From Eubacteriales bacterium (lineage in GTDB: Bacteria > Bacillota > Clostridia > Oscillospirales > SIG627), in the NCBI GenBank assembly GCA_045536965.1, contig JAZSON010000019.1, positions 7,393 through 71,392 on the forward strand: a stretch of 64,000 nucleotides of DNA, written 5' to 3'. Position numbers and translations under genes: made by a program. Below the pieces are notes generated by a model, which was not told the origin of the DNA, did not search any database, and worked only from the letters and a program-made list of their open reading frames with translations. Shown here in pieces: positions 1 to 64,000 of the stretch (within the stretch, counting starts at the first letter, position 1; each line of letters opens with the position of its first letter).

Positions 1-16
1 GCAGGAGGAAACTGAA

Positions 17-478
17 ATGCACGATCAAGCATCTGTTAAAAGGCACTTTAATATCATCGATTTTTTGGTACTCGTCTTTTTGGCAGCCACTGTGTTGACC
101 CTGATTTTACGCAGCAATCTCTCGGTCGATATATTCTCCACCGACAAAGAAACCACGGTGGAATTACAAATCGAAGTAATCGCCGCCCCCCCTCTCCATG
201 ATACACTTACTCCGGGTACCACCATACTTCTTGCAGAAAACGGCAAAACCTTCGCCACCGTCAAGAATGCATCCTCCCGCATTGCGGTATCAACCGAGGA
301 AAACCACGATGAACTTTATAAGGTGGTATATACACTCACCGCTTCGGGTACCGTCGGTACAAAGGGGTATGTAATTTCCGAAAACATCCCCGTTTCCAAC
401 AATGAAACATTCACCTGCAAAACCAATTTGGCCGGTTCTTTTGATGCTTTGGTTTTAGCGCTCTCCTCCCTCTCGTAA
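17..478 (+). CDS. Membrane-anchored hypothetical protein, DUF4330-like
   Basis: RBS GGAGGA upstream. N-terminal FNIIDFLVLVFLAA hydrophobic segment followed by a beta-rich soluble part. Confidence 0.5.
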   Translation: MHDQASVKRHFNIIDFLVLVFLAATVLTLILRSNLSVDIFSTDKETTVELQIEVIAAPPLHDTLTPGTTILLAENGKTFATVKNASSRIAVSTEENHDELYKVVYTLTASGTVGTKGYVISENIPVSNNETFTCKTNLAGSFDALVLALSSLS

Positions 479-540
479 TCAAAATACAGCCCTTGATTTT
501 ATCCGATAAGATTCCAAGTAACATAAAGGAGAATTTTTCG

Positions 541-2184
541 ATGATAGAATTTCACTTGCAATCCGCTTTGGAAAAAGTTTTTGTGACCAAAAATGAATTC
601 AAATCCGAATACATTGCCGCCACTGCTTTGCGCGGAGAAGAATTTTCTTTTCAAATTGCCTTTAAATCAACTGAAATCCGCCTGCGCGAATGCAAGGTAG
701 AGGTTGTATCCGATCTGAAAAAACATATCTCGCTCTTCCGCGTGGATAACGTACCCGCCCTCAACCCCATCAACACCGATGCGCAAGATGATAATTATTT
801 GACCAAAGAACCCGGATTGATCCCCGATGTTCTTTCTCCCCTCGCGCCCGCCGACCCCATTTTCGCCTACCCCTACGCTTGGTGTTCGCTTTGGGTTACC
901 GTTAAGATTCCAAAAACCGCACGCAAGGGCAAACATAAAATCCGCCTTGTCTTTGAAAACACAGATTTTTCCTACCGCGAAGAAAAAGTGTTTACCTTGA
1001 CCGTCATTTCTGCGGTCCTGCCCAAACAAAAGACCATTGTGACCCAATGGTTTCACTGCGACGGCATTGCACAGTATTATAATCAAAAAATGTTTTCTCC
1101 TCAAAATTGGAAATATATTGAAAACTTTATAAAAACAGCGACCGAGCATGGCATCAACATGATCCTGACCCCTATATTCACTCCAGCATTGGACACAAAA
1201 ATAGGTCATGAGCGCGCCACTTGCCAGCTTGTGGGCATCACAAAGAACACCGACAACACATATTCTTTTGATTATACACTCCTTGACCGCTGGGTTCGCT
1301 TGTGCTTAAAGCACGGGGTCGAATACTTCGAAATGGCCCATCTTTTCTCCCAATGGGGCGCCGCCTGCGCTCCCAAGATCATGGCAACCTATGAAGGGAA
1401 CTATCAGCGTATTTTCGGTTGGGATACCGCATCGGATTCTGATGAGTACCTCGGATTTTTAGACGCTTTCCTCCCCTCTCTTTGCGATCATCTCAAACAA
1501 CTCGGTATCGATGAAAAGGTGTATTTCCATTTGTCGGACGAACCCCACATCGAACATTTGGAGCGTTTTTTGCGTCTTAAAAAACACACCTCGCCCCTGC
1601 TTGAAGGTTTTAAGACCATGGATGCTTTATCCAACATTGAGTTTTTCAAGGATGGTGTCGTATCCACCCCCGTTCCCGCTCTCAACCATATCGATCCCTT
1701 TCTCGAGTCAAAGGTGTCCAATCTTTGGACATATTACTGCTGCAGCCAATCGGTAGATGTATCCAACCGCTTCTTGGCCATGCCGTCTGCCCGCAACCGT
1801 GTACTGGGTGCGCAGTTATATAAATTTGACATTGTCGGATTTTTGCAATGGGGCTATAATTTCTACAATTCCCGCCTTTCCGTTCACCCCGTCAATCCCT
1901 ATCTGGTTACCGACTGCATGGGCGCTTTCCCCGCGGGAGATCCCTTTTCGGTTTACCCCGCCGCCGACGGAACAGCCATCCCCTCCCTTCGCATCAAAGT
2001 CTTTTTCTACGGATTACAGGATTTACGCGCCCTTTCTCTGTTAGAGGAATTTGAAGGCAAGGAAGCCGTCATCAAACTTTTGGAAGAATATGGTATCATT
2101 TCTTTCACCGACTATCCCAAAACAAGCGAGGCGATTCTCTCCCTGCGAGAAGAAATCAACCGCCGCATCGCCTCTCATATCTGA
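541..2184 (+). CDS. DUF4091-domain putative glycoside hydrolase (GH123-like)
   Basis: AAGGAG RBS before ATG 541. Has FHLSDEP acidic pair, WTYYCC, GFLQWGYNFY, FPAGDPFSVYP and SLR...GLQD motifs. Confidence 0.7.
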   Translation: MIEFHLQSALEKVFVTKNEFKSEYIAATALRGEEFSFQIAFKSTEIRLRECKVEVVSDLKKHISLFRVDNVPALNPINTDAQDDNYLTKEPGLIPDVLSPLAPADPIFAYPYAWCSLWVTVKIPKTARKGKHKIRLVFENTDFSYREEKVFTLTVISAVLPKQKTIVTQWFHCDGIAQYYNQKMFSPQNWKYIENFIKTATEHGINMILTPIFTPALDTKIGHERATCQLVGITKNTDNTYSFDYTLLDRWVRLCLKHGVEYFEMAHLFSQWGAACAPKIMATYEGNYQRIFGWDTASDSDEYLGFLDAFLPSLCDHLKQLGIDEKVYFHLSDEPHIEHLERFLRLKKHTSPLLEGFKTMDALSNIEFFKDGVVSTPVPALNHIDPFLESKVSNLWTYYCCSQSVDVSNRFLAMPSARNRVLGAQLYKFDIVGFLQWGYNFYNSRLSVHPVNPYLVTDCMGAFPAGDPFSVYPAADGTAIPSLRIKVFFYGLQDLRALSLLEEFEGKEAVIKLLEEYGIISFTDYPKTSEAILSLREEINRRIASHI

Positions 2185-2196
2185 CACTAAACAAAT

Positions 2197-2221
2197 AACC
2201 TGCCTCAGAGGCAGGTTTTTT
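2197..2221 (+). terminator. Intrinsic terminator between convergent genes
   Basis: AACCTGCCT-cag-AGGCAGGTT followed by a T tract. Confidence 0.75.
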
Positions 2222-2238
2222 ATCATTTATTTGATTTT

Positions 2239-3651
2239 TTATTGTACGATGTTTTGAATCCATATTCCCGATTTCACAAGACAAAATGCGATGAAAGCCT
2301 TGATGACCTCAACCAGCTGCACACAAAGGAAAATCGGAACAATCGGCAACGATGTAAAGGTTGCCAGTAAATAAGCAATGGGAAAAGCCACACACCACAC
2401 AAACCCCACATCAAACGTAAAAGTAAGCATGGTTTTGCCACCTGAGCGCATGGCAAAATAACTGCCGTGCATCATAGCAATAAAAGGCATCATGCAGGAA
2501 ACCACATATAAAAGTTTGGTCGCCATGCTTTTTACCTCGTCACTCGTTTCATAAATAAGCGGCACATAGGGGGCAACCAGTGCCATGATCCCGCCCAAAA
2601 TCGTGCAAAGCGTTACCGAAAGAGTTAACAACCGCCATACCGAAACACGCGCTTCTTGGATTTTATTTGCGCCGAGCAGATGCCCGATAAAGATACCGAT
2701 AGCACTTCCCATGGAGATCATGACAACATTGAACAGGTTGTTTACCGTACCCGAAATATTGGTCGCCGCAACAACGTCCAAGCCTCGTTTGGCATAACAA
2801 AGCATAATGGCCGCCATGCCGCTTGACCACAATATCTCATTGACCATAACCGGTGTCCCTCTTCTGACGATGCCAAGCGCCAACTCTTTGGGAACCTTAA
2901 TCGATTTATAAGCGCCCTTGATAAAAGGGCATTTGTGTGATTGTGTATGTACATAAGTGATGATGATACCCGCCTCAACAAAACGGGAAACCACCGTAGC
3001 AATCGCGGCACCCGCCGTCCCCAAAGGAGCAAACGGCAAGAAGGAGAAGCCTTCGTTACCGAAAATAAAGACATAGTTTAAGAACAAGTTGACCAGAATG
3101 GCCGACACACTGGCAATCATGGGCACCTTGGTTTTCCCCATTTCGGAAAGCGTGCTGCCATAGACTTGGGAGAGGGCGAATGCAGGAATACCGATGAGCA
3201 TGATGTCAAGATACTCGATTGCAAATCCCATCGTGCTTGCCGCATCTTGCGCCGAGGTGTCATCGGCCAAATACATAGAAATAAGAGATTCGGAAAAACC
3301 GAGAAACACCACAAAAGCCACCGTCAAGCAGAAAAAGCCAATATAAAGCTTTGCCCTGAAACAGTTCCGAACACCCCGCACATCACCGAGGCCGACATAT
3401 TGGGCGGAAAAAATGCCTGCGCCCGAATAGCCGCCGAAAATAGCCAGATAAAATACGGTAAGGAGTTGGTTGACAATGGCAACGGCCGACATTTGCAGGG
3501 TGCCGATCGTACCGACCATAATATTATCCAGAAGACTGACTATATTGGTAATGGCATTTTGAATGACAAGGGGCAGCAATATGGCAAATACCCGAGCATA
3601 AAACGCCTTATCGCCCATGGTATAATATTTCGCCTTTTGTAAAACAGTCAT
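2239..3651 (-). CDS. MATE family efflux transporter
   Basis: About 12 hydrophobic segments, with LDNIMVG, N.FLNYVFIFG, GTAGAAIAT and RSGG MATE motifs. Start is uncertain (3651 vs 3699). Confidence 0.9.
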   Translation of the reverse strand: MTVLQKAKYYTMGDKAFYARVFAILLPLVIQNAITNIVSLLDNIMVGTIGTLQMSAVAIVNQLLTVFYLAIFGGYSGAGIFSAQYVGLGDVRGVRNCFRAKLYIGFFCLTVAFVVFLGFSESLISMYLADDTSAQDAASTMGFAIEYLDIMLIGIPAFALSQVYGSTLSEMGKTKVPMIASVSAILVNLFLNYVFIFGNEGFSFLPFAPLGTAGAAIATVVSRFVEAGIIITYVHTQSHKCPFIKGAYKSIKVPKELALGIVRRGTPVMVNEILWSSGMAAIMLCYAKRGLDVVAATNISGTVNNLFNVVMISMGSAIGIFIGHLLGANKIQEARVSVWRLLTLSVTLCTILGGIMALVAPYVPLIYETSDEVKSMATKLLYVVSCMMPFIAMMHGSYFAMRSGGKTMLTFTFDVGFVWCVAFPIAYLLATFTSLPIVPIFLCVQLVEVIKAFIAFCLVKSGIWIQNIVQ

Positions 3652-3677
3652 AGTTAAAACCCTTTTTATAATTTTGG

Positions 3678-3716
3678 AAAAAAGACAGGCGGTTTGCATA
3701 TTGGTGCAACCCGCCT
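3678..3716 (-). terminator. Probable terminator after pcrA
   Basis: Minus strand AGGCGGGTTGCA-loop-TGCAAACCGCCT followed by GTCTTTTTT. Confidence 0.55.
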
Positions 3717-3727
3717 ACACTTTACGT

Positions 3728-6121
3728 TCATTCGGATTTTTCGGGATGGCGCAGTTTGGCGTAGGTTCCCATCATTTTCTTGGTGCCCACCTTTTCAAAG
3801 GTTACTTCATACAAGGTATCACCCGCCAGTTTCTTGACAGACTTGATCACGCCGAGGCCGAAGATATCATGCAGTACCTCTTCGCCCACCTGAAAACCAT
3901 GCGGGTTGTGTTTGCGCAAAAATTCTTCTTCACGCTCGGCATTTCTCTTTTTGGTGATTTCCTCAATCGCCTTGCTTGCAGCCGCTTGATAATCGGTGCC
4001 GCCCAAGCTGATACGCTTATACATACTCGCTGTGGTGCAGTCAATCAATTCCTGCGGCAATTCTTCCACAAAACGAGAAACACGATTGCTGGAAGTGCGT
4101 CCGTAAATCAGACGCTCACGGGTATAGGTCAAAATAAGCTGCCGTTTTGCACGGGTCACAGCAACATAGGCAAGCCGTCTTTCCTCTTCGATCTCTTCGT
4201 CGCTCAGTTGAGAAAGCACCGAGGGGAAAACATTTTCTTCCATTCCCGGCAAAAAGACCACGGGGAATTCAAGTCCTTTGGAGCTATGCATGGTCATCAA
4301 AACCACAGCACCTGCCTCGGGATCATAATTGTCAATATCGGCCACAAGCGCATTTTCTTCCAAATAGTCAGCCAAGGTTGCATCGGGATTGCTTTCCGAA
4401 AAGGCCACCGCGTTGGAAACCAACTCGTTGACATTGGCGATGCGGTCTTTTTCATCCTCGGTAGAACGAAGGAGCATATCCATGTAGCCGCTTCTTTCAA
4501 TCACGGCGGTAAAGAGGGCAGGCAACGCTTCGTTTTTCGCTACCTCCTGCAATTCTGTGATCAATTCATAAAAGGCAACCAGTTTGGATGCCGTTTTGGA
4601 AAGTTCCGGATAAGAGGCGGCGTCGCGAATAATATCGAAAGCGGAGGTGTTATTTGTTGCGGCAAGACGCATCACTGTTTCAATCGTCACCGCACCGATA
4701 TTTCTCTTGGGAAGATTGATAATTCTTTCCAACCGCACCATGTCACGCGGGTTATTTACGACCGCCAAATATGCATGGATGTCTTTAATTTCCCTTCTGT
4801 CGTTAAAGCGCGTTCCGCCGAGCAATCGATGGGGCAGAGCACTGCGGGTGAATACGTTTTCGAGTACATTGGACTGGGCGTTGGAACGGTAAAGGACGGC
4901 AAAATCGTTGTAGCTATATCCATCATCTCTTACCATACGCTGAATGGTATCGGCCAGATAACGGGCTTCCATTTCCTGATTTTCCAGTTCTCGCAAAACA
5001 ATTTTATCGCCGTGATCGCCTGCAGTCCAAAGTTTTTTTCCTTTACGCCCTCTGTTGTGGGCAATAAGTCCGTTGGCGGCGTTCAAAATGGTTGCGGTGG
5101 AACGATAGTTCTGCTCAAGAAGCACAGTCACGGCATCGGGATACTGCTTGTCAAAGCTCAAAATATTTTCAACCGTTGCGCCGCGGAATTTATAAATACT
5201 TTGATCGTCATCTCCCACGACCATAATGTTCTTATATCCGTCGCCCAAAAGGCGCAAGAGAACAAATTGCGCGTAGTTGGTATCCTGATACTCGTCAACC
5301 AAAATGTACTGAAATTGCTTGCGGCACATTTCTCTGACCTCATCGCATTCTTGCAAAATCCGAATGGTCAAAACGATGATATCGTCAAAATCAAGCGCAT
5401 TGGCCTCTGAAAGACGCTTTTGGTACAGACGATAGAGCTGCGCCATTTTCTGTTTTTTGAAATCTTCTCCCGCCTCAGCCTCCATGTCTTCTACGCTGCA
5501 AAGACGGTTTTTATATCCCGAAATGACATGCAACACACTGCGAGGCACGAAAACCTTTTGATCCAGCTCCAGATCGCTGATGCAGTCGGTGATCACTTTT
5601 TTGCTGTCTTCGGTGTCATAGATGGTGAATTGAGAATCAAAGCCGATACGCTGAATATAACGGTGAAGCAAACGAACGCAGACAGAATGGAAGGTGCCTG
5701 ACCAAATATCGGCGGCAGATTCTCCCAGCTCCGCTTTCAAGCGTTCTTTCATTTCGTTGGCCGCTTTTTTGGTAAAGGTGATCGACAAAATACCCGAAGG
5801 AGGACAGGGATCGACGGCAAATTGCTTGAGTACGGGAAGCAATCCTTCAGGCGGACAATCCTTTGCCGTCTTTGCAAATTGTTCCAGCGCTTCGATCTGC
5901 CCCGAAGAAAGGGCAGGAGCCGTCCCGCGCAAAGCATCTCCAAAGCGGATAATATGGGCGATACGCTTGACAAGCACCGTTGTTTTGCCGCTACCTGCAC
6001 CCGCAAGGACAAGCAACGGACCGCGCACCGTCGTAACCGCTTTGCGCTGCATATCGTTTAAGTTTTTATAATAGGCATCAAATAAAGCCTGCCTTACAGC
6101 ATCCAATCTCTCCAAAGCCAA
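3728..6121 (-). CDS. pcrA: ATP-dependent DNA helicase PcrA/UvrD
   Basis: LAGAGSGKT, VDEYQDTN, GDDDQSIY, EQNYRST, HSSKGLEF and EERRLAYVAVTRAK motifs, plus a C-terminal Tudor-like domain. TTG start with GGAGG RBS. Confidence 0.95.
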   Translation of the reverse strand: MALERLDAVRQALFDAYYKNLNDMQRKAVTTVRGPLLVLAGAGSGKTTVLVKRIAHIIRFGDALRGTAPALSSGQIEALEQFAKTAKDCPPEGLLPVLKQFAVDPCPPSGILSITFTKKAANEMKERLKAELGESAADIWSGTFHSVCVRLLHRYIQRIGFDSQFTIYDTEDSKKVITDCISDLELDQKVFVPRSVLHVISGYKNRLCSVEDMEAEAGEDFKKQKMAQLYRLYQKRLSEANALDFDDIIVLTIRILQECDEVREMCRKQFQYILVDEYQDTNYAQFVLLRLLGDGYKNIMVVGDDDQSIYKFRGATVENILSFDKQYPDAVTVLLEQNYRSTATILNAANGLIAHNRGRKGKKLWTAGDHGDKIVLRELENQEMEARYLADTIQRMVRDDGYSYNDFAVLYRSNAQSNVLENVFTRSALPHRLLGGTRFNDRREIKDIHAYLAVVNNPRDMVRLERIINLPKRNIGAVTIETVMRLAATNNTSAFDIIRDAASYPELSKTASKLVAFYELITELQEVAKNEALPALFTAVIERSGYMDMLLRSTEDEKDRIANVNELVSNAVAFSESNPDATLADYLEENALVADIDNYDPEAGAVVLMTMHSSKGLEFPVVFLPGMEENVFPSVLSQLSDEEIEEERRLAYVAVTRAKRQLILTYTRERLIYGRTSSNRVSRFVEELPQELIDCTTASMYKRISLGGTDYQAAASKAIEEITKKRNAEREEEFLRKHNPHGFQVGEEVLHDIFGLGVIKSVKKLAGDTLYEVTFEKVGTKKMMGTYAKLRHPEKSE

Positions 6122-6283
6122 CCTCCGTCATTTTGGAAACGTTCGTGGTAACAACTACCATTTTCGGCTTATATTATACTCTTTTTTTGTCATTTTGTAA
6201 AGAGGGAAGTCGACGGTTTATAGCAATATACATGCATGTTTTTTATCTATCCGACACAATTTGTTTATTTTTTTGATTTCGGC

Positions 6284-6312
6284 TTGACAGTATATGAAAA
6301 CAGTGATAAAAT
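6284..6312 (+). promoter_or_regulatory. Sigma-A promoter
   Basis: TTGACA-17 nt-TAAAAT with TG extended -10. Confidence 0.7.
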
Positions 6313-6355
6313 TTACTTAAATTATCATTAAAAAAGCATGAAAAGGAGCAAAACC

Positions 6356-7441
6356 ATGAAAAAAATGCGCATTGCCATTATCGGCCAAGGCCGAAGCGGT
6401 CGCAACATTCACGGCAAATACTTCCACACCGAACAAGCGAAAGAAAAAATTGAAGTGGTTGCCATCGTTGAAATGAGAGAAGACCGCAGAGAACTCGCCA
6501 AAAAAGAATGGGACTGCGATGTCTACGACGATTACCGCAAGTTGTTCGGCAGAACCGACATTGATTTGGTCGTGAACGCCTCTTACAGCCATATGCATGT
6601 GCCGATCTCCATTGATTTGATGGAACACGGCTTCAATGTTGTTTCCGAAAAACCGATCACCAACAATCTCAAAGATATGGATGCCGTCATGGAATGCCAG
6701 AAGAGAACCGGCAAATACTTCAACATCTTCCAGCAATCCCGTCTTGCTCCTTATTTTACCGAAATTAAAAAAGTGCTCGCATCGGGCGTTCTGGGCGAAA
6801 TTCAGGACATCCACGCCAACTTCAGCGGTTTTTCCCGTCGTTGGGACTGGCAGACCCTGCAATGCTACTGCGCAGGTAACCTCGTCAACACCGGCCCTCA
6901 CCCCATGGATCAGGTGCTCAACCTGATGGATGCTTACGACATCATGCCCGCTATCACCTCCCGTCTTGCCGCTGTGAACGTAGCAGGCGACGGTGAAAGC
7001 TATTCCAATGTCGTCATCCAAGCTCCCGGCAAACCCTGGATTCAGGTGACCATTTCTACTTGTGACGCTTACTCTGACTACACCTACAAAATCCAAGGTT
7101 CCTGCGGTACCCTTTTGGCCACCACCAAAACCGTAAAATACAAATATTTCGATCCCAAAGCAGTTCCCATGCCCGCGCTTGAAAGAGAATCTCTCTCTAA
7201 AGACGGCGAACCCTGCTACTGCTCTGAACCCACTCCCCTGCCTTGGGTAGAAAAAGTCATCGAGTGCACCGGCGATGCCTTTAACACGGCTGTCGGCGGC
7301 TACTACGATATGACCTACAATGCCATTTTCAATGGTGTTGAGCCCGAAATCCAACCCTATCAAGTTCGTCAGCAGGTTGCCATTGAAGAACAGATCTACA
7401 AAGACAACGCCGCTGCTCTTCCCAGAAAATACGAGCTTTAA
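6356..7441 (+). CDS. Gfo/Idh/MocA family oxidoreductase
   Basis: IAIIGQGRSG Rossmann start, SEKP motif and NTGPHPMDQ. AAGGAG RBS. Confidence 0.9.
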   Translation: MKKMRIAIIGQGRSGRNIHGKYFHTEQAKEKIEVVAIVEMREDRRELAKKEWDCDVYDDYRKLFGRTDIDLVVNASYSHMHVPISIDLMEHGFNVVSEKPITNNLKDMDAVMECQKRTGKYFNIFQQSRLAPYFTEIKKVLASGVLGEIQDIHANFSGFSRRWDWQTLQCYCAGNLVNTGPHPMDQVLNLMDAYDIMPAITSRLAAVNVAGDGESYSNVVIQAPGKPWIQVTISTCDAYSDYTYKIQGSCGTLLATTKTVKYKYFDPKAVPMPALERESLSKDGEPCYCSEPTPLPWVEKVIECTGDAFNTAVGGYYDMTYNAIFNGVEPEIQPYQVRQQVAIEEQIYKDNAAALPRKYEL

Positions 7442-7448
7442 TTTTTCA

Positions 7449-7483
7449 AAAAATGTCTCCCGTAATTTGCGGGAGACATTTTT
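7449..7483 (+). terminator. Intrinsic terminator
   Basis: AAAAATGTCTCCCG-loop-CGGGAGACATTTTT. Confidence 0.85.
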
Positions 7484-7639
7484 GCTTTTACGATCCGATG
7501 AAAAGACATCCGATTCACCCTCCAATCGGTTAATTGATCAGACAAATCATCTCATTCATTGTATAACCGACCGTCAAGATGATCGAGCAGTAAAAACCTT
7601 ATGTGATCAGCTTTTTTATGCAAAAAACACCCCAAATGG

Positions 7640-7668
7640 TTGACGTAATTTAAATTGCATGATAGAAT
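7640..7668 (+). promoter_or_regulatory. Sigma-A promoter of the defence cluster, with a palindrome in the spacer
   Basis: TTGACG-17 nt-TAGAAT with TG extension. Spacer contains the perfect palindrome AATTTAAATT. Confidence 0.65.
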
Positions 7669-7707
7669 ATATTGATAAGAATAAATCAAGCGGGAGGGAG
7701 TGGAAAG

Positions 7708-9270
7708 ATGACAAAACGCGACGATTTTTGGACCGATGACAAGCTCTTGCCTGCCTCTCGCCGCCGCGATCTCTCGAGCACCGAAATCACATCAAATACC
7801 ACTTTCCCCGCTCTCCCAATCACACCGTCCCGCACCATGTATGAAAACGGTCTGTTCCACCCGCTTGAGATGGGTGAGGGGGAAAGCACCATGCTGAATC
7901 AAAACAGCCGTATTCTCATTTCTGCCACCGTAAGCTTTCCGGGATATGAAAAAATGGCTTTTCGCGAGTACCGCAAAAAAGCTTTGACCTCCCACAACAC
8001 TTCCCCAAAAGCGGCCGCTCCTTACCGCTCCTTTTACACCGTTATGCCGCGGTATGAATCCCTTGGCAAGGAGCAATTCCACTATTATCTCACTTGGCGC
8101 GACAAGGTCAGGCAGGGGAAATATATTCAGGTCGATTACGGGTATCTGTACCTGTATATTTATGAACTTCTCAATCTAATCGGTGATCTGCCTCCGCAGG
8201 ATGTCCTTTCCGCCCTTTTGTCCCTTTGGAAAGCCTATCGCAAGGATTTCCCCATGCTGGATAGGCAACTCGGGGATTGGTTGTTGGATCTGTGCATCCT
8301 TTGGAAGCTTCCTCTTCCCGCGGAAGATATTTTGGATATTTATTGTACCGGCGAACAAAAAACGCTGCCCCTCTCGGTCGTTTGCGGCGTGGTAGACGGA
8401 TTGCTTTGCGGAAAAATCCCCCTTACGCCCCCGCGCAAGGAACTGCTCTTAAAGCATTTTTGTTCCTATCATTTCCGTCAAAGCCGCTACTATCGAGAGA
8501 ACGGTCGCTTTGCCGAGCGCATGGAAGATCTTATAACAGAGTTGCTTCCCAAAATCATAGCAAGCGGTATTTTGTTGCCGTCTCATTCATCCTCCGCCAT
8601 GAAACTCACGCGCATCGCTTTTTGGGGCACCGTCATTTCGGCTGAAAAACGGCGCGCCATCAAGCTGGAATATTACACCAATTGGGGTGAAGAAACCCTC
8701 TCTTCAGCGCTGGGTGATTGTTTAAAGGTTTTGGATAACGCCCTGCGCACTTCATTCGGCATTCGTTCCCGCCTTTCGGGTATGCATTTGCCCGAAGATA
8801 TCACCAAAATGATTACAAACACGGTGGCAGATGAAGCACCCGTCAAAATCCCCGTCAAAGTCCCCATAAAGCAAAAGAAAGCCGCGGTAGATTTAAAAAT
8901 TGCGCGCAACATGGAAGAATCCGCTTGGGAGACAACCAAACTCTTGACCGCTTATTTGACCGAGGATACCCCCGAAGAAGAAATCATACCCACGATACAG
9001 GCGGAAAAAAAAGCCACTCCCCCCTCTGCCGACAACCGCTTTGCCGTCCTCGACAAAACAGAAGCCAAGGCGCTTTTGCTTTTGGCAAAAAAAGACATCG
9101 CGGCATTGCGACAGCTGGCATTGCAAAATGCACTGTTTCCCGAAGCCCTTGCAGACGCTATCAATGAAAAACTACTCGATTTTTACGGCGAACCCATCTG
9201 TGATGCGCAGGGGGTCTACGACGAATATGCCGATGAAATACTATCATCGGCACCCGATTATGAAAGGTAA
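7708..9270 (+). CDS. TerB_N/TerB_C domain protein, Shango SngA-like
   Basis: PRYESL..EQ..YYLTWR...VDYGYLYLYIYELLN (TerB_N) and LADAINEKLLDFYGEPI (TerB_C). GGAGGGAG RBS. Sits before a DUF2791 ATPase and an Lhr-like helicase. Confidence 0.8.
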   Translation: MTKRDDFWTDDKLLPASRRRDLSSTEITSNTTFPALPITPSRTMYENGLFHPLEMGEGESTMLNQNSRILISATVSFPGYEKMAFREYRKKALTSHNTSPKAAAPYRSFYTVMPRYESLGKEQFHYYLTWRDKVRQGKYIQVDYGYLYLYIYELLNLIGDLPPQDVLSALLSLWKAYRKDFPMLDRQLGDWLLDLCILWKLPLPAEDILDIYCTGEQKTLPLSVVCGVVDGLLCGKIPLTPPRKELLLKHFCSYHFRQSRYYRENGRFAERMEDLITELLPKIIASGILLPSHSSSAMKLTRIAFWGTVISAEKRRAIKLEYYTNWGEETLSSALGDCLKVLDNALRTSFGIRSRLSGMHLPEDITKMITNTVADEAPVKIPVKVPIKQKKAAVDLKIARNMEESAWETTKLLTAYLTEDTPEEEIIPTIQAEKKATPPSADNRFAVLDKTEAKALLLLAKKDIAALRQLALQNALFPEALADAINEKLLDFYGEPICDAQGVYDEYADEILSSAPDYER

Positions 9271-9276
9271 ACCATC

Positions 9277-10605
9277 ATGAGTGCAGAGATTGTCATTCCC
9301 AGAAGAACGCTCGGAACCCTCTTAAATGCCACCGCGGCGGGTGTTGTTCCCCGCACGGGACTTGAATACATGGCCATCGGACGGGAAAACGAAGTGCGTG
9401 CCATATTAAACGATTTTGAAAATGTTGCCGACGGTATGGGAGCATTCCGTTTTCTCATCGGTCGGTACGGAAGCGGCAAAAGTTTTCTCATCGGCCTAAT
9501 GCGCTCCAATGCCTTGGAACGCGATTTTGTTACCGCCGACGCCGATCTTTCTCCCGAACGCCGCTTTTCCGGCACCAAGGGACAAGGGGTAGCCACCTAC
9601 CGCGAATTGATGAAAAACCTCGCCACCAAATCCTCTCCCGACGGAGGCGCGCTTTCGGTGATCCTCTCACGCTGGTTTTCCAAGGTACAGGCAGAGGTGG
9701 TCACCACTTGCGGTCTGACCCCGAACGATGAGGCTTTTTCTCTCGAAGTGCAAAAACGCATCACCGAAACGGCAACCTCTCTCCAAAGCCTTGTCAACGG
9801 CTTTGATTTTTCCCATGTATTGACCGTTTATTACCGCGCCGTCAGAAACGGCGACGATCATCTCGCCTCGGATGCCATGCGTTGGTTGCGCGGAGAGTTT
9901 TCCACCCGTACCGAAGCAAGATCCGCTCTCGCCGTCAGCACCATCATCGACGACTCCAATTGGTACGATTACTTGAAATTGCAAGCGAGTTTTTTCCGCG
10001 CCATCGGCTATCGCGGACTCATTGTCTTTTTTGATGAGTGCGTAAATCTATACAAAATTCCCAATCGCATTTCCCGCGAAAACAATTATGAAAAGGTGCT
10101 TTCCATGTTCAATGATACACTGCAGGGCAAAGCGGAAGGACTGGGAATTTACATGGGCGGTACCCCGAAATTTTTGGAAGATGAGCGTCGCGGACTTTAC
10201 AGTTACGAAGCACTCAAGAGCCGCCTTTGCGGCGGTCATTTTGCGGGAGAATACACCGATTGGCTTTCCCCTGTAATTCGCTTGAGCCGTTTGGACGACA
10301 GCGCTCTCTTTGCCCTTTTGGTGCGAATGCAAGGATTGTTTTCCCGCTACCACAACATCCCCCCCGCCTTAAACGACCAAGCGCTTCTTCGCTTTTTGCA
10401 ATTTTGTCTGGATAAAATGGGAAGCGATGAATACCTGACTCCTCGGGAGGTTTTACGGGACTTCCTGCATGTACAAAGCATTTTGATGCAAAACCCCACC
10501 CTCTCGGTTGACACGCTTCTCGGAGACGGCGCCGTAACCATGACACGGAGCGGCAAGGAAGAAACCGAAGATGATCCTTTCGGCATGAATGACATTGTGG
10601 GGTAA
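9277..10605 (+). CDS. DUF2791 P-loop ATPase (BrxD-like), Shango SngB-like
   Basis: GVVPR.GL...IGR..E, Walker A GRYGSGKS, ADLSPERR, Walker B FFDECVN, GLYSYEALKSRL and TPREVLRDF. Confidence 0.9.
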   Translation: MSAEIVIPRRTLGTLLNATAAGVVPRTGLEYMAIGRENEVRAILNDFENVADGMGAFRFLIGRYGSGKSFLIGLMRSNALERDFVTADADLSPERRFSGTKGQGVATYRELMKNLATKSSPDGGALSVILSRWFSKVQAEVVTTCGLTPNDEAFSLEVQKRITETATSLQSLVNGFDFSHVLTVYYRAVRNGDDHLASDAMRWLRGEFSTRTEARSALAVSTIIDDSNWYDYLKLQASFFRAIGYRGLIVFFDECVNLYKIPNRISRENNYEKVLSMFNDTLQGKAEGLGIYMGGTPKFLEDERRGLYSYEALKSRLCGGHFAGEYTDWLSPVIRLSRLDDSALFALLVRMQGLFSRYHNIPPALNDQALLRFLQFCLDKMGSDEYLTPREVLRDFLHVQSILMQNPTLSVDTLLGDGAVTMTRSGKEETEDDPFGMNDIVG

Positions 10606-10608
10606 ACA

Positions 10609-12792
10609 ATGAAAAAACTTTCGCAAGACGAAATATTTAGACGTTTCTCCCCTTATATTCGGGACTTTATCTATAAAAACGGATGGGAAGAATTACGCGA
10701 GGTACAATGCCTTGCGGCAAGCATTCTGTTTGAAAGCGAGGATAACCTTTTAATCACCTCGCCCACCGCTTCCGGTAAAACCGAGGCGGCACTTTTCCCT
10801 CTTTTGACCATGCTCGACGGTCAATTTTCAGATTCGGTGGATATTTTATATATCGCTCCCCTCAAATCTCTGATCAACGATCAATTTTCCCGTCTTGATC
10901 CTCTCCTTGAGGGAAATATGCCTGTTTTTCATTGGCACGGAGATGTACCAAGTGGGGCGAAGGAAAAATTTATTCGTAGGCCTCGCGGTATTTTGCAAAT
11001 CACCCCCGAATCACTGGAAAGCATGCTTCTCCACCGTTCTCAAGATATTCCACGCATTTTCGCCCACCTTTCTTATGTTATCATTGATGAGATCCATGCC
11101 TTCGCGGGACAGGATCGCGGTGAACAGCTTCGATGTATTTTGGAACGCATTGCACGTTTGATCGGCCACTGTCCCCGTCGCATCGGCCTGTCGGCCTCGG
11201 TGGGAGATCCACGCGCCATGGCCGATTGGCTGGGAGCGGGCACCCCGTATGAAAACGCTGTGGCCGAAGTGCAAAACGCTTCTGTCAGATGGCGTCTTGC
11301 CATGCAGCATTTCTTTACCGATCAACCCGATTCGGAAGACGGTCTTACCTTGGATGCCGCCTATGCTTTTGTGTATGCCGCCACCGAGCAAAACAAATGC
11401 CTCGTTTTCTCCAATTCCCGCGAAGAAACCGAACAGGTCACCGCTTCTCTGCGACAAATTTCCCGCAAAAAGGGGGAGCGCGACCGCTTTATGATCCACC
11501 ACGGCAATCTTTCTGCGGCCCTCCGAGAAGAAGCAGAGCACTCTTTACGCGAGACCACACATCCCATGACCGTCTGCGCCACCGTTACATTGGAGCTGGG
11601 TATAGACATTGGGCAACTTAACCGCATCATCAATATGGGTTCTCCCAACACGGTCGTCAATTTTCTCCAACGCTTGGGTCGCTCGGGCAGACGAAATGTC
11701 CCCCCCGAAATGATGATGGTTTTCCGCGAAGAGAAGGCTCTGCCCAACGCGCCTGTGTATCAGGCTGTTCCTTGGGAGCTGATTCGCGGCATCGCCATTG
11801 TACAGCTTTATCTTGAAAGCCGCTTTTTAGAAGAGAGCCGTCCGAAAAGCATGCCGATGAGCCTGCTTTTCCATCAAACACTCGCAACCCTTGCATCGGC
11901 AGGCGAGTTATCTCCCGCCGCGTTGGCCGATCGCATCTTGTCCCTCTCCCCCTTTGCACAGGTCGATCCGCAAGATTTTAAAGCTTTGCTGATTCACCTT
12001 TTGGAAACGGGTATGGTGGAAAAAGGAGAGGAAGGCGGTATCATTACAGGAGTTTCTGCCGAGCGCCTTCTCGGAGATTATCGTTTTTATGCAGTATTTA
12101 AGGACAGCGAAGATTATACCGTTCGCGAAAAATCCGAAGAAATCGGCACCATCACCACACCACCTCCCATCGGTGATCGCTTTGCACTCGCGGGCAGGGT
12201 GTGGGAGGTAGAGGAAATTGATTTGCCGCGAAAACTCATTTATGCAAAAAAAGTAGATGGCAAAATGGATGTTGCCTGGCCGGGAGACCGCGGAGAAATC
12301 CACACCCGTGTTCTTGAACGGATGAAACGCGTTTTAACCGAAGATACCATTTACCCTTATCTCAAGCCATCGGCTGCCGAGAGACTTGCGCAAGCCCGTC
12401 TTTTAGCCAAACAAACGGGATTTGCAACCCAACCGCTGATTTGTCTGGGCGGAAACCGATACTGCCTTTTCCCGTGGCTGGGTACCCGCGCCATACGCAC
12501 CTTAAAACGGCTTTTGGTCTATTTTTCACGCGAACTTGACCTGACCGACGTGCAGTATGACGGTTGTTATTACCTTTCTTTCCGTACGGGATGTACGCAG
12601 TTTATGACACGGCTGCTTGCTTGTCTTGCGGATGATCGTTTGCCCGACAGGGAAAAATTGCTCGCCGCATCCGAATATCCCGCGCAGGATAAATATGACA
12701 GCTTCATTCCGCCGATGCTTTTGAAAAAAGCGTATGCAAGGGATCGGCTGGACTACACCGATATACGCCGTCGTTTGACGGAATGGAAATAA
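10609..12792 (+). CDS. Lhr-like DEAD/DEAH helicase, Shango SngC-like
   Basis: PTASGKTEA, PLKSLINDQ, TPESLE, DEIH, HHGNLS, TLELGIDIG and QRLGRSGRR motifs are all intact. Confidence 0.9.
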   Translation: MKKLSQDEIFRRFSPYIRDFIYKNGWEELREVQCLAASILFESEDNLLITSPTASGKTEAALFPLLTMLDGQFSDSVDILYIAPLKSLINDQFSRLDPLLEGNMPVFHWHGDVPSGAKEKFIRRPRGILQITPESLESMLLHRSQDIPRIFAHLSYVIIDEIHAFAGQDRGEQLRCILERIARLIGHCPRRIGLSASVGDPRAMADWLGAGTPYENAVAEVQNASVRWRLAMQHFFTDQPDSEDGLTLDAAYAFVYAATEQNKCLVFSNSREETEQVTASLRQISRKKGERDRFMIHHGNLSAALREEAEHSLRETTHPMTVCATVTLELGIDIGQLNRIINMGSPNTVVNFLQRLGRSGRRNVPPEMMMVFREEKALPNAPVYQAVPWELIRGIAIVQLYLESRFLEESRPKSMPMSLLFHQTLATLASAGELSPAALADRILSLSPFAQVDPQDFKALLIHLLETGMVEKGEEGGIITGVSAERLLGDYRFYAVFKDSEDYTVREKSEEIGTITTPPPIGDRFALAGRVWEVEEIDLPRKLIYAKKVDGKMDVAWPGDRGEIHTRVLERMKRVLTEDTIYPYLKPSAAERLAQARLLAKQTGFATQPLICLGGNRYCLFPWLGTRAIRTLKRLLVYFSRELDLTDVQYDGCYYLSFRTGCTQFMTRLLACLADDRLPDREKLLAASEYPAQDKYDSFIPPMLLKKAYARDRLDYTDIRRRLTEWK

Positions 12793-12810
12793 AAATCAGG
12801 AGATCACGCT

Positions 12811-15800
12811 ATGAACGAAATGAAATTACAGCTTGAACTTTCAGCCATCTACGGTTATGCCCTCTCCTACAATCGCTTTCCCGCCATTGAAAGAATTCTG
12901 TTGGATACACCCTATGAAGTCACAGGTGATCTTGTACTGACACTGACGGCCAAGCCTGCCTTTTTTCAGTCGAAGATCATTCCGATCCACACACTGACAA
13001 AAGGCGGTCATTTTGCCATCTGCGCCCCCCAATTGACCTATCACGCCGATTATCTTGCCTATTTGGAAGAAAATGTTCCTGCCGTTGTGATCGCGAGTTT
13101 AACCCAAAATGGTAAGGAGATCGCCTCTGCCAAGCATCCGATCACCCTGCTCCCCGCCAACGTTTGGAGCGGCAGTGAGATTATGCCCGAACTTTTGGCC
13201 ACGCTGATTTCTCCTGCACAAGAGGAAATCCAAAAAACCGTCGATCAAGTCTGCGCAGAGCTTTCTCCCCGCGATATTTTCCGCCACCGCGATTATAGTG
13301 ATCACAGCCCAAAAGCCATTTTAACCATGATGGAAACACTGTATCACACACTGCGGAGTTTGCGCTTGTCCTACGCCATGCACACACCTGATGCCAATAA
13401 AAAGGGCGTTTCCTTATGCTATCCCGAAGCGGTGTTACAATATCGCAAAGGTAACAGTTTGGAGCTTGCTCTCCTTTTCGCTTCACTGCTCGAAGCATTG
13501 GGCATGCATCCCGTTCTCGCGCTTTTCAAGCAACAGACCATCGTTGGTTGTCATTTGCGTAAGACTGCCTTTCCCTCGTCCGCTTTCCATACATATCACA
13601 CACTCTTTACCCGCGACGGTAAAAACGGAAAAGAAGGCGCTGTCTGTTTTCTGGATATGGCTACCCTTGCTTACGGCACATCATTTTCCTTTGAGGAAGC
13701 CATCAAAAGCACCTATTCCGTCATGCGGGAAAATGCCGCCGATTTTGTGGTTGCCATTGACATATATCGCGCCCGCCACAACGGTATTTCTTCTCTCCCC
13801 GATCGTGTTCTTTCGGGAGACAATCGGATTTTTGCCAATATTGACGCAGCCTTGGACAAAATGCCCGGATACGATGACCTTGCTGCCCGTTCCATCGGAG
13901 ATGTCTATGACCGCGCTTCGGCCCTTTTCCGCAACCGTATCATCACACAAGATGATGATATTCTTCTTTCGACCCATGAAAACGGAAACGGTCTGCAATT
14001 GATCGATATAGATCCGACCGTCATCGTAAGTAAATTGATGCAAGCGGGCGGGGTGGATATCGCCCCCTCTCCCTTCCGCTTTTCGGGTCAAGATCGGGAT
14101 GTTGCCGATCTCTGTTTGATTGGCGAACATCTTGCATCTTCTATCCCCCCCGAAGAGGATGACCCCGTTCTCACCTCATTTTTAGAGAAAAAAAGTCTGC
14201 AAAAATATTTAAGCCGCTTATCCGACATGGCCGACCGCCGCGCCGACGAATGCGGTTATACGGGACTGTGTGTCGGTATGGGACTGATCCGCTACACCGA
14301 GACCCACTCCGATGATATTTCCTATGCGCCCGCTATCCTCTATCCCGTTCGGTTGCTCACAAATACCGAGGACAAAGGATACCGTTTGGTGTCTACCGGC
14401 GAAGCGCCTCTTTATCATGAGGCCCTTTTTGAAAAACTCCACCGCATTTTCGGTATTCGTCCCGATGGATTGCCAAGTTTAGCGGGACGTGGTTTTGCCG
14501 CACTCATCCCCGGTGTTTTACGCCAAATCAAGTCAGCCTATTCCCTCTGTTCGGGCGTGACCCTTTGCAGCGGAAGCTGTCTGGGTATATTCGCCTGCGA
14601 CAATGCCCACCTGCTTTCTCTGCTCTCCCCTCACACATTGCGTTCAAATCCCCTTTCTTCCGCTCTCGTTTCGCAAAAATATCCCATGGATGAAGAACCT
14701 ATTTTCCGCACCCCTACCTCCGCCCTACTTCCCATGGACGATAAGCAATACGCTGCTTTCCACACCGCTCTTGCCCACACGATCTCTCTCACCGAGGGAC
14801 AAAGCGGAAGCGGGAGAAGCCGTGTGGCCGAAAATTTGATGTTCCATCTTTTAGAAAACGGAAAGCGTGTGCTGTATGTCGCTTCTTCTCAAAGCAGTGT
14901 GCAAAATATGTTTAAGCGTTTGAAGGCAAACGGTCTGGAGGAAGCCGCAGTTGCATACGGAGCATCCGCTCCCATTTTGGCCCCTGCCTTCCCCACCGCC
15001 TCCCTTACGTTGCCGCCGCCCGAAAGCAGTCTGCCCGTCTTAATGGCACAGATTGCCCATTGTAAAAATGAGATTGATTCTTACTATGCAGCACTGAAAA
15101 AAGTGGGACTGTTTGGTTTTTCGTTCACACGCGCCCTCCAACAGTTTGAACGTTACCGTGATGCCGATGCCGTCCCTTTCACCCCGCTTGAACTGACAGG
15201 CCTGACAAAAGATGAAATCGCGTTGCGGTTTGACACAGCAGCAACCCTTTTTGCCGCAGGACACGCTTGCGGAGAACCGCACAACCACATTTTACGCGGG
15301 GTTACCGTCCACGATTTATCTCCTGTCGAAATGGAAGAAGCAACCCTTTTAACCGCAGAGTTGCCCGCGCTTTATCAGCAATTTATAAAACAGATCACCG
15401 CGCTTGCTTCGGCCGTAAAAGTCGATGTTCCGCAAACAAGCGACGCCATCGCTACCCTTTGGGAATCAGCTCGCATATTTGCAGCCGCTCCCATGGGTAT
15501 GGTCAAAAAACTTTTGGTCAGCGATCTTTTCGAAGAATCCTCTCCCACCGAAATATTAAAATCCGCCGCTTCAGCCATGGACATCCGAGAGCATTTAGAT
15601 TCCCTTTTTGCCGACGGTGCTTTTTCTCTGCCGGTGGAAGAAATGATCAACGATTTGCAAAATGCGCAAAACCTCTCTTTCTTCAAAAAGAAGACCATTC
15701 GAACAGCAACTTTGCATCGATTGAATGAGTATACCAAAAACGGATACACCTGCAAGCTGTCCGAACTTGAGGATATTCTGATACAGTTTAGCTTGTACCG

Positions 15801-17838
15801 CACTCGTTTAAATGCGGCAGGCGATATTTTCGCAAAGCTTTCCTCCCTCTTTGGATTTGCCGATTGGGCATTGGATACACTGCCTGCGGGAACCATCCGT
15901 CAAATGGCCGCCGCCTCGGAGGTGTGCGACAGTCTCCGCAACCGATTTGCCGCCAAGGATTTAAACGACTTGGCCGATTCTCTCCCCGAAAGCACGCAGA
16001 CGGTTGCAGAAATCCTCCGAGAAGCAGAATCTGCCTACTCGTTATGGAGCCACTCTTTCCGTTCTTGGGCTTCGCTTTTGAAGATCGCCTTACCAAGCGG
16101 TCTTACCGTGGAGGGCGCCCCCTTCTCGCTCCTTGCCGAAACGGTTGACACCATAAAGCGCGGCATTGATCGTCTGCCTGCTTGGTGCCATTATTTGGCG
16201 GTTAAACAGACCGCTCTCCAAAACGGACTTGAAAAAGTAGTTGCCATGTACGAAAGCAAGCCATTGACTTCCGAAAACATGGAAGCATCGTTCGTCAAAG
16301 GTTTCTTTGATGCAGCCTGCCGTTCCATTCTGCTGACAGAAGATGTTTTGCGTACATTCAACCCCGCCGTTTTTGCCGCCAAGATTGCGCATCTGGAAAA
16401 ATTGGAGGAAACCTTCCGCAAGCAGGCGCTTGAAACCTTCTTAACTTCCCACACCAATCTGTGCAATGCCTATTACACCGATCACCTTCGCAACGCTCCG
16501 CAGTATGCCCGTTGCCTTGAAAACAATGAATGCTTAAATGTCGGAAGACTAGATAGTCTTTTGCCCGAAGCGGCCGATGTACGCTTTCCCTGCGTGCTGT
16601 CTTGCACCGCGCCCATTCTGCGAAAAATGCGTGAACGCCCTGGATTTGCCGCGTTTGATTGCGTGATCTTCGACGAAGCCGAAAACATTCCGTTTGACCA
16701 TGCGTTGGCCATCATTGGTTGTGCTCGTCAAATCGCTGTTTTCGCTTCTCCCGCCCTCGGAAGCCGCACATCCCACCGTTTCATCGCAGAAAGCACACCT
16801 CTTTGTTCTACAAACCGCGAAGACATGGATAGCCTTTATGAGGTAATTGGCAACAACTGCCCCAACAAAACGGTTTTAACGCAAGGGTATGCCGCCCCCG
16901 GTCTTGCTGATATTTTCGCTTCGTTGACAACCAGAAAACCCATTCATCCCACCATGCCAAACGCTTCTCCCGTCCGTTTTGATGACGCCGTTGAGGTAAC
17001 AGTGATTGACGAAAATATTACCGATTCTTTCAATCCTGAGGATGCGGAAGCCATCGGTATCATTCAAACACTTACAGCCTTGTCCGAACAAACACCCGTT
17101 CCCTCTGTCGGAATCATAACCGGTAACCATGAACAAGCAAAACGAATCGAACGTTATTTATCGGCATTTCTCTCCCGTGACGCTTCTCTTGCAAAGAGAT
17201 TGGCAGAAAGTCAGGAGGCTTTGTATATCACCCCCTTGTCGGATGCCACCGACAGACCACGGGATTACATTCTCTTTTCTCCCGCCATCACCCTCTCAAA
17301 ACAAGATGCCTCCATCCCCACCGCAGCTACCTTCGCCATTCCCGATTGCCGCGCTCGTTTGGATGCCGCTGTTGGTTCGGCCAAGAAAAAAATGCATGTT
17401 GTCTGCGCTTTTTCTCCCGCCGTTGTATCAAAAAAATCGACGCTTGACGATTCTTATAATGCACTTTGCGACTTTTTCCTTGCCCTGAACACAAAGACAA
17501 TATATACCCCCCTTCCCTCGACCGTCACGAGCCGTTCGGAGGAAACGGTTTGCCAAACCATTTGCACCCGTCTGCACGCTGAAGGATACCTGACCGTTTA
17601 TCCCATGAGCGAGAGCATTGACATCGCCGTCTCGATGCCCGATGCACCCGATACCTATCTTCTCGGCATCACCCTCGATCAAACCGCTCTTCACGCCGCA
17701 AAAGATACTTCGGCGCGAGAATGCATCCTCCCTCGGCATCAAAAAGCCCACGGCTGGCAAATACACCGCATATTGGCGCCCGCATGGTACGCCGACAGAG
17801 AGGCCTGCCTAAAAGAAATTTTCTCCAAATTGCCTTGA
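12811..17838 (+). CDS. Large DUF4011 / SF1 helicase / Vsr-like REase protein (Hhe-like) with degenerate catalytic motifs
   Basis: AGGAG RBS. Domain order: N-terminal transglutaminase-like region, DUF4011-like GLCVGMGLIRY...YAPAILYPV, EGQSGSGRS/GKRVLYVA, FDCVIFDEA, then C-terminal IDIAV...YLLGI.LD...GWQIHRI..W. Confidence 0.8.
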   Translation: MNEMKLQLELSAIYGYALSYNRFPAIERILLDTPYEVTGDLVLTLTAKPAFFQSKIIPIHTLTKGGHFAICAPQLTYHADYLAYLEENVPAVVIASLTQNGKEIASAKHPITLLPANVWSGSEIMPELLATLISPAQEEIQKTVDQVCAELSPRDIFRHRDYSDHSPKAILTMMETLYHTLRSLRLSYAMHTPDANKKGVSLCYPEAVLQYRKGNSLELALLFASLLEALGMHPVLALFKQQTIVGCHLRKTAFPSSAFHTYHTLFTRDGKNGKEGAVCFLDMATLAYGTSFSFEEAIKSTYSVMRENAADFVVAIDIYRARHNGISSLPDRVLSGDNRIFANIDAALDKMPGYDDLAARSIGDVYDRASALFRNRIITQDDDILLSTHENGNGLQLIDIDPTVIVSKLMQAGGVDIAPSPFRFSGQDRDVADLCLIGEHLASSIPPEEDDPVLTSFLEKKSLQKYLSRLSDMADRRADECGYTGLCVGMGLIRYTETHSDDISYAPAILYPVRLLTNTEDKGYRLVSTGEAPLYHEALFEKLHRIFGIRPDGLPSLAGRGFAALIPGVLRQIKSAYSLCSGVTLCSGSCLGIFACDNAHLLSLLSPHTLRSNPLSSALVSQKYPMDEEPIFRTPTSALLPMDDKQYAAFHTALAHTISLTEGQSGSGRSRVAENLMFHLLENGKRVLYVASSQSSVQNMFKRLKANGLEEAAVAYGASAPILAPAFPTASLTLPPPESSLPVLMAQIAHCKNEIDSYYAALKKVGLFGFSFTRALQQFERYRDADAVPFTPLELTGLTKDEIALRFDTAATLFAAGHACGEPHNHILRGVTVHDLSPVEMEEATLLTAELPALYQQFIKQITALASAVKVDVPQTSDAIATLWESARIFAAAPMGMVKKLLVSDLFEESSPTEILKSAASAMDIREHLDSLFADGAFSLPVEEMINDLQNAQNLSFFKKKTIRTATLHRLNEYTKNGYTCKLSELEDILIQFSLYRTRLNAAGDIFAKLSSLFGFADWALDTLPAGTIRQMAAASEVCDSLRNRFAAKDLNDLADSLPESTQTVAEILREAESAYSLWSHSFRSWASLLKIALPSGLTVEGAPFSLLAETVDTIKRGIDRLPAWCHYLAVKQTALQNGLEKVVAMYESKPLTSENMEASFVKGFFDAACRSILLTEDVLRTFNPAVFAAKIAHLEKLEETFRKQALETFLTSHTNLCNAYYTDHLRNAPQYARCLENNECLNVGRLDSLLPEAADVRFPCVLSCTAPILRKMRERPGFAAFDCVIFDEAENIPFDHALAIIGCARQIAVFASPALGSRTSHRFIAESTPLCSTNREDMDSLYEVIGNNCPNKTVLTQGYAAPGLADIFASLTTRKPIHPTMPNASPVRFDDAVEVTVIDENITDSFNPEDAEAIGIIQTLTALSEQTPVPSVGIITGNHEQAKRIERYLSAFLSRDASLAKRLAESQEALYITPLSDATDRPRDYILFSPAITLSKQDASIPTAATFAIPDCRARLDAAVGSAKKKMHVVCAFSPAVVSKKSTLDDSYNALCDFFLALNTKTIYTPLPSTVTSRSEETVCQTICTRLHAEGYLTVYPMSESIDIAVSMPDAPDTYLLGITLDQTALHAAKDTSARECILPRHQKAHGWQIHRILAPAWYADREACLKEIFSKLP

Positions 17839-17845
17839 TAACCAA

Positions 17846-17874
17846 GCATATTCACTCCCCTCCTCGCATACAAT
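17846..17874 (+). promoter_or_regulatory. Putative sporulation sigma-E promoter
   Basis: GCATATT-14 nt-CATACAAT, matching the B. subtilis sigma-E consensus and spacing. Confidence 0.6.
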
Positions 17875-17895
17875 GCGGTGTGAGGAGGGGGAAAA

Positions 17896-18312
17896 ATGAC
17901 AAACACGACACAAAAATCCAATCCCAAAAACACATTAAAAGCCATTATTTTCAGCGCACTCTTTGCTTTAATTTCAGCTTTTGTTCTATTGGCTCTTGGT
18001 GTTTGGATTTTGGAAAAAATCCCGAAAAGCGAACGTTTTGAACCAATCTTCGTTCTCTCTGTTCAACTTCTTTGCGGTTTTATCGGCGGCTGGATCTCTT
18101 CCCTTTCCAAACAAAATTGTTTTTTGCGCGCCTCGTCTACCGCCGCTTTATTTACGTTTACCATGCTTTTACTGTCTTTTGTCTTTTTATCACCCGCCCC
18201 CCTTCCCGCTTTTCTTTCGGCTCTGCCGATCATACCTGCGGGCATAGCGGGAGGATGTCTCAATGCCTTTAGAAAAACCAAGAAAACTCATCGGAAAACA
18301 AAACGAAAATAG
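17896..18312 (+). CDS. Four-TM membrane protein, TIGR04086/YrzE-like
   Basis: Four hydrophobic helices, GFIGG and AGIAGG motifs, basic C-terminal tail. Strong RBS. Confidence 0.65.
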   Translation: MTNTTQKSNPKNTLKAIIFSALFALISAFVLLALGVWILEKIPKSERFEPIFVLSVQLLCGFIGGWISSLSKQNCFLRASSTAALFTFTMLLLSFVFLSPAPLPAFLSALPIIPAGIAGGCLNAFRKTKKTHRKTKRK

Positions 18313-18331
18313 GATCGAAAGGAAAGGACGT

Positions 18332-19714
18332 ATGAAAAAAAGACTTTTCGTTTGCCTGCTCTGCATTCTTTTTCTATGCAGTTGCGCCGATACTCCTTTT
18401 GAGGAATCCATTCGGCAACCGCTTTCCTCAGATACAAACGGTACCGAGCGTTCCTACAATCATTTGATCTTCTTTGCCGATGCGCTGGAATTTCCGAGCG
18501 CATCGGGTTTTCGCGTTCTCCGCACCGAAGCCGACATCGAAAACCACCATGAATCCCTTTGTTTTCCCGTACATACCACTACCCGCCTTACCGCCCTCAT
18601 CAGCGATACCCTGCGGGCACGGTTGGACACCTTGATCCCCGAGGACGCCGATCTCGTAAAACTGGATTTTGACTACTTTTCCGAAGATTCCCGTTATGAT
18701 TTTTCTTTTGTATTGGATATTTACAAACAGGGAAAACATGCCGACAGCAGTTATTTTGCCCTCTACGTGGACGTGGAAAACAAACGTTTTCTTTCTTTCG
18801 GCGAATTGCTCGACAGCCCGAATTATATGCCCTATCTGCAAGCATACATCCAAGATTACCTGCAAACAGAGTACAAAATTGAAGAAAAGGCCGCGAAACA
18901 GTATGCAAACACATTGCAGGAACCCAATGATTTCCGCTTAATCGATGATGGAGCAGGCGGCATGGAAGTCTATCTCGATGCTACCTCACTCGGACTTGAA
19001 AAGCGCACGCTCATCGAAGTGCCCGAATCGAGGCTATACAGTTTCGGTACAGCCGATGCCACTTATGATCCCGTTGTCGGCAAAGAGCGCGCTGTTGCCC
19101 TTACGTTTGACGGCGGTTTATCCGACACCACCTTGAAACTGCTCGATATTTTGCAAAACGCTGATGCGCACGGCACCTTTTTCCTGCTGGGAAAAAGCTT
19201 GGAAAACGCCGATTCCACCATCGCCACCCGCACCCTCAACACCATTTTATCCACAGGCAGTGAAATCGGAAATCTATCCTACACGGGGGAAAACTTTTTG
19301 CATTTATCCTCCGAAGAAGTCGTGCAATCTATTTACAAAACACAAGAATGGGTGTATAATCTATGTGGTTTATACCCTCGTGTTGTCCGTCCGCCCACAG
19401 GGGGGATTCAGGATAACCTCATCAAAAAACTTCCTTTCTTTGTCATCCACTGGTCGGTCAATTTGCAGCATGATAAGACCCTTGGTCTTACAGCAACCGA
19501 CGGTATGACCCCGCAGGAAATTGCCGATCAATTTATGAAGCGTATTCAAAGCGGTTCTATTGTGGTCATCCATGAAAATCTGCCCGACGAAGTGGAAGCC
19601 GTGCCGTTCCTGGTGGAAAAACTGCGCGAAAAAGGATACCGACTGGTTACAGTCAGCGAACTTTTGTCCTTGGCGGAAAGCGAACCCGGGCAAAAGATAT
19701 ATAAAAAACGGTGA
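18332..19714 (+). CDS. Lipoprotein with C-terminal CE4/NodB polysaccharide deacetylase-like domain (degenerate active site)
   Basis: Lipobox-like FLCSC. ALTFDGG, GTFFLLG, GNLSYTG, RPPTG, GSIVVIHE and GYRLVTVSELL motifs. Confidence 0.8.
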   Translation: MKKRLFVCLLCILFLCSCADTPFEESIRQPLSSDTNGTERSYNHLIFFADALEFPSASGFRVLRTEADIENHHESLCFPVHTTTRLTALISDTLRARLDTLIPEDADLVKLDFDYFSEDSRYDFSFVLDIYKQGKHADSSYFALYVDVENKRFLSFGELLDSPNYMPYLQAYIQDYLQTEYKIEEKAAKQYANTLQEPNDFRLIDDGAGGMEVYLDATSLGLEKRTLIEVPESRLYSFGTADATYDPVVGKERAVALTFDGGLSDTTLKLLDILQNADAHGTFFLLGKSLENADSTIATRTLNTILSTGSEIGNLSYTGENFLHLSSEEVVQSIYKTQEWVYNLCGLYPRVVRPPTGGIQDNLIKKLPFFVIHWSVNLQHDKTLGLTATDGMTPQEIADQFMKRIQSGSIVVIHENLPDEVEAVPFLVEKLREKGYRLVTVSELLSLAESEPGQKIYKKR

Positions 19715-19718
19715 TAGT

Positions 19719-20372
19719 ATGAAAACAACACTTTTTTCAAAAAAGTTTTTTTCTCTCAAAAGGATCATTTCTTTCATTTTTTGCCTTGCTTTGATCATCA
19801 TTGTCTTGGCGGTTGTTTTCGGAAACGACAACGAGACAACGTCATCCCCCTCTTCCAAAATCGATCTTTATCCCGTCATCAAAGACGACGATGTTTTTAC
19901 AGATCCACTCTACTGCCGTCTCCGTTACGAAGAATATGGCTATATCACCTACGAGGGAGAAACCCTTTTTAAGGAAGACGAAACAGGGGATTACACTCTG
20001 CAAGATGTTTTTTGCCGTTTTTTCAAGGAGTATTTCGATTCCATTGTCGCGGGTGATGTAAAAGCCTATAAAACTTTCTTTGTATCGCCTCCCAAAAAAG
20101 GTGATTTCACCACCCAAAAACTATTAAACATTGAAATCAATCAGTCCAGCCAAGGTGAAACCGAAATCGGCGGAAAAACACAAGCCACCCGCAATTTCAT
20201 CGTCACCTACAATATCTATCAAAACAACGGAACCTTTCGAAACGATCTTTCTCAAAGTCGATACGATGCGGGTGGGAATTTCCGCCCCATTGCCATTGAA
20301 GAAATCTATACCATCACACATATAGACGGTGCTTGGAAGATCGTCCAGATTGCACGTTCAAAAAATTTCTAA
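19719..20372 (+). CDS. Hypothetical membrane-anchored protein (possible NTF2-like extracellular domain)
   Basis: Single N-terminal TM, YFDSIVAGD and C-terminal DGAWKI. Starts 4 nt after the preceding stop. Confidence 0.6.
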   Translation: MKTTLFSKKFFSLKRIISFIFCLALIIIVLAVVFGNDNETTSSPSSKIDLYPVIKDDDVFTDPLYCRLRYEEYGYITYEGETLFKEDETGDYTLQDVFCRFFKEYFDSIVAGDVKAYKTFFVSPPKKGDFTTQKLLNIEINQSSQGETEIGGKTQATRNFIVTYNIYQNNGTFRNDLSQSRYDAGGNFRPIAIEEIYTITHIDGAWKIVQIARSKNF

Positions 20373-20388
20373 TAAAGGAATCCGATCA

Positions 20389-21615
20389 ATGAAGTATTTG
20401 GTTGTTCTATGTGACGGCATGGCCGACGAACCATTTGCCGCTCTTAATCATCGCACGCCCATGGAATGCGCCCATAAGCCCTGCATGGATAGTTTGTCCA
20501 AACTGTCTTGTTGCGGCACCATGGTCACCGTTCCTCCCACCCTCGCGCCCGAAAGCTCCACCGCCAATTTAGCTGTCATGGGATACGATCCCCTGATCTA
20601 TGCCAAGGGACGTTCCCCCCTCGAAGCCATGAGCATGGGACTTTCCATGTCGGAAACCGATGTAGCTTTCCGTTGTAATCTCGTCACCCTTTCGGACGAG
20701 GGAGAATACGAAGACAAAATCATGATCGACCATAGCGCAGGAGAGATTTCCACCGCCGAAGCCGATCAGTTGATCGCCGCATTAAACGATGGCTTATCAA
20801 CCGATTTTAGACATTTTTATACCGGCATCAGCTACCGCCACTGTCTCATGTGGGACAATCCTCCCGCTGAAAACGAAGGGATTTATGATTTTTCCCGTCC
20901 GCACGATCATTTGGGCAAGCCCATTCGCGATCTTCTGCCAAGCGGTGAGATTGGGATTGTTTACAGAGAACTTTATCGCCGTTCATACGATATTTTAAAA
21001 GATCATCCCGTCAACGTTGCTCGCCGCAATGCAGGCAAGCGTCCCGCCAACTCCCTTTGGCTTTGGAGTCCGGGTAAAAAGCCTGCACTTCCCTTGTTTT
21101 CGGATCTTTTCGGTTTGCGCGGCGCTGTCATATCGGCCGTTGACCTCATCAAGGGCATCGGTATATGCGCCGGCATGAAATCCATTGATGTGGAAGGCGC
21201 AACGGGTACCTATGAAACCAACTATGAAGGCAAAATGAAGGCCGCCGTTTCGGCCTTTGAAGAGGGCATTTCATTTGTTTATATTCACCTTGAAGGACCG
21301 GATGAATGCGGTCATCAAGGGGATGCCGTTCACAAGGTGGAAGCCATCGAACGCATCGATCGAGAGATTTTGTCTCCCCTCAAAGAATATTTGGATCAAA
21401 CAGGCGATGCCTACCGCATTCTGGTGTGTCCCGACCATCCCACCCCCCTCTCCATCCGCACCCACAACCGCAACGCGGTGCCTTTTCTCATCTACGACAA
21501 TCAAAACATTCTCCCCTCTCCCCTCGACCGCTTCACCGAAGCGGAAGCCGAAAAAACGGGTCTACATATTCCCCGCGCTTACACCTTGATGAAAGACCGA
21601 TTTTTGAAAGTGTAA
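20389..21615 (+). CDS. apgM: Cofactor-independent phosphoglycerate mutase (ApgM family)
   Basis: CDGMAD, TPME.A.KP.MD, GRSPLEA, DHSAGEI, SAVDLIKGIG, DECGH and PDHPTP motifs. Confidence 0.88.
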   Translation: MKYLVVLCDGMADEPFAALNHRTPMECAHKPCMDSLSKLSCCGTMVTVPPTLAPESSTANLAVMGYDPLIYAKGRSPLEAMSMGLSMSETDVAFRCNLVTLSDEGEYEDKIMIDHSAGEISTAEADQLIAALNDGLSTDFRHFYTGISYRHCLMWDNPPAENEGIYDFSRPHDHLGKPIRDLLPSGEIGIVYRELYRRSYDILKDHPVNVARRNAGKRPANSLWLWSPGKKPALPLFSDLFGLRGAVISAVDLIKGIGICAGMKSIDVEGATGTYETNYEGKMKAAVSAFEEGISFVYIHLEGPDECGHQGDAVHKVEAIERIDREILSPLKEYLDQTGDAYRILVCPDHPTPLSIRTHNRNAVPFLIYDNQNILPSPLDRFTEAEAEKTGLHIPRAYTLMKDRFLKV

Positions 21616-21688
21616 TTCGGCATCCTCGGCCCTGTACCGTAAAATACATACGATGCATACAAAGAAATCAACAGAAAGGATGATCAAT

Positions 21689-22519
21689 ATGTCCGCAACC
21701 ACCTTCAAACAAGATTATGAAAAGCGGCTTGAACTATTCAAAAACAACCGTGTCGTCAACTGGCACGAGCACGTTTGGATGAACGCCGACAAAACGCTCA
21801 ATCTCACAACCCTCGAAAACTTAAGAGAGAGCGCTGAAAAAACATATACCGACGCTGTTGTTTGTTCTCTGCCCGAAACCAATCCCAACAAACCCTGCAC
21901 CCCTGACGATTTTCGCCATGTCAACAAAATGCAATACGAAGCCTGCCAAAAGTGGGATAAGCTTTACGGTCTTGCTTTTGTAAACGTTGGCTACACCAAA
22001 GAAGCCATCGAAGAAATCGAAAAATGTGTTTATGACTACGGTTTCATCGGCATTAAACTTTACCATCATTATTTCATCGATGATCCGCAACAGTTTGCTG
22101 TCATCGAAAAATGTATTGATCTGGATATTCCGATTTTGGTTCACGCCGGCCGTTCTCCCCAATTGAGTCACAGCCAGCCGAAGCTCTCAGGTAGCCAGCA
22201 CTTTGCCAACATCGCCCGCCTTTACCCCGAAGCCAACATCATTATGGGTCACATCGGTGGCGGCGGCGACTGGCAGTGGCAGATCAAGGGTATCGCCGAC
22301 TGTCCCTCCATTGTTTGCGACATGAGCGGAAGTGTGGTTGACGCTCCCATCATCGAAGAAGCGGTTGCTACACTGGGTGCCGACCGTATTCTGTTTGCTA
22401 CCGACGGTTCTTATGAAGCCGGTGTCGGCAAAATGCTCGGCGCAAACATTTCCGAAGAAGACAAGAAAACCATTCTTTCGGGCAAAGCGTATGAAAGATT
22501 CTTGAAGAGGAGGGCATAA
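21689..22519 (+). CDS. Amidohydrolase_2 family metal-dependent hydrolase
   Basis: WHEH, GIKL, LVHAG, MGHIGGG and LFATDG motifs. Confidence 0.85.
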   Translation: MSATTFKQDYEKRLELFKNNRVVNWHEHVWMNADKTLNLTTLENLRESAEKTYTDAVVCSLPETNPNKPCTPDDFRHVNKMQYEACQKWDKLYGLAFVNVGYTKEAIEEIEKCVYDYGFIGIKLYHHYFIDDPQQFAVIEKCIDLDIPILVHAGRSPQLSHSQPKLSGSQHFANIARLYPEANIIMGHIGGGGDWQWQIKGIADCPSIVCDMSGSVVDAPIIEEAVATLGADRILFATDGSYEAGVGKMLGANISEEDKKTILSGKAYERFLKRRA

Positions 22520-22521
22520 CC

Positions 22522-23298
22522 ATGATGTTGAATGTATCTACTTATATGGGCCATTGGCCTTTCAGACCCCTGACCACCGAAACACTTGACGGTGTTGCCG
22601 CTTTGGCAGCAAAAGAGGGTTCGACCCACATCATCACCGCCAACCTTAACGGTTTGTTCTATATGGATTGCCAAAAGGCGAACACCGAGCTGTACGCCCA
22701 ACTCCAATCCTACAAGGGGGATGTCAAGGTTCTCCCCTTTGCCATGATCAATCCGACCTACATCGGCTGGGAAAAGGATCTGGCCACTTGCTTGGACACT
22801 TATGGATTTAAGGGCGTGGAAATTGCACCCGCCTACCATGGTTATGAATGGAATAATCCCGCACTTCTTTCCTTCTACAAAATGTGCGGCGAACAAAACA
22901 TTCCCGTCCGCATCTCCAACTCCTTTGAAAACCATCGCCAAAGAGTTCACCTTGATGTACAGGGCGAACTTGCTTCCGAAATGCCCAAGGTTTTAAAGGC
23001 CGATAAGAGAACCACCGCCATCATTCTCCAAACCTTCCCTGTAAGCATTAAGAATTTGGCTGTTGACTTTGCAGAACACAAAAACCTTTACATCGACATC
23101 AGCCGCATCATGGCTATGACCAAAGGCAGCTTTTTAAAACAGCTTTGCAATTATCCAATCGACCGTTTCTGCTACGGTTCTCTCCTTCCCTTCCAGTACG
23201 GCGACGTCGGTTTGACTCGTTTGTACTATGCACCTTTGACAGATGCAGAAAAAGAAGGCATTATGTTTGGCAAACTTGCAAAAAAATTAGGTCTTTGA
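22522..23298 (+). CDS. Amidohydrolase-fold protein lacking canonical metal ligands
   Basis: GHWPFR, PFAMINP, GFKGV...P.YHGY and YGS..P. Starts 2 nt after the first amidohydrolase. Confidence 0.7.
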   Translation: MMLNVSTYMGHWPFRPLTTETLDGVAALAAKEGSTHIITANLNGLFYMDCQKANTELYAQLQSYKGDVKVLPFAMINPTYIGWEKDLATCLDTYGFKGVEIAPAYHGYEWNNPALLSFYKMCGEQNIPVRISNSFENHRQRVHLDVQGELASEMPKVLKADKRTTAIILQTFPVSIKNLAVDFAEHKNLYIDISRIMAMTKGSFLKQLCNYPIDRFCYGSLLPFQYGDVGLTRLYYAPLTDAEKEGIMFGKLAKKLGL

Positions 23299-23367
23299 TT
23301 TTTCTGCCTCGATCTGTATTTTTACAAAATATACATTACAAAAATCAAATGCCCCCATCAAAACAAT

Positions 23368-23396
23368 ACAGGACTGTGTTCAAAACACAGTCCTGT
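23368..23396. terminator. Hairpin terminator between convergent operons
   Basis: ACAGGACTGTGTT-caa-AACACAGTCCTGT, a perfect 13-bp stem. Confidence 0.75.
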
Positions 23397-23401
23397 GATT
23401 T

Positions 23402-24163
23402 TTATAGGGGTTTTGATTTGATTTTGGCATAGGCGCGAGGGTATTGCGGGGGTGTACTCTTTATTTTTTCGATCACAACGATATAGCGATCGATGGCGAA
23501 AAAGGATGAAAGTTCCTCCTGTGCAACACCGTCATCGGCAGGCGAAAACGTCTGCTTGACAGGCATGATCTCCTTAACTCTGCCGCCAAGAAGCGCAATG
23601 CCCTTTTGCGCTGCCGCCACCTCCTCCTCGGCTTTCGGCCCTTTCATTGCCAGAAAGACACCGCCGACACGAACGAAGGGTAGGCAAAGTTCATCGAGAA
23701 TATCCAGCGATGCCACCGCTCTTGCGGTCACAACATCAAATTTTTCCCGCATAGGCTCACCAAGCGCAGACAACACCTCAGCGCGATCGGCTATCGTTTT
23801 GACACCCGAAAGCCCCATTTTCTCAGCACACGACGCTACAAAACGCAGTTTTTTCTCGGTGGAATCCACCATGCTGATCTTTAAATGCGGAAGGGCAATC
23901 TTCAAAGCAAGACCGGGAAAGCCGCCGCCACAGCCGATATCGGCAACGCTTTTGGCATTTTGAAGGGCAGGCAGAGCGCAAAGAGAAAGAGAGTCGGCGA
24001 AATGACGCAATACCACGCCATCTTCACTTTTAACTGCCGTAACATTTAAATGTCCCGCAGTATCGGTCAGACAGTCAAGCAAAAGGGAAAACGACTCAAT
24101 TTGCTTTTCATCAAGCGGTATCGGGCTGGCATCCCGCAACCACTGTTTATGCAATGGCTTCAT
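23402..24163 (-). CDS. rsmG: 16S rRNA m7G527 methyltransferase
   Basis: HFADSL, DIGCGGGFPG, TARAVA, LAMKG and TP..YPR motifs. Follows mnmG. Confidence 0.95.
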   Translation of the reverse strand: MKPLHKQWLRDASPIPLDEKQIESFSLLLDCLTDTAGHLNVTAVKSEDGVVLRHFADSLSLCALPALQNAKSVADIGCGGGFPGLALKIALPHLKISMVDSTEKKLRFVASCAEKMGLSGVKTIADRAEVLSALGEPMREKFDVVTARAVASLDILDELCLPFVRVGGVFLAMKGPKAEEEVAAAQKGIALLGGRVKEIMPVKQTFSPADDGVAQEELSSFFAIDRYIVVIEKIKSTPPQYPRAYAKIKSKPL

Positions 24164-24172
24164 TTTGTCTCC

Positions 24173-26062
24173 TCATCGGTTTAGGTATAGCATCAAAACG
24201 GTAATATCAGCAGGTGAAACACCCGAAATACGGGAGGCTTGTCCCAAACTCTCGGGACGGATTTGATCGAGTTTTGCTGCCGCTTCCAACCGAAGCCCCT
24301 TGATCTCCTTGTAAGGAATATCTTTGGGAATGGCTCTGTTTTCCATTTTTGCAAAAGCCTCGATCTCTCGCATTTGACGCTTGATATATCCCGCATACTT
24401 AATTTCAATCTCGGCACGATGAAGTGTATCTTCGGTATAAACACCGTAATCGGGACGGTGAATATCCACCGCAGAAAGTTCTTTATAACCCAATGCAGGT
24501 CTGCGAAGAAGATCACCCAAACGAATACCCGTTACAACAGGAGGATTGCCGCTCTTTTCCAAAATGACATTCAATTCATCGCTCGGCGAAAGATGGGTGT
24601 TTTCCGCCCGCTCTACCTCTTGGTCAATACAGGCAAACAACCTTTGTTTATCCTCATAATGCTCCTTTGAAACAAGGCCGATCCGCAAGCCGATGTCGAT
24701 CAATCGACGGTCGGCATTGTCCTGACGAAGAACCAAACGATATTCACAACGGGAAGTCATCATACGGTAAGGCTCATTGGTTCCCTTGGTGACCAAATCA
24801 TCGATCAATGTACCAATATAAGAGGATGCACGGGTTAAAATCATGCTTTCTTCCCCGCGGATTGCAAGGGCTGCATTGATACCTGCGACGATTCCTTGCG
24901 CCGCCGCTTCCTCATAACCCGAAGTGCCGTTAAACTGTCCTGCGCCGTAAAGTCCCGGAAACTCCTTCATTTCCATGGTGGGACGAAGCTGCAAAGGATC
25001 AATACAATCATATTCTATGGCATAAGCAGGACGAATAAACACAGCATCCTCCAAGCCTACAATAGAGTGAACAATGTCACGCTGTACATCTTCAGGCAAC
25101 GAGGAACTAAGCCCCTGCACATAGATCTCCACCGTATCCTCTCCCATTGGCTCTAAAAACAACTGATGGCGTTCTTTATCGGGAAAACGGACAATCTTAT
25201 CTTCGATACTGGGGCAGTAACGCGGTCCTGTCCCCTTTATCTCACCCGAAAACAGCGGAGAACGATGCAAATTGGCACGAATGATGTCATGTGTTTTTTG
25301 ATTGGTATAAGTGATATGACACTTTTTTTGCTCCATTGCACGGAAAGCATCTCGATCGGTTCGGGAGGAAAAACACACGGGAGGCACATCCCCCTCTTGG
25401 GATTCGGTGCGATCAAAATGAATACTGTCGCGGTGCAAACGCGGGGGAGTTCCTGTTTTAAATCGGAATATACGCAAGCCAAGTTTTTTCAATGCATCGG
25501 TTAACCCGACGGCAGGTAAACTATTGTCGGGGCCCGCAGGATGGAAAGATTCGCCCACAATGACCCGCGAGTCGAGATAGGTGCCCGTGGCAATAATCAC
25601 CGCGCGGCAGTAATATACGCCCCCCAAACGGGTAGCAACCGCCCAACGGTCATTCTCACGCCAAACATCCACTGCCTCGCCTTGAATCAGCGAAAGACAC
25701 GGGGTGTTCTCCAACACTTTTTTCATATATGTACGATAACGCATACGATCAGACTGCATCCGCAAGGAATGGACGGCAGGACCTTTGGAGGCATTCAGCA
25801 TGCGGCTTTGCAGACACACATAATCGGCCGCTTTGCCCATTTCACCGCCAAGCGCATCGATCTCATATACAAGTTGTCCTTTGCCCGTTCCGCCGATAGC
25901 GGGATTGCAGGGCATATTACCAACCGCATCGGGCTGGAGAGTTAAAAGCACGGTGCTGCATCCCATACGCGCGGCAGCAAGCGCCGCTTCAATACCGGCA
26001 TGTCCGCCGCCAATGACCAAAACGTCAGGAGTACCAACCGTAAAACGAGATACTGTTTTCAT
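24173..26062 (-). CDS. mnmG: tRNA uridine 5-carboxymethylaminomethyl modification enzyme MnmG/GidA
   Basis: GGGHAGIEAA, MPCNPAIGG, FKTGTPPR, GPRYCPSIEDK and GTSGYEEAAAQG motifs. Confidence 0.98.
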   Translation of the reverse strand: MKTVSRFTVGTPDVLVIGGGHAGIEAALAAARMGCSTVLLTLQPDAVGNMPCNPAIGGTGKGQLVYEIDALGGEMGKAADYVCLQSRMLNASKGPAVHSLRMQSDRMRYRTYMKKVLENTPCLSLIQGEAVDVWRENDRWAVATRLGGVYYCRAVIIATGTYLDSRVIVGESFHPAGPDNSLPAVGLTDALKKLGLRIFRFKTGTPPRLHRDSIHFDRTESQEGDVPPVCFSSRTDRDAFRAMEQKKCHITYTNQKTHDIIRANLHRSPLFSGEIKGTGPRYCPSIEDKIVRFPDKERHQLFLEPMGEDTVEIYVQGLSSSLPEDVQRDIVHSIVGLEDAVFIRPAYAIEYDCIDPLQLRPTMEMKEFPGLYGAGQFNGTSGYEEAAAQGIVAGINAALAIRGEESMILTRASSYIGTLIDDLVTKGTNEPYRMMTSRCEYRLVLRQDNADRRLIDIGLRIGLVSKEHYEDKQRLFACIDQEVERAENTHLSPSDELNVILEKSGNPPVVTGIRLGDLLRRPALGYKELSAVDIHRPDYGVYTEDTLHRAEIEIKYAGYIKRQMREIEAFAKMENRAIPKDIPYKEIKGLRLEAAAKLDQIRPESLGQASRISGVSPADITVLMLYLNR

Positions 26063-26074
26063 ATAAAATACCTT

Positions 26075-27457
26075 TTATTTTCCCACACAAAAACGGGAAA
26101 AAATATTATGTACAATCTCTTCACTAACCTGCCGACCATCGGTTTCCAAAAGAAAAGCAATCGCGCGTTCCAAAATCATGCCCGCAAGCTCATTTTGCCC
26201 CGAGGTGACAGTAACAATCATTTCCTCTAATAGCACTTTTGCTTGCTCCAAGCAACCACGCTGCCGCGCGCTGAAGAGTAAGCCGCCATCAGACAAGCAA
26301 ATATCAGACGAAAGATAGAGCGATTCGATTTTCTCTTTTAGTTTTTCTACACCCTCTCCCGTTTTTACCGAAAGCTGCAAAACAAAACCGAAAGAGCGGG
26401 TAAGCAGTTCTGCATCAAATGTTTGCAAAAGATCTGATTTTGTCAAAACGGGAATGACGGTAGCCTCGACTTTACTGAGCCGATCGATCCATTCACAATC
26501 CTCTTGGGTGCAGGGACGCGATCCATCAAAAAGCGCCAGAATCAACTGCGTTTCATGAGAAAATATCTTATCCTCTGCGCGTTCAATCCCGATTTTTTCC
26601 ACCACATCCTCACTATGGCGAAGACCTGCGGTATCTGTTAAATTTAAAAGGACACGACCCACTTTGACGGGAAATTCAAGCAGGTCACGCGTGGTTCCGG
26701 GAATTTTTGTGACAATAGCCTTTTCTTCTCCGATCAAACAGTTGAAAAGAGAGGATTTGCCGCTGTTTGGAGTGCCTGCGATTACGGTAGGTACACCCGC
26801 TGTCACCGCACGTCCCGCGCGGTAGGTATTGAGCATATCTTTGATAGAATCTATTTCTTTTTCTACGGCTTGGATGAGTGAATCGTCGTCTAAATCTCTC
26901 AAATCCTCATCGGGATAATCAATGTAGGCGTAAAGGGTGGCCGTTAAAGCAATTAAACGGTCGGCAACACCGCGAATACCATTTGCCAAAATGCCGTCTC
27001 GCTGCGCGGATAAAAGATAAACCGCCGCTTCGCTTTTGGCTTCAAGCAGTTCTGCCGTCGCCTCTGCTTCAGAAAGAGACATTTTCCCGTTGATAAAAGC
27101 GCGTCGGGAAAATTCTCCTGCAGTTGCATAGCGCGCGCCTGCAGAAACGATTCTTTTCAACACCAGAGAGGTAACGACCACGCCGCCGTGACAAGAAATC
27201 TCGGCCATCTCGTCCCCCGTAAAGGATTTTCCTTTTTCATACCGCACGGCAAGCCCGGTGTCGATACGATTTCCATTTTCGTCTACAATATCACCGTAAA
27301 TTGCATAACGATAAGGGTAGCCCGAAAGTTGTCCTTTCATGGGACGAAAGACCTTTTGAAGAATTTCTCCCGTATCTTCCCCTGAAATGCGCAAAACGGC
27401 GATACCGCCCGTGCCCGTCGGTGTGGATACCGCGGCAATGGTATCATCTAATTTCAT
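26075..27457 (-). CDS. mnmE: tRNA modification GTPase MnmE/TrmE
   Basis: DTIAAVSTP, SFTGD..E...HGG, PNSGKSS, GTTRD, DTAG and C-terminal FCVGK. Confidence 0.97.
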   Translation of the reverse strand: MKLDDTIAAVSTPTGTGGIAVLRISGEDTGEILQKVFRPMKGQLSGYPYRYAIYGDIVDENGNRIDTGLAVRYEKGKSFTGDEMAEISCHGGVVVTSLVLKRIVSAGARYATAGEFSRRAFINGKMSLSEAEATAELLEAKSEAAVYLLSAQRDGILANGIRGVADRLIALTATLYAYIDYPDEDLRDLDDDSLIQAVEKEIDSIKDMLNTYRAGRAVTAGVPTVIAGTPNSGKSSLFNCLIGEEKAIVTKIPGTTRDLLEFPVKVGRVLLNLTDTAGLRHSEDVVEKIGIERAEDKIFSHETQLILALFDGSRPCTQEDCEWIDRLSKVEATVIPVLTKSDLLQTFDAELLTRSFGFVLQLSVKTGEGVEKLKEKIESLYLSSDICLSDGGLLFSARQRGCLEQAKVLLEEMIVTVTSGQNELAGMILERAIAFLLETDGRQVSEEIVHNIFSRFCVGK

Positions 27458-27513
27458 GACTGTTTGCCTTTCATGAATAAGCGCGAAGAATCCCTTCTTC
27501 GCGCCCTAAATAC

Positions 27514-28317
27514 TCAATCGTTGAATGTGCTGGTTTCTTCCACGTCGGGAAGGATGTCGTCGATGCTCTTGGCCTTAACAATGACCTGCGCAGGACGCTC
27601 GGGAATAATGTACTTCTTTTCAAACACCGGCTTCTCGGTTTCTTGCTTTTTAGCCGTTGATTGGGAAGCAGAATCGTTTTTCGGTTGACGTTTCACTTGA
27701 TTTTCGGGGGAAACCACGATCTTACGGTTATCCTCACTGCCTACCGAGAAGGTGGTAACGCCTTCAATGTCCTGCACGGTTGCATGAATGATGCGGCGCT
27801 CATACGCACTCATAGGCTCAAGAGAAATGTTTCTTCCAATCTTTTTGGCGCGATTGGCAGTGCGGCGCGCTAAGTTTTGCAGAGTTATCTCGCGTTTTTC
27901 ACGGTAATTTTCAGCATCCAATGTGATGTGGAAATTTCCGTCGCAAACCTTGCCGACAGCCAAATTTGTCAAATACTGCAAAGCATCCAAAACTTCACCA
28001 TGGTGACCGATCAAAGTGCCGATCTCATCACCTGCGAGCACCAAACGAATATCTCTGCCACCGTCGGTTGCTGTAATGGTAATATCGGAAAGCCCCATAT
28101 CCGCAAAAACGGATTGCAAAAATTCCTTGGCCGCTTCCACAGGAGTCGGTGCAAAAGATACTTCAATCTTGGCATCGGTCGCGCCCATGCCTAAAAAGCC
28201 TTTTTTGGCTTGCTCTAAAACGACATATTCCAGAGAATCGATATCTCTTCCGAGCGTTTCTGCCGCTAAAGCAAGACATTCATCCACCGATTTTGCGGTA
28301 AAAATTTTCTTTTTCAA
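27514..28317 (-). CDS. jag: RNA-binding protein Jag/KhpB/EloR
   Basis: Jag_N (KKGFLG), KH (LIGHHGEVLDALQYL) and R3H (ERRIIH) domains. TTG start with GGAGG RBS. Confidence 0.93.
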   Translation of the reverse strand: MKKKIFTAKSVDECLALAAETLGRDIDSLEYVVLEQAKKGFLGMGATDAKIEVSFAPTPVEAAKEFLQSVFADMGLSDITITATDGGRDIRLVLAGDEIGTLIGHHGEVLDALQYLTNLAVGKVCDGNFHITLDAENYREKREITLQNLARRTANRAKKIGRNISLEPMSAYERRIIHATVQDIEGVTTFSVGSEDNRKIVVSPENQVKRQPKNDSASQSTAKKQETEKPVFEKKYIIPERPAQVIVKAKSIDDILPDVEETSTFND

Positions 28318-28335
28318 GATATTTCCTCCCATGCA

Positions 28336-29448
28336 TCAAGTGTCGCTTTCATCCTTCATGGGCGCTTTGTCGATAGGCCCTTTGGAAGGAGTCTTTTTGC
28401 TCTCTGCCTCTCCGTCGTCATCAAGCAGAGACTTACCACTCTTCTTGGGTGCAGGTGCGGCAGGAATGTCATCATCGTCGTCATAGACGAGCGAATTTCT
28501 CTTTTTCGGGGGCAGTTTCCCTGAACCGCCTGTCTTTTGTTTTGCCGCGGCGGCATACTGCTTTTCAGCTGCGCGCAACTCTTCTTCGGTAAAGACAGGT
28601 GTGGGATACATTTTCTTCAAAATATACTGTTGAACAACGCTTAAAATGTTGGTATAGATCCAGTAAAGGCCCAGAGCGGCAGGAACCTGGAAAGCAATGT
28701 ATGTGGAGAATAAGGGCATCATAATGTTCATCATCTTGGGTGAACAACCGCCCGCATTTTCCTGTGTCAAAGGCTGATAGGACATCTTGCGAATCATCAT
28801 TTGGCCGAAATAGGATGCAAACAAGTTGAGGATCGGAATGATTACCAACCACGATGCGATCACCGGAGTGGCGGTCAAATCCATGCCAAAGAGCGAAAGG
28901 TCGGGGAGCTTCTGCATCAAGGCGGCTGCTTCACCCGACAAAAAGCTGCTGTTTTCCTGGAGAGTTGCAATGGCAGCGATTTCGTTGGTGGTATCGATGG
29001 AATAGGTGGAAACGTTGAACAGAGGTGCGAGGGCATCTCCGAGCACGTTCAGCTCTGCCTGCGTAAACTGGGCGATATAGGTCAAAGGACCGCGCACCAC
29101 GTTATACAGCATGATCAAAAGGGGTAATTGAATCAAAAGCGGGAGACAACCGGAAGCAGGATTGAATTTCTCCTCCCTATACATCTCCATAACTTCGTTT
29201 TGCATTTTTTGTTTGGTCGCCTGATCTTCGCGACCTGCATACTTTTTGCGGATCGCCATTTCCTTGGGACGCAATTTTGCCTGCCGCTGCATATTTTTCT
29301 GTTGCTTAATAGCCAGCGGGAACAAAACCACCTTAATGATGAGCGCAAACATAAAGAGCGCTACTGCGTAGGCGATACCTGTGCTGCTGAGCAGATTATA
29401 AAAACTGCGAATCAGCCAGCCGAAAAAATCATAAATAAAGTCAAACAA
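28336..29448 (-). CDS. yidC: Membrane protein insertase YidC
   Basis: NPASGCLPLLIQLP and PAALGLYW..N motifs, plus operon context. Confidence 0.93.
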   Translation of the reverse strand: MFDFIYDFFGWLIRSFYNLLSSTGIAYAVALFMFALIIKVVLFPLAIKQQKNMQRQAKLRPKEMAIRKKYAGREDQATKQKMQNEVMEMYREEKFNPASGCLPLLIQLPLLIMLYNVVRGPLTYIAQFTQAELNVLGDALAPLFNVSTYSIDTTNEIAAIATLQENSSFLSGEAAALMQKLPDLSLFGMDLTATPVIASWLVIIPILNLFASYFGQMMIRKMSYQPLTQENAGGCSPKMMNIMMPLFSTYIAFQVPAALGLYWIYTNILSVVQQYILKKMYPTPVFTEEELRAAEKQYAAAAKQKTGGSGKLPPKKRNSLVYDDDDDIPAAPAPKKSGKSLLDDDGEAESKKTPSKGPIDKAPMKDESDT

Positions 29449-29478
29449 TGGTACTACACTCCAAAATCTTTCTCCCGC

Positions 29479-29691
29479 TTAAGGTACGGGGTCATAACCG
29501 CCCTTGCAAAACGGGTTGCAGCGCAGAATGCGCCAAATTGTTAAAATGAGCGCATAAAGAAAAAAATGCTTTTGAAAAGCTTCGATCGCATATTGCGAAC
29601 AGGTGGGTGTAAAGCGACAACAAGGCCGATGAAGCGGCGAAATGAATTTTTGATACCCGCGGATCAACCAAATAAAAAACTTTCCGATCAT
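29479..29691 (-). CDS. yidD: Membrane protein insertion efficiency factor YidD
   Basis: [17 protein letters not shown]...[16 protein letters not shown]. Confidence 0.95.
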
Positions 29692-30044
29692 GACACCAAC
29701 CCCAAATTATTCAGCGCACACACAAGCGACACCGACAAATCTTCGGTCTTCACGCCGCGATCAAAAGCGGCTGTACGGGCAACGATCACCAGTGAAACCT
29801 CACTTTTGCGCAACGCAGGAAAATCAACCAAGGCAGATCTGACCGCCTCCCGCAACATGCGACGAACGCGGTTGCGAGCAACGGCTCCCCCTTGCTTTTT
29901 GCTGACGGTAAAACCGACGCGGAAAGTTGCATTTTTTCGATAATCTTTCAGTGCGTAAACAACAAGGTTTTTCTGCACCGAAGATTTGCCCTTTTTATAT
30001 GCACGGGCAAACAAATGGTTTTCTCGGATTGTTTCAATTTTCAT
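29688..30044 (-). CDS. rnpA: Ribonuclease P protein component
   Basis: [20 protein letters not shown] (RNR motif). Confidence 0.95.
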
Positions 30045-30172
30045 ACTATCATCGCTTTTGCATGGATACATTCACAAAAAGAAAACCCCCGCGTGTCAAA
30101 CAGCCAATCATCGGCAGGTACGCCTGCCCGCAAACCAAGCTTTTCGGCAAACGGCGGTTTTTATGAGAATGT

Positions 30173-30307
30173 TCAGTGGGTAAGTCTTGCTCTGCCCTTA
30201 GCTCTGCGTCTCTTCAGAACCAAACGTCCGCTGGCGGTTTTCATTCTCTTGCGGAAGCCGTGCTCGACCTTTCTCTGACGCTTTTTCGGTTGATACGTTC
30301 TTAACAC
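30173..30307 (-). CDS. rpmH: 50S ribosomal protein L34 (not in ORF track, 44 aa)
   Basis: Manual translation [47 protein letters not shown] start with GAGGAGG RBS. Confidence 0.97.
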
Positions 30308-30386
30308 TGTCAACTACCTCCTCTTCAAACTATTATTGACAGCCGCCTTTCCTATGGGTGACGGTCACAATTTTCGATCAAGTAGC

Positions 30387-30416
30387 ATTATACACGAAGA
30401 AATCAATAAATGTCAA
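30387..30416 (-). promoter_or_regulatory. Sigma-A promoter of the rpmH operon
   Basis: Minus strand TTGACA-18 nt-TATAAT. Confidence 0.75.
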
Positions 30417-30527
30417 GCGTTTTTTTCTTCATTCCGTTCTTTTTTCAAAAAAATAAGTAAATTCTTTGCGAAGAAGGGTCAAATCCATACCGTTTTTCAT
30501 TTCAGTCGGCACGGCACCTTGCCGATT

Positions 30528-31529
30528 TCACATTTTTCCATCCAGCATGGTAAGCTCGATGGTATAGCATATCTTTTCACCCGGCGCCAAAATATCCAAC
30601 TCTTTCCGTTCGATGGCATTCTTGCGTCCGTCGATGGTGCAGTTTGATGGTTCCAAGCCCAAAACATACTCCCGCTGTCCCATCATCTTCCACTGCACAA
30701 AACGCGGAAGATCAAAAGATAGGCGCACCCCTTTGCCGAGCATCGGATTGAAAAGGGTTGCTTGCCGCATTCCTCTTTCGTCGGTCTTCAAGATGTGGTA
30801 GAAGCACATTTCCTCAAAATCCTTCGTCGGCTTTTCCATTTTCAAAAAGTTTTCAAGGCCGCTTGCCGCATGATCGTTGCGCGGTCGCGTCTCGACTGCA
30901 TCCAATGAAAGCAAGGCATTTTCACTCAAAAGCGGGTATCCCATATTAAAATGGTATAAAAGCATAACAGGCTCATCGACCGTCCCGTCGTTTTTCACGG
31001 TATCCTGCAAACGAATGCGATTTTCTCCCGTAAAGACCTCTACCTTGCGGTGAAGAGACAGCTTTTCACCGCCCAATCGAGCTTCCCGCATACATCCCTC
31101 GACAGAAATCACATCATCGCCCTCATCCACTTCATCGATATGAAGCGACCAGGATTCGGCAGGCGTGTGGCCGATGCGGCCATGCAAGCCAAAGATCTCC
31201 CCATCTGTTTCGGAGGGATTTCCTGCGTTTCTAAGACCGCAGGTGGTCAAAAAGCCGGCGGTAAAACTACGCAAAAAACCAATGTCGCGGTCATCGTAAT
31301 AAGCGGGCGCGACATAACCGCTCGGTGAAAAATACCCAAAATTATCCCCTTTAAAGGAAAGCCGGGTGATGTCCAGACAGCGGTCGGGACACAGCGTAAG
31401 ATGGATGCCTTTGCCATTATCAATATCGACAAGTCGCATACCCGCACCCCGTCCGTCAGCCAGAACATGGGTCTCAGCATGATATTTTTGCGCGGGATGT
31501 CCCATATACAACAATTCTTCCCGTTTCAT
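30528..31529 (-). CDS. Aldose 1-epimerase family / DUF4432 protein
   Basis: DRCLDI, FLTTCGL..AG.P, LHGRI, LYHFNMGYPL and YVLGLEP motifs. Confidence 0.85.
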   Translation of the reverse strand: MKREELLYMGHPAQKYHAETHVLADGRGAGMRLVDIDNGKGIHLTLCPDRCLDITRLSFKGDNFGYFSPSGYVAPAYYDDRDIGFLRSFTAGFLTTCGLRNAGNPSETDGEIFGLHGRIGHTPAESWSLHIDEVDEGDDVISVEGCMREARLGGEKLSLHRKVEVFTGENRIRLQDTVKNDGTVDEPVMLLYHFNMGYPLLSENALLSLDAVETRPRNDHAASGLENFLKMEKPTKDFEEMCFYHILKTDERGMRQATLFNPMLGKGVRLSFDLPRFVQWKMMGQREYVLGLEPSNCTIDGRKNAIERKELDILAPGEKICYTIELTMLDGKM

Positions 31530-31581
31530 TTAAAACACTTCCTTTCGAGATCATGTTTTTTTCATTATATCATACTTTTCC

Positions 31582-31764
31582 TCACTTGACAAGAAAAGAA
31601 GCATATTCTGCCCAACGGTTTTTCCGTATCGGCATCACACGATCCGTAAAAACAAGCACAAGCGCCGGCCGAATCCCCCGATAATCGTTGGTATAGTAAA
31701 AATCGAGCAATTTCCCCTCTCGAATTCTTTTTTTAGCCTGCGCGTGGTAATTGTAATACACCAC
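31582..31764 (-). CDS. Small conserved hypothetical protein (60 aa) coupled to dinB
   Basis: GTG start abuts the dinB stop, with GAGAGGA RBS in the dinB 3' end. YYNYHAQAKKRI...PALVLVF...MPIR..RW.EY resembles a small clostridial family. Confidence 0.7.
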   Translation of the reverse strand: MVYYNYHAQAKKRIREGKLLDFYYTNDYRGIRPALVLVFTDRVMPIRKNRWAEYASFLVK

Positions 31765-33003
31765 TTATCCTCTCATCCTCCCCGGCATTTGCGCCGTTTC
31801 ATTTGGATTTAAGTTGCCCAATTCCCGTTCTTCCAATACCCGCGCCCGTGTTAAAACATCGGTACCGAATTTTTGACGCAAACGGTCAGCCACCGCATCC
31901 AAGCTTTCCCGCCGCTGAATTGCCGCAACCGTTTCATCCAAAGAAAGCTGCTCATATCGTCCGTCGGTCAGGTTGCATCCTCGGATACCAATGCTTCGAA
32001 GCGGAGTTTTTCCGCCGTTGTGCCGAACATAAAGCGCCATGCCCGCCTCAAAAAGCCCTCTCACCGTACGATTGGGGTAAATCAGTTTTTTCTGTCTTTC
32101 ACACCACACCAAATTGGTATCCCGCATGGAAAGCTGTACGACAGAACACATCTTTCCATGTTCCCGCAACCGCGCCGACACCATTTCGCAAAGTCCCAAA
32201 AGAACAATCTTGACATCCTCTTCATTTTTCAGATCCCGTCGGCAGGTCACACCATGCCCCACCGATTGAATAGGCTCCTCTTCTCCGCACATCCCCACCG
32301 GAGTATCATCCATACCATTGGCAAAATACCATAAGGCCATCCCATTTTTCCCCAAAGAAGACCGCAGAAGTTCCCGCGGCGCCTTGGCTATATCCCCGAT
32401 ACGATACATGCCGTAACGGCGCAACTTTTCTCCCGATGCACGTCCGACATACAGCATTTTTTCCGCCTCCAACGGCCACACCTTTTCCCGAAAATCCGAT
32501 CGTGTGATCACAGTGGTCGCATCGGGCTTTTTCATATCGCTCCCAAGTTTGGAAAATACCTTGTTGAAGCTCACCCCCACCGATACCGTCAGCCCGATTT
32601 CCTTTTTTAAACGCTGCCGCAGAGCATCGGCAATCTGTTTTCCATCACCAAACAGAGAAAAAGAGTCGGTCACATCGAGCCAACATTCATCCGGACCATA
32701 CGGTTCTACCCGATCGGTGTACTCACCGTAAATTTTCTGCACGATTTGAGAGTATTCCCGATAAAGAGAAAAATGCGGCTCGACAAAAATGATCTCGGAG
32801 CACTTTTGCCGCGCCGACCAAAGGGGTTCTCCCGTAACCACACCACATTTTTTCGCAATTTCATTTTTGGCCAACACAATGCCATGACGCATCTGTTCAC
32901 TCCCCGCTACCGCCACGGGACGATCGCGCAACGATGGATTCAACAGGCACTCCACCGAAGCATAAAAATTATTCAAATCACTGTGCAGCACCATTCGATC
33001 CAC
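31765..33003 (-). CDS. dinB: Y-family DNA polymerase IV
   Basis: HSDLNNFYASVE, PDECWLDVT, SVGVSFNK..SKLGSDMKKPD and C-terminal EQLSL clamp motif. GGAGG RBS before GTG. Confidence 0.92.
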   Translation of the reverse strand: MDRMVLHSDLNNFYASVECLLNPSLRDRPVAVAGSEQMRHGIVLAKNEIAKKCGVVTGEPLWSARQKCSEIIFVEPHFSLYREYSQIVQKIYGEYTDRVEPYGPDECWLDVTDSFSLFGDGKQIADALRQRLKKEIGLTVSVGVSFNKVFSKLGSDMKKPDATTVITRSDFREKVWPLEAEKMLYVGRASGEKLRRYGMYRIGDIAKAPRELLRSSLGKNGMALWYFANGMDDTPVGMCGEEEPIQSVGHGVTCRRDLKNEEDVKIVLLGLCEMVSARLREHGKMCSVVQLSMRDTNLVWCERQKKLIYPNRTVRGLFEAGMALYVRHNGGKTPLRSIGIRGCNLTDGRYEQLSLDETVAAIQRRESLDAVADRLRQKFGTDVLTRARVLEERELGNLNPNETAQMPGRMRG

Positions 33004-33027
33004 ACTATCTCCTCCATTCTGTTGTAT

Positions 33028-33056
33028 ATGATAACTCATTTTCGTATATTTGTCAA
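33028..33056 (-). promoter_or_regulatory. Sigma-A promoter of dinB
   Basis: Minus strand TTGACA-17 nt-TATCAT. Confidence 0.7.
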
Positions 33057-33129
33057 TCATTTATTACTATATTTCGTAATCTAATAAAAAGGATGTAACG
33101 GGATATACTATCCTGCGAGGTGAAAAAAC

Positions 33130-33318
33130 ATGGAAAGAGATCTCTTGCAAGACGGGTTACCTCTGGGGTTTGGACTGGCGTTGGCACAAAACACAAAAGC
33201 ATTGATGTGTTTTACCGCGCTGTCGGATGAAGAAAAGAAAAAGGTGGTTGACGGCACGAAAACGGTGCAGTCCAAACAAGAAATGCGCGACTATGTCAAC
33301 CGCTTGATCACCATGTAA
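33130..33318 (+). CDS. Small hypothetical protein (62 aa)
   Basis: GAGGTG RBS, LPLGFGLALAQN..A...F..LS.EEK pattern, followed by its own terminator. Confidence 0.75.
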   Translation: MERDLLQDGLPLGFGLALAQNTKALMCFTALSDEEKKKVVDGTKTVQSKQEMRDYVNRLITM

Positions 33319-33326
33319 ACACACGA

Positions 33327-33367
33327 AAAAGAGAAAAGTTGCGGTCAATGCACAACTTTTCTCTTTT
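33327..33367 (+). terminator. Intrinsic terminator
   Basis: AAAAGAGAAAAGTTG-loop-CAACTTTTCTCTTTT. Confidence 0.7.
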
Positions 33368-33397
33368 GCATTTTTGCGTTTTCGGCATAAACTGATA

Positions 33398-33426
33398 TTG
33401 CGAAAACAGAAAAAATATGCTATAAT
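33398..33426 (+). promoter_or_regulatory. Sigma-A promoter of the ROK gene
   Basis: TTGCGA-17 nt-TATAAT with TG extension. Confidence 0.65.
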
Positions 33427-33458
33427 ACGGCCGAATTTCAAATAAAGGAAGAATATAT

Positions 33459-34349
33459 ATGGATCGACTGTATTTGGGTGCCGATGTAGGCGGAACAAAA
33501 ATCGCATTTTTACTGCGGGATGAAAACGAAAAAACAATTTGTGCAAAAACCATCCCCGCACCCCACACGCCCGACGGCTTAAAGGATGCCGTTTGCACCC
33601 TCCTTTCCTCCCAAAACATTTCCCCAGAATCCATCGGCGGTTTTGGCATGGGACTCCCCGGGTGTGTCGATAAAAACGGATATTTTGTATATGATGTTCC
33701 GATATTCGGTTGGAAAAATATCGATTTGCGCCAAACTCTTTTTTCCTCTTTTGCATTCCCCTGCATCGCGGGAAACGATGTCAATACGGCTTTATTGGGT
33801 GAATGTGCCGAGGGCGCGGCCCGCAACACGAGCGATGCTATTTTCATTTCCATCGGAACGGGACTGGGCGGCGCCATTCTTGCCGACGGGCATATCGTCA
33901 CAGGCTTTGGCGGTCTTGCCGGCGAGATCGGTTATTTTGCCGACGAGACAGATCTTGCGGCAGGCAAAAAATACACCGCCGAATCCTACGGCGCTTTGGA
34001 AAGCAAATGCTCGGGAACGGGGCTGGATACCCTCGGAAAGCCATTTGGTCTCTCGGCAAAAACCCTCTTTTCGGAAGCGATCCACCAAAACGAAGATGCC
34101 GCGCGTCTGATAGAAGATTTTCTGAATCGTCTCGCGGTCACGGCAGCGAACTGCGCCAGCCTATTAAATCCCGAAAAAATCATTTTCGGCGGCGGGCTTT
34201 CCACCGAACTGCCTCCCTATATGTCAAAACTCGAAGAAAAGGTATCCTCTCTTACGCCAACCCCCGTCACCCTCTGCGTCAGCGCTCTGGGCAGAAACGC
34301 GGGCGCGGTCGGTGCGTATCATTTGGCAAGAAGCATCGAAACAAAATAA
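33459..34349 (+). CDS. ROK family sugar kinase
   Basis: GADVGGTK, GLPG, NDVNTA..GE, IGTGLGG, AGEIG, LES.CSG and AGAVGA motifs. No HTH. Confidence 0.9.
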   Translation: MDRLYLGADVGGTKIAFLLRDENEKTICAKTIPAPHTPDGLKDAVCTLLSSQNISPESIGGFGMGLPGCVDKNGYFVYDVPIFGWKNIDLRQTLFSSFAFPCIAGNDVNTALLGECAEGAARNTSDAIFISIGTGLGGAILADGHIVTGFGGLAGEIGYFADETDLAAGKKYTAESYGALESKCSGTGLDTLGKPFGLSAKTLFSEAIHQNEDAARLIEDFLNRLAVTAANCASLLNPEKIIFGGGLSTELPPYMSKLEEKVSSLTPTPVTLCVSALGRNAGAVGAYHLARSIETK

Positions 34350-34354
34350 AAAAC

Positions 34355-34383
34355 TTGACAAAGTGTTATTTTTCGGCTATACT
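34355..34383 (+). promoter_or_regulatory. Sigma-A promoter of the aspartate kinase gene
   Basis: TTGACA-17 nt-TATACT. Confidence 0.75.
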
Positions 34384-34420
34384 ATCACGTACTCATTTCT
34401 AATTTCACCCGAAAGGATCT

Positions 34421-35746
34421 ATGATCATGCAGTGTAAGGTTGCTAAATTCGGCGGTTCTTCCTTGGCCGATGCAGTACAATTTAAGAAAGTACATGACAT
34501 CATCAAGGCAGACCCTGCCATTAAATTTGTTGTTCCCTCCGCGCCCGGACGGCGTTTTTCCGAGGACTTTAAAGTCACCGACATGCTTTACCGTTGCTAT
34601 GAAAAGTGTGTCAAGGGCGAAGACAGCGATGCGGAATTTGCCGCCATCGAAGAAAGATATAACGGTATCATCCGCGATTTGGGATTGTCCGTTTCGCTGC
34701 AAGCCGAATACGATGTCATTCGTCAGGCTTTCAAAATGAAGCTTGGCCGCGATTTTGCTGCCAGCCGCGGTGAATATCTGTCGGGCAAGATCCTCGCAGC
34801 CTACCTTGACATCCCCTTTATCGATGCAGCCGATGTCATTTTCTTTGATGAAAACGGCAATTACGATGCCGAACGCACCAACGAGGTTCTGGGCGCAAAG
34901 CTTGCCACCCTTTCCGGTGCCGTCATTCCCGGTTTCTACGGTTCGATGCCCAACGATACCATCAAAACCTTCTCCCGCGGTGGCAGTGACATCACAGGTT
35001 CCATCGTTGCCAGAGCGGCAAACGCCGATATGTATGAAAACTGGACCGATGTTTCCGGATTTTTGATGGCAGATCCCCGCATCATCAAAAATCCCAGAAC
35101 CATCCCCTATATCACCTATCACGAACTGCGCGAATTGTCCTATATGGGCGCTACCGTATTGCATGAAGATGCGGTTTTCCCTGTCAGAGCGGCAGGCATT
35201 CCAATCAACATCCGCAATACCAACGCCCCCGCCGATCCCGGCACCACCATCGTAGCCGAAGTACCCGAGGGTGTAGTTGATGATGTTATCACCGGCATCG
35301 CCGGCAAAAAGGGTTTTGCGGTCGTCACCATTGAAAAAGATATGATGAATCGCGAGCTTGGATTTGGCAGACGCGTTCTTTCTGCCTTTGAAAAACACGG
35401 TATTTCCTTCGAGCATCTTCCCAGCGGCATCGATACCATGTCGGTCATCGTCGCCGAAAGCAGTCTGGAAAACAAAAAGACCGCCCTGCTTGCCGACATC
35501 ACCGCTTTGACCAACCCCGATCGTCTGCATGTAGAATACGGCATCGCGCTGGTTGCTGTTGTCGGACGCGGTATGGTGCAAACCAAAGGCACGGCAAGTA
35601 AAATTTTCAGCGCCATTTATGAAAGCGATGTCAACATCCGCATGATCGATCAGGGTTCCAGCGAACTCAACATCATCATCGGTGTCAAGAGCGAGGATTT
35701 CGAGAAGGTCATGAACGGTATTTACAACGCCTTTGTAACCGAATAA
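34421..35746 (+). CDS. Aspartate kinase
   Basis: KFGGSSLA, SAPG, TFSRGGSDITG, WTDVSG...DPR and C-terminal ACT domains. Confidence 0.95.
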   Translation: MIMQCKVAKFGGSSLADAVQFKKVHDIIKADPAIKFVVPSAPGRRFSEDFKVTDMLYRCYEKCVKGEDSDAEFAAIEERYNGIIRDLGLSVSLQAEYDVIRQAFKMKLGRDFAASRGEYLSGKILAAYLDIPFIDAADVIFFDENGNYDAERTNEVLGAKLATLSGAVIPGFYGSMPNDTIKTFSRGGSDITGSIVARAANADMYENWTDVSGFLMADPRIIKNPRTIPYITYHELRELSYMGATVLHEDAVFPVRAAGIPINIRNTNAPADPGTTIVAEVPEGVVDDVITGIAGKKGFAVVTIEKDMMNRELGFGRRVLSAFEKHGISFEHLPSGIDTMSVIVAESSLENKKTALLADITALTNPDRLHVEYGIALVAVVGRGMVQTKGTASKIFSAIYESDVNIRMIDQGSSELNIIIGVKSEDFEKVMNGIYNAFVTE

Positions 35747-35757
35747 AATGAAAAAGG

Positions 35758-35798
35758 GGCTGTCTCAAATGCAAAATGCATTTGAGACAGCCTTTTTT
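35758..35798. terminator. Bidirectional terminator
   Basis: GGCTGTCTCAAATGCA-aaa-TGCATTTGAGACAGCC with flanking A and T tracts. Confidence 0.85.
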
Positions 35799-35957
35799 AC
35801 GCCTATGAAACGACGGAAAGAAAAACACCGCTGACAAACAGATAAAACATGATGCCAAACGCACAACCCGCCATAAACCCAATCGCAAAATCCAAAAATA
35901 CATAGCGCCAATATCCATCTTTTTTCATGGTATTAGATTGCGCCGAATTTGGATGGT

Positions 35958-36437
35958 TTATGCGCTTTTAATCAAACTTTTTTGAAACCCGTCCACATTG
36001 GCGGTCGCAATATCGCCACCGATGACGGTATCGTCGAAAACAAGCAGATTGGCATAAACCGTTCCATCGTAATCATAGTTGGTGACGATATAAGTGTATC
36101 GCTTGACGGTTTTGTTTTTATACGCAGACAAATCACAACCCAAAACAGACTGCAATTCATTATAACGGGTATATACACCGTCAAATACAGCGGGAATGGT
36201 CACTTCAGTCACCGCAACCGCCTCGGTCTCAATATCCCATCCGCACAGATTCAAAAACCGCACACGGTCCTCCGCACTTTCAATATGTGTAAAATCCTTT
36301 TCGGTTAAACTGCCGTTTTCCACCGCAATACTCGTTTGATCGGGCACGAGAAAAACCGCCATGGATAAGGCGAAAACCGACAGAAGCAAAAGACCTGCAA
36401 ATTTAAGCGTGGATGCTTTGACCGAATAAATAAACAT
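35958..36437 (-). CDS. DUF4830-like membrane-anchored protein
   Basis: MFIYSVK plus TM, RV.FL...GW, IP..FD.VY..YN.LQ, YTY.VTNY and VIGGDI. Confidence 0.75.
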   Translation of the reverse strand: MFIYSVKASTLKFAGLLLLSVFALSMAVFLVPDQTSIAVENGSLTEKDFTHIESAEDRVRFLNLCGWDIETEAVAVTEVTIPAVFDGVYTRYNELQSVLGCDLSAYKNKTVKRYTYIVTNYDYDGTVYANLLVFDDTVIGGDIATANVDGFQKSLIKSA

Positions 36438-36464
36438 ACTTACAATCCCCCTTTTTTCATCCCT

Positions 36465-36493
36465 AATGTATGCGGGGGATATACGCTTTATGA
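36465..36493 (-). promoter_or_regulatory. Putative sporulation sigma-E promoter
   Basis: Minus strand TCATAAA-14 nt-CATACATT. Confidence 0.6.
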
Positions 36494-38377
36494 CTGGGAT
36501 GCCTCCCATTCCTCGTAAAGAGACATCAAAGTATTTTCCATTTCTTCTTTTTGTGCCGAAAGTTCTTCCAGTTTTTTGTAATCGGTGGCGGCTTCTCCCA
36601 TCATTTTTTCATCAATGGCTTTGATTTCATCCTCCAGCCGCGGGATTTCACTTTCCAAAAAAGCAAGGCGTCGCTGAGCCTTTTTCTCCTCCGAACGTCT
36701 TTTTTTCAAATCCCGATAAGCCTCTGCTGCCTCACTCGGTGCTTTCGGTTCTTTTTTCATTTCGATATCATTTTCACTCAACCAACTGCGGTATTCCTCG
36801 TATCCCCCCTCGAAGACCATCGTGTTTTCGGCAGAAAAGGCCAAAATACGGGTAGCCATGCGGGTCAACAAATAGCGGTCATGGGATACGGCGATCACGG
36901 TGCCGTCAAAGGCAGTTAACGCCCCTTCCAGTGCCTCGCAAGTCGCGGCATCCAAATGGTTGGTCGGTTCATCGAGAATCAGCACATTGCATCGACGGGT
37001 CATAAGTTTGGCAAGCGTGATGCGGGCGCGTTCACCGCCGCTTAACACGGCAATCTTTTTTTCAGCATCTTCCCCGCGAAAGAGAAAAAGAGCCAAAAGG
37101 CCGCGCAGTTTTTCATTGGAGGTTTCTCCCCCCGCCTCGCGCAGCTCCTCCAAAACGGTATTATCCGGATTCAACCGCTGATTTTCCTGATCGTAATAGC
37201 CAATCTTTACGTTGTATCCAAAATTGTAGGTACCGCGATAAGGGGGATAAACGCCGCACAAAATTTTAAGTACCGTTGATTTTCCGCAACCATTCGGACC
37301 GACAATAAAAAAGCGATCATCTTTCTTCACTTCAAAAGAAAGTCCTTCAAAGAGCGTTTTTTCTCCAAAACGCATGGACAGATTCGAGACGTTGAGCACA
37401 TCATTTCCACTTGGCAATGTTCCCTCAAATTGAAATCTCGCTTCCATGGGCGGCGGCATCGGTTTATCCAGTTTGACCATGCGATCGAGTGCCTTTTGAC
37501 GGCTTTCGGCCGCTATGATATTACGCTGGCGGTTCCATTTACGTTGCAACGCGATATATGCTTCAATGCGGCGAATTTCTTTTTGCTGATCACGATAATG
37601 CTTCTCGTAAATCTCGGCATTTTTAACTTTTTCTTCGGTATAATACGAATAGTTTCCCTTATAAAACGTTCCGCGCCCGTTTTCAATTTCGAGGGTTTTA
37701 TTGGTCACGCTATCCAAAAAATAACGGTCATGAGAAACGGTAATCAACGTAACCTTCATGTTCCGCAGTTGTTCCTCCAACCAAGTTACGGCGCGAATAT
37801 CCAGATGGTTGGTAGGCTCATCAAGAAACAGAATATCGGGAGTGTTCAACAAAAGTCCCGCCAACGCAAGGGTGGTCTGTTGGCCGCCCGAAAGGGTGTT
37901 GACAGGTCTTTGCTGCATTTCTTCCGAAAAGCCCAGTTTTTTCAAAACTCCCGCAATTCGACTTCGGTAACTGTCTCCGCCCAGTTTACGATGCTGTTCG
38001 CTCAAACGTTGATAACGATCCAAAAGGGATGTATCCGCATTTTCCGCATGCAATTCTTTTTCAACACGCTCAAGTTCTTCCTCAATACGAATAAGCTCGG
38101 TAAAGCCCGAGCGCATTTCTTCAAACAAAGTGAAATTGGAATGGTGCGCACGCACCTGCTGACCAAGATAGCCGATTTTCGCGCCGTTTGCAATGGTGAT
38201 TACCCCGTCGGTGGCTTCCATTTCACCGAGCAGGACCTTCAAAAGGGTGGTTTTTCCTGCGCCGTTGACACCGACAAGACCGAGCTTATCGCCTGCTTCC
38301 AAAGAAAACCCGACGCCTGCAAATAGCGTTCTGTCTCCAAAAGCAACCGAAACGTCCTTACATTGTATCACTGCCAT
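36488..38377 (-). CDS. ABC-F family ATP-binding protein
   Basis: Two ABC domains (GVNGAGKT, GPNGCGKS, LSGG, LDEPTNHLD twice), no TM segments, C-terminal coiled coil. Confidence 0.95.
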   Translation of the reverse strand: MAVIQCKDVSVAFGDRTLFAGVGFSLEAGDKLGLVGVNGAGKTTLLKVLLGEMEATDGVITIANGAKIGYLGQQVRAHHSNFTLFEEMRSGFTELIRIEEELERVEKELHAENADTSLLDRYQRLSEQHRKLGGDSYRSRIAGVLKKLGFSEEMQQRPVNTLSGGQQTTLALAGLLLNTPDILFLDEPTNHLDIRAVTWLEEQLRNMKVTLITVSHDRYFLDSVTNKTLEIENGRGTFYKGNYSYYTEEKVKNAEIYEKHYRDQQKEIRRIEAYIALQRKWNRQRNIIAAESRQKALDRMVKLDKPMPPPMEARFQFEGTLPSGNDVLNVSNLSMRFGEKTLFEGLSFEVKKDDRFFIVGPNGCGKSTVLKILCGVYPPYRGTYNFGYNVKIGYYDQENQRLNPDNTVLEELREAGGETSNEKLRGLLALFLFRGEDAEKKIAVLSGGERARITLAKLMTRRCNVLILDEPTNHLDAATCEALEGALTAFDGTVIAVSHDRYLLTRMATRILAFSAENTMVFEGGYEEYRSWLSENDIEMKKEPKAPSEAAEAYRDLKKRRSEEKKAQRRLAFLESEIPRLEDEIKAIDEKMMGEAATDYKKLEELSAQKEEMENTLMSLYEEWEASQS

Positions 38378-38492
38378 AATCCGACTATCCTCCGTCCTTT
38401 TCTTTCTGTCAAAAGAAAGAATGCATGGGTAGTATACCACATTTTCTACCTACTTGCAACAAAAACAAATACAAAAAGAAAGCCTAAAACAC

Positions 38493-38521
38493 TTGACATT
38501 CGCCGAAAAACTATATATAAT
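38493..38521 (+). promoter_or_regulatory. Consensus sigma-A promoter
   Basis: TTGACA-17 nt-TATAAT, perfect match. Confidence 0.8.
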
Positions 38522-38591
38522 ATGGTAACTTATAATATAGTCTTATATTCAGCTTTCTCGGCAAACAGAACGCACGAAAGGATGTGTTATT

Positions 38592-39182
38592 TTGAACACA
38601 AAACAAAACAACGCAGCAGGTATCTCGCTTTTGATTGCGGTTACGGTTGCTCTGCAATTTCTCTCCTCTTTTCTCTCGGTTTTTTTGCAATTTTCTCTCT
38701 CTCTGGTTATGGTGCCCATTGTCATTGCCGCTGTGTATTTCGGCATCAAAGGCAGCATAGCAACAGGGGTTGCGTTTGGAACAACCGTATTTATCCAGTG
38801 TCTTGCAGGTTTGGATGTAGGCGGTGCTACTTTACTCGGCATTGCTCCATTCTTTACCTTCCTTGCTACCGTCGGACGCGGTCTGCTGGTTGGTTGCATC
38901 ACAGGATTGATTCCTGTTTTGATGCGTAAATGCACACATCGACTTTGGCTCATCACGGGTATAACCGCCATTTTTGCCGTTGTGTCCAATACGGGTATTT
39001 TCGTTTTTCTCTTTGCCACCTTATTCAATCAAACATTGCATGAATGGGCAGGCAGTGAGTCAACCATCAATTTTATCGTTTTTTCTTTGGTCGGCATCAA
39101 TTTCATCATCGAACTCTCGTCGACCGTTTTACTATCTCCTCCCATCGTCAAAGCAATCGGCTATGTGAAAAAACTGTTCTAA
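38592..39182 (+). CDS. ECF transporter S component, probably pantothenate-type (PanT-like)
   Basis: About 6 TM segments, SLVMVPIVI...G...G...G..FG, NTGIF and INFIIE motifs. Adjacent to pantothenate kinase. Confidence 0.7.
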   Translation: MNTKQNNAAGISLLIAVTVALQFLSSFLSVFLQFSLSLVMVPIVIAAVYFGIKGSIATGVAFGTTVFIQCLAGLDVGGATLLGIAPFFTFLATVGRGLLVGCITGLIPVLMRKCTHRLWLITGITAIFAVVSNTGIFVFLFATLFNQTLHEWAGSESTINFIVFSLVGINFIIELSSTVLLSPPIVKAIGYVKKLF

Positions 39183-39204
39183 TTTCATTGATAAGGAAAG
39201 AGTT

Positions 39205-41557
<2,353 letters not shown>

Positions 41558-41564
41558 CACAACC

Positions 41565-41633
41565 AAACGCCGACCGAAAATTCGGTCGGCGTTTTAATTG
41601 CAAAAGAAAAGGCAGAGAATTTCTCTGCCTTTT
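41565..41633. terminator. Two back-to-back terminators for guaB and the convergent surface-protein gene
   Basis: AAACGCCGACCGAA-aa-TTCGGTCGGCGTTT and AAAAGGCAGAGAA-t-TTCTCTGCCTTTT. Confidence 0.85.
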
Positions 41634-41641
41634 TGTGTTAT

Positions 41642-44600
41642 TTATACCCTTTGTCTCTTATGTCTTTTTCCGAGAACAATCAGCGCACTACCCAAAATCA
41701 GGGTCACAACGAGAACCGATGCCCAAATGATCAGTGCACCGCTGTCGCCTGTTGCTACAACACGGTCAACCATACGAATGTTGGTGAAGTTTGTAGCGCT
41801 TCTTGCCTTGAGCGCGTAGTCCACGGTATAACGAAGGGTTCTGCTTCCGCTCACATTGCCGCCTGTCTTGGCGTAACCATCCAAAAGTCCTGTTATCTCA
41901 CCACCGCCGAGCGAAACGACCACTTTGCCGTTAAGGGTGCTGTCGACTACACTGCCGCCGTTCACTCTGCCGATTCTGCCGCCAACGACCGTAATTTTAA
42001 CATTACCGTTGTGTGTGCCCGAACCTGTCCAGGTACCGCCGTATACAGCTGAAACCATACCGCCGAGGATCTCAATAAGAATGTCAAAGTTGCTCGGTGT
42101 GTAGGCGCCCGATACATGTCCGCTGATTTTCGTAGCATCACCACCGACAATCAATTCGGCGTATCCATTCAATCCTGCGCACACATATGAGAAAGTGCCA
42201 CCGAAAACATTCATCTTCGTGCCGACACCGCCCGCATGTCTGACATAGATAGAGGAAGCGGTAGAAGTAAAGGTGGAAGTAAAGTAAGTGCTGTAACCCG
42301 CGGGAGGATAATAACTAAAGCGGTTGCAACTGTTATCCCAATGCACGTTCTTATAAATGAAGTTAACACTCGGGCTATACGTTCTACGTTCAATATCACA
42401 CTTGACAACAGAAGAATCGGCCATTTCGTACTTGGTTAACGCATCCGTTGCCAAAACGCCGCGACTTGAACCGATCACCGTAACCGGTTTGGATACTTGC
42501 GGAGTCGTAATGGTGCTGTTGAGGGTGACTTGACCCGTGGTAGCATTGGTGGAAACCTTTACAGTCACCTTGCCCTTTACATTATCATTCAATTTATTGA
42601 GTCGGATTTCTGCCATCTCGGTTCTGCCCGTCAGATGGATATTGGTACCGCTGTAAAGGGAACTTGCGCTCTTTTCATAGTTGCTGATATAGTCAAGCGC
42701 ATTCAAAATACTGCTGAAAGGTTTTGCTTTAGTGCCGTCGCCATTGGTAATTTTGGTGCTGCCGTTTACATAGACATCCAACTGTGTGGTAGTTACAATT
42801 TTAGTGATGCCAAGTACATACGCATCGGCGGGAATCTTAGAAGCTCCAAGCTTTGCAAGTTCCGTCGAGGTGACAACGCCATTTGTCTCTCCATCAAGAA
42901 GTTTCGCCGACAAAAGATCGGTGACAACAGCATTTTTATTTCTCAAAAGAATGGTAGAAGAAAAAGTAGTGCCTCCGCTAATGTTACCTGCAAATAGGTT
43001 TTCGACAGTACCTTTTTCAATGACAATGTTCGCAGAACCGCCAACATCACCTATCGAACCACCGCCGACAAGAATGCTCACATTCGCGCCATTTAGCAAA
43101 ATAGAGGTGTTACCGCTCACTGTACCCATTATACCGCCACCGATGATACCGACATAACTACCCGACAAAACGGTAAGCGAAGTAGAATCCACTTCATCAC
43201 TCATAGCGCCGCCGACCAACATGGTAGGAGCGGCCAATGTGCATCCTGCTCCCATGGTCAAAGCGTTTCCGTTTGCTAAGATAGCCAATTCAGGTTTGCT
43301 TTCATCATTTTCAGATGACACTGTATCCAAAGTGATATTTTTGAATTCCACAGGGCCATTGAGCGAAAGAATCACAGCATCGCCTTCGCCTTCAACAATC
43401 AAAGATGCTTTTTTATTGCCCGTGATGGTAACATTGCCGTCAAATGAATAGGTGTTATAAATAGCGCTATCGTCTGTTGAAACGGTCGCATCGGCAAGAA
43501 GTACAATGGTTCCGCCCTCACCGAGTTTATTGAAATTCAGGAATGCATCGTCCATGGTGGTAAAGGGTTTGGCCTTGGTACCATCGCTCTCACCAACAAA
43601 AGTAGGATCAACGTAGACCGTTTCCTGGAGGTTTTCGATATATCCAATAACCTCATAGGAATCAAAGTCAATAGCCGCCGATTCCTTCGGGGCATATTTT
43701 ACGCCGAGGTTACCCTCAACAATCACTTTACTGATAGTTGTTTCGCCGCTGGCTGAACCCTCGTTACGGTAATAGGCATCGCCTTTACCTTCCAAGCTTC
43801 CGCTATGAGATCCACCCGCAAAAATTACAGTATACTCTTCCACATAAGAATTGGTAGTGCCGCCGCTGGAGTAGGAAGCACGGCTGTATCCCGTAACATC
43901 ACTCCCCTTTTCCAAGCGAAGGGTGATTTTGTTGGCAGTACGCTTGTAGGCACCAAATGCTACGTTGGTAATAGAGTTTCTCAAAACGATATTGACTTCA
44001 TCCACGCCTACACCATAGGGTGCATTTGCGGTAAACCAGTTGGTAACCTTCGTATTGGTCAAATACAGGTTTTTACCGCCCATGATATTCTGAACGGTGG
44101 TATTTTTTACATACAGATCCGCATTGCGTCCGCCGTAAATATACACGATATCATTGGAGAACGAAGCGCCATCCACCGTCATTTCAAAGGCATCGTCAAA
44201 AGGCGATGCGGTCATATCGTCATGATACTTTTGCGCAAAAAGAACAATCGCACGATAGTTAGGCGCTGAAAAAGCCACGTTTTGCCAGACAATCGGGCCC
44301 TGCATAATAAAATCAAATCCGGTACTCGATCCGGCGTAGTGGTGTTTTACGGTGCTATTAGAATTGGTGACGATGGTACCGCCGCGCACCTTTAAAGAGA
44401 ATGAATATTCAGGAGACACATAGTTTGTCTTTTTGCTGTCTAACACAACCGTTCCGACTATTTGGATAGTTACAGAGGATGCAATGCCGCGCTTATAAAG
44501 ACTTATTGCTCGGTTGACCGCTTTTTCAAAGGTTTTCATGCGGAGCGCTTCGGTCAAGCCGCTGTTCGCATCATTTCCGCCTTCACCAACGAACAGAATA

Positions 44601-45778
44601 ACGGGTTTACCGCCTTCTTCGGGAGGATCTGCACGGTGTTCATTGCGGTTGTCATAGCCGGGAAGTGCACTCTCGGTGATGGCATACTCATAACCGTCAT
44701 ACGCATTGACTGTTTTATTACCAGTGCAAGCGGTCGAGGCATCGCCTGTACCACCTGTTACCGAACTGAGTCCAAGTTCTCCCCCCGACAAGTTGAGGGT
44801 GTAGTTGGCAGTTGAAATAGAATTGGAGCCGTTTTCTGCAAAAGCACCTAAATAAAATTCATCAATCGTACCACCCGAAATATTGATTTCACGATTACCG
44901 ATGGCGCCCTGCACCTTGCCTGCCACATACATTTCACCAATATAACCGCCGGTAATATTCAAAACGGCACTTTCGGTTTTGGCGCAGCCGATGAAAGTAT
45001 ATACCTGCGCATTGGAGCCAATGTTGACAACGGTGGAAGAACCGGAAGATTCTGCGGTTGCCATATCCATTACAACCGTGCTGAATGTACCGCCGTTCAA
45101 GTGCAAGGTGTTACTGAGTTTGGAAAATTCAAGATTAAAATTCGCAGCATTCACACCGCTCGTTTCAAAGTCATCTTCAAAAGTAACGGTCGTAGCATTG
45201 ACACATTTGAGGGTGATTTTATCGTACACAGCATCGATGCGGATGTTATCAAAAATGAGTTCGCTTTTGATATTGACAATCAAATGGGCTTCTTTCAATT
45301 GAGTAATGTTGTTACTTGCGAGAAGCGCGGGATCTGCCAAATCGGTGGGAGATTCAACCTTTTGGGTCAAATTACCACCCGTTCCGCGAATGATCACGGG
45401 GAATGACAACGCAGGGAGCTGCAACATATTGGTCATCTTTTTGCCGCCTGACATGCTGGCAAAACTCTGCAAAAAATATCTCGCAGAGCCGCCAAGTTCT
45501 GCTTTAGCGCGCACAGTTTCAGCAAGAGGTGTATCTCCTGCAACCAAAATGACCGCTTCATCCACTCCGCTCACCGTGGAAAGATAATAAAACGCAGTAT
45601 TCAGATTCAAAAACGGTTTTTCAGCCGATCCGTCGCTATCGTCGCCGGTATACTGACCGTTGACGTAGACAGTTTTCACAACAAGTTCCTCTGCAGCAAC
45701 GATCAAACTCACAAGCGATGCGGGCACGAGGGACACCAGCATAAGAAGTGATAAAACGAGTGCTAAAAATCTTTTCAT
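41642..45778 (-). CDS. Large secreted/cell-wall-anchored repetitive beta-solenoid protein (paralog B)
   Basis: Signal peptide, four VYV..G.D..DG..KPF modules, Gly-rich GG repeats, and C-terminal VATGD + TM + basic tail. Confidence 0.8.
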   Translation of the reverse strand: MKRFLALVLSLLMLVSLVPASLVSLIVAAEELVVKTVYVNGQYTGDDSDGSAEKPFLNLNTAFYYLSTVSGVDEAVILVAGDTPLAETVRAKAELGGSARYFLQSFASMSGGKKMTNMLQLPALSFPVIIRGTGGNLTQKVESPTDLADPALLASNNITQLKEAHLIVNIKSELIFDNIRIDAVYDKITLKCVNATTVTFEDDFETSGVNAANFNLEFSKLSNTLHLNGGTFSTVVMDMATAESSGSSTVVNIGSNAQVYTFIGCAKTESAVLNITGGYIGEMYVAGKVQGAIGNREINISGGTIDEFYLGAFAENGSNSISTANYTLNLSGGELGLSSVTGGTGDASTACTGNKTVNAYDGYEYAITESALPGYDNRNEHRADPPEEGGKPVILFVGEGGNDANSGLTEALRMKTFEKAVNRAISLYKRGIASSVTIQIVGTVVLDSKKTNYVSPEYSFSLKVRGGTIVTNSNSTVKHHYAGSSTGFDFIMQGPIVWQNVAFSAPNYRAIVLFAQKYHDDMTASPFDDAFEMTVDGASFSNDIVYIYGGRNADLYVKNTTVQNIMGGKNLYLTNTKVTNWFTANAPYGVGVDEVNIVLRNSITNVAFGAYKRTANKITLRLEKGSDVTGYSRASYSSGGTTNSYVEEYTVIFAGGSHSGSLEGKGDAYYRNEGSASGETTISKVIVEGNLGVKYAPKESAAIDFDSYEVIGYIENLQETVYVDPTFVGESDGTKAKPFTTMDDAFLNFNKLGEGGTIVLLADATVSTDDSAIYNTYSFDGNVTITGNKKASLIVEGEGDAVILSLNGPVEFKNITLDTVSSENDESKPELAILANGNALTMGAGCTLAAPTMLVGGAMSDEVDSTSLTVLSGSYVGIIGGGIMGTVSGNTSILLNGANVSILVGGGSIGDVGGSANIVIEKGTVENLFAGNISGGTTFSSTILLRNKNAVVTDLLSAKLLDGETNGVVTSTELAKLGASKIPADAYVLGITKIVTTTQLDVYVNGSTKITNGDGTKAKPFSSILNALDYISNYEKSASSLYSGTNIHLTGRTEMAEIRLNKLNDNVKGKVTVKVSTNATTGQVTLNSTITTPQVSKPVTVIGSSRGVLATDALTKYEMADSSVVKCDIERRTYSPSVNFIYKNVHWDNSCNRFSYYPPAGYSTYFTSTFTSTASSIYVRHAGGVGTKMNVFGGTFSYVCAGLNGYAELIVGGDATKISGHVSGAYTPSNFDILIEILGGMVSAVYGGTWTGSGTHNGNVKITVVGGRIGRVNGGSVVDSTLNGKVVVSLGGGEITGLLDGYAKTGGNVSGSRTLRYTVDYALKARSATNFTNIRMVDRVVATGDSGALIIWASVLVVTLILGSALIVLGKRHKRQRV

Positions 45779-45823
45779 TTTCATCCTCCGCGATGCTCGA
45801 GTACAAACTTAAAATATTTTTCC

Positions 45824-45852
45824 ATTCTATCATAATTTCAAAATCAAGTCAA
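45824..45852 (-). promoter_or_regulatory. Sigma-A promoter of paralog B
   Basis: Minus strand TTGACT-17 nt-TAGAAT with TG extension. Confidence 0.65.
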
Positions 45853-45895
45853 GGCGCACAAGTACATTTTCAAGAAAAACCCATATATTACAACG

Positions 45896-45923
45896 AAAAA
45901 ACCGCGATGAAATCGCGGTTTTT
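45896..45923 (-). terminator. Terminator after ribU
   Basis: AAAAACCGCGAT-ttc-ATCGCGGTTTTTT on the minus strand. Confidence 0.8.
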
Positions 45924-45927
45924 CACT

Positions 45928-46476
45928 TCAATGCAAAATATAGCGGTTGATGACTTTTTGCAGAGGGAGATAAAGCAAAAGGGAGATAACGACATTCAAG
46001 CTCGCTTTAATAAGATTGAACGATCCAATATACGGCAAGAGGTCTATCACCACAGCGCGGGGGACGCCCATGTGCAAGGGTGTGATGAAAATATTCAAAA
46101 CGATCATCACTGCCGTCATGGTAAAAATGCCCGCAAGTCCCGCAATATACAAGGACCAGTTATGTTTTTTCAAGCATAAGTTTATATATCCGACCGCAAG
46201 TACCATCGAACCCGTCGCAAGAATGTGCATCAGAATTCCGATCACACCCGAAGCAGAAGATACGGTCAAACCCTGCACGATGCTGACGATCACTGTCATT
46301 ACCAAGCCTACAATCGGACCGAAAAGAAAGGTGCCGAAAAGGATGGGCATATCCGCAGGATCGTATTCCAAAAAAGAGACGGCGGGGAAAATTGGGAAAT
46401 GCAATAAAAATACAAGCGCAACGCCAAGGGCGGAAAGCATGGAAATGGCTGTCAGTTTTTTTGTATGGATACTCAT
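45928..46476 (-). CDS. ribU: ECF riboflavin transporter S component
   Basis: FPIFP..FLEYDPAD.P.L.GTF.FGP and FNLIK motifs. Lies downstream of an FMN riboswitch. Confidence 0.88.
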   Translation of the reverse strand: MSIHTKKLTAISMLSALGVALVFLLHFPIFPAVSFLEYDPADMPILFGTFLFGPIVGLVMTVIVSIVQGLTVSSASGVIGILMHILATGSMVLAVGYINLCLKKHNWSLYIAGLAGIFTMTAVMIVLNIFITPLHMGVPRAVVIDLLPYIGSFNLIKASLNVVISLLLYLPLQKVINRYILH

Positions 46477-46488
46477 AATATACTCCTA

Positions 46489-46516
46489 AAAATAAAAAAA
46501 CCCGCAAAAAGCGGGG
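46489..46516 (-). terminator. Riboswitch expression-platform terminator
   Basis: Minus strand CCCGC-TTTTT-GCGGG followed by a T tract, just before the ribU RBS. Confidence 0.7.
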
Positions 46517-46547
46517 AAGATCATGGCTGTCAGTAAAACAGCCTGTC

Positions 46548-46665
46548 TCTCTTCTCTCATCCGGACTTTAACCGTCGGTATAGGAATTTCACCTATTCGG
46601 CGCAAATAATGCGTTCGCGGACTGTCACCGCCGGTATGGATTTTCACCATCCCCGAAGATTCTTT
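46548..46665 (-). ncRNA. FMN riboswitch (RFN element)
   Basis: Minus strand ATCTTCGGGG..GGTGAAAATCC..ACCGGCGGT..AGTCCGCGA...GGTGAAATTCC..ACCGACGGT.AAAGTCCGGATG.GAGAAGA. Confidence 0.95.
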
Positions 46666-46681
46666 ATGCAATTTAGGTAAT

Positions 46682-46709
46682 CCTGCCGGACGCAAATGCG
46701 TCCGGCAGG
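46682..46709. other. GC-rich hairpin without a downstream U tract
   Basis: CCTGCCGGACGCA-aa-TGCGTCCGGCAGG. Confidence 0.7.
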
Positions 46710-46722
46710 AAAAACAGTTCAA

Positions 46723-49700
46723 TTAGTTTGCGCTGTAACGTTTTTTGCGACGGAGGAGCATCAAAGATGCAAATCCCGCAAGAGCCATCAAGAAAGCGCC
46801 GCTCCAAATCAAGATGGAGCCGTCATCACCGGTTGCAACAATGCGATCAACCATCTTCATGGAATCGAAGTTGGTTGCGGTTCTTGCTTTAACAGCAAAT
46901 TCAACCGTATAACGGAGGGTACGTTTACCCGAAACGTGTTTTGCACCACTCTTGAAGTCGCCGTCCAACACACCGGAAACGGTACCGCCGCCGAGGTTGA
47001 CGCGAACATTACCGGCAAGGTCACCTGCCATACCGCCCGCGTACATAGTACCAACGTTACCACCAACAACAGTAATAGTAACATCGCCGTTCATACCACC
47101 CGAAGAAGGACCGCCGTAGAGCTGAGAAACAACGCCGCCGAGAATTTCAATCTTGTTGTTCAAGCCGCCGTTATAGCCAGCGAGATAACCAGTAATACGA
47201 GTTGCATCGCCACCGACAATGACTTCGCCATCGCCGTAACGGTTAGTCCAAATGTAGTTAAAGGTTCCGCCGAAGACCATCATCTTAACACCTTTTCCGC
47301 CGGGATTGATAACGTAAAGTGCCACACCGCCAACACGGTTAAAGGTGCTGGTAAAGTAGGTGCTGTAACCGGCCGTCGGGTAAAGGTGCTGACGTGCATT
47401 GGAAATTTCCAAAGTGATGTTCTTATAAGTGATGCTTGCAGAAGGAGCGAAAGTACGGTAGTCGTTATCAAACGTATAGGTCGAGTTGTCTGCAAGGGTA
47501 TATTTTGTAGCAGCTGCAGCAATCAATTTACCACTGCCTGTACCACGAATGGTCACAGGTGTAGACATTACAGGAGTGCTAACCGTGGTGTTGTTGATCT
47601 TCAAACCGGTTGTAGCGTTGGTCGACAGAGAAACTTTGAGATACTTTCTTGCCGATTCACTGAGCTTGCTGAGAAGGTTTTCGTTCAATTCGGTTGCGCC
47701 GGTTACGATGATCTCAATGGATTCGAGGAATTTACCTGCATTTGCTTCAGCAGCATCAGCCGCAATGAAAGCATCAATCAGGTTGTTGTACGGTTTCGTC
47801 TTGGAACCGTCTGCTTGTGCATAAGGCACCTTGGTTTTACCGTTTACATAGATAGAAGTAGATGTCGAGGTGTCGCGATCAGCAAAACCTACAACGAATT
47901 CTTCTGCGGGAAGTTTAGCCGAACCAAGTTTCTTCAAAATTGTATCGCCGCCTTCGGTTACACCGGAGGTCTCGCCGTCAGAAAGCATGGTAGTAAGAAG
48001 AGTGGTGATCTTGGCATTTTTATTTCTGACCAAAACGCCAGTGCTTTGAACAGTACCGGAAGTATAGTTCGCTGCATACAAGGTGTTGACAACACCTTTT
48101 TCGACCCAAATATAAACGCCGCCGAATACAGTGTCGTTTTCGTTGCCGCCGATCAGAAGATCAACGTTTGCGCCTTCAACAATGATTTCAATATCACCCG
48201 AAACATCGCCGGAAGCGTTACCACCGACCACTTTCTTATAGTCGCCCGAATTCAAGGTGATCTTGGAAGACTTAACAGTTCTGCCATCACGGGAACCGCC
48301 ATAAACATTCAAATCGAAATCAGCAACGGTTACACCGCTTCCGAAAACGATATCATTGCCATTGGCGTAGATGGTTGCTTCAGCGGGTGCAGAAGCATTG
48401 ACTGCAAGGGTAATATTCTTAAATATAATAGAACTTTCAAATTCTTGGATGTTTTCTGCATCGCTTCCCAAGAAAAGTTTTGCTTTCTTATTGGAAGTGA
48501 TGGTGACAACACCCTCAAATGCGGGAATGCCGGAACCATTGGGAAGCTCGGTGTCTTTTAACAGAATGATCGTGCCGTCATCAGCCGAATCAATGAAGTT
48601 TTGGAAAGCATCGCTAAGATTGGTAAAGGGTTTGGCTTTGCTACCATCGCTCTCGAGGCCGGTATAAGTAGGATCTACATACACAGTCTCTTTTACATTG
48701 GGGTTGAAGTTGATTACTTCATAAGAATCAAAGTCAACACAAGCGGATTCAGCGGGAGCATATTTCAAACCGATGTTGCCATCGACAATGATCTTACTGA
48801 CGCCCGTTTCACCGGTTTCAGCTTGGTTGAAGCGATAATAGTTATCGCCCTTTCCTTGCGGTTTCACAGCGGTACCGCCGGCGAAAATAACCGTCATTTC
48901 TTCGACGTAGCATTTAGCAGCTGCGCCACCGCCACCGTAAGAAGCGCGGATGTAGCTGGTGACCGAGGAGCCTTTTTCCAAACGGAGAACGGCTTTATTG
49001 GTTTCGATAGAGTAACCACCGGGGAATACGACAGGCGTGGTGGAGTTGCGCATGGTAATGTAGGTGTCGGAGCCTGCAATGTCACCGGAGTAAAGACCTG
49101 CAATGTATCCGGTAACCGTAGAATCTTCTACATAAATGGTTTTACCGCCTAAAAGTCTTTCGACTTTCGAGCCATTCAAAAGCTTAATATCTGCGCTGCT
49201 GCGGCCAACCAAAACCGAATAACCGGCGGTGCTGAAAACACAGCCATCCAATGTGATCGGATAAGCGGCTTCGGGGCTGATAGGTGTATAGGAAGCGTTG
49301 ACCTGTTGGCCATAGATATACACCCATGTGATGTTGGGGAAGCTCATGTCAATATCTTTGAGAATGATAGGTCCTTGGAAAATAAGGTTGAAGTTGTTGC
49401 CGCTCCAGTTATTGACAATGGAACCGCCTTTAATGGTTAGCGGGAAATCGAATTTGGGAGTTACATATCTGGTAGCAACAGACATTTCGACCTTGCCGAC
49501 AACATTGATAACCACGGACAAAGCAAGACCGCGGTTATAAACGCCGATGGCTTTGGAAATAGCCGCATCCAAAGATTCCAACTTGGTAGCAGGAGTCTTA
49601 CCGTTGTTGGCATCATTGCCGCCTTCGCCTACATACACCGTATAGGAAGGAGCAGGACCCGCGGGAGGATTGGTGCGGTATTCATTGCGAACGGTCATAC

Positions 49701-50787
49701 CGGGCAATGCACTCTCATCAATCGCATACTCATAGCCTTCATAGGCGTTAACGGTTTTGCTGCCGCTGCATTCAGCACCTTCAGCACCCGTAGCGTAGAA
49801 CATGTTGATCTCGCCGCCATATAAATTCAAAATAAAATCTGCAGAAGAGGCCGCCGTACTGGACGAAGAACCGAGGTAAAGATTAGAAATAGAAGCATCG
49901 CCGCGCAGATTAAGGACACGGGTTCCCGTAGCACCCGTTCTGTAACCGGCCATGTACATATTCATAACGACACCGGAAACGTCGTAGGTAGCCTTTTCGG
50001 TTTTACCGCAGCCATAGAAATCGTAAACAATGACGCCCGCGCCAATCTTTACGTTGGACTCGGAGCCGGAAACGGCGGTGGTGGTAGTATCCATGGTCAC
50101 CGAGCTGAAGGAGCCGCCCATAAGGTTAACGGTGTTGCCGAGTTTCTGTAAAGTAATGGTGAAGTTTTCTTTGTTGACACCATTGATCTTGACATCATCT
50201 TCAAAAGTCAAAGATACACTCTTCGAGCAAGTGAAAGAAATATTGTCAGCATAAGCATCAATTTCGATGTTATCAAAGGAAAGATCGCTCTTTACATAGA
50301 AAATGAGTTCCAGACCCACCAACTTATCAGGGTTAGAGGTGGAAGGATCGGCAATATCCTTAACCGATTCATAGCTTTGGGTCAACTTACCGCCCGCGCC
50401 ACGAATGGTTACAGGGAAAGAAAGCTCTTCGGATTTAAACTGCACTTTCAAATGATTACCGCCGCTACCTGCAACGATGGCAACAGTCGATTGGTACAGC
50501 TTGTTTTGAGCGCGCGACTTGATCGTTTCGACCAAGGGGGTGTCGCCCGAAACCAAAATAACCGCTTCATCGGGAGCAGTAGACATATTGGCCAAATAAT
50601 TATAGGCCGTATTAAAGTTTAAAAAGGGTTTTTCCTGAGAACCGTCACTGTCGGTACCGGTATAGGCACCGTTGACATAGACAGTCTCAACGACTGCTTC
50701 TTCAGCGTTTACAAACAAACCCGAAACCATCGGGATGGTTGAAAACACCATCAGCAGCGCAAGGATGAGTGCTGTTAATCTTTTCAT
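46723..50787 (-). CDS. Large secreted/cell-wall-anchored repetitive beta-solenoid protein (paralog A)
   Basis: AAGGAG RBS, signal peptide, the same four-module layout as paralog B, and C-terminal VATGD + TM + RRKKR. Confidence 0.8.
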   Translation of the reverse strand: MKRLTALILALLMVFSTIPMVSGLFVNAEEAVVETVYVNGAYTGTDSDGSQEKPFLNFNTAYNYLANMSTAPDEAVILVSGDTPLVETIKSRAQNKLYQSTVAIVAGSGGNHLKVQFKSEELSFPVTIRGAGGKLTQSYESVKDIADPSTSNPDKLVGLELIFYVKSDLSFDNIEIDAYADNISFTCSKSVSLTFEDDVKINGVNKENFTITLQKLGNTVNLMGGSFSSVTMDTTTTAVSGSESNVKIGAGVIVYDFYGCGKTEKATYDVSGVVMNMYMAGYRTGATGTRVLNLRGDASISNLYLGSSSSTAASSADFILNLYGGEINMFYATGAEGAECSGSKTVNAYEGYEYAIDESALPGMTVRNEYRTNPPAGPAPSYTVYVGEGGNDANNGKTPATKLESLDAAISKAIGVYNRGLALSVVINVVGKVEMSVATRYVTPKFDFPLTIKGGSIVNNWSGNNFNLIFQGPIILKDIDMSFPNITWVYIYGQQVNASYTPISPEAAYPITLDGCVFSTAGYSVLVGRSSADIKLLNGSKVERLLGGKTIYVEDSTVTGYIAGLYSGDIAGSDTYITMRNSTTPVVFPGGYSIETNKAVLRLEKGSSVTSYIRASYGGGGAAAKCYVEEMTVIFAGGTAVKPQGKGDNYYRFNQAETGETGVSKIIVDGNIGLKYAPAESACVDFDSYEVINFNPNVKETVYVDPTYTGLESDGSKAKPFTNLSDAFQNFIDSADDGTIILLKDTELPNGSGIPAFEGVVTITSNKKAKLFLGSDAENIQEFESSIIFKNITLAVNASAPAEATIYANGNDIVFGSGVTVADFDLNVYGGSRDGRTVKSSKITLNSGDYKKVVGGNASGDVSGDIEIIVEGANVDLLIGGNENDTVFGGVYIWVEKGVVNTLYAANYTSGTVQSTGVLVRNKNAKITTLLTTMLSDGETSGVTEGGDTILKKLGSAKLPAEEFVVGFADRDTSTSTSIYVNGKTKVPYAQADGSKTKPYNNLIDAFIAADAAEANAGKFLESIEIIVTGATELNENLLSKLSESARKYLKVSLSTNATTGLKINNTTVSTPVMSTPVTIRGTGSGKLIAAAATKYTLADNSTYTFDNDYRTFAPSASITYKNITLEISNARQHLYPTAGYSTYFTSTFNRVGGVALYVINPGGKGVKMMVFGGTFNYIWTNRYGDGEVIVGGDATRITGYLAGYNGGLNNKIEILGGVVSQLYGGPSSGGMNGDVTITVVGGNVGTMYAGGMAGDLAGNVRVNLGGGTVSGVLDGDFKSGAKHVSGKRTLRYTVEFAVKARTATNFDSMKMVDRIVATGDDGSILIWSGAFLMALAGFASLMLLRRKKRYSAN

Positions 50788-50867
50788 TTCTAATTTCTCC
50801 TTCAGTCTTAGCCTCTTTGCAATACTATATTCCACAATTACACATATGGATACTATTGCACATTGCT

Positions 50868-50896
50868 ATTTTAACATGAGCAGAGCAAATTGTCAA
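50868..50896 (-). promoter_or_regulatory. Sigma-A promoter of paralog A
   Basis: Minus strand TTGACA-17 nt-TAAAAT with TG extension. Confidence 0.7.
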
Positions 50897-50971
50897 GATT
50901 CAATCTGCACATTGGAAATAATTTTTTGGTCAAATGTAAAATTTCAGCACTTATTTTTAAGCAATATATAC

Positions 50972-51000
50972 AAAAGCACCCCCGAAAAACGGGGGTGCTT
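50972..51000 (-). terminator. Terminator of the str operon
   Basis: AAGCACCCCCG-loop-CGGGGGTGCTTTT. Confidence 0.85.
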
Positions 51001-51018
51001 GAGAACAGAAAACTGTTA

Positions 51019-52224
51019 TTAAGCGTTGATTTCGATAACAACACCGGAACCGACGGTTCTGCCGCCTTCGCGAATAGCGAAACGGAGACCTTTTTCGATA
51101 GCGATGGGGGTGATGAGTTCAACGATCATATCAACGTTGTCGCCCGGTTTGCACATTTCAACGCCATCGGGAAGGGTGATAACACCGGTAACGTCAGTGG
51201 TTCTGAAATAGAACTGGGGACGATAGTTGTTGAAGAAGGGTTTGTGACGGCCGCCTTCTTTTTCGGTCAAAACGTAAACCTGACCAACAAACTTGGTGTG
51301 GGGGTTGATGGAGCCGGGTTTTGCAAGAACCTGACCTCTTTCGATACCGTTTTTAGCGATACCGCGGAGCAGACAACCGATGTTGTCGCCGGCCTGAGCT
51401 TCGGTCATTTCTTTTCTGAACATTTCGATACCGGTAATGGTGGTCTTCTTGATTTCGTCTTCCAAACCAACGATATCAACTTCTTCGTACATCTTGATGG
51501 TACCTCTCTCTACTCTACCGGTAGCAACAGTGCCACGTCCGGGGATAGAGAAGACGTCTTCAACGGGCATCAAGAAGGGAAGGTCGGATTGACGATCGGG
51601 GGTGGGGATGAATTCGTCAACAGCGTTCATCAGTTCAACGATGGAAGCATACTCGGGAGCGTTCACATCGGTGCTAGAGCATTCGAGAGCAGAACGGGCA
51701 GAACCGCGAATGATGGGGGTGTCATCGCCGGGGAAGTCGTACTGGGAAAGAAGGTCACGAATGTCCATTTCAACCAGTTCGAGAAGTTCTTCGTCATCAA
51801 CGAGGTCGCATTTGTTCATATAAACAACGATCGAGGGAACGCCAACCTGACGAGCGAGCAGGATGTGCTCACGGGTCTGCTGCATGGGACCGTCGGAAGC
51901 GGCAACAACAAGGATAGCACCGTCCATCTGAGCGGCACCGGTGATCATGTTTTTAACATAGTCAGCGTGGCCCGGGCAGTCAACGTGAGCATAGTGTCTT
52001 GCTTCGGTCTGATATTCAACGTGACGGGTGTTGATTGTGATACCTCTGGCTCTTTCTTCAGGAGCGTTATCGATTTGGTCGTATGCCAAGAATTCGATAT
52101 TGTTGTCTCTCAAAGCCAAGGTTTTGGTGATTGCAGCGGTCAAAGTGGTCTTACCATGGTCAACGTGACCGATGGTACCGATATTGACGTGGGGTTTGCT
52201 TCTTTCAAATTTTGCCTTTGCCAT
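51019..52224 (-). CDS. tuf: Elongation factor Tu
   Basis: [30 protein letters not shown] and [14 protein letters not shown] motifs. Confidence 0.99.
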
Positions 52225-52260
52225 TGTAATTTCCTCCTTAAAACTTGTTTTGTGTTAAAT

Positions 52261-54336
52261 TTATACGTTTCTTGTAGCCAACGCTTCTTGCGTAGCTTTG
52301 GGTACTTCGGTATAGTGGCTGGGTTCCATTGTGTAGACGCCACGGCCTTGGGTTCTGGAACGAAGGTCGGTTGCATAACCGAACATTTCCGCCAAAGGCA
52401 CAAAGGCATTTACTTGCTGGACACCGTCTCCGTTTTGCTCCATGCCGGAAATCTGACCGCGGCGACTGGAAAGGTCACCAATGACATCACCCAGATAATC
52501 ATCGGGAACAACAACGGTTACTTTCATGATGGGTTCCATCAACACGGGATCGGCCTTTCTCATAGCCTCTTTAAATGCCATGGAAGCGGCAATCTTAAAG
52601 GCCATTTCAGAAGAGTCGACTTCGTGGTAAGAACCATCGTAGAGAGTGACTTTGCAGTCAACGACTTGGTAACCGGCTACAACACCCGTCTGCATAGCGC
52701 CGCGAATACCGGCATCAACAGCAGGAATGTATTCCTTGGGTACGGCACCGCCAACAACTTTATTGATGAACTCGTATCCTTTGCCGGATTCGTTGGGTTC
52801 AAGAATAATTTTGACGTGGCCGTATTGACCTTTACCACCCGACTGCTTGGCATACTTGTGATCCACATCGGCAGACTTGCGGATGGTTTCCTTGTAAGAA
52901 ACCTGCGGTTTACCCACATTGGCTTCTACGCGGAATTCTCTGAGAAGTCGATCGACGATGATTTCAAGATGCAATTCGCCCATACCGGCGATAATAGTTT
53001 GGCTGGTATCCTCATCGGTGTAGGTTTTGAACGTCGGATCTTCTTCGGCCAATTTTGCCAAGGCAATGCCCATCTTTTCTTGACCTGCTTTGGTCTTCGG
53101 CTCAATCGCAACACGGATAACCGGCTCGGGGAATTCCATAGATTCCAAGATGATAGGATGTTTTTCATCACAGAGTGTGTCACCCGTCGTAGTGTTTCTG
53201 ACACCAACGACAGCGGCAATATCACCTGCATAAATCTCCTCAACATCCTGACGGTGGTTGGAGTGCATTTGAACGATACGACCAAGACGTTCGCGGCCAT
53301 CTTTGGTGGCGTTGTAAACGGTGGAACCTACCTTGACAGAGCCGGAATAAACACGGACAAAGCAAATACGTCCCACAAAGGGATCGGTCGCAATCTTAAA
53401 TGCGAGCGCGGAAAACGGCTCTTCGTCGCTGGCGTGACGAACATCCTCTTCACCTGAATCCTGAGATACACCGCGGATAGCGGGAATGTCGGTCGGCGCG
53501 GGCATGTAGGCCACAACAGCATCAAGCAGTTTCTGGACACCTTTGTTTCTATAAGAGGTACCGCAGATAACAGGTACCATTTTTCCGTCAATGGTTGCTT
53601 TGCGGATCGCCGCTTGCATTTCTTCAAAAGTGAATTCTTCACCTTCGAGATATTTTTCCATCAACTCATCGCTGGTATCTGCAATGGCCTCCAACAGATT
53701 GTTGTGATATTCTTCTGCCTTTTCCTTCATGTCGGCGGGGATATCCTGTTCAAGGATATCGGTACCCAAGTTGTTGGTGTAAATATACGCCTTCATCTTG
53801 AGCAAGTCGATGATACCGACAAACTGATCTTCAGCACCGATGGGCAACTGAATCGGAACGGCATTCGCCTTCAAACGATCGCGGATCTGGCTGACAACAC
53901 GGTAGAAGTTGGCACCGGAAATATCCATTTTATTTACGTATGCCATGCGAGGAACACCATACTTATCAGCTTGTCTCCAAACTGTTTCGGACTGGGGTTC
54001 AACACCGCCTTTTGCACAAAAAACCGTGACCGAGCCATCGAGAACTCGCAGAGATCTCTCTACTTCCACGGTAAAGTCAACGTGTCCGGGAGTGTCTATC
54101 AAGTTAATGCGGTGACCTTGCCAGTAGCAGGTGGTAGCAGCAGAAGTAATGGTAATACCTCTCTCCTGTTCTTGCTCCATCCAGTCCATTGTGGCACCGC
54201 CTTCGTGGACTTCTCCTAACTTATGGGTCTTACCGGTGTAGAAAAGGATTCTTTCGGATGTAGTTGTTTTACCGGCATCAATGTGTGCCATGATTCCGAT
54301 GTTTCTAATCCGCTCCAGGGGATATTCTCGAGGCAT
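52261..54336 (-). CDS. fusA: Elongation factor G
   Basis: [23 protein letters not shown] and [13 protein letters not shown] motifs. Confidence 0.99.
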
Positions 54337-54372
54337 GAAAGCGCTCTCCTTTCAAAGAGATGGAATAAATAA

Positions 54373-54843
54373 TTAATATCTGTAGTGAGCAAACGCCTTG
54401 TTTGCTTCTGCCATTTTGTGCGTGTCGTCTCTCTTTTTGACGGCAGCACCAAGATTGTTAACTGCATCCATGATTTCACCTGCGAGACGTTCGGACATCT
54501 TTCTCTCGCTGCGTGCTCTGGAATAGTTAATCAGCCAACGCAAACCTAAAGTCTGCTTTCTTTCCGGCCGCACTTCCATAGGAACTTGATAAGTAGAGCC
54601 ACCTACACGGCGAGCTTTTACTTCCAAGGTAGGCATAATGTTGTTGAGAGCCTTTTGGAACACGTCCAAAGGATTCTCACCGGTCTTTGCCTGAACAATT
54701 TCGAAAGCATCGTACACGATTCCTTGCGCAACACCTTTTTTACCATCATACATGATGTTATTGATGAGCTTGGTAACGAGCTTGGAATTGTAAAGCGGGT
54801 CGGGCATAATATCACGTTTGGATATCTGACCTCTTCTCGGCAC
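54373..54843 (-). CDS. rpsG: 30S ribosomal protein S7
   Basis: PRRG...[15 protein letters not shown] and [17 protein letters not shown] start with AAGGAGG RBS. Confidence 0.98.
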
Positions 54844-54996
54844 AGTACTTCCCTCCTTCATAATATTTAATGATATCAGCGGTACTCGGACTTTTCGTCC
54901 GTTTGTGCGCAACAAATGAAGCCGAAAATATATTCAATTTGCATAAATGCAACATACATATTCAAGTTTCAGATGATTCGCACGGTTTTTGGGTTC

Positions 54997-55410
54997 TTAC
55001 TTTTTGGGTCTCTTTGCACCGTACTTGGATCTTGCTTGGTTTCTTCCGGCTACGCCCTGGGTATCCAATGTGCCGCGAATGATATGGTAGCGGACACCCG
55101 GAAGGTCCTTGACCTTGCCACCGCGAATCATAACCACCGAGTGCTCTTGCAGGTTGTGACCAATACCGGGAATGTAGGCGGTCACTTCGTATCCGTTGGT
55201 CAATCTGACACGGGCGATTTTACGCAACGCAGAGTTCGGTTTTTTGGGGGTCTTGGTGGAAACCTTGGTGCAGACACCGCGCTTTTGGGGAGAAGCAAGT
55301 TCAACTTCCTTCTTCTTCAGGGTATTGACCGTGAATTGAAGCGCAGGGGCCTTGGACTTGTAGGTCACTTTCTGACGACCATTGCGAACCAACTGGTTAA
55401 ATGTGGGCAT
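54997..55410 (-). CDS. rpsL: 30S ribosomal protein S12
   Basis: [18 protein letters not shown] and [10 protein letters not shown] motifs. Confidence 0.99.
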
Positions 55411-55539
55411 AAGACAACTCCTTTCTTCGAAAAATATTATAGCAGCGCACAGCGCAAACTATCCGTTTTTCCCTGTTTTTATCTGCTTTTTTTCACTACA
55501 AAGAAAGCAAATACCCGCAAAGGGGCAACAACAATAAGC

Positions 55540-55569
55540 AGTTTACCATATATCACTCGTATCTGTCAA
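55540..55569 (-). promoter_or_regulatory. Sigma-A promoter of the str operon
   Basis: Minus strand TTGACA-18 nt-TAAACT with TG extension. Confidence 0.6.
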
Positions 55570-55650
55570 GTGATTTTTTTGTTTTTTCGGCCATTTTTAC
55601 AAAAAAATAAAAAAATCTTTAAACAACTTGCCGAAAAAGAATCATCTCGC

Positions 55651-55697
55651 AAAAAAACCATCCCACACCGAAACGCAACGCATTTCGATGTGGGATG
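55651..55697 (-). terminator. Terminator after rpoC
   Basis: CATCCCACATCGAAA...TTTCGGTGTGGGATG followed by GTTTTTTT on the minus strand. Confidence 0.8.
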
Positions 55698-55721
55698 CAT
55701 CAGACGGGTTAAATCAAAAGA

Positions 55722-58700
55722 TCAGTCCTGTGCCTCTTCTTCAGCATTTTCGAAAATGGTATCTTTATATTCCACTTTCAGATCGCGGTAGATCGGCATA
55801 CCTGTACCTGCGGGAATCAATTTACCGATAATAACATTTTCTTTCAAGCCGAGCAGGGGATCTTCTTTACCTTTGATCGCAGCTTCGGTCAACACCTTGG
55901 TGGTTTCTTGGAACGAAGCAGCCGACAAGAAGGAGTCGGTAGACAATGCAGCCTTGGTGATACCAAGCAGAACGGGGCTGCCCGTTGCTTCTCTGAGAGT
56001 CATCTCACCTGCTGCAATGCGTTGTGCAATTTCTTCGTTTTCTTGCACAAACTCATTCACCTCTACCAAAGAACCGAGAAGCAATTTGGTATCGCCTGCA
56101 TCTTCGATGCGGACTTTTCTGGTCATCTGGCGAGCAATGACTTCCACGTGCTTATCATTGATATCAACCGCTTGCAACTTGTACACGCGTTGGATTTCGC
56201 GAACGATATAATCGTAAACCGCATCCAAACCTTCAACACGGAGAATATCTGCCGGAATCTTGAAGCCCTCGGTCAACGACTGGCCCTTCACAACGAAGCT
56301 GCCTTCTTCGACCTTGAGCGGCAGATTGTAAACGGGATAAACCTTGATTTCACCGCTATCGGGATTGGTAAGCACAAACGAACGGATATTCTTGACCTTT
56401 TCAACCGTAACCACACCATCGAATTCAGCAATAATAGCAGGATTCTTGGGACGGCGTGCTTCAAAGATTTCTTCAACACGCGGCAAACCTTGTGTAATAT
56501 CTCCGCCTGCAACACCACCTGTGTGGAAGGTTCTCATGGTCAACTGGGTACCCGGTTCACCGATGGACTGGGCGGCGATAATACCAACCGCTTCACCAAT
56601 GTTGACCGGTTTGCCGGATGCAAGGTCGGCACCGTAGCAATGTGCGCAAACGCCGTATTTGCTCTTACATTTGAGGATGGAACGCACTTTAACTTCTTCG
56701 ATACCTGCAGAGACGATCTTCTTGACATCCTCGTCGTCCAGCATCACGTTGCGTTCGACCAACACTTCGCCGCTCTTGGGATCCACCACATCTTCGGCGG
56801 TATAACGACCGACGATACGTTCGCCCAACTCTTCAATTTTTTCCTTGCCGCTGTAAATCTTGGTCATGACGATACCGTCTTCGGTACCGCAATCCTCTTC
56901 GCGAACGATAACATCTTGCGAAACGTCAACCAAACGACGAGTCAAATAACCCGAGTCGGCAGTACGGAGAGCCGTATCGGCGAGACCTTTACGAGCACCA
57001 CGGGCCGCGATGAAGTATTCCAAGATATTCAAACCCTCACGGAAGTTTGCTTTGATCGGGAGTTCCAGCGTTTTACCGGTAGCAGTGGCCATCAAACCAC
57101 GCATACCTGCAAGCTGACGGATCTGCTTGATAGAACCACGGGCACCGGAGACTGCCATCATATTGATGGGGTTATCCTGCGCAAGGTTCTTATTCAAAGC
57201 ATCGGTCACGGCATCGGTGGCATCTTCCCAAATCTTGATAACGCTCTTATAGCGCTCATCATCCGAAATGATACCTTCGGCAAACATTTCGAAGACCGCA
57301 TCCACCTTTTTGTCGGCTTCGGCCAAAATGGTCTTCTTTTGGGGCGGTACGGTCATATCGGAAACCGAAATGGTAATGGCACCGCGAGTAGAATACTTAA
57401 AGCCCATCGCTTTGATTTCGTCCAAAACCTCGGCGGTCTTGGTGGCGCCCGCATACTTAATGCAGCGGTCGATAATGTCGCCGAGCTTGCCTTTAGTAAC
57501 AGCAAAATTGATTTCAGGAACCAACGCATTCTCGCGTTTGCTTCTGTCAATGTAATGGAGGTTTTGCGGCACTTTTTGGTTGAAGATCAAACGACCAAGG
57601 GTGGATACAACCAAACTGGTGATCGGCTCACCTTTAAATTCGCCCGTCATTCTCACCTTGATGCGCTCATGCAGCGTCAATTCACCGTTTTCATACGCCA
57701 TATTGGCTTCGTTGAAGTCACGGTAAATCTTGGTGATCTGATCATCGGGGATAATATCAGACTCTTTTTCGTAGGTCAAATAGTAGGAACCGAGAACCAT
57801 GTCCTGCGTCGGAACTGTTACAGCCTTACCGTTAACAGGTTTTAACAGGTTGTTGGCCGAAAGCATCAGGAAACGCGCTTCGGCTTGGGCTTCGGCGGAC
57901 AAAGGAACGTGAACAGGCATCTGGTCACCGTCGAAGTCGGCGTTAAATGCCGAACATACGAGGGGATGCAGTTTGATGGCTCTGCCTTCGACCAATACGG
58001 GTTCGAATGCCTGAATGGACAGACGGTGGAGGGTCGGTGCACGGTTTAACAGAACGGGACGTTCTTTGATGACACATTCAAGGGCATCCCAGACTTCGTC
58101 GTATACACGCTCAACCTTCTTCTTTGCATCCTTAATATTAGATGCTTTGCCGGTCTCGCACAAACGCTTCATAACGAAGGGTTTGAAGAGTTCAAGCGCC
58201 ATTTCTTTCGGCAGACCGCACTGATAAAGTTTCAGGTCGGGGCCGACAACGATAACCGAACGGCCCGAGTAGTCGACACGTTTACCGAGCAAGTTCTGAC
58301 GGAAACGGCCTTGTTTACCGCGGAGCATTTCGGAGAGAGATTTGAGAGGACGGTTGTTCGGACCTGTAACGGCACGACCACGGCGACCGTTGTCAATGAG
58401 AGCATCGACCGCTTCCTGCAACATTCTCTTTTCATTGCGAATAATGATTTGGGGCGCCTTCAACTCCATCAATCTCTTCAAACGGTTGTTGCGGTTGATG
58501 ACGCGGCGGTACAAATCATTCAAGTCAGAGGTGGCGAATCTGCCGCCGTCGAGCTGAACCATCGGACGAATTTCGGGCGGAATGACGGGGATAACATCCA
58601 AAATCATCCACTCGGGACGGTTGCCCGAAAGACGGAATGCTTCAACCACTTCAAGACGTTTGACGATCTTGATTTTTTTCTGTCCGCTGGCGGTGGCAAG

Positions 58701-59306
58701 TTCTGCCTTCAACTGCGCAGACAGTTCTTCCAAATTCAAATTGCAAAGCAGTTTTTTAATGGCTTCTGCACCCATATCGGCTTCAAAATCGCCTTCAAAA
58801 CGCTCGCGCGCCTGACGATATTCGCTCTCGGTCAGAACCTGATTGAGGTGAAGATCGCTCGAACCGGGATCTGTAACGATATACTGAGCAAAATAAAGCA
58901 CTTTTTCCAACAACTTGGGAGAAAGATCCAAAAGGAGACCCATTCTGGAGGGAATTGCGCGGAAATACCAAATATGGGAAACAGGGGCGGCCAACTCAAT
59001 GTGGCCCATGCGCTCACGACGCACTTTGTTTGTGGTGATTTCTACACCGCATTTTTCACAAATTTTTCCAACGTAGCGAACCTTTTTGTACTTACCGCAA
59101 TGACATTCCCAATCCTTCATCGGACCGAAAACGCGTTCGCAGAAAAGGCCGTCACGTTCGGGTTTTAACGTACGATAGTTGATCGTTTCGGGTTTTTTGA
59201 CCTCGCCGTAGGACCACTCGCGGATCATTTCGGGAGATGCAAGACCGATTCGGATGCGGTCAAAATCGATATCGTTGCTCTGTGTATCAGGTTTCACATA
59301 TGCCAT
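55722..59306 (-). CDS. rpoC: RNA polymerase beta' subunit
   Basis: Zn finger, [22 protein letters not shown] and SAASFQET motifs. Confidence 0.99.
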
Positions 59307-59324
59307 GCTATCTTTCCTCCCTCA

Positions 59325-62300
59325 TCATTCATCATCGGATGCATCATCCGATTCATCGTAGACGGAATCATCATCGTAATCCTCGTCATCATCGCAATCT
59401 TCGTCATCGTCATGCACGACGCCTTCTTCGTCGTCATACATGGGATTTTCGGCATCATACTCACCGTGCGCGTTGCCAAGTTCTTCCATATTGAATTCTT
59501 TGGCACCGTAGGTTTCTTCTTCCGAGGTTTTCTTGAGTTGAATTTCGTTTCCGTTGGCATCCAAGACCTGCATATTCAAGCCGAGAGACTGCAATTCTTT
59601 GATAAGCACCTTGAAAGATTCGGGAACACCCGGTGTCGGGATATTCTGACCCTTCACGATGGCTTCGAAGGTCTTAACACGACCGATAACGTCGTCCGAC
59701 TTGACAGTCAAGATTTCCTGCAACGTATAAGCAGCACCATAAGCCTCGAGCGCCCAAACTTCCATTTCGCCGAAGCGCTGTCCACCAAATTGCGCTTTAC
59801 CGCCCAAAGGTTGCTGGGTGACCAGCGAGTAAGGACCGGTAGAACGGGCATGAATCTTATCGTCAACCAAGTGGTGCAATTTCAAGAAGTACATGATACC
59901 AACGGTAACGGGGTTGTCAAACGGAACGCCTGTGCGGCCATCGTACAAAACGGTCTTACCGTCTCTGCGAAGTCCCGCCTGCTCCAAACAGTTGGCAATA
60001 TCATCTTCATTGGCGCCGTCAAATACAGGCGTCATGATCTTGATGCCCATTTTCTTAGCAGCAATACCCAAGTGTACTTCAAGAACCTGTCCGATGTTCA
60101 TACGGGAAGGAACGCCCAACGGGTTCAAAACGATGTCAAGGGGTGTGCCATCGGGCAAGAAAGGCATATCTTCAGGGGGCAAAATACGAGAAATAACACC
60201 CTTGTTACCGTGACGACCTGCCATTTTATCGCCGACAGAGATCTTACGCTTCTGCGCCACATACACACTGACCACGCGATTGACTCCCGGAGGAAGCTCG
60301 TCGCCGTTTTCACGCGAGAAGTTGCGGACATCGACAACGATACCGCTTTCGCCGTGAGGCAAACGCAGAGAGGTATCGCGGACTTCGCGGGCTTTTTCAC
60401 CGAAAATGGCGCGGAGAAGTCTTTCTTCTGCAGTCAGTTCGGTTTCACCCTTCGGGGTGACCTTACCGACAAGAATATCACCTGCACGGACTTCTGCACC
60501 CTTGCGGATGATACCGTCCATGGTCAGATCCTTCAAAGCATCGTCGCCGACACCGGGGATCTCACGGGTAATCTCTTCGGGCCCGAGTTTGGTATCTCTG
60601 GCTTCGTGGGAATATTCTTCGATGTGAATCGAAGTGTAAACGTCCTCGCGGACAAGACGCTCGTTGATCAAAACAGCGTCTTCATAGTTATAACCTTCCC
60701 AGGTCATGAAGCCGATCAATACATTCTTACCGAGCGCCATCTCACCGTTGGAAGTAGAAGGACCGTCGGCAATCACTTGACCCTCGGTGACTCTTTCGCC
60801 AACCGATACGATGGGTCTTTGGTTGATACAAGTACCTTGGTTGGTACGTTTGAACTTAATAAGATGATAGGTTTCCTTGCGACCGTCATCGGCGGCAATG
60901 GTGATGTAATCGGCGCAAACGGTTTCAACAACACCGTTCAAGCGGCTGAGAACACAAACACCCGAGTCAACGGCAACCTTGTATTCCATACCCGTACCGA
61001 CAATCGGAGAATCGGTAGTCATCAGCGGCACTGCCTGCTTCTGCATGTTCGAACCCATCAGAGCACGGGAGTTATCGTCGTTTTCAAGGAAGGGGATAAG
61101 AGCGGTGGCAACCGACACAACCATCTTGGGCGAAACGTCCATGTAGTCGATATCTTTGCGCTCAACTTCAAGGATTTCTTCGCGGCGGCGGGCGGTAACC
61201 TTGGCATTGACGAAACGGTTGTTTTCATCCAAGGGTTCGTTTGCCTGCGCAACGGTATATTCGTCTTCAACATCGGCGGTCATGTACTCAATAACATCGG
61301 TAACAACACCCGTTTCCTTGTCCACCTTGCGGTAAGGCGCTTCGATAAAGCCGAAGGGCGAAATGCGCGCATAAGTAGAAAGATAGGAAATCAAACCGAT
61401 GTTTGGTCCTTCAGGGGTTTCGATGGGACACATTCTGCCGTACTGGGTGTAGTGAACGTCACGCACCTCGAAAGATGCACGGTCACGCGACAAACCGCCG
61501 GGGCCGAGAGCCGACAGACGGCGTTTGTGGGTCAGTTCGGACAGGGGGTTGTTTTGGTCCATGAATTGAGATAAAGGCGAAGAACCAAAGAACTCCTTGA
61601 CGGCCGAAACGATGGGACGGATGTTGATAAGTGCTTGCGGAGTGACCGAGTCAATGTCTTGAATGGTCATGCGCTCCTTGACAATCTTGTCCATACGGAG
61701 GAAACCGATGCGGAGCTGGTTTTGCAAAAGCTCGCCCACCGAACGCAAACGGCGGTTGCCGAGATGGTCGATGTCATCCTCCACGCCGATGCCATCGGCG
61801 AGACAGACAAAATAGTTAATCGAAGCAAAAATATCTTCTTCGGTGATATGCTTGGGAATCAGGTCGTTCTTTCTTTCCTTCATGGCTTCAAGCATGGCCT
61901 CACGGTTCTCGCAGGAGGCGATCAACTCACGAAGCACTTTGCCCGATACCATTTCGGTGATACCCGCATCTGCTACATCGTAGCCAAGGATAAGATCGGC
62001 ATGAACCATGCCGTTGGAGAAGACTTTACGAACCTTGCCGCTCTCACCGTACACAGAGACAATGTCGATACCCGCTTCTTCAATGGCCGTAGCCAAATCG
62101 CGGCTCAAAATCTGACCCGCTTCAGCAATCAATTCGCCGGTGAAAGTGGAGATGGCATCCTCGGCCAACTTCTTGCCCGCAATGCGGCGAGAAAGGGCCA
62201 ATTTCTTGTTAAATTTATATCTGCCGACGGCCGAAATGTCGTAACGGCGCGCATCAAAAAAGAGATTGTTCAAAAGTTGCTTGGCAGATTCCACCAAAGG

Positions 62301-63059
62301 AGGATCGCCGGGACGCAACTTACAATAGATTTCTTTGAGAGCTTCCTCGTAAAGAGTAGAACGATTCTTTTCAGCAAGCTCCGCCATGGCATCCTTGCCC
62401 ATGGTGTTGGTCAGCATTTCGCAATCGCCGAACATTTTGACAATTTCGGCATCCTCAGATACACCGAGAGCACGAATCAGAACCGTTACGGGGATCTTTC
62501 TGTTTTTATCAATACGCACATACAGGACATCGTTGATATCCGACTCATACTCAAGCCACGCGCCGCGGAAAGGAATAACGGTAGCCGAATACAGCTTTTT
62601 ACCTGTCTTGTCAATTTCCGATTCGTAATAGATACCGGGGGAACGAACGATCTGGGAAACAATGACACGTTCGGCACCGTTGATCACAAAGGTACCGTTT
62701 TCGGTCATCATGGGGAAGTCACCCATGAAAATTTCCTGTTCTTTGATCTCACCCGTCAGACGATTGGTCAGACGGACGCGCACTTTCAAAGGAACCGCAT
62801 AGTTCACGTCACGCTCTTTGCACTCCTCCACAGGGTACTTGGGCGTGTTCTCCACCTTGTAATCCACGAAATCGATCGACAAATTACCCGAATAGTCCAC
62901 GATGGGCGAAACGTCGTCCAACACTTCCTTCAGACCTTCGGTCAAAAACCACTCGAAGGATTTCTTCTGAACCTCGATCAGGTTTGGCATTTCCAGCATT
63001 TCGTTGATCTTCGAAAAGCTCATGCGAACGTTCTTGCCAAGCGTTTGAGGCTTCATCAT
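59325..63059 (-). CDS. rpoB: RNA polymerase beta subunit
   Basis: [31 protein letters not shown] and [11 protein letters not shown] motifs. Start is approximate. Confidence 0.99.
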
Positions 63060-63223
63060 AGATATTTCAACTCCATTCCTTTTTTGCGTAGTCAATTTGA
63101 ATTTTCCCTTGATTCTCCCGTTTTTTCGCGTTTTTTATAACAAAAAATCTTCTTTATTTTTGGAAAAAACTTCCAAAAAAATAGGATATAAGGGCAAGTT
63201 TAACCATTATGATGCAGTTTATT

Positions 63224-63252
63224 ATAATATCACGGTTGTCAAGGCTTGTCAA
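63224..63252 (-). promoter_or_regulatory. Probable sigma-A promoter of rpoBC
   Basis: Minus strand TTGACA-17 nt-TATTAT with TG extension. Confidence 0.55.
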
Positions 63253-63350
63253 GAGTGTTTTGACATATTTTTTATAAATTTCGCATTTTTCTTTTGGAAT
63301 ACTTTCAAGGTATCCGCGCACCCGAGTTTTTACAGCGAAAAAAGAACAAG

Positions 63351-63377
63351 AAAAACGACGGAAAAATCCGTCGTTTT
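63351..63377 (-). terminator. Terminator after murA
   Basis: AAAACGACGGA-tttt-TCCGTCGTTTTT. Confidence 0.8.
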
Positions 63378-63402
63378 ATATTCCATATTGTATTTACAGG
63401 GT

Positions 63403-64000
63403 TTAAACACCTGTTTGATAGAGAACGTTGTCGGGGATGGTCACCGCTTTGATGTCGGCACCAACCGCCTGCAATTTTTCCACGATGCCCTCGTATCCGC
63501 GGTAAATGTGATACACCTCGTGGATCTCACTTCTGCCCTCTGCGGCAAGAGCAGCAATGATCATGGCGGCGCCTGCCCGCAAATCCACCGCGCGCACGGG
63601 AGCGGGAGAATAGGCATCGACACCCTCTACAATGGCAACTCTGCCATCCACTTTAATACGGGCGCCCATTCGCTTCAATTCCTCTACATAGCGGAAACGG
63701 CTGTCCCAAACTCCTTCGGTCATGGTGCTTGTTCCCTGCGCCAAGGCAAGAAGAACACACATTTGAGGGTTCATATCGGTGGGAAACCCCGGATACGGCA
63801 GGGTATGTACATGAATATTCTGCAAGGGCTTTTCGCGGCTGACCACAACCGCCTCATCCTCTTCCTCAACCGTTACGCCCATTTCAACCAGCTTGGCGGT
63901 CACGGAATCCAAATGCTTGGGAATGACGTTGCTCACTCGAATACGGCTCCCGGGAATAGCGGCGGCAAGGCACATATATGTACCCGCTTCGATCATATCG
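63403..64000 (-). CDS. murA: UDP-N-acetylglucosamine 1-carboxyvinyltransferase, 3' part (truncated by window edge)
   Basis: IEAGT, PYPGFPTDM, RFRYVEEL, DLRAGAA and RGYE motifs. Confidence 0.95.
   Translation of the reverse strand, partial: DMIEAGTYMCLAAAIPGSRIRVSNVIPKHLDSVTAKLVEMGVTVEEEDEAVVVSREKPLQNIHVHTLPYPGFPTDMNPQMCVLLALAQGTSTMTEGVWDSRFRYVEELKRMGARIKVDGRVAIVEGVDAYSPAPVRAVDLRAGAAMIIAALAAEGRSEIHEVYHIYRGYEGIVEKLQAVGADIKAVTIPDNVLYQTGV

Follow-up and report, generated by a model that had tools for sequence, protein, structure and literature searches.

An intact Shango locus in gut Clostridia precedes a degenerate Prometheus-like gene that is likely re-used as a non-enzymatic protein

The locus described here lies in a 64,000-nt stretch of DNA (the window, in whose forward-strand positions all coordinates are given). 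Judged from their sequences, its first three genes are a complete Shango-type anti-phage system, sngABC, and they are directly followed by gene 4, a catalytically degenerate relative of the Prometheus protein ProA. On balance, we lean towards the view that an intact Shango is accompanied by, and likely co-transcribed with, a domesticated, degenerate ProA-type helicase-nuclease, which is likely a non-enzymatic scaffold and whose main job would be independent of Shango. Indeed, gene 4 is kept by selection also where Shango is not found, and it is therefore likely a protein put to a new, non-enzymatic use and not a fourth part that Shango requires.

The layout proposed in an earlier reading of the sequence alone (the sequence-only reading) was confirmed. 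The four genes lie on the same strand with gaps of 6, 3 and 18 nt, a putative sigma-A promoter precedes them, and a hairpin, likely the terminator of the upstream oxidoreductase gene, closes the left side (Table 1). No promoter-like or terminator-like site was found in the three gaps in our scan of positions 6000-20000, a segment in which both promoter-like sites (19 vs 14.2 +/- 3.6 expected) and terminator-like sites (25 vs 17.8 +/- 4.4 expected) occur near chance. We place the start of sngA at the ATG at 7708, which is preceded by a GGGAGG site; an alternative TTG at 7672 lies just 3 nt past the -10 box. On the right border, GCATATT-14-CATACAAT (17846-17874), a candidate sigma-E promoter by its resemblance to the consensus, is overlapped by a 14-pair hairpin (z -6.6 vs 60 mononucleotide shuffles) that was absent from the sequence-only reading and that also covers the place where ribosomes would bind for the following gene. 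This gene opens a downstream block (TIGR04086/DUF3792, deacetylase, apgM-type mutase) that accompanies gene 4 across relatives, and the neighbours of the locus are housekeeping genes. The GC content of the operon is 0.504 vs 0.468 for the genome, among the top 8 of 182 10-kb windows; despite this, the genus-congruent trees argue for long residence, and we rejected a recently acquired horizontal island.

Table 1. Positions of the features of the Shango and gene 4 locus within the window.
Feature	Positions	Strand	Evidence
Hairpin, 16 pairs, A-run/T-run arms; left border	7449..7483	+	-23.1 kcal/mol
Putative sigma-A-type (sigma-70) promoter	7640..7668	+	TTGACG-17-TAGAAT, TG extension (extended -10), 10/12 consensus matches
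sngA, TerB_N + TerB_C protein, 520 aa	7708..9270	+	PADLOC SngA E 1.9e-43, profile 82-524/528; Pfam PF13208, PF15615
sngB, DUF2791/BrxD-like (BrxC_BrxD) AAA+ ATPase, 442 aa	9277..10605	+	PADLOC SngB E 1.2e-165
sngC, Lhr/BrxHI-like SF2 helicase, 727 aa	10609..12792	+	PADLOC SngC E 2.7e-226; DEAD/Helicase_C/WH_Lhr
Gene 4, catalytically degenerate ProA/Prometheus-like protein, 1675 aa	12811..17838	+	NCBIfam scores, motif tallies
Gene 4 residues 1-325, predicted Ig-like beta sandwich + transglutaminase-like fold	12811..13785	+	AlphaFold2 pLDDT 86
Gene 4 residues 386-543, DUF4011	13966..14439	+	Pfam E 1.6e-12
Gene 4 residues ~740-1225, long helical insertion within first helicase domain	15028..16485	+	Helical in predicted model
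Gene 4 residues 1585-1674, MTES_1575/Vsr-like nuclease fold	17563..17832	+	Pfam E 1.7e-11
Hairpin, 14 pairs, 3' of gene 4; right border	17856..17891	+	-26.7 kcal/mol
TIGR04086/DUF3792 membrane protein; first gene of downstream block	17896..18312	+	

The Shango triad itself, already recognized in the sequence-only reading, is upheld by full-length PADLOC matches to SngA, SngB and SngC, contiguous in the order A-B-C, and the Pfam domain calls hold. Unlike in the described system, no central TerB domain (PF05099) was matched in SngA at E up to 0.1. Walker A and B are intact in SngB (at 62 and 251), as are motifs I, II, III and VI in SngC (at 53, 160, 195 and 354). Gene content and gene order agree with the described Shango (Millman et al., 10.1101/2022.05.11.491447; Johnson et al., PMC10250203). 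The window locus differs from it by its dead ProA-like fourth gene and by being single copy, vertically inherited and placed among housekeeping genes, not in a defence island. Considering this inheritance and context, the window's Shango may have a role other than defence. SngB and SngC are also homologous to the BrxD/BrxHI dyad of BREX type 2, for which BrxD is proposed to be a loader or activator of BrxHI (PMC12839542). However, the BrxD model scores 170 bits here vs a cut-off of 350, and no BREX core gene was found among the 15 locus neighbours scanned. We know of no established mechanism for Shango.

Gene 4 had been labelled Hhe-like. Its domains justify part of this label, since like Hhe (NF042953) it combines DUF4011, an SF1 helicase and a Vsr-like end (MTES_1575), but ProA is the better fit: it scores 477 bits with the NCBIfam ProA model (NF058533), below the cut-off of 1500, vs 113 bits with the Hhe model, below the cut-off of 2000 and strongest over the final 270 residues. 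Its intact relatives likewise favour ProA (2017-2045 bits, far above their Hhe scores), and we rejected the Hhe label. The domain order is that of Prometheus ProA (PADLOC candidate PDC-S37), namely an Ig-like/transglutaminase-like head, DUF4011, an Upf1/Dna2-like SF1B helicase with a long insertion, and MTES_1575. Unlike ProA, gene 4 is devoid of the catalytic Cys, of helicase motifs III-VI and of the DUF3320 C-terminal tail, which was not matched by Pfam in gene 4 and is present in the intact relatives, and it counts 1675 vs about 1920 aa. To our knowledge, ProA has been described solely as an active defence made of one protein. With the N-terminal half as query, Foldseek picked up transglutaminase 2 and proteins with an Ig fold, though weakly (E 1.0e-3 at best). 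The helical insertion is 15-32% identical per 50 residues among dead copies, and intact ProA falls in the same range. In the C-terminal fold, the Glu of the E-x-DG-xx-YH pattern is absent, equally in 113 of 126 motif-intact relatives, and this fold is likely inactive. A predicted complex between SngC 5-550 and gene 4 1225-1675, one of many possible domain pairs, scored 0.03 (mark 0.32), a result that counts neither for nor against binding.

The claim that gene 4 is catalytically dead is borne out for the transglutaminase Cys, replaced by Ser216, and for helicase motifs III-VI, also replaced (0/5 SF1 helicase patterns matched), but less so for the nucleotide site, where the Walker A Lys is an Arg and the Walker B Asp-Glu is retained (residues 1287-1291). 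The word "dead" thus refers to motifs III-VI and the Cys, and the Walker B pair and basic Walker A residue suggest that a residual ATPase may persist. Nevertheless, gene 4 has likely lost enzymatic activity. Motif loss extends across family f1, the window's own family of gut Clostridia: the transglutaminase Cys, motif V Gln and motif VI Arg are found in 0/25 full-length copies, and the Walker B Glu, motif III Gln and motif IV Arg in 1/25 each, while every one of these residues is present in 14/14 intact relatives. Walker A Lys/Arg and Walker B Asp are retained in most copies outside genus g5. Among the best 150 representatives, the helicase patterns are distributed in two groups, with 0/5 in 22 and 4-5/5 in 126, and only 2 representatives at 3/5.

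Loss of the catalytic motifs, together with the loss of DUF4011 from the g5 copies (a deletion of about 280 residues) and partly from those of g4, could point to a defence-island passenger that is in decay and no longer serves any function. We regard this as very improbable, and it is largely refuted by the conservation data. All 25 full-length f1 copies are unbroken ORFs of 1390-1713 codons (mean identity 25%), the predicted fold is retained (pLDDT 84-86), and dN (0.19-0.57) is far below dS (1.6 to saturated) in 9/9 pairs of dead copies, including the Shango-less pairs G006/G012, G023/G029 and G023/G035. Gene 4 is under purifying selection, in Shango-less copies too. It is a single-copy gene, at a fixed locus and vertically inherited, which evolves fast: between genera its identity is about 20-25%, vs 55-62% for SngB and 50-58% for SngC. 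Its alignment yielded no conserved segment that could seed a locus search.

How tightly is gene 4 tied to Shango? It lies directly after sngC in 10 of the 26 f1 relatives carrying it (11/27 with the window genome), in five genera, and the sngB and gene 4 phylogenies follow the host genera, both trees uniting g4 with g5. The link is therefore old and vertically inherited, and the sequence-only reading was right that gene 4 is no chance defence-island neighbour. In the remaining 16/26 relatives, which are incomplete assemblies of non-independent kin, gene 4 is away from Shango, being unlinked in 9 and accompanied by no SngB or SngC match in 7, as called with an SngB profile that matched 3/5 in a separate search. 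That homologues should lie mostly away from Shango had been named beforehand as the outcome speaking against a four-component Shango variant, and this is what we observed in f1 and also in a second family, f8 (0/15 adjacent). All 25 full-length f1 copies are degenerate, the 7 from genomes with no detectable Shango and the 9 unlinked ones included. The cross-genus identity is 19.6% for Shango-adjacent copies and 20.9% for Shango-less ones, and no region is better conserved in the former. The premise that a dead protein must serve Shango fails, and the view that it would hardly work away from Shango is not supported. Degenerate copies are indeed commoner beside Shango (11/27 in f1 vs 1/14 motif-intact copies examined), but this reflects a single inherited event and not repeated co-occurrence.

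The flanks tell the same story. The gene pfkB precedes gene 4 by 18 nt in G023 and G035 and precedes sngA in G003 and G009; a VTC/DUF4956 pair lies before gene 4 in G002 and before sngA in G004. These shared flanks point to a clean removal of Shango, and since an 18-nt gap also joins pfkB to gene 4 where Shango is missing, short gaps are not diagnostic. Outside f1, 14 of the 15 dead full-length f8 copies examined are directly before an mreB-like gene, and SngB was not found in 11/11 genomes of two f8 genera. The f1 and f8 dead copies, which may have one origin, group together (support 0.999), but on very long branches.

Some observations count against a Shango-independent role. Of the 21 f1 genomes with SngB/C, 19 also carry gene 4, and the two exceptions (G017 and G024; 90% and 88% complete) miss its neighbour gene too, so that assembly gaps are possible and no firm f1 case of Shango without gene 4 is left. 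Weak profile matches in G017, G020, G024 and G027 (E ~1e-4, 50-115 residues, ORFs of 460-688 aa) were rejected as gene 4. Moreover, five genera have kept the adjacency although gene 4 has diverged to about 20% identity, and in some of these genera (genomes G003 and G007) the block downstream varies more than the adjacency does. Finally, in G225, from another family and with a phylogenetically distant Shango, an intact ProA lies 39 nt after sngC, in the same order, and this pairing could reflect a recurring functional pull.

On a rival reading, gene 4 is a lineage-specific Shango accessory, a RecC-like dead helicase that would sense phage DNA or protein and recruit or license SngB-SngC, with a second role after Shango loss; we consider this rather unlikely. 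In its favour, adjacent loci occur in both halves of the SngB tree of f1, the two trees share the g4-g5 union, and the G225 pair is independent. Shango was assayed in P. aeruginosa PAO1, whose species is reported to have a core DUF4011 gene in every isolate (PMC10250203), and that assay is compatible with help in trans. However, the second function would be needed to explain selection on the 7 Shango-less f1 and 15 f8 copies, the adjacent copies show no extra-conserved region, the same gap links gene 4 to pfkB, and a downstream DUF4011 gene was found at 0/48 non-f1 Shango loci with at least 1 kb after sngC. In a phylum sample of 400, 23 were ProA-like and 20 SngB-like, with both in only 1 and unlinked there. 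ProA descent and the fast evolution common in conflict proteins would also suit a stand-alone non-catalytic defence, in which gene 4 binds phage DNA, or phage inhibitors of ProA-type enzymes, or serves as a decoy for them. We find this quite improbable: a gene that is single copy, stays at one locus, is inherited vertically and has housekeeping neighbours does not resemble mobile defence genes, a decoy would have no intact ProA to protect in the window's genome, and all ProA domains are essential for defence according to a second-hand statement (PMC13700489).

The re-use of gene 4 as a mainly Shango-independent scaffold could have proceeded as follows. In the f1 ancestor, a ProA gene would have stood directly behind sngABC, as the intact ProA of G225 does today, and would then have lost its transglutaminase Cys, helicase motifs III-VI and DUF3320 tail. 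It would have become established in a part of the chromosome occupied by housekeeping genes and passed on vertically. On at least five later occasions Shango would have been deleted, inverted or dispersed, gene 4 staying whole. In the present locus, SngB would load the SngC motor onto DNA or activate it there, in line with the proposal for BrxD and BrxHI. Gene 4 might still bind a nucleotide, by the Walker A Lys/Arg and Walker B Asp that remain, and might use the Ig-like head and the helical arm to hold nucleic acid or partner proteins, doing no hydrolysis, unwinding or cutting. It would resemble the dead helicases RecC and AddB, which keep the fold without motor motifs and have a nuclease-like C-terminus, although gene 4 belongs to another helicase family. 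The f1 Shango may depend one-way on gene 4. Going further, the f1 locus could be a fusion of two defence systems, in which motor-less ProA would be a RecC-like scanner that recognizes foreign nucleic acid or protein and feeds it to the SngB-loaded SngC, Shango being dependent on it while the dead protein also gained cell functions. We hold this to be unlikely; if true, it would mean, with the mreB-linked f8 copies, that an immune helicase has been domesticated repeatedly to become a scaffold of pseudoenzyme type.

Our results call for caution, as operon spacing and dead motifs are insufficient to call a gene a system subunit. Our literature search, which covered few subscription papers, found no paper on Shango with a DUF4011 gene or on a domesticated inactive anti-phage helicase in Clostridia; such loci could figure in the supplementary system tables of the papers on Shango. 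When metagenomes were scanned with gene 4, 7 loci came up, none of them a close relative; the 6 examined (all but L079) hold helicases of other lineages with largely intact motifs and no Shango gene. Locus L140 was rejected as a second Shango and gene 4 pair, its fourth gene being a 919-aa AAA_11/AAA_12-DUF2726 helicase devoid of DUF4011. The dead ProA of 1,400-1,700 residues is near-core in at least two gut Clostridia families, where an immune enzyme appears to have turned non-enzymatic, and its adjacent, unlinked and Shango-less copies form, with the intact ProA of G225, a natural series for probing the role of a defence pseudoenzyme or of a Shango sensor subunit.

Genes 1 to 3 match PADLOC SngA, SngB and SngC over almost their full length and keep complete Walker and helicase motifs, which confirms the Shango identity proposed in the sequence-only reading; the four open reading frames, with gaps of 6, 3 and 18 nt, are also as it described. 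Shango is named in 10.1101/2022.05.11.491447, and 10.1101/2022.11.11.516204 and PMC10250203 report 10-100-fold protection by its three genes in PAO1, and a DUF4011 gene as core flank of a hotspot often holding Shango. Gene 4, present in a single copy in its genome, carries DUF4011 and MTES_1575 domains. Its former label, Hhe-like, is right as to DUF4011, but gene 4 scores 477 bits on the NCBIfam ProA model against 113 on Hhe, both below cut-off, whereas its intact relatives reach 2017-2045 bits on ProA. AlphaFold2 models built on 39- and 40-row alignments (pLDDT 86 for residues 1-630, 84 for 600-1675) resemble Upf1-like SF1B helicases over 600-1675 (senataxin, Aquarius, Dna2; best E 7e-8) and give weak matches to transglutaminase and Ig folds over 1-630. 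Prometheus is discussed in PMC13700489, second-hand for the original work, and TerB systems in 10.1101/2025.09.30.679545.

Features of the window and of the compared loci
Feature	Sequence	Position	Strand	Remark
UvrD/PcrA helicase	window	3728-6121	-	Pfam UvrD match split into two stretches
Left-border hairpin	window	7449-7483
Promoter-like site	window	7640-7668		upstream of genes 1-4
sngA	window	7708-9270	+
sngB	window	9277-10605	+
sngC	window	10609-12792	+
Gene 4	window	12811-17838	+	1675 aa
Region with sigma-E-like site	window	17846-17896		site overlapped by hairpin masking ribosome site of TIGR04086 gene
3' hairpin	window	17856-17891		14 pairs; covers ribosome site of next gene
Shango plus ProA	L112 (G225:C26)	4561-15517		full sngABC, then intact ProA (1936 aa, 2045 bits)
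Gene 4 relative	L122 (G040, f5)	6015-10520		degenerate; DUF3320 retained, DUF4011 lost
Shango	L140 (Desulfosporosinus hippei)	6304-16413		1225-aa SngA, then intact 919-aa SF1 helicase-DUF2726 gene
Loose sngA-sngB	L114-L117, L139, L141, L146, L149, L157, L161, L162, L164, L167, L168, L178, others

The transglutaminase Cys, motif V Gln and motif VI Arg occur in none of the 25 full-length copies from the window's own family, f1 (24 relatives and the window; the contig-end-cut G010 and G019 were omitted), and the motif III Gln, motif IV Arg and Walker B Glu in one each, against 14/14 intact relatives for every one of these residues. The Walker A Lys/Arg is kept in 16/16 f1 copies outside genus g5 and in 0/9 within it, and the Walker B Asp in 15 of those 16. 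As the roles of SF1 helicase motifs are established, we infer that gene 4 has lost its activity; "dead" fits the missing transglutaminase Cys and motifs III-VI, less so the Walker B Glu, whose sole f1 holder is the window copy. RecC and AddB offer a comparison as dead helicases. Identity per 50 residues in the main motor blocks is 69-80% in the intact set against 17-30% in the dead set, and in the helical insertion 15-32% in both alike, both perhaps near the alignment floor. Among the best 150 of 24,293 library matches the split is sharp: 22 have 0/5 helicase patterns, 126 have 4-5 and 2 have 3. What we take to be the nuclease active-site pattern of the MTES_1575 end is missing from gene 4 but also from most motif-intact relatives (present in 13 of 126), so its loss would predate the helicase decay. 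The g5 copies (L054, L035, L049 and others), every one detached from Shango, are ~1390 aa long and have lost DUF4011 entirely, along with the Walker A Lys.

Is gene 4 tied to Shango? When 36 f1 relatives were scanned for gene 4, SngB and SngC, 26 had gene 4 and 21 had SngB and SngC. Gene 4 lies directly behind sngC in 10 of the 26 (G001, G003, G004, G007, G008, G009, G010, G014, G016, G019); Shango is elsewhere in the genome in nine (G013 and eight g5 genomes, one of which has it in convergent orientation at a distance of 4.3 kb), and was not found on profile recheck in seven, 80-96% complete (G002, G006, G012, G023, G029, G035, G036). The proposal of a four-component system had been staked on homologues of gene 4 not lying mostly away from Shango, and 16 of the 26 are non-adjacent. 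The f1 sequences form one clade in the SngB tree (support 0.993) with every genus monophyletic; in the gene 4 tree, from which seven fragmentary, duplicate or other-subfamily rows were removed, genera are monophyletic apart from g7, and g4 and g5 are sisters in both. Since sngC-adjacent copies fall on either side of the SngB root, the adjacency is likely ancestral in f1. Flank comparison shows Shango cleanly absent in G023, G035 and G002; in g5 it is inverted but keeps these flank genes beside it. Five separations or more would be needed. Selection on gene 4 goes on after the parting: dN is 0.45-0.52 in three Shango-less pairs (dS >3 or saturated) and 0.32-0.57 in three Shango-adjacent pairs (dS 2.5 or saturated). 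The g6 genomes without Shango (L036, L044) have two MutS_V-domain genes in tandem, head-to-head with gene 4.

The ten relatives without gene 4 also lack its neighbour markers (apgM, 0/8, control 5/5; g5 marker, 0/2, control 1/1), so the absence may reflect assembly or block loss. Shango without gene 4 is thus not firmly seen in f1, and Shango may have a one-way dependence on gene 4.

Outside f1, SngB was found in 40/236 genomes of the order sample, a gene 4 profile match in 23/236 and both in 2, with a profile that overlooked some highly diverged dead copies (G242). In G225 an intact ProA starts 39 nt past sngC, a natural all-active form of the four-gene order. As its SngB is distant from the f1 clade and its congener G150 has a ProA gene with no Shango nearby, this pairing is independent of f1, and reflects either defence clustering or a real pull. 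After exclusion of 9 f1 loci, 19 without sngC in view and 4 too short from the 80 Shango loci fetched, none of the 48 left, with at least 1 kb past sngC, had a DUF4011 gene. A phylum sample of 400 genomes included 23 with a ProA-like and 20 with a SngB-like gene, and one with both, 1.6 Mb apart. Dead copies occur in 16/61 genomes of family f8; in the 15 examined (one split copy omitted), 14 lie immediately upstream of an mreB-like gene (L120, L231-L244), none adjoins Shango and 12 retain the Walker A Lys. SngB was found in 0/11 genomes of f8 genera g79 and g415, and in 3/5 other f8 genomes, on contigs apart from the dead copy. ORFs related to gene 4 are present in 4/4 genomes of genus g12 (family f5), G040 being the sole copy aligned.

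Taken together, sngABC and gene 4 form a real, old, lineage-specific arrangement, a variant of already known kinds; a four-component Shango system is not demonstrated. We somewhat favour gene 4 as a domesticated pseudoenzyme, which would be carried within the Shango transcript through descent and act as a non-enzymatic scaffold. SngB would load SngC, after the BrxD loading of BrxHI proposed in PMC12839542. That gene 4 is instead a Shango accessory with a second role is rather doubtful: the lack of a firm f1 Shango without it, and the G225 pair if due to a real pull, speak in its favour, but selection persists in the three Shango-less pairs. A non-catalytic, stand-alone defence protein is unlikely, and a decaying gene very improbable.

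The hairpin at the left border and the promoter-like site are present as first described; pattern counts over 6000-20000 are near those of shuffled sequence, which leaves the promoter as one good match rather than a proven one. The transcription unit probably ends at the hairpin 3' of gene 4; most f1 copies have similar 3' hairpins, with z <= -3 (mononucleotide shuffles) in the 70 nt past the stop in 18/25. A transcript begun at the sigma-E-like site, so called after the sigma-E promoter consensus, would miss the 5' arm and free the ribosome site, while on read-through from gene 4 the TIGR04086 gene would remain silent.

In the SngB sister clade, sngA-sngB often stands without sngC in view or with intervening genes, and in G013 sngAB, sngC and gene 4 are on three separate contigs; among these gut Clostridia the order of the Shango genes is loose, a hint of some role other than defence. 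Among 15 neighbours, PADLOC matched the UvrD/PcrA helicase (GajB-type models) and, weakly, a 253-aa gene (mad2), and none else; the remaining scanned neighbours are metabolic or envelope genes per Pfam/NCBIfam. The split Pfam match of the UvrD/PcrA helicase suggests a ~35-residue insertion close to its N-terminus.

Follow-up and report, generated by a model that had tools for sequence, protein, structure and literature searches.

The window, by which we mean the whole 64,000-nt stretch of DNA that was analysed, carries an uninterrupted open reading frame (ORF) of 1675 codons. Its ATG is preceded, 8 nt upstream, by the ribosome-binding site (RBS) AGGAG, in agreement with a sequence-only reading of this DNA that had described an intact ORF with a good RBS. 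The product, present as a single copy in this genome, is termed pseudo-ProA here. The gene lies 18 nt downstream of the adjacent genes sngA, sngB and sngC, which constitute a complete Shango operon with intact ATPase and helicase motifs, and upstream of a gene encoding a small membrane protein. The features of the region are as follows.

7640..7668, + strand: sigma-A/70-type promoter-like site before sngA, TTGACG-17-TG-TAGAAT (10 of 12 positions match; the overall number of such sites equals that expected by chance)
7708..9270, + strand: sngA (TerB_N + TerB_C), first Shango gene (SngA match, 1.6e-43; the longest ORF starts at 7672, the ATG is at 7708)
9277..10605, + strand: sngB, BrxD-like ATPase, Walker A and B intact (SngB match, 1.2e-165)
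10609..12792, + strand: sngC, Lhr-like SF2 helicase, motifs intact (SngC match, 2.7e-226)
12811..17838, + strand: pseudo-ProA, 1675 aa (ORF, family profiles, residue alignment, tree)
12811..13158, + strand: Ig-like beta-sandwich, aa 1–116 (AlphaFold2 model; structure match 5cl2)
13159..13815, + strand: transglutaminase (TG)-like fold, aa 117–335, Cys and His missing, GNSLE at 13450 (alignment, model)
13966..14439, + strand: DUF4011, aa 386–543 (Pfam); deleted in the orthologues of genus g5
14716..14970, + strand: N-terminal half of RecA1; Q motif D643 and Q646 kept, Arg in place of the Walker A Lys, motif Ia eroded (alignment)
15028..16410, + strand: long helical stalk and arm within RecA1, aa 740–1200 (AlphaFold2 model, identity table)
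16576..17505, + strand: C-terminal half of RecA1, and RecA2; motifs II, III, HYRS, QGDERD and VI degenerate (alignment, Foldseek)
17563..17832, + strand: REase_MTES_1575 nuclease fold; D1604 and D1623 retained, substitutions at the Glu, Gly and His (Pfam, alignment)
17847..17891, + strand: CATATT-N14-CATACAAT, presumably a sigma-E/K-like element, inside the hairpin 17856–17891 (hairpin z −5.05)
17896..18312, + strand: TIGR04086/DUF3792 small membrane protein gene, the most constant neighbour (30/32 loci)

The site at 7640..7668 likely drives sngABC and pseudo-ProA as one transcript. The GC and GC3 values of pseudo-ProA are those of the neighbouring genes, indicating that the gene was not recently imported. 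Further downstream, the window contains genes for a polysaccharide deacetylase and a membrane-anchored protein (c1), and apgM. Neither the complete Shango operon nor the family-wide inheritance described below had been mentioned in the sequence-only reading. Among the matches listed, the best named relative of SngB (80% identity) came from an uncultured Clostridiales MAG (L060).

In the Pfam search of the window protein, DUF4011 (386–543 aa) and REase_MTES_1575 (1585–1674 aa; 44.5 bits against a gathering cut-off of 38.2) exceeded their cut-offs, AAA_11 matched only below its cut-off, and AAA_12 and DUF3320 gave no match. The nuclease domain forms the end of the protein; the missing DUF3320 had been noted previously. 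Structure prediction with AlphaFold2, which the sequence-only reading had recommended, yielded confident models (pLDDT 88.8 for residues 1–630 and 87.0 for residues 611–1675) with SF1B and TG folds. Foldseek matched the helicase part to Dna2, Setx, Aquarius and Upf1 (E 1e-7), consistent with a tandem RecA (SF1B) fold; a profile match to Upf1 (9e-22) consisted of a mixed alignment. The N-terminal model as a whole gave weak Foldseek matches only. Its TG-like domain was assigned to that fold by alignment to 3kd4 (Z 9.9, rmsd 3.1, 134 residues) and to LapG and PNGase (Z 8.0), and the Ig-like domain aligned to 5cl2 (Z 9.6, rmsd 3.2, 106 residues), one of many tied rows. No solved ProA-like structure was found among the structure-search matches listed, and an ESM Atlas search with pseudo-ProA returned DUF4011/AAA clusters only. 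A self-association prediction for residues 730–1210 gave a score of 0.00, which weighs neither for nor against self-association.

The domain order, Ig / TG-like / DUF4011 / SF1B helicase with a long insert / MTES_1575, is that of Prometheus ProA (NF058533); DUF4011, the SF1B helicase fold and MTES_1575 are all present in the ProA order. NF058533 was the best NCBIfam match of pseudo-ProA, at 477 bits against a cut-off of 1500; family orthologues scored 530 and 253 bits, and four canonical relatives 2005–2170 bits. Unlike ProA, pseudo-ProA has neither DUF3320 nor intact helicase motifs I, II, III, V and VI, nor the TG catalytic residues. A DUF4011–helicase–Vsr-like layout is also common to Hhe (NF042953, PADLOC PDLC02194; E 7e-33 and 1.1e-19) and the PADLOC candidate PDC-S37 (E 1.3e-69), but pseudo-ProA lacks the motor motifs, and it scored 113 bits against the NF042953 cut-off of 2000. 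The source for ProA is van den Berg et al. 2024 (PMID 39094584), as referenced in PMC13700489. According to the available text of PMC13700489, ProA activity requires each of its four domains, and ProA-type defence by pseudo-ProA is therefore unlikely.

The sequence-only reading had proposed that three catalytic modules, TG-like, helicase and nuclease, are inactivated. Every substituted motif that it quoted was found, at the stated position where it had given one (GNSLE at 13450, QQTI at 13531, GQSGSGRS at 14797, DEAEN at 16672, TDRPRD at 17248, ARLDAAVGSAK at 17353 and GITLDQ at 17665). An alignment of the catalytic columns, a check that it had suggested, placed these motifs onto the ProA-type GTCLD, GHAF, GPPGTGKS, DEASQ, QGDERD, RRLNVAxTR and GIxCDG, so that the catalytic residues are replaced rather than shifted. 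Residues were counted in 32 aligned proteins of the host's bacterial family and in 47 ProA-type comparison proteins, four contig-edge fragments being excluded from the alignments. The TG Cys was present in 0/32 family proteins (45/47 comparison proteins) and the TG His in 2/32 (44/47); the acidic residue of the triad was present in 31/32, and a Cys–His–acid triad is thus lacking. The motor motifs were likewise lost across the family: the Walker A Lys was retained in 15/32 (47/47), the Walker B Glu in 1/32 (46/47), and both the motif V Gln and the motif VI arginine finger in 0/32 (47/47 each). The sole holder of the Walker B DE pair among the 32 is the window protein, whose Walker A Lys is Arg; from the ATP-hydrolysis set (Walker A Lys, Walker B Glu, motif III Gln and arginine finger), it has the DE only. 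Erosion extends to motifs Ia, Ic and V; E1413 and Q1442, in the region of the RecA1 C-terminal half and RecA2, are invariant. Given the established chemistry of SF1 and TG enzymes, the loss of these key residues makes ATP hydrolysis and protease-like chemistry very unlikely throughout the clade. The Q motif is retained (D643 in 30/32 and Q646 in 27/32), so nucleotide binding is possible; as both nuclease Asp are also retained (31/32), the protein may still bind a metal as well.

A family-profile search matched 35 of the 51 genomes of the host's bacterial family, including 20 of the 23 high-quality ones. One match (G063) was a canonical ProA of 1965 aa and the other 34 were the degenerate form, comprising 31 complete ORFs (1390–1713 aa) and three that were cut by contig ends. 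No internal stop was found in any of these 34 orthologues, which remained stop-free down to approximately 20% identity. Genus g5 contributed 14 genomes with forms of approximately 1390 aa that lack DUF4011. In a FastTree phylogeny with long branches, 32 family proteins formed one clade with a support of 1.0, indicating a single origin, and the clade had 45 members when representatives were added. The genera grouped together except for g7, which had the longest branches. The clade falls inside a group of proteins from which four were tested, all exceeding the ProA cut-off, and P0201, a half-degenerate ProA, was placed as sister to the clade with weak support. Among 398 other genomes sampled across the class, 34 contained a homologue, in a patchy distribution, and canonical motifs II, III and HYRS were kept at 29 of the 29 loci examined outside the family; two candidates were scored per genome, so that other diverged dead copies could escape. 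A library clustered at 50% gave 127 long matches, of which 103 were canonical and the remaining 24 were mostly family members or truncated canonical proteins. P0003 (99.9% identical to another locus) and two loci from the Shango search were excluded as repeats.

Pseudo-ProA was missing from 17 of the 51 family genomes, which exceeds what would be expected from completeness alone (spoIVA was missing in 5/51 and spo0A in 2/51). On a spoIVA tree, in which 14 of the 17 non-carriers could be placed, they were scattered beside carriers. All of the 16 non-carriers checked (those other than G064) also lacked valS, ispD, birA, apgM or spoVAD: valS was found in 0/4, ispD in 0/4 and birA in 0/5 non-carriers of g5, apgM in 0/9 and spoVAD in 0/3 of g3, and apgM in 0/2 of g6, part of these searches having been run without a positive control alongside. 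Since these assemblies miss the whole region, including essential neighbours, the 17 absences are probably assembly gaps and pseudo-ProA is probably core in the family; its vertical inheritance differs from the patchy occurrence of ProA-type genes. TIGR04086 was present in 34/34 carriers and c1 in 31/34, and the 17 non-carriers gave no match except for one weak one. A module of functional co-loss with TIGR04086 and c1 was considered and rejected on account of the same missing neighbours. A tie between absence of pseudo-ProA and loss of sporulation was also rejected, as 49 of the 51 genomes contain spo0A and 46 contain spoIVA, and the window genome has both.

The dN/dS values, the calculation of which had also been suggested from the sequence, were 0.08–0.22 in 8 of 12 orthologue pairs with finite dS, with dS near saturation throughout, which indicates purifying selection. 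Together with the stop-free orthologues and the confident models, these values favour the earlier proposal of selection for fold or binding, and simple decay was not seen. Pseudo-ProA diverges rapidly, to approximately 20% identity across genera, similar to SngA. When the cross-genus identities of the individual domains were compared with those of ProA-type proteins (P0062 was excluded from this table), RecA1 showed 0.22/0.18 against 0.64/0.62, RecA2 0.21 against 0.54, and DUF4011 0.16 against 0.41, so that conservation of these domains in the family is 0.29–0.39 of the canonical level. The corresponding values for the stalk were 0.25/0.27 against 0.23/0.25, and the ends of the stalk are the only parts conserved as in active ProA. 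The conserved stalk residues are mostly hydrophobic, and a role in folding only could explain them.

We consider, with a probability of roughly 55%, that pseudo-ProA is a domesticated, hydrolysis-dead scaffold that binds putative protein partners through its stalk and its N-terminal Ig and TG-like domains. The sequence-only reading had offered three ideas, a decoy, a nucleic-acid sensor and a scaffold, and the last is the best supported of them because the stalk has remained constrained while constraint on the motor has dropped. The same shift, along with the deletion of DUF4011 in g5, would favour a scaffold over a nucleic-acid motor or clamp. The idea of a nucleic-acid sensor is weakened by the erosion of motifs Ia, Ic and V and by the 14 genomes of one genus without DUF4011.

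The proximity of the sng genes raises the alternative that pseudo-ProA is an accessory fourth Shango subunit, a sensor or adaptor, with ATP-driven activity supplied by SngB and SngC and recognition by the dead ProA. Pseudo-ProA directly follows sngC in 11 genomes from 5 genera (the two genes are −21 to 28 nt apart in the loci measured), suggesting that this arrangement is ancestral, and the Shango loci of the family group by genus and keep their ATPase motifs. Both pseudo-ProA and SngC were found in 25 of the 51 genomes, whereas 9 had pseudo-ProA without SngC, 4 had SngC only and 13 had neither. The 9 carriers without SngC reflect deletion of Shango at the locus: in g3, pfkB–sngABC–gene became pfkB–gene, so that pfkB now abuts pseudo-ProA, and in G002 the arrangement of g4, DUF4956–sngABC–gene, became DUF4956–gene. 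Pseudo-ProA survived this loss under continued selection (dN/dS of 0.21 and 0.16 in the Shango-less pairs) and with an unchanged domain profile. In g5, Shango and pseudo-ProA are unlinked. When pseudo-ProA leads its transcription unit, a sigma-A-like promoter precedes it in 15/17 loci, in comparison to 0/15 inside operons (the shuffle rate is about 1%; L039 and L043, which overlap sngC, were assigned by hand), and expression in growing cells is thus likely. A general pairing of Shango with ProA was rejected, since 0 of 14 non-repeat Shango loci outside the family had a ProA-like neighbour. Shango was described as the three genes SngABC, which protect P. aeruginosa on their own (10.1101/2022.11.11.516204, as far as its available text goes); what sets the family loci apart is the dead ProA behind the operon in 11 genomes, together with inheritance of that operon by genus. 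Taken together, the 9 carriers without SngC, the selection acting there and the promoter present in lead position argue that Shango is not required; with the outside loci also devoid of the gene, pseudo-ProA is not an obligate Shango component, and an accessory role is unlikely. The same source, in its available text, reports that the P. aeruginosa hotspot cDHS1, which often carries Shango, is flanked in every isolate by a large DUF4011 gene; that gene is likewise core and at the edge of a Shango-bearing locus, in an unrelated host, a likeness in presence and position.

For the scaffold, the following course of events may be envisaged. In the ancestor of the family, a ProA gene and a Shango operon would have become fixed as neighbours sharing one sigma-A promoter; the motor of ProA would then have become dispensable in this lineage, and pseudo-ProA would have been retained in growing cells for binding, in a role now independent of Shango.

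A second alternative is that the motor is dead and the C-terminal domain still acts as a metal-dependent nuclease or a nucleic-acid-binding effector. With D..ExD..H taken as the MTES_1575 catalytic set, the window protein retains the two Asp and has lost the Glu and His. D1604 and D1623 are present in 31/32 family proteins and an acidic residue at 1637 in 25/32. The Glu is absent from 32/32 family proteins, but also from 21/47 ProA-type proteins, two of which exceed the ProA cut-off; its change probably predates the clade. The earlier proposal of three dead modules thus stands for the TG-like and helicase modules but is not established for the nuclease. The domain, which exceeds its Pfam cut-off, ranks with the best-conserved domains in g3 and in g8. 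On the other hand, the glycine of the DG motif and the His are lost in the family, the acidic position in the RDR motif, conserved in 47/47 comparison proteins, is mostly Ala or Ser, and G013 and P0095 have no nuclease domain at all; as an account of what pseudo-ProA does, this alternative is also rather unlikely.

The TIGR04086 gene lies 3′ of pseudo-ProA in 30 of the 32 loci with downstream DNA, mostly within approximately 60 nt, and this linkage persists where every other neighbour differs. Both exceptions belong to g7, the genus with the longest branches, as might be expected if pseudo-ProA were the cytoplasmic partner of this small membrane protein. However, the intergenic region points to separate expression. 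The element CATATT-N14-CATACAAT, which we take to be of the mother-cell sigma-E/K-like type, occurs in 28/30 loci (6.6 expected, for a pattern chosen post hoc), and a hairpin covers the TIGR04086 RBS (paired in 27/31 loci, with z < −2 in 21). These features suggest that TIGR04086 is insulated from read-through and expressed separately, during sporulation. Moreover, the gene belongs to a TIGR04086–scfA–scfB operon, in which it sits in g7, and the apparent joint absence of the two genes is an assembly artefact. Because the TIGR04086 control region begins at the pseudo-ProA stop codon, it may itself explain the lasting linkage, and the partnership is improbable.

Still less probable is the decoy, in which pseudo-ProA would soak up phage anti-ProA proteins. 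A retained fold with a rapidly diverging sequence would suit it, but there is no active ProA to protect in the window genome and in only 1 of the 51 family genomes, approximately 20% identity to ProA makes a poor mimic, and vertical inheritance at a fixed locus contrasts with the patchy active ProA-type genes (34/398). That pseudo-ProA is a decaying, functionless defence gene, as the erased catalytic motifs and the loss of DUF4011 in g5 and of the nuclease in G013 might indicate, is scarcely credible, given that the family genes checked are free of stops although their synonymous sites are saturated, that dN/dS lies well under 1 and that the gene has retained its own promoter.

A further step, which we hold only tentatively and at clearly less than even odds, is that domestication is complete, and that pseudo-ProA is a core, vegetatively expressed structural or regulatory scaffold whose housekeeping role, throughout this family of spore-forming gut Clostridia, has nothing to do with phage defence. 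If so, it would exemplify a recurrent route from ProA/DUF4011 helicases to bacterial pseudoenzymes. The rapid divergence of pseudo-ProA is also compatible with a protein in an arms race. A defence gene is as a rule patchy in distribution and soon lost. This one, 5 kb in length, has been frozen as an apparently core gene with its enzymes lost, and it has outlived the defence operon that accompanied it. ProA would thus have a non-catalytic surface worth keeping, at stalk residues of about 740–850 and 1111–1200, and the clade offers a natural catalytically dead control for studying sensing and action by ProA, about whose mechanism little is known. As a case of exaptation from defence to housekeeping it can also be tested, though only heterologously, as the hosts are uncultured. 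A parallel is the pseudohelicase Utp25, in which, according to the available text of PMC9539457, the helicase fold is likewise kept and the motifs are dispensable; Utp25 is a eukaryotic DEAD-box (SF2) protein of ribosome assembly, whereas pseudo-ProA is a bacterial SF1B protein of defence origin. No catalytically dead ProA/DUF4011 clade was described in the literature searched, which consisted mostly of open texts. Short contigs recovered from DNA runs differed from the locus by 7 substitutions (4 silent and 3 amino-acid, too few for pN/pS) and 0 indels. They came from four animal-gut DNA runs and were near-identical to the locus, 20 of 21 at an identity of at least 99%.

Three features of the window frame the pseudo-ProA gene, the 1675-aa degenerate descendant of Prometheus ProA:

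7672-12792, complete Shango operon (sngA-sngB-sngC), just upstream of pseudo-ProA
19719-20372, c1, a gene for a 217-aa membrane-anchored protein, downstream of pseudo-ProA
23402-29448, rsmG(gidB)-mnmG(gidA)-mnmE-jag-yidC cluster

The last of these, which is typically located close to the replication origin, lies approximately 6 kb from the pseudo-ProA locus. In family genome G010, the C-terminal part of the pseudo-ProA gene was found on two contigs, C158 and C79 (loci L056 and L057), indicating either a duplicate or contamination of the bin.

Within the 51-genome family, the Shango operon is passed on by genus, which is unusual for a defence system, and SngC is present in 29 of the genomes. 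In four Shango-like loci (L066, L068, L070 and L073, at approximately 11325-14250), the gene following sngB encodes a protein of 973-975 aa for which BLAST detected no match to SngC; this gene possibly specifies a different third component.

The gene next after pseudo-ProA encodes a small membrane protein (TIGR04086; 17896-18312, + strand). At 17847-17891, a sigma-E/K-like promoter element was observed inside a hairpin, and the hairpin pairs with the TIGR04086 ribosome-binding site. This pairing recurs in 27 of the 31 family loci with a matching intergenic region, although the sequence itself varies among them, which suggests a switch whereby translation would be blocked on read-through mRNA and permitted from a sporulation start. 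In genus g7, TIGR04086 is followed by the genes for the SCIFF peptide and its radical-SAM maturase, scfA/scfB (L148, 7938-9809; L149, 5020-6792), and scfB also follows it in g2 and g6; neither gene occupies the corresponding position of the window (18312-18332). The c1 protein, without a match in Pfam or NCBIfam, is conserved in 31/51 family genomes and was not found in g8.

One family genome, G063, carries a fully canonical ProA of 1965 aa (L074, 7116-13013), which is unrelated to the degenerate clade in the tree and was probably a later horizontal gain. Another ProA relative, the library protein P0201 (1982 aa), retains the Cys and His of the transglutaminase-like domain and is degenerate in Walker A and helicase motifs II, HYRS and V; it could represent an intermediate or an independent decay. 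Since GILLDG or GILCDG stands in place of the nuclease motif GIECDG in many clostridial ProA-type proteins with an intact helicase, such as those of L040, L074 and L091-L097, the nuclease Glu may be dispensable for ProA.
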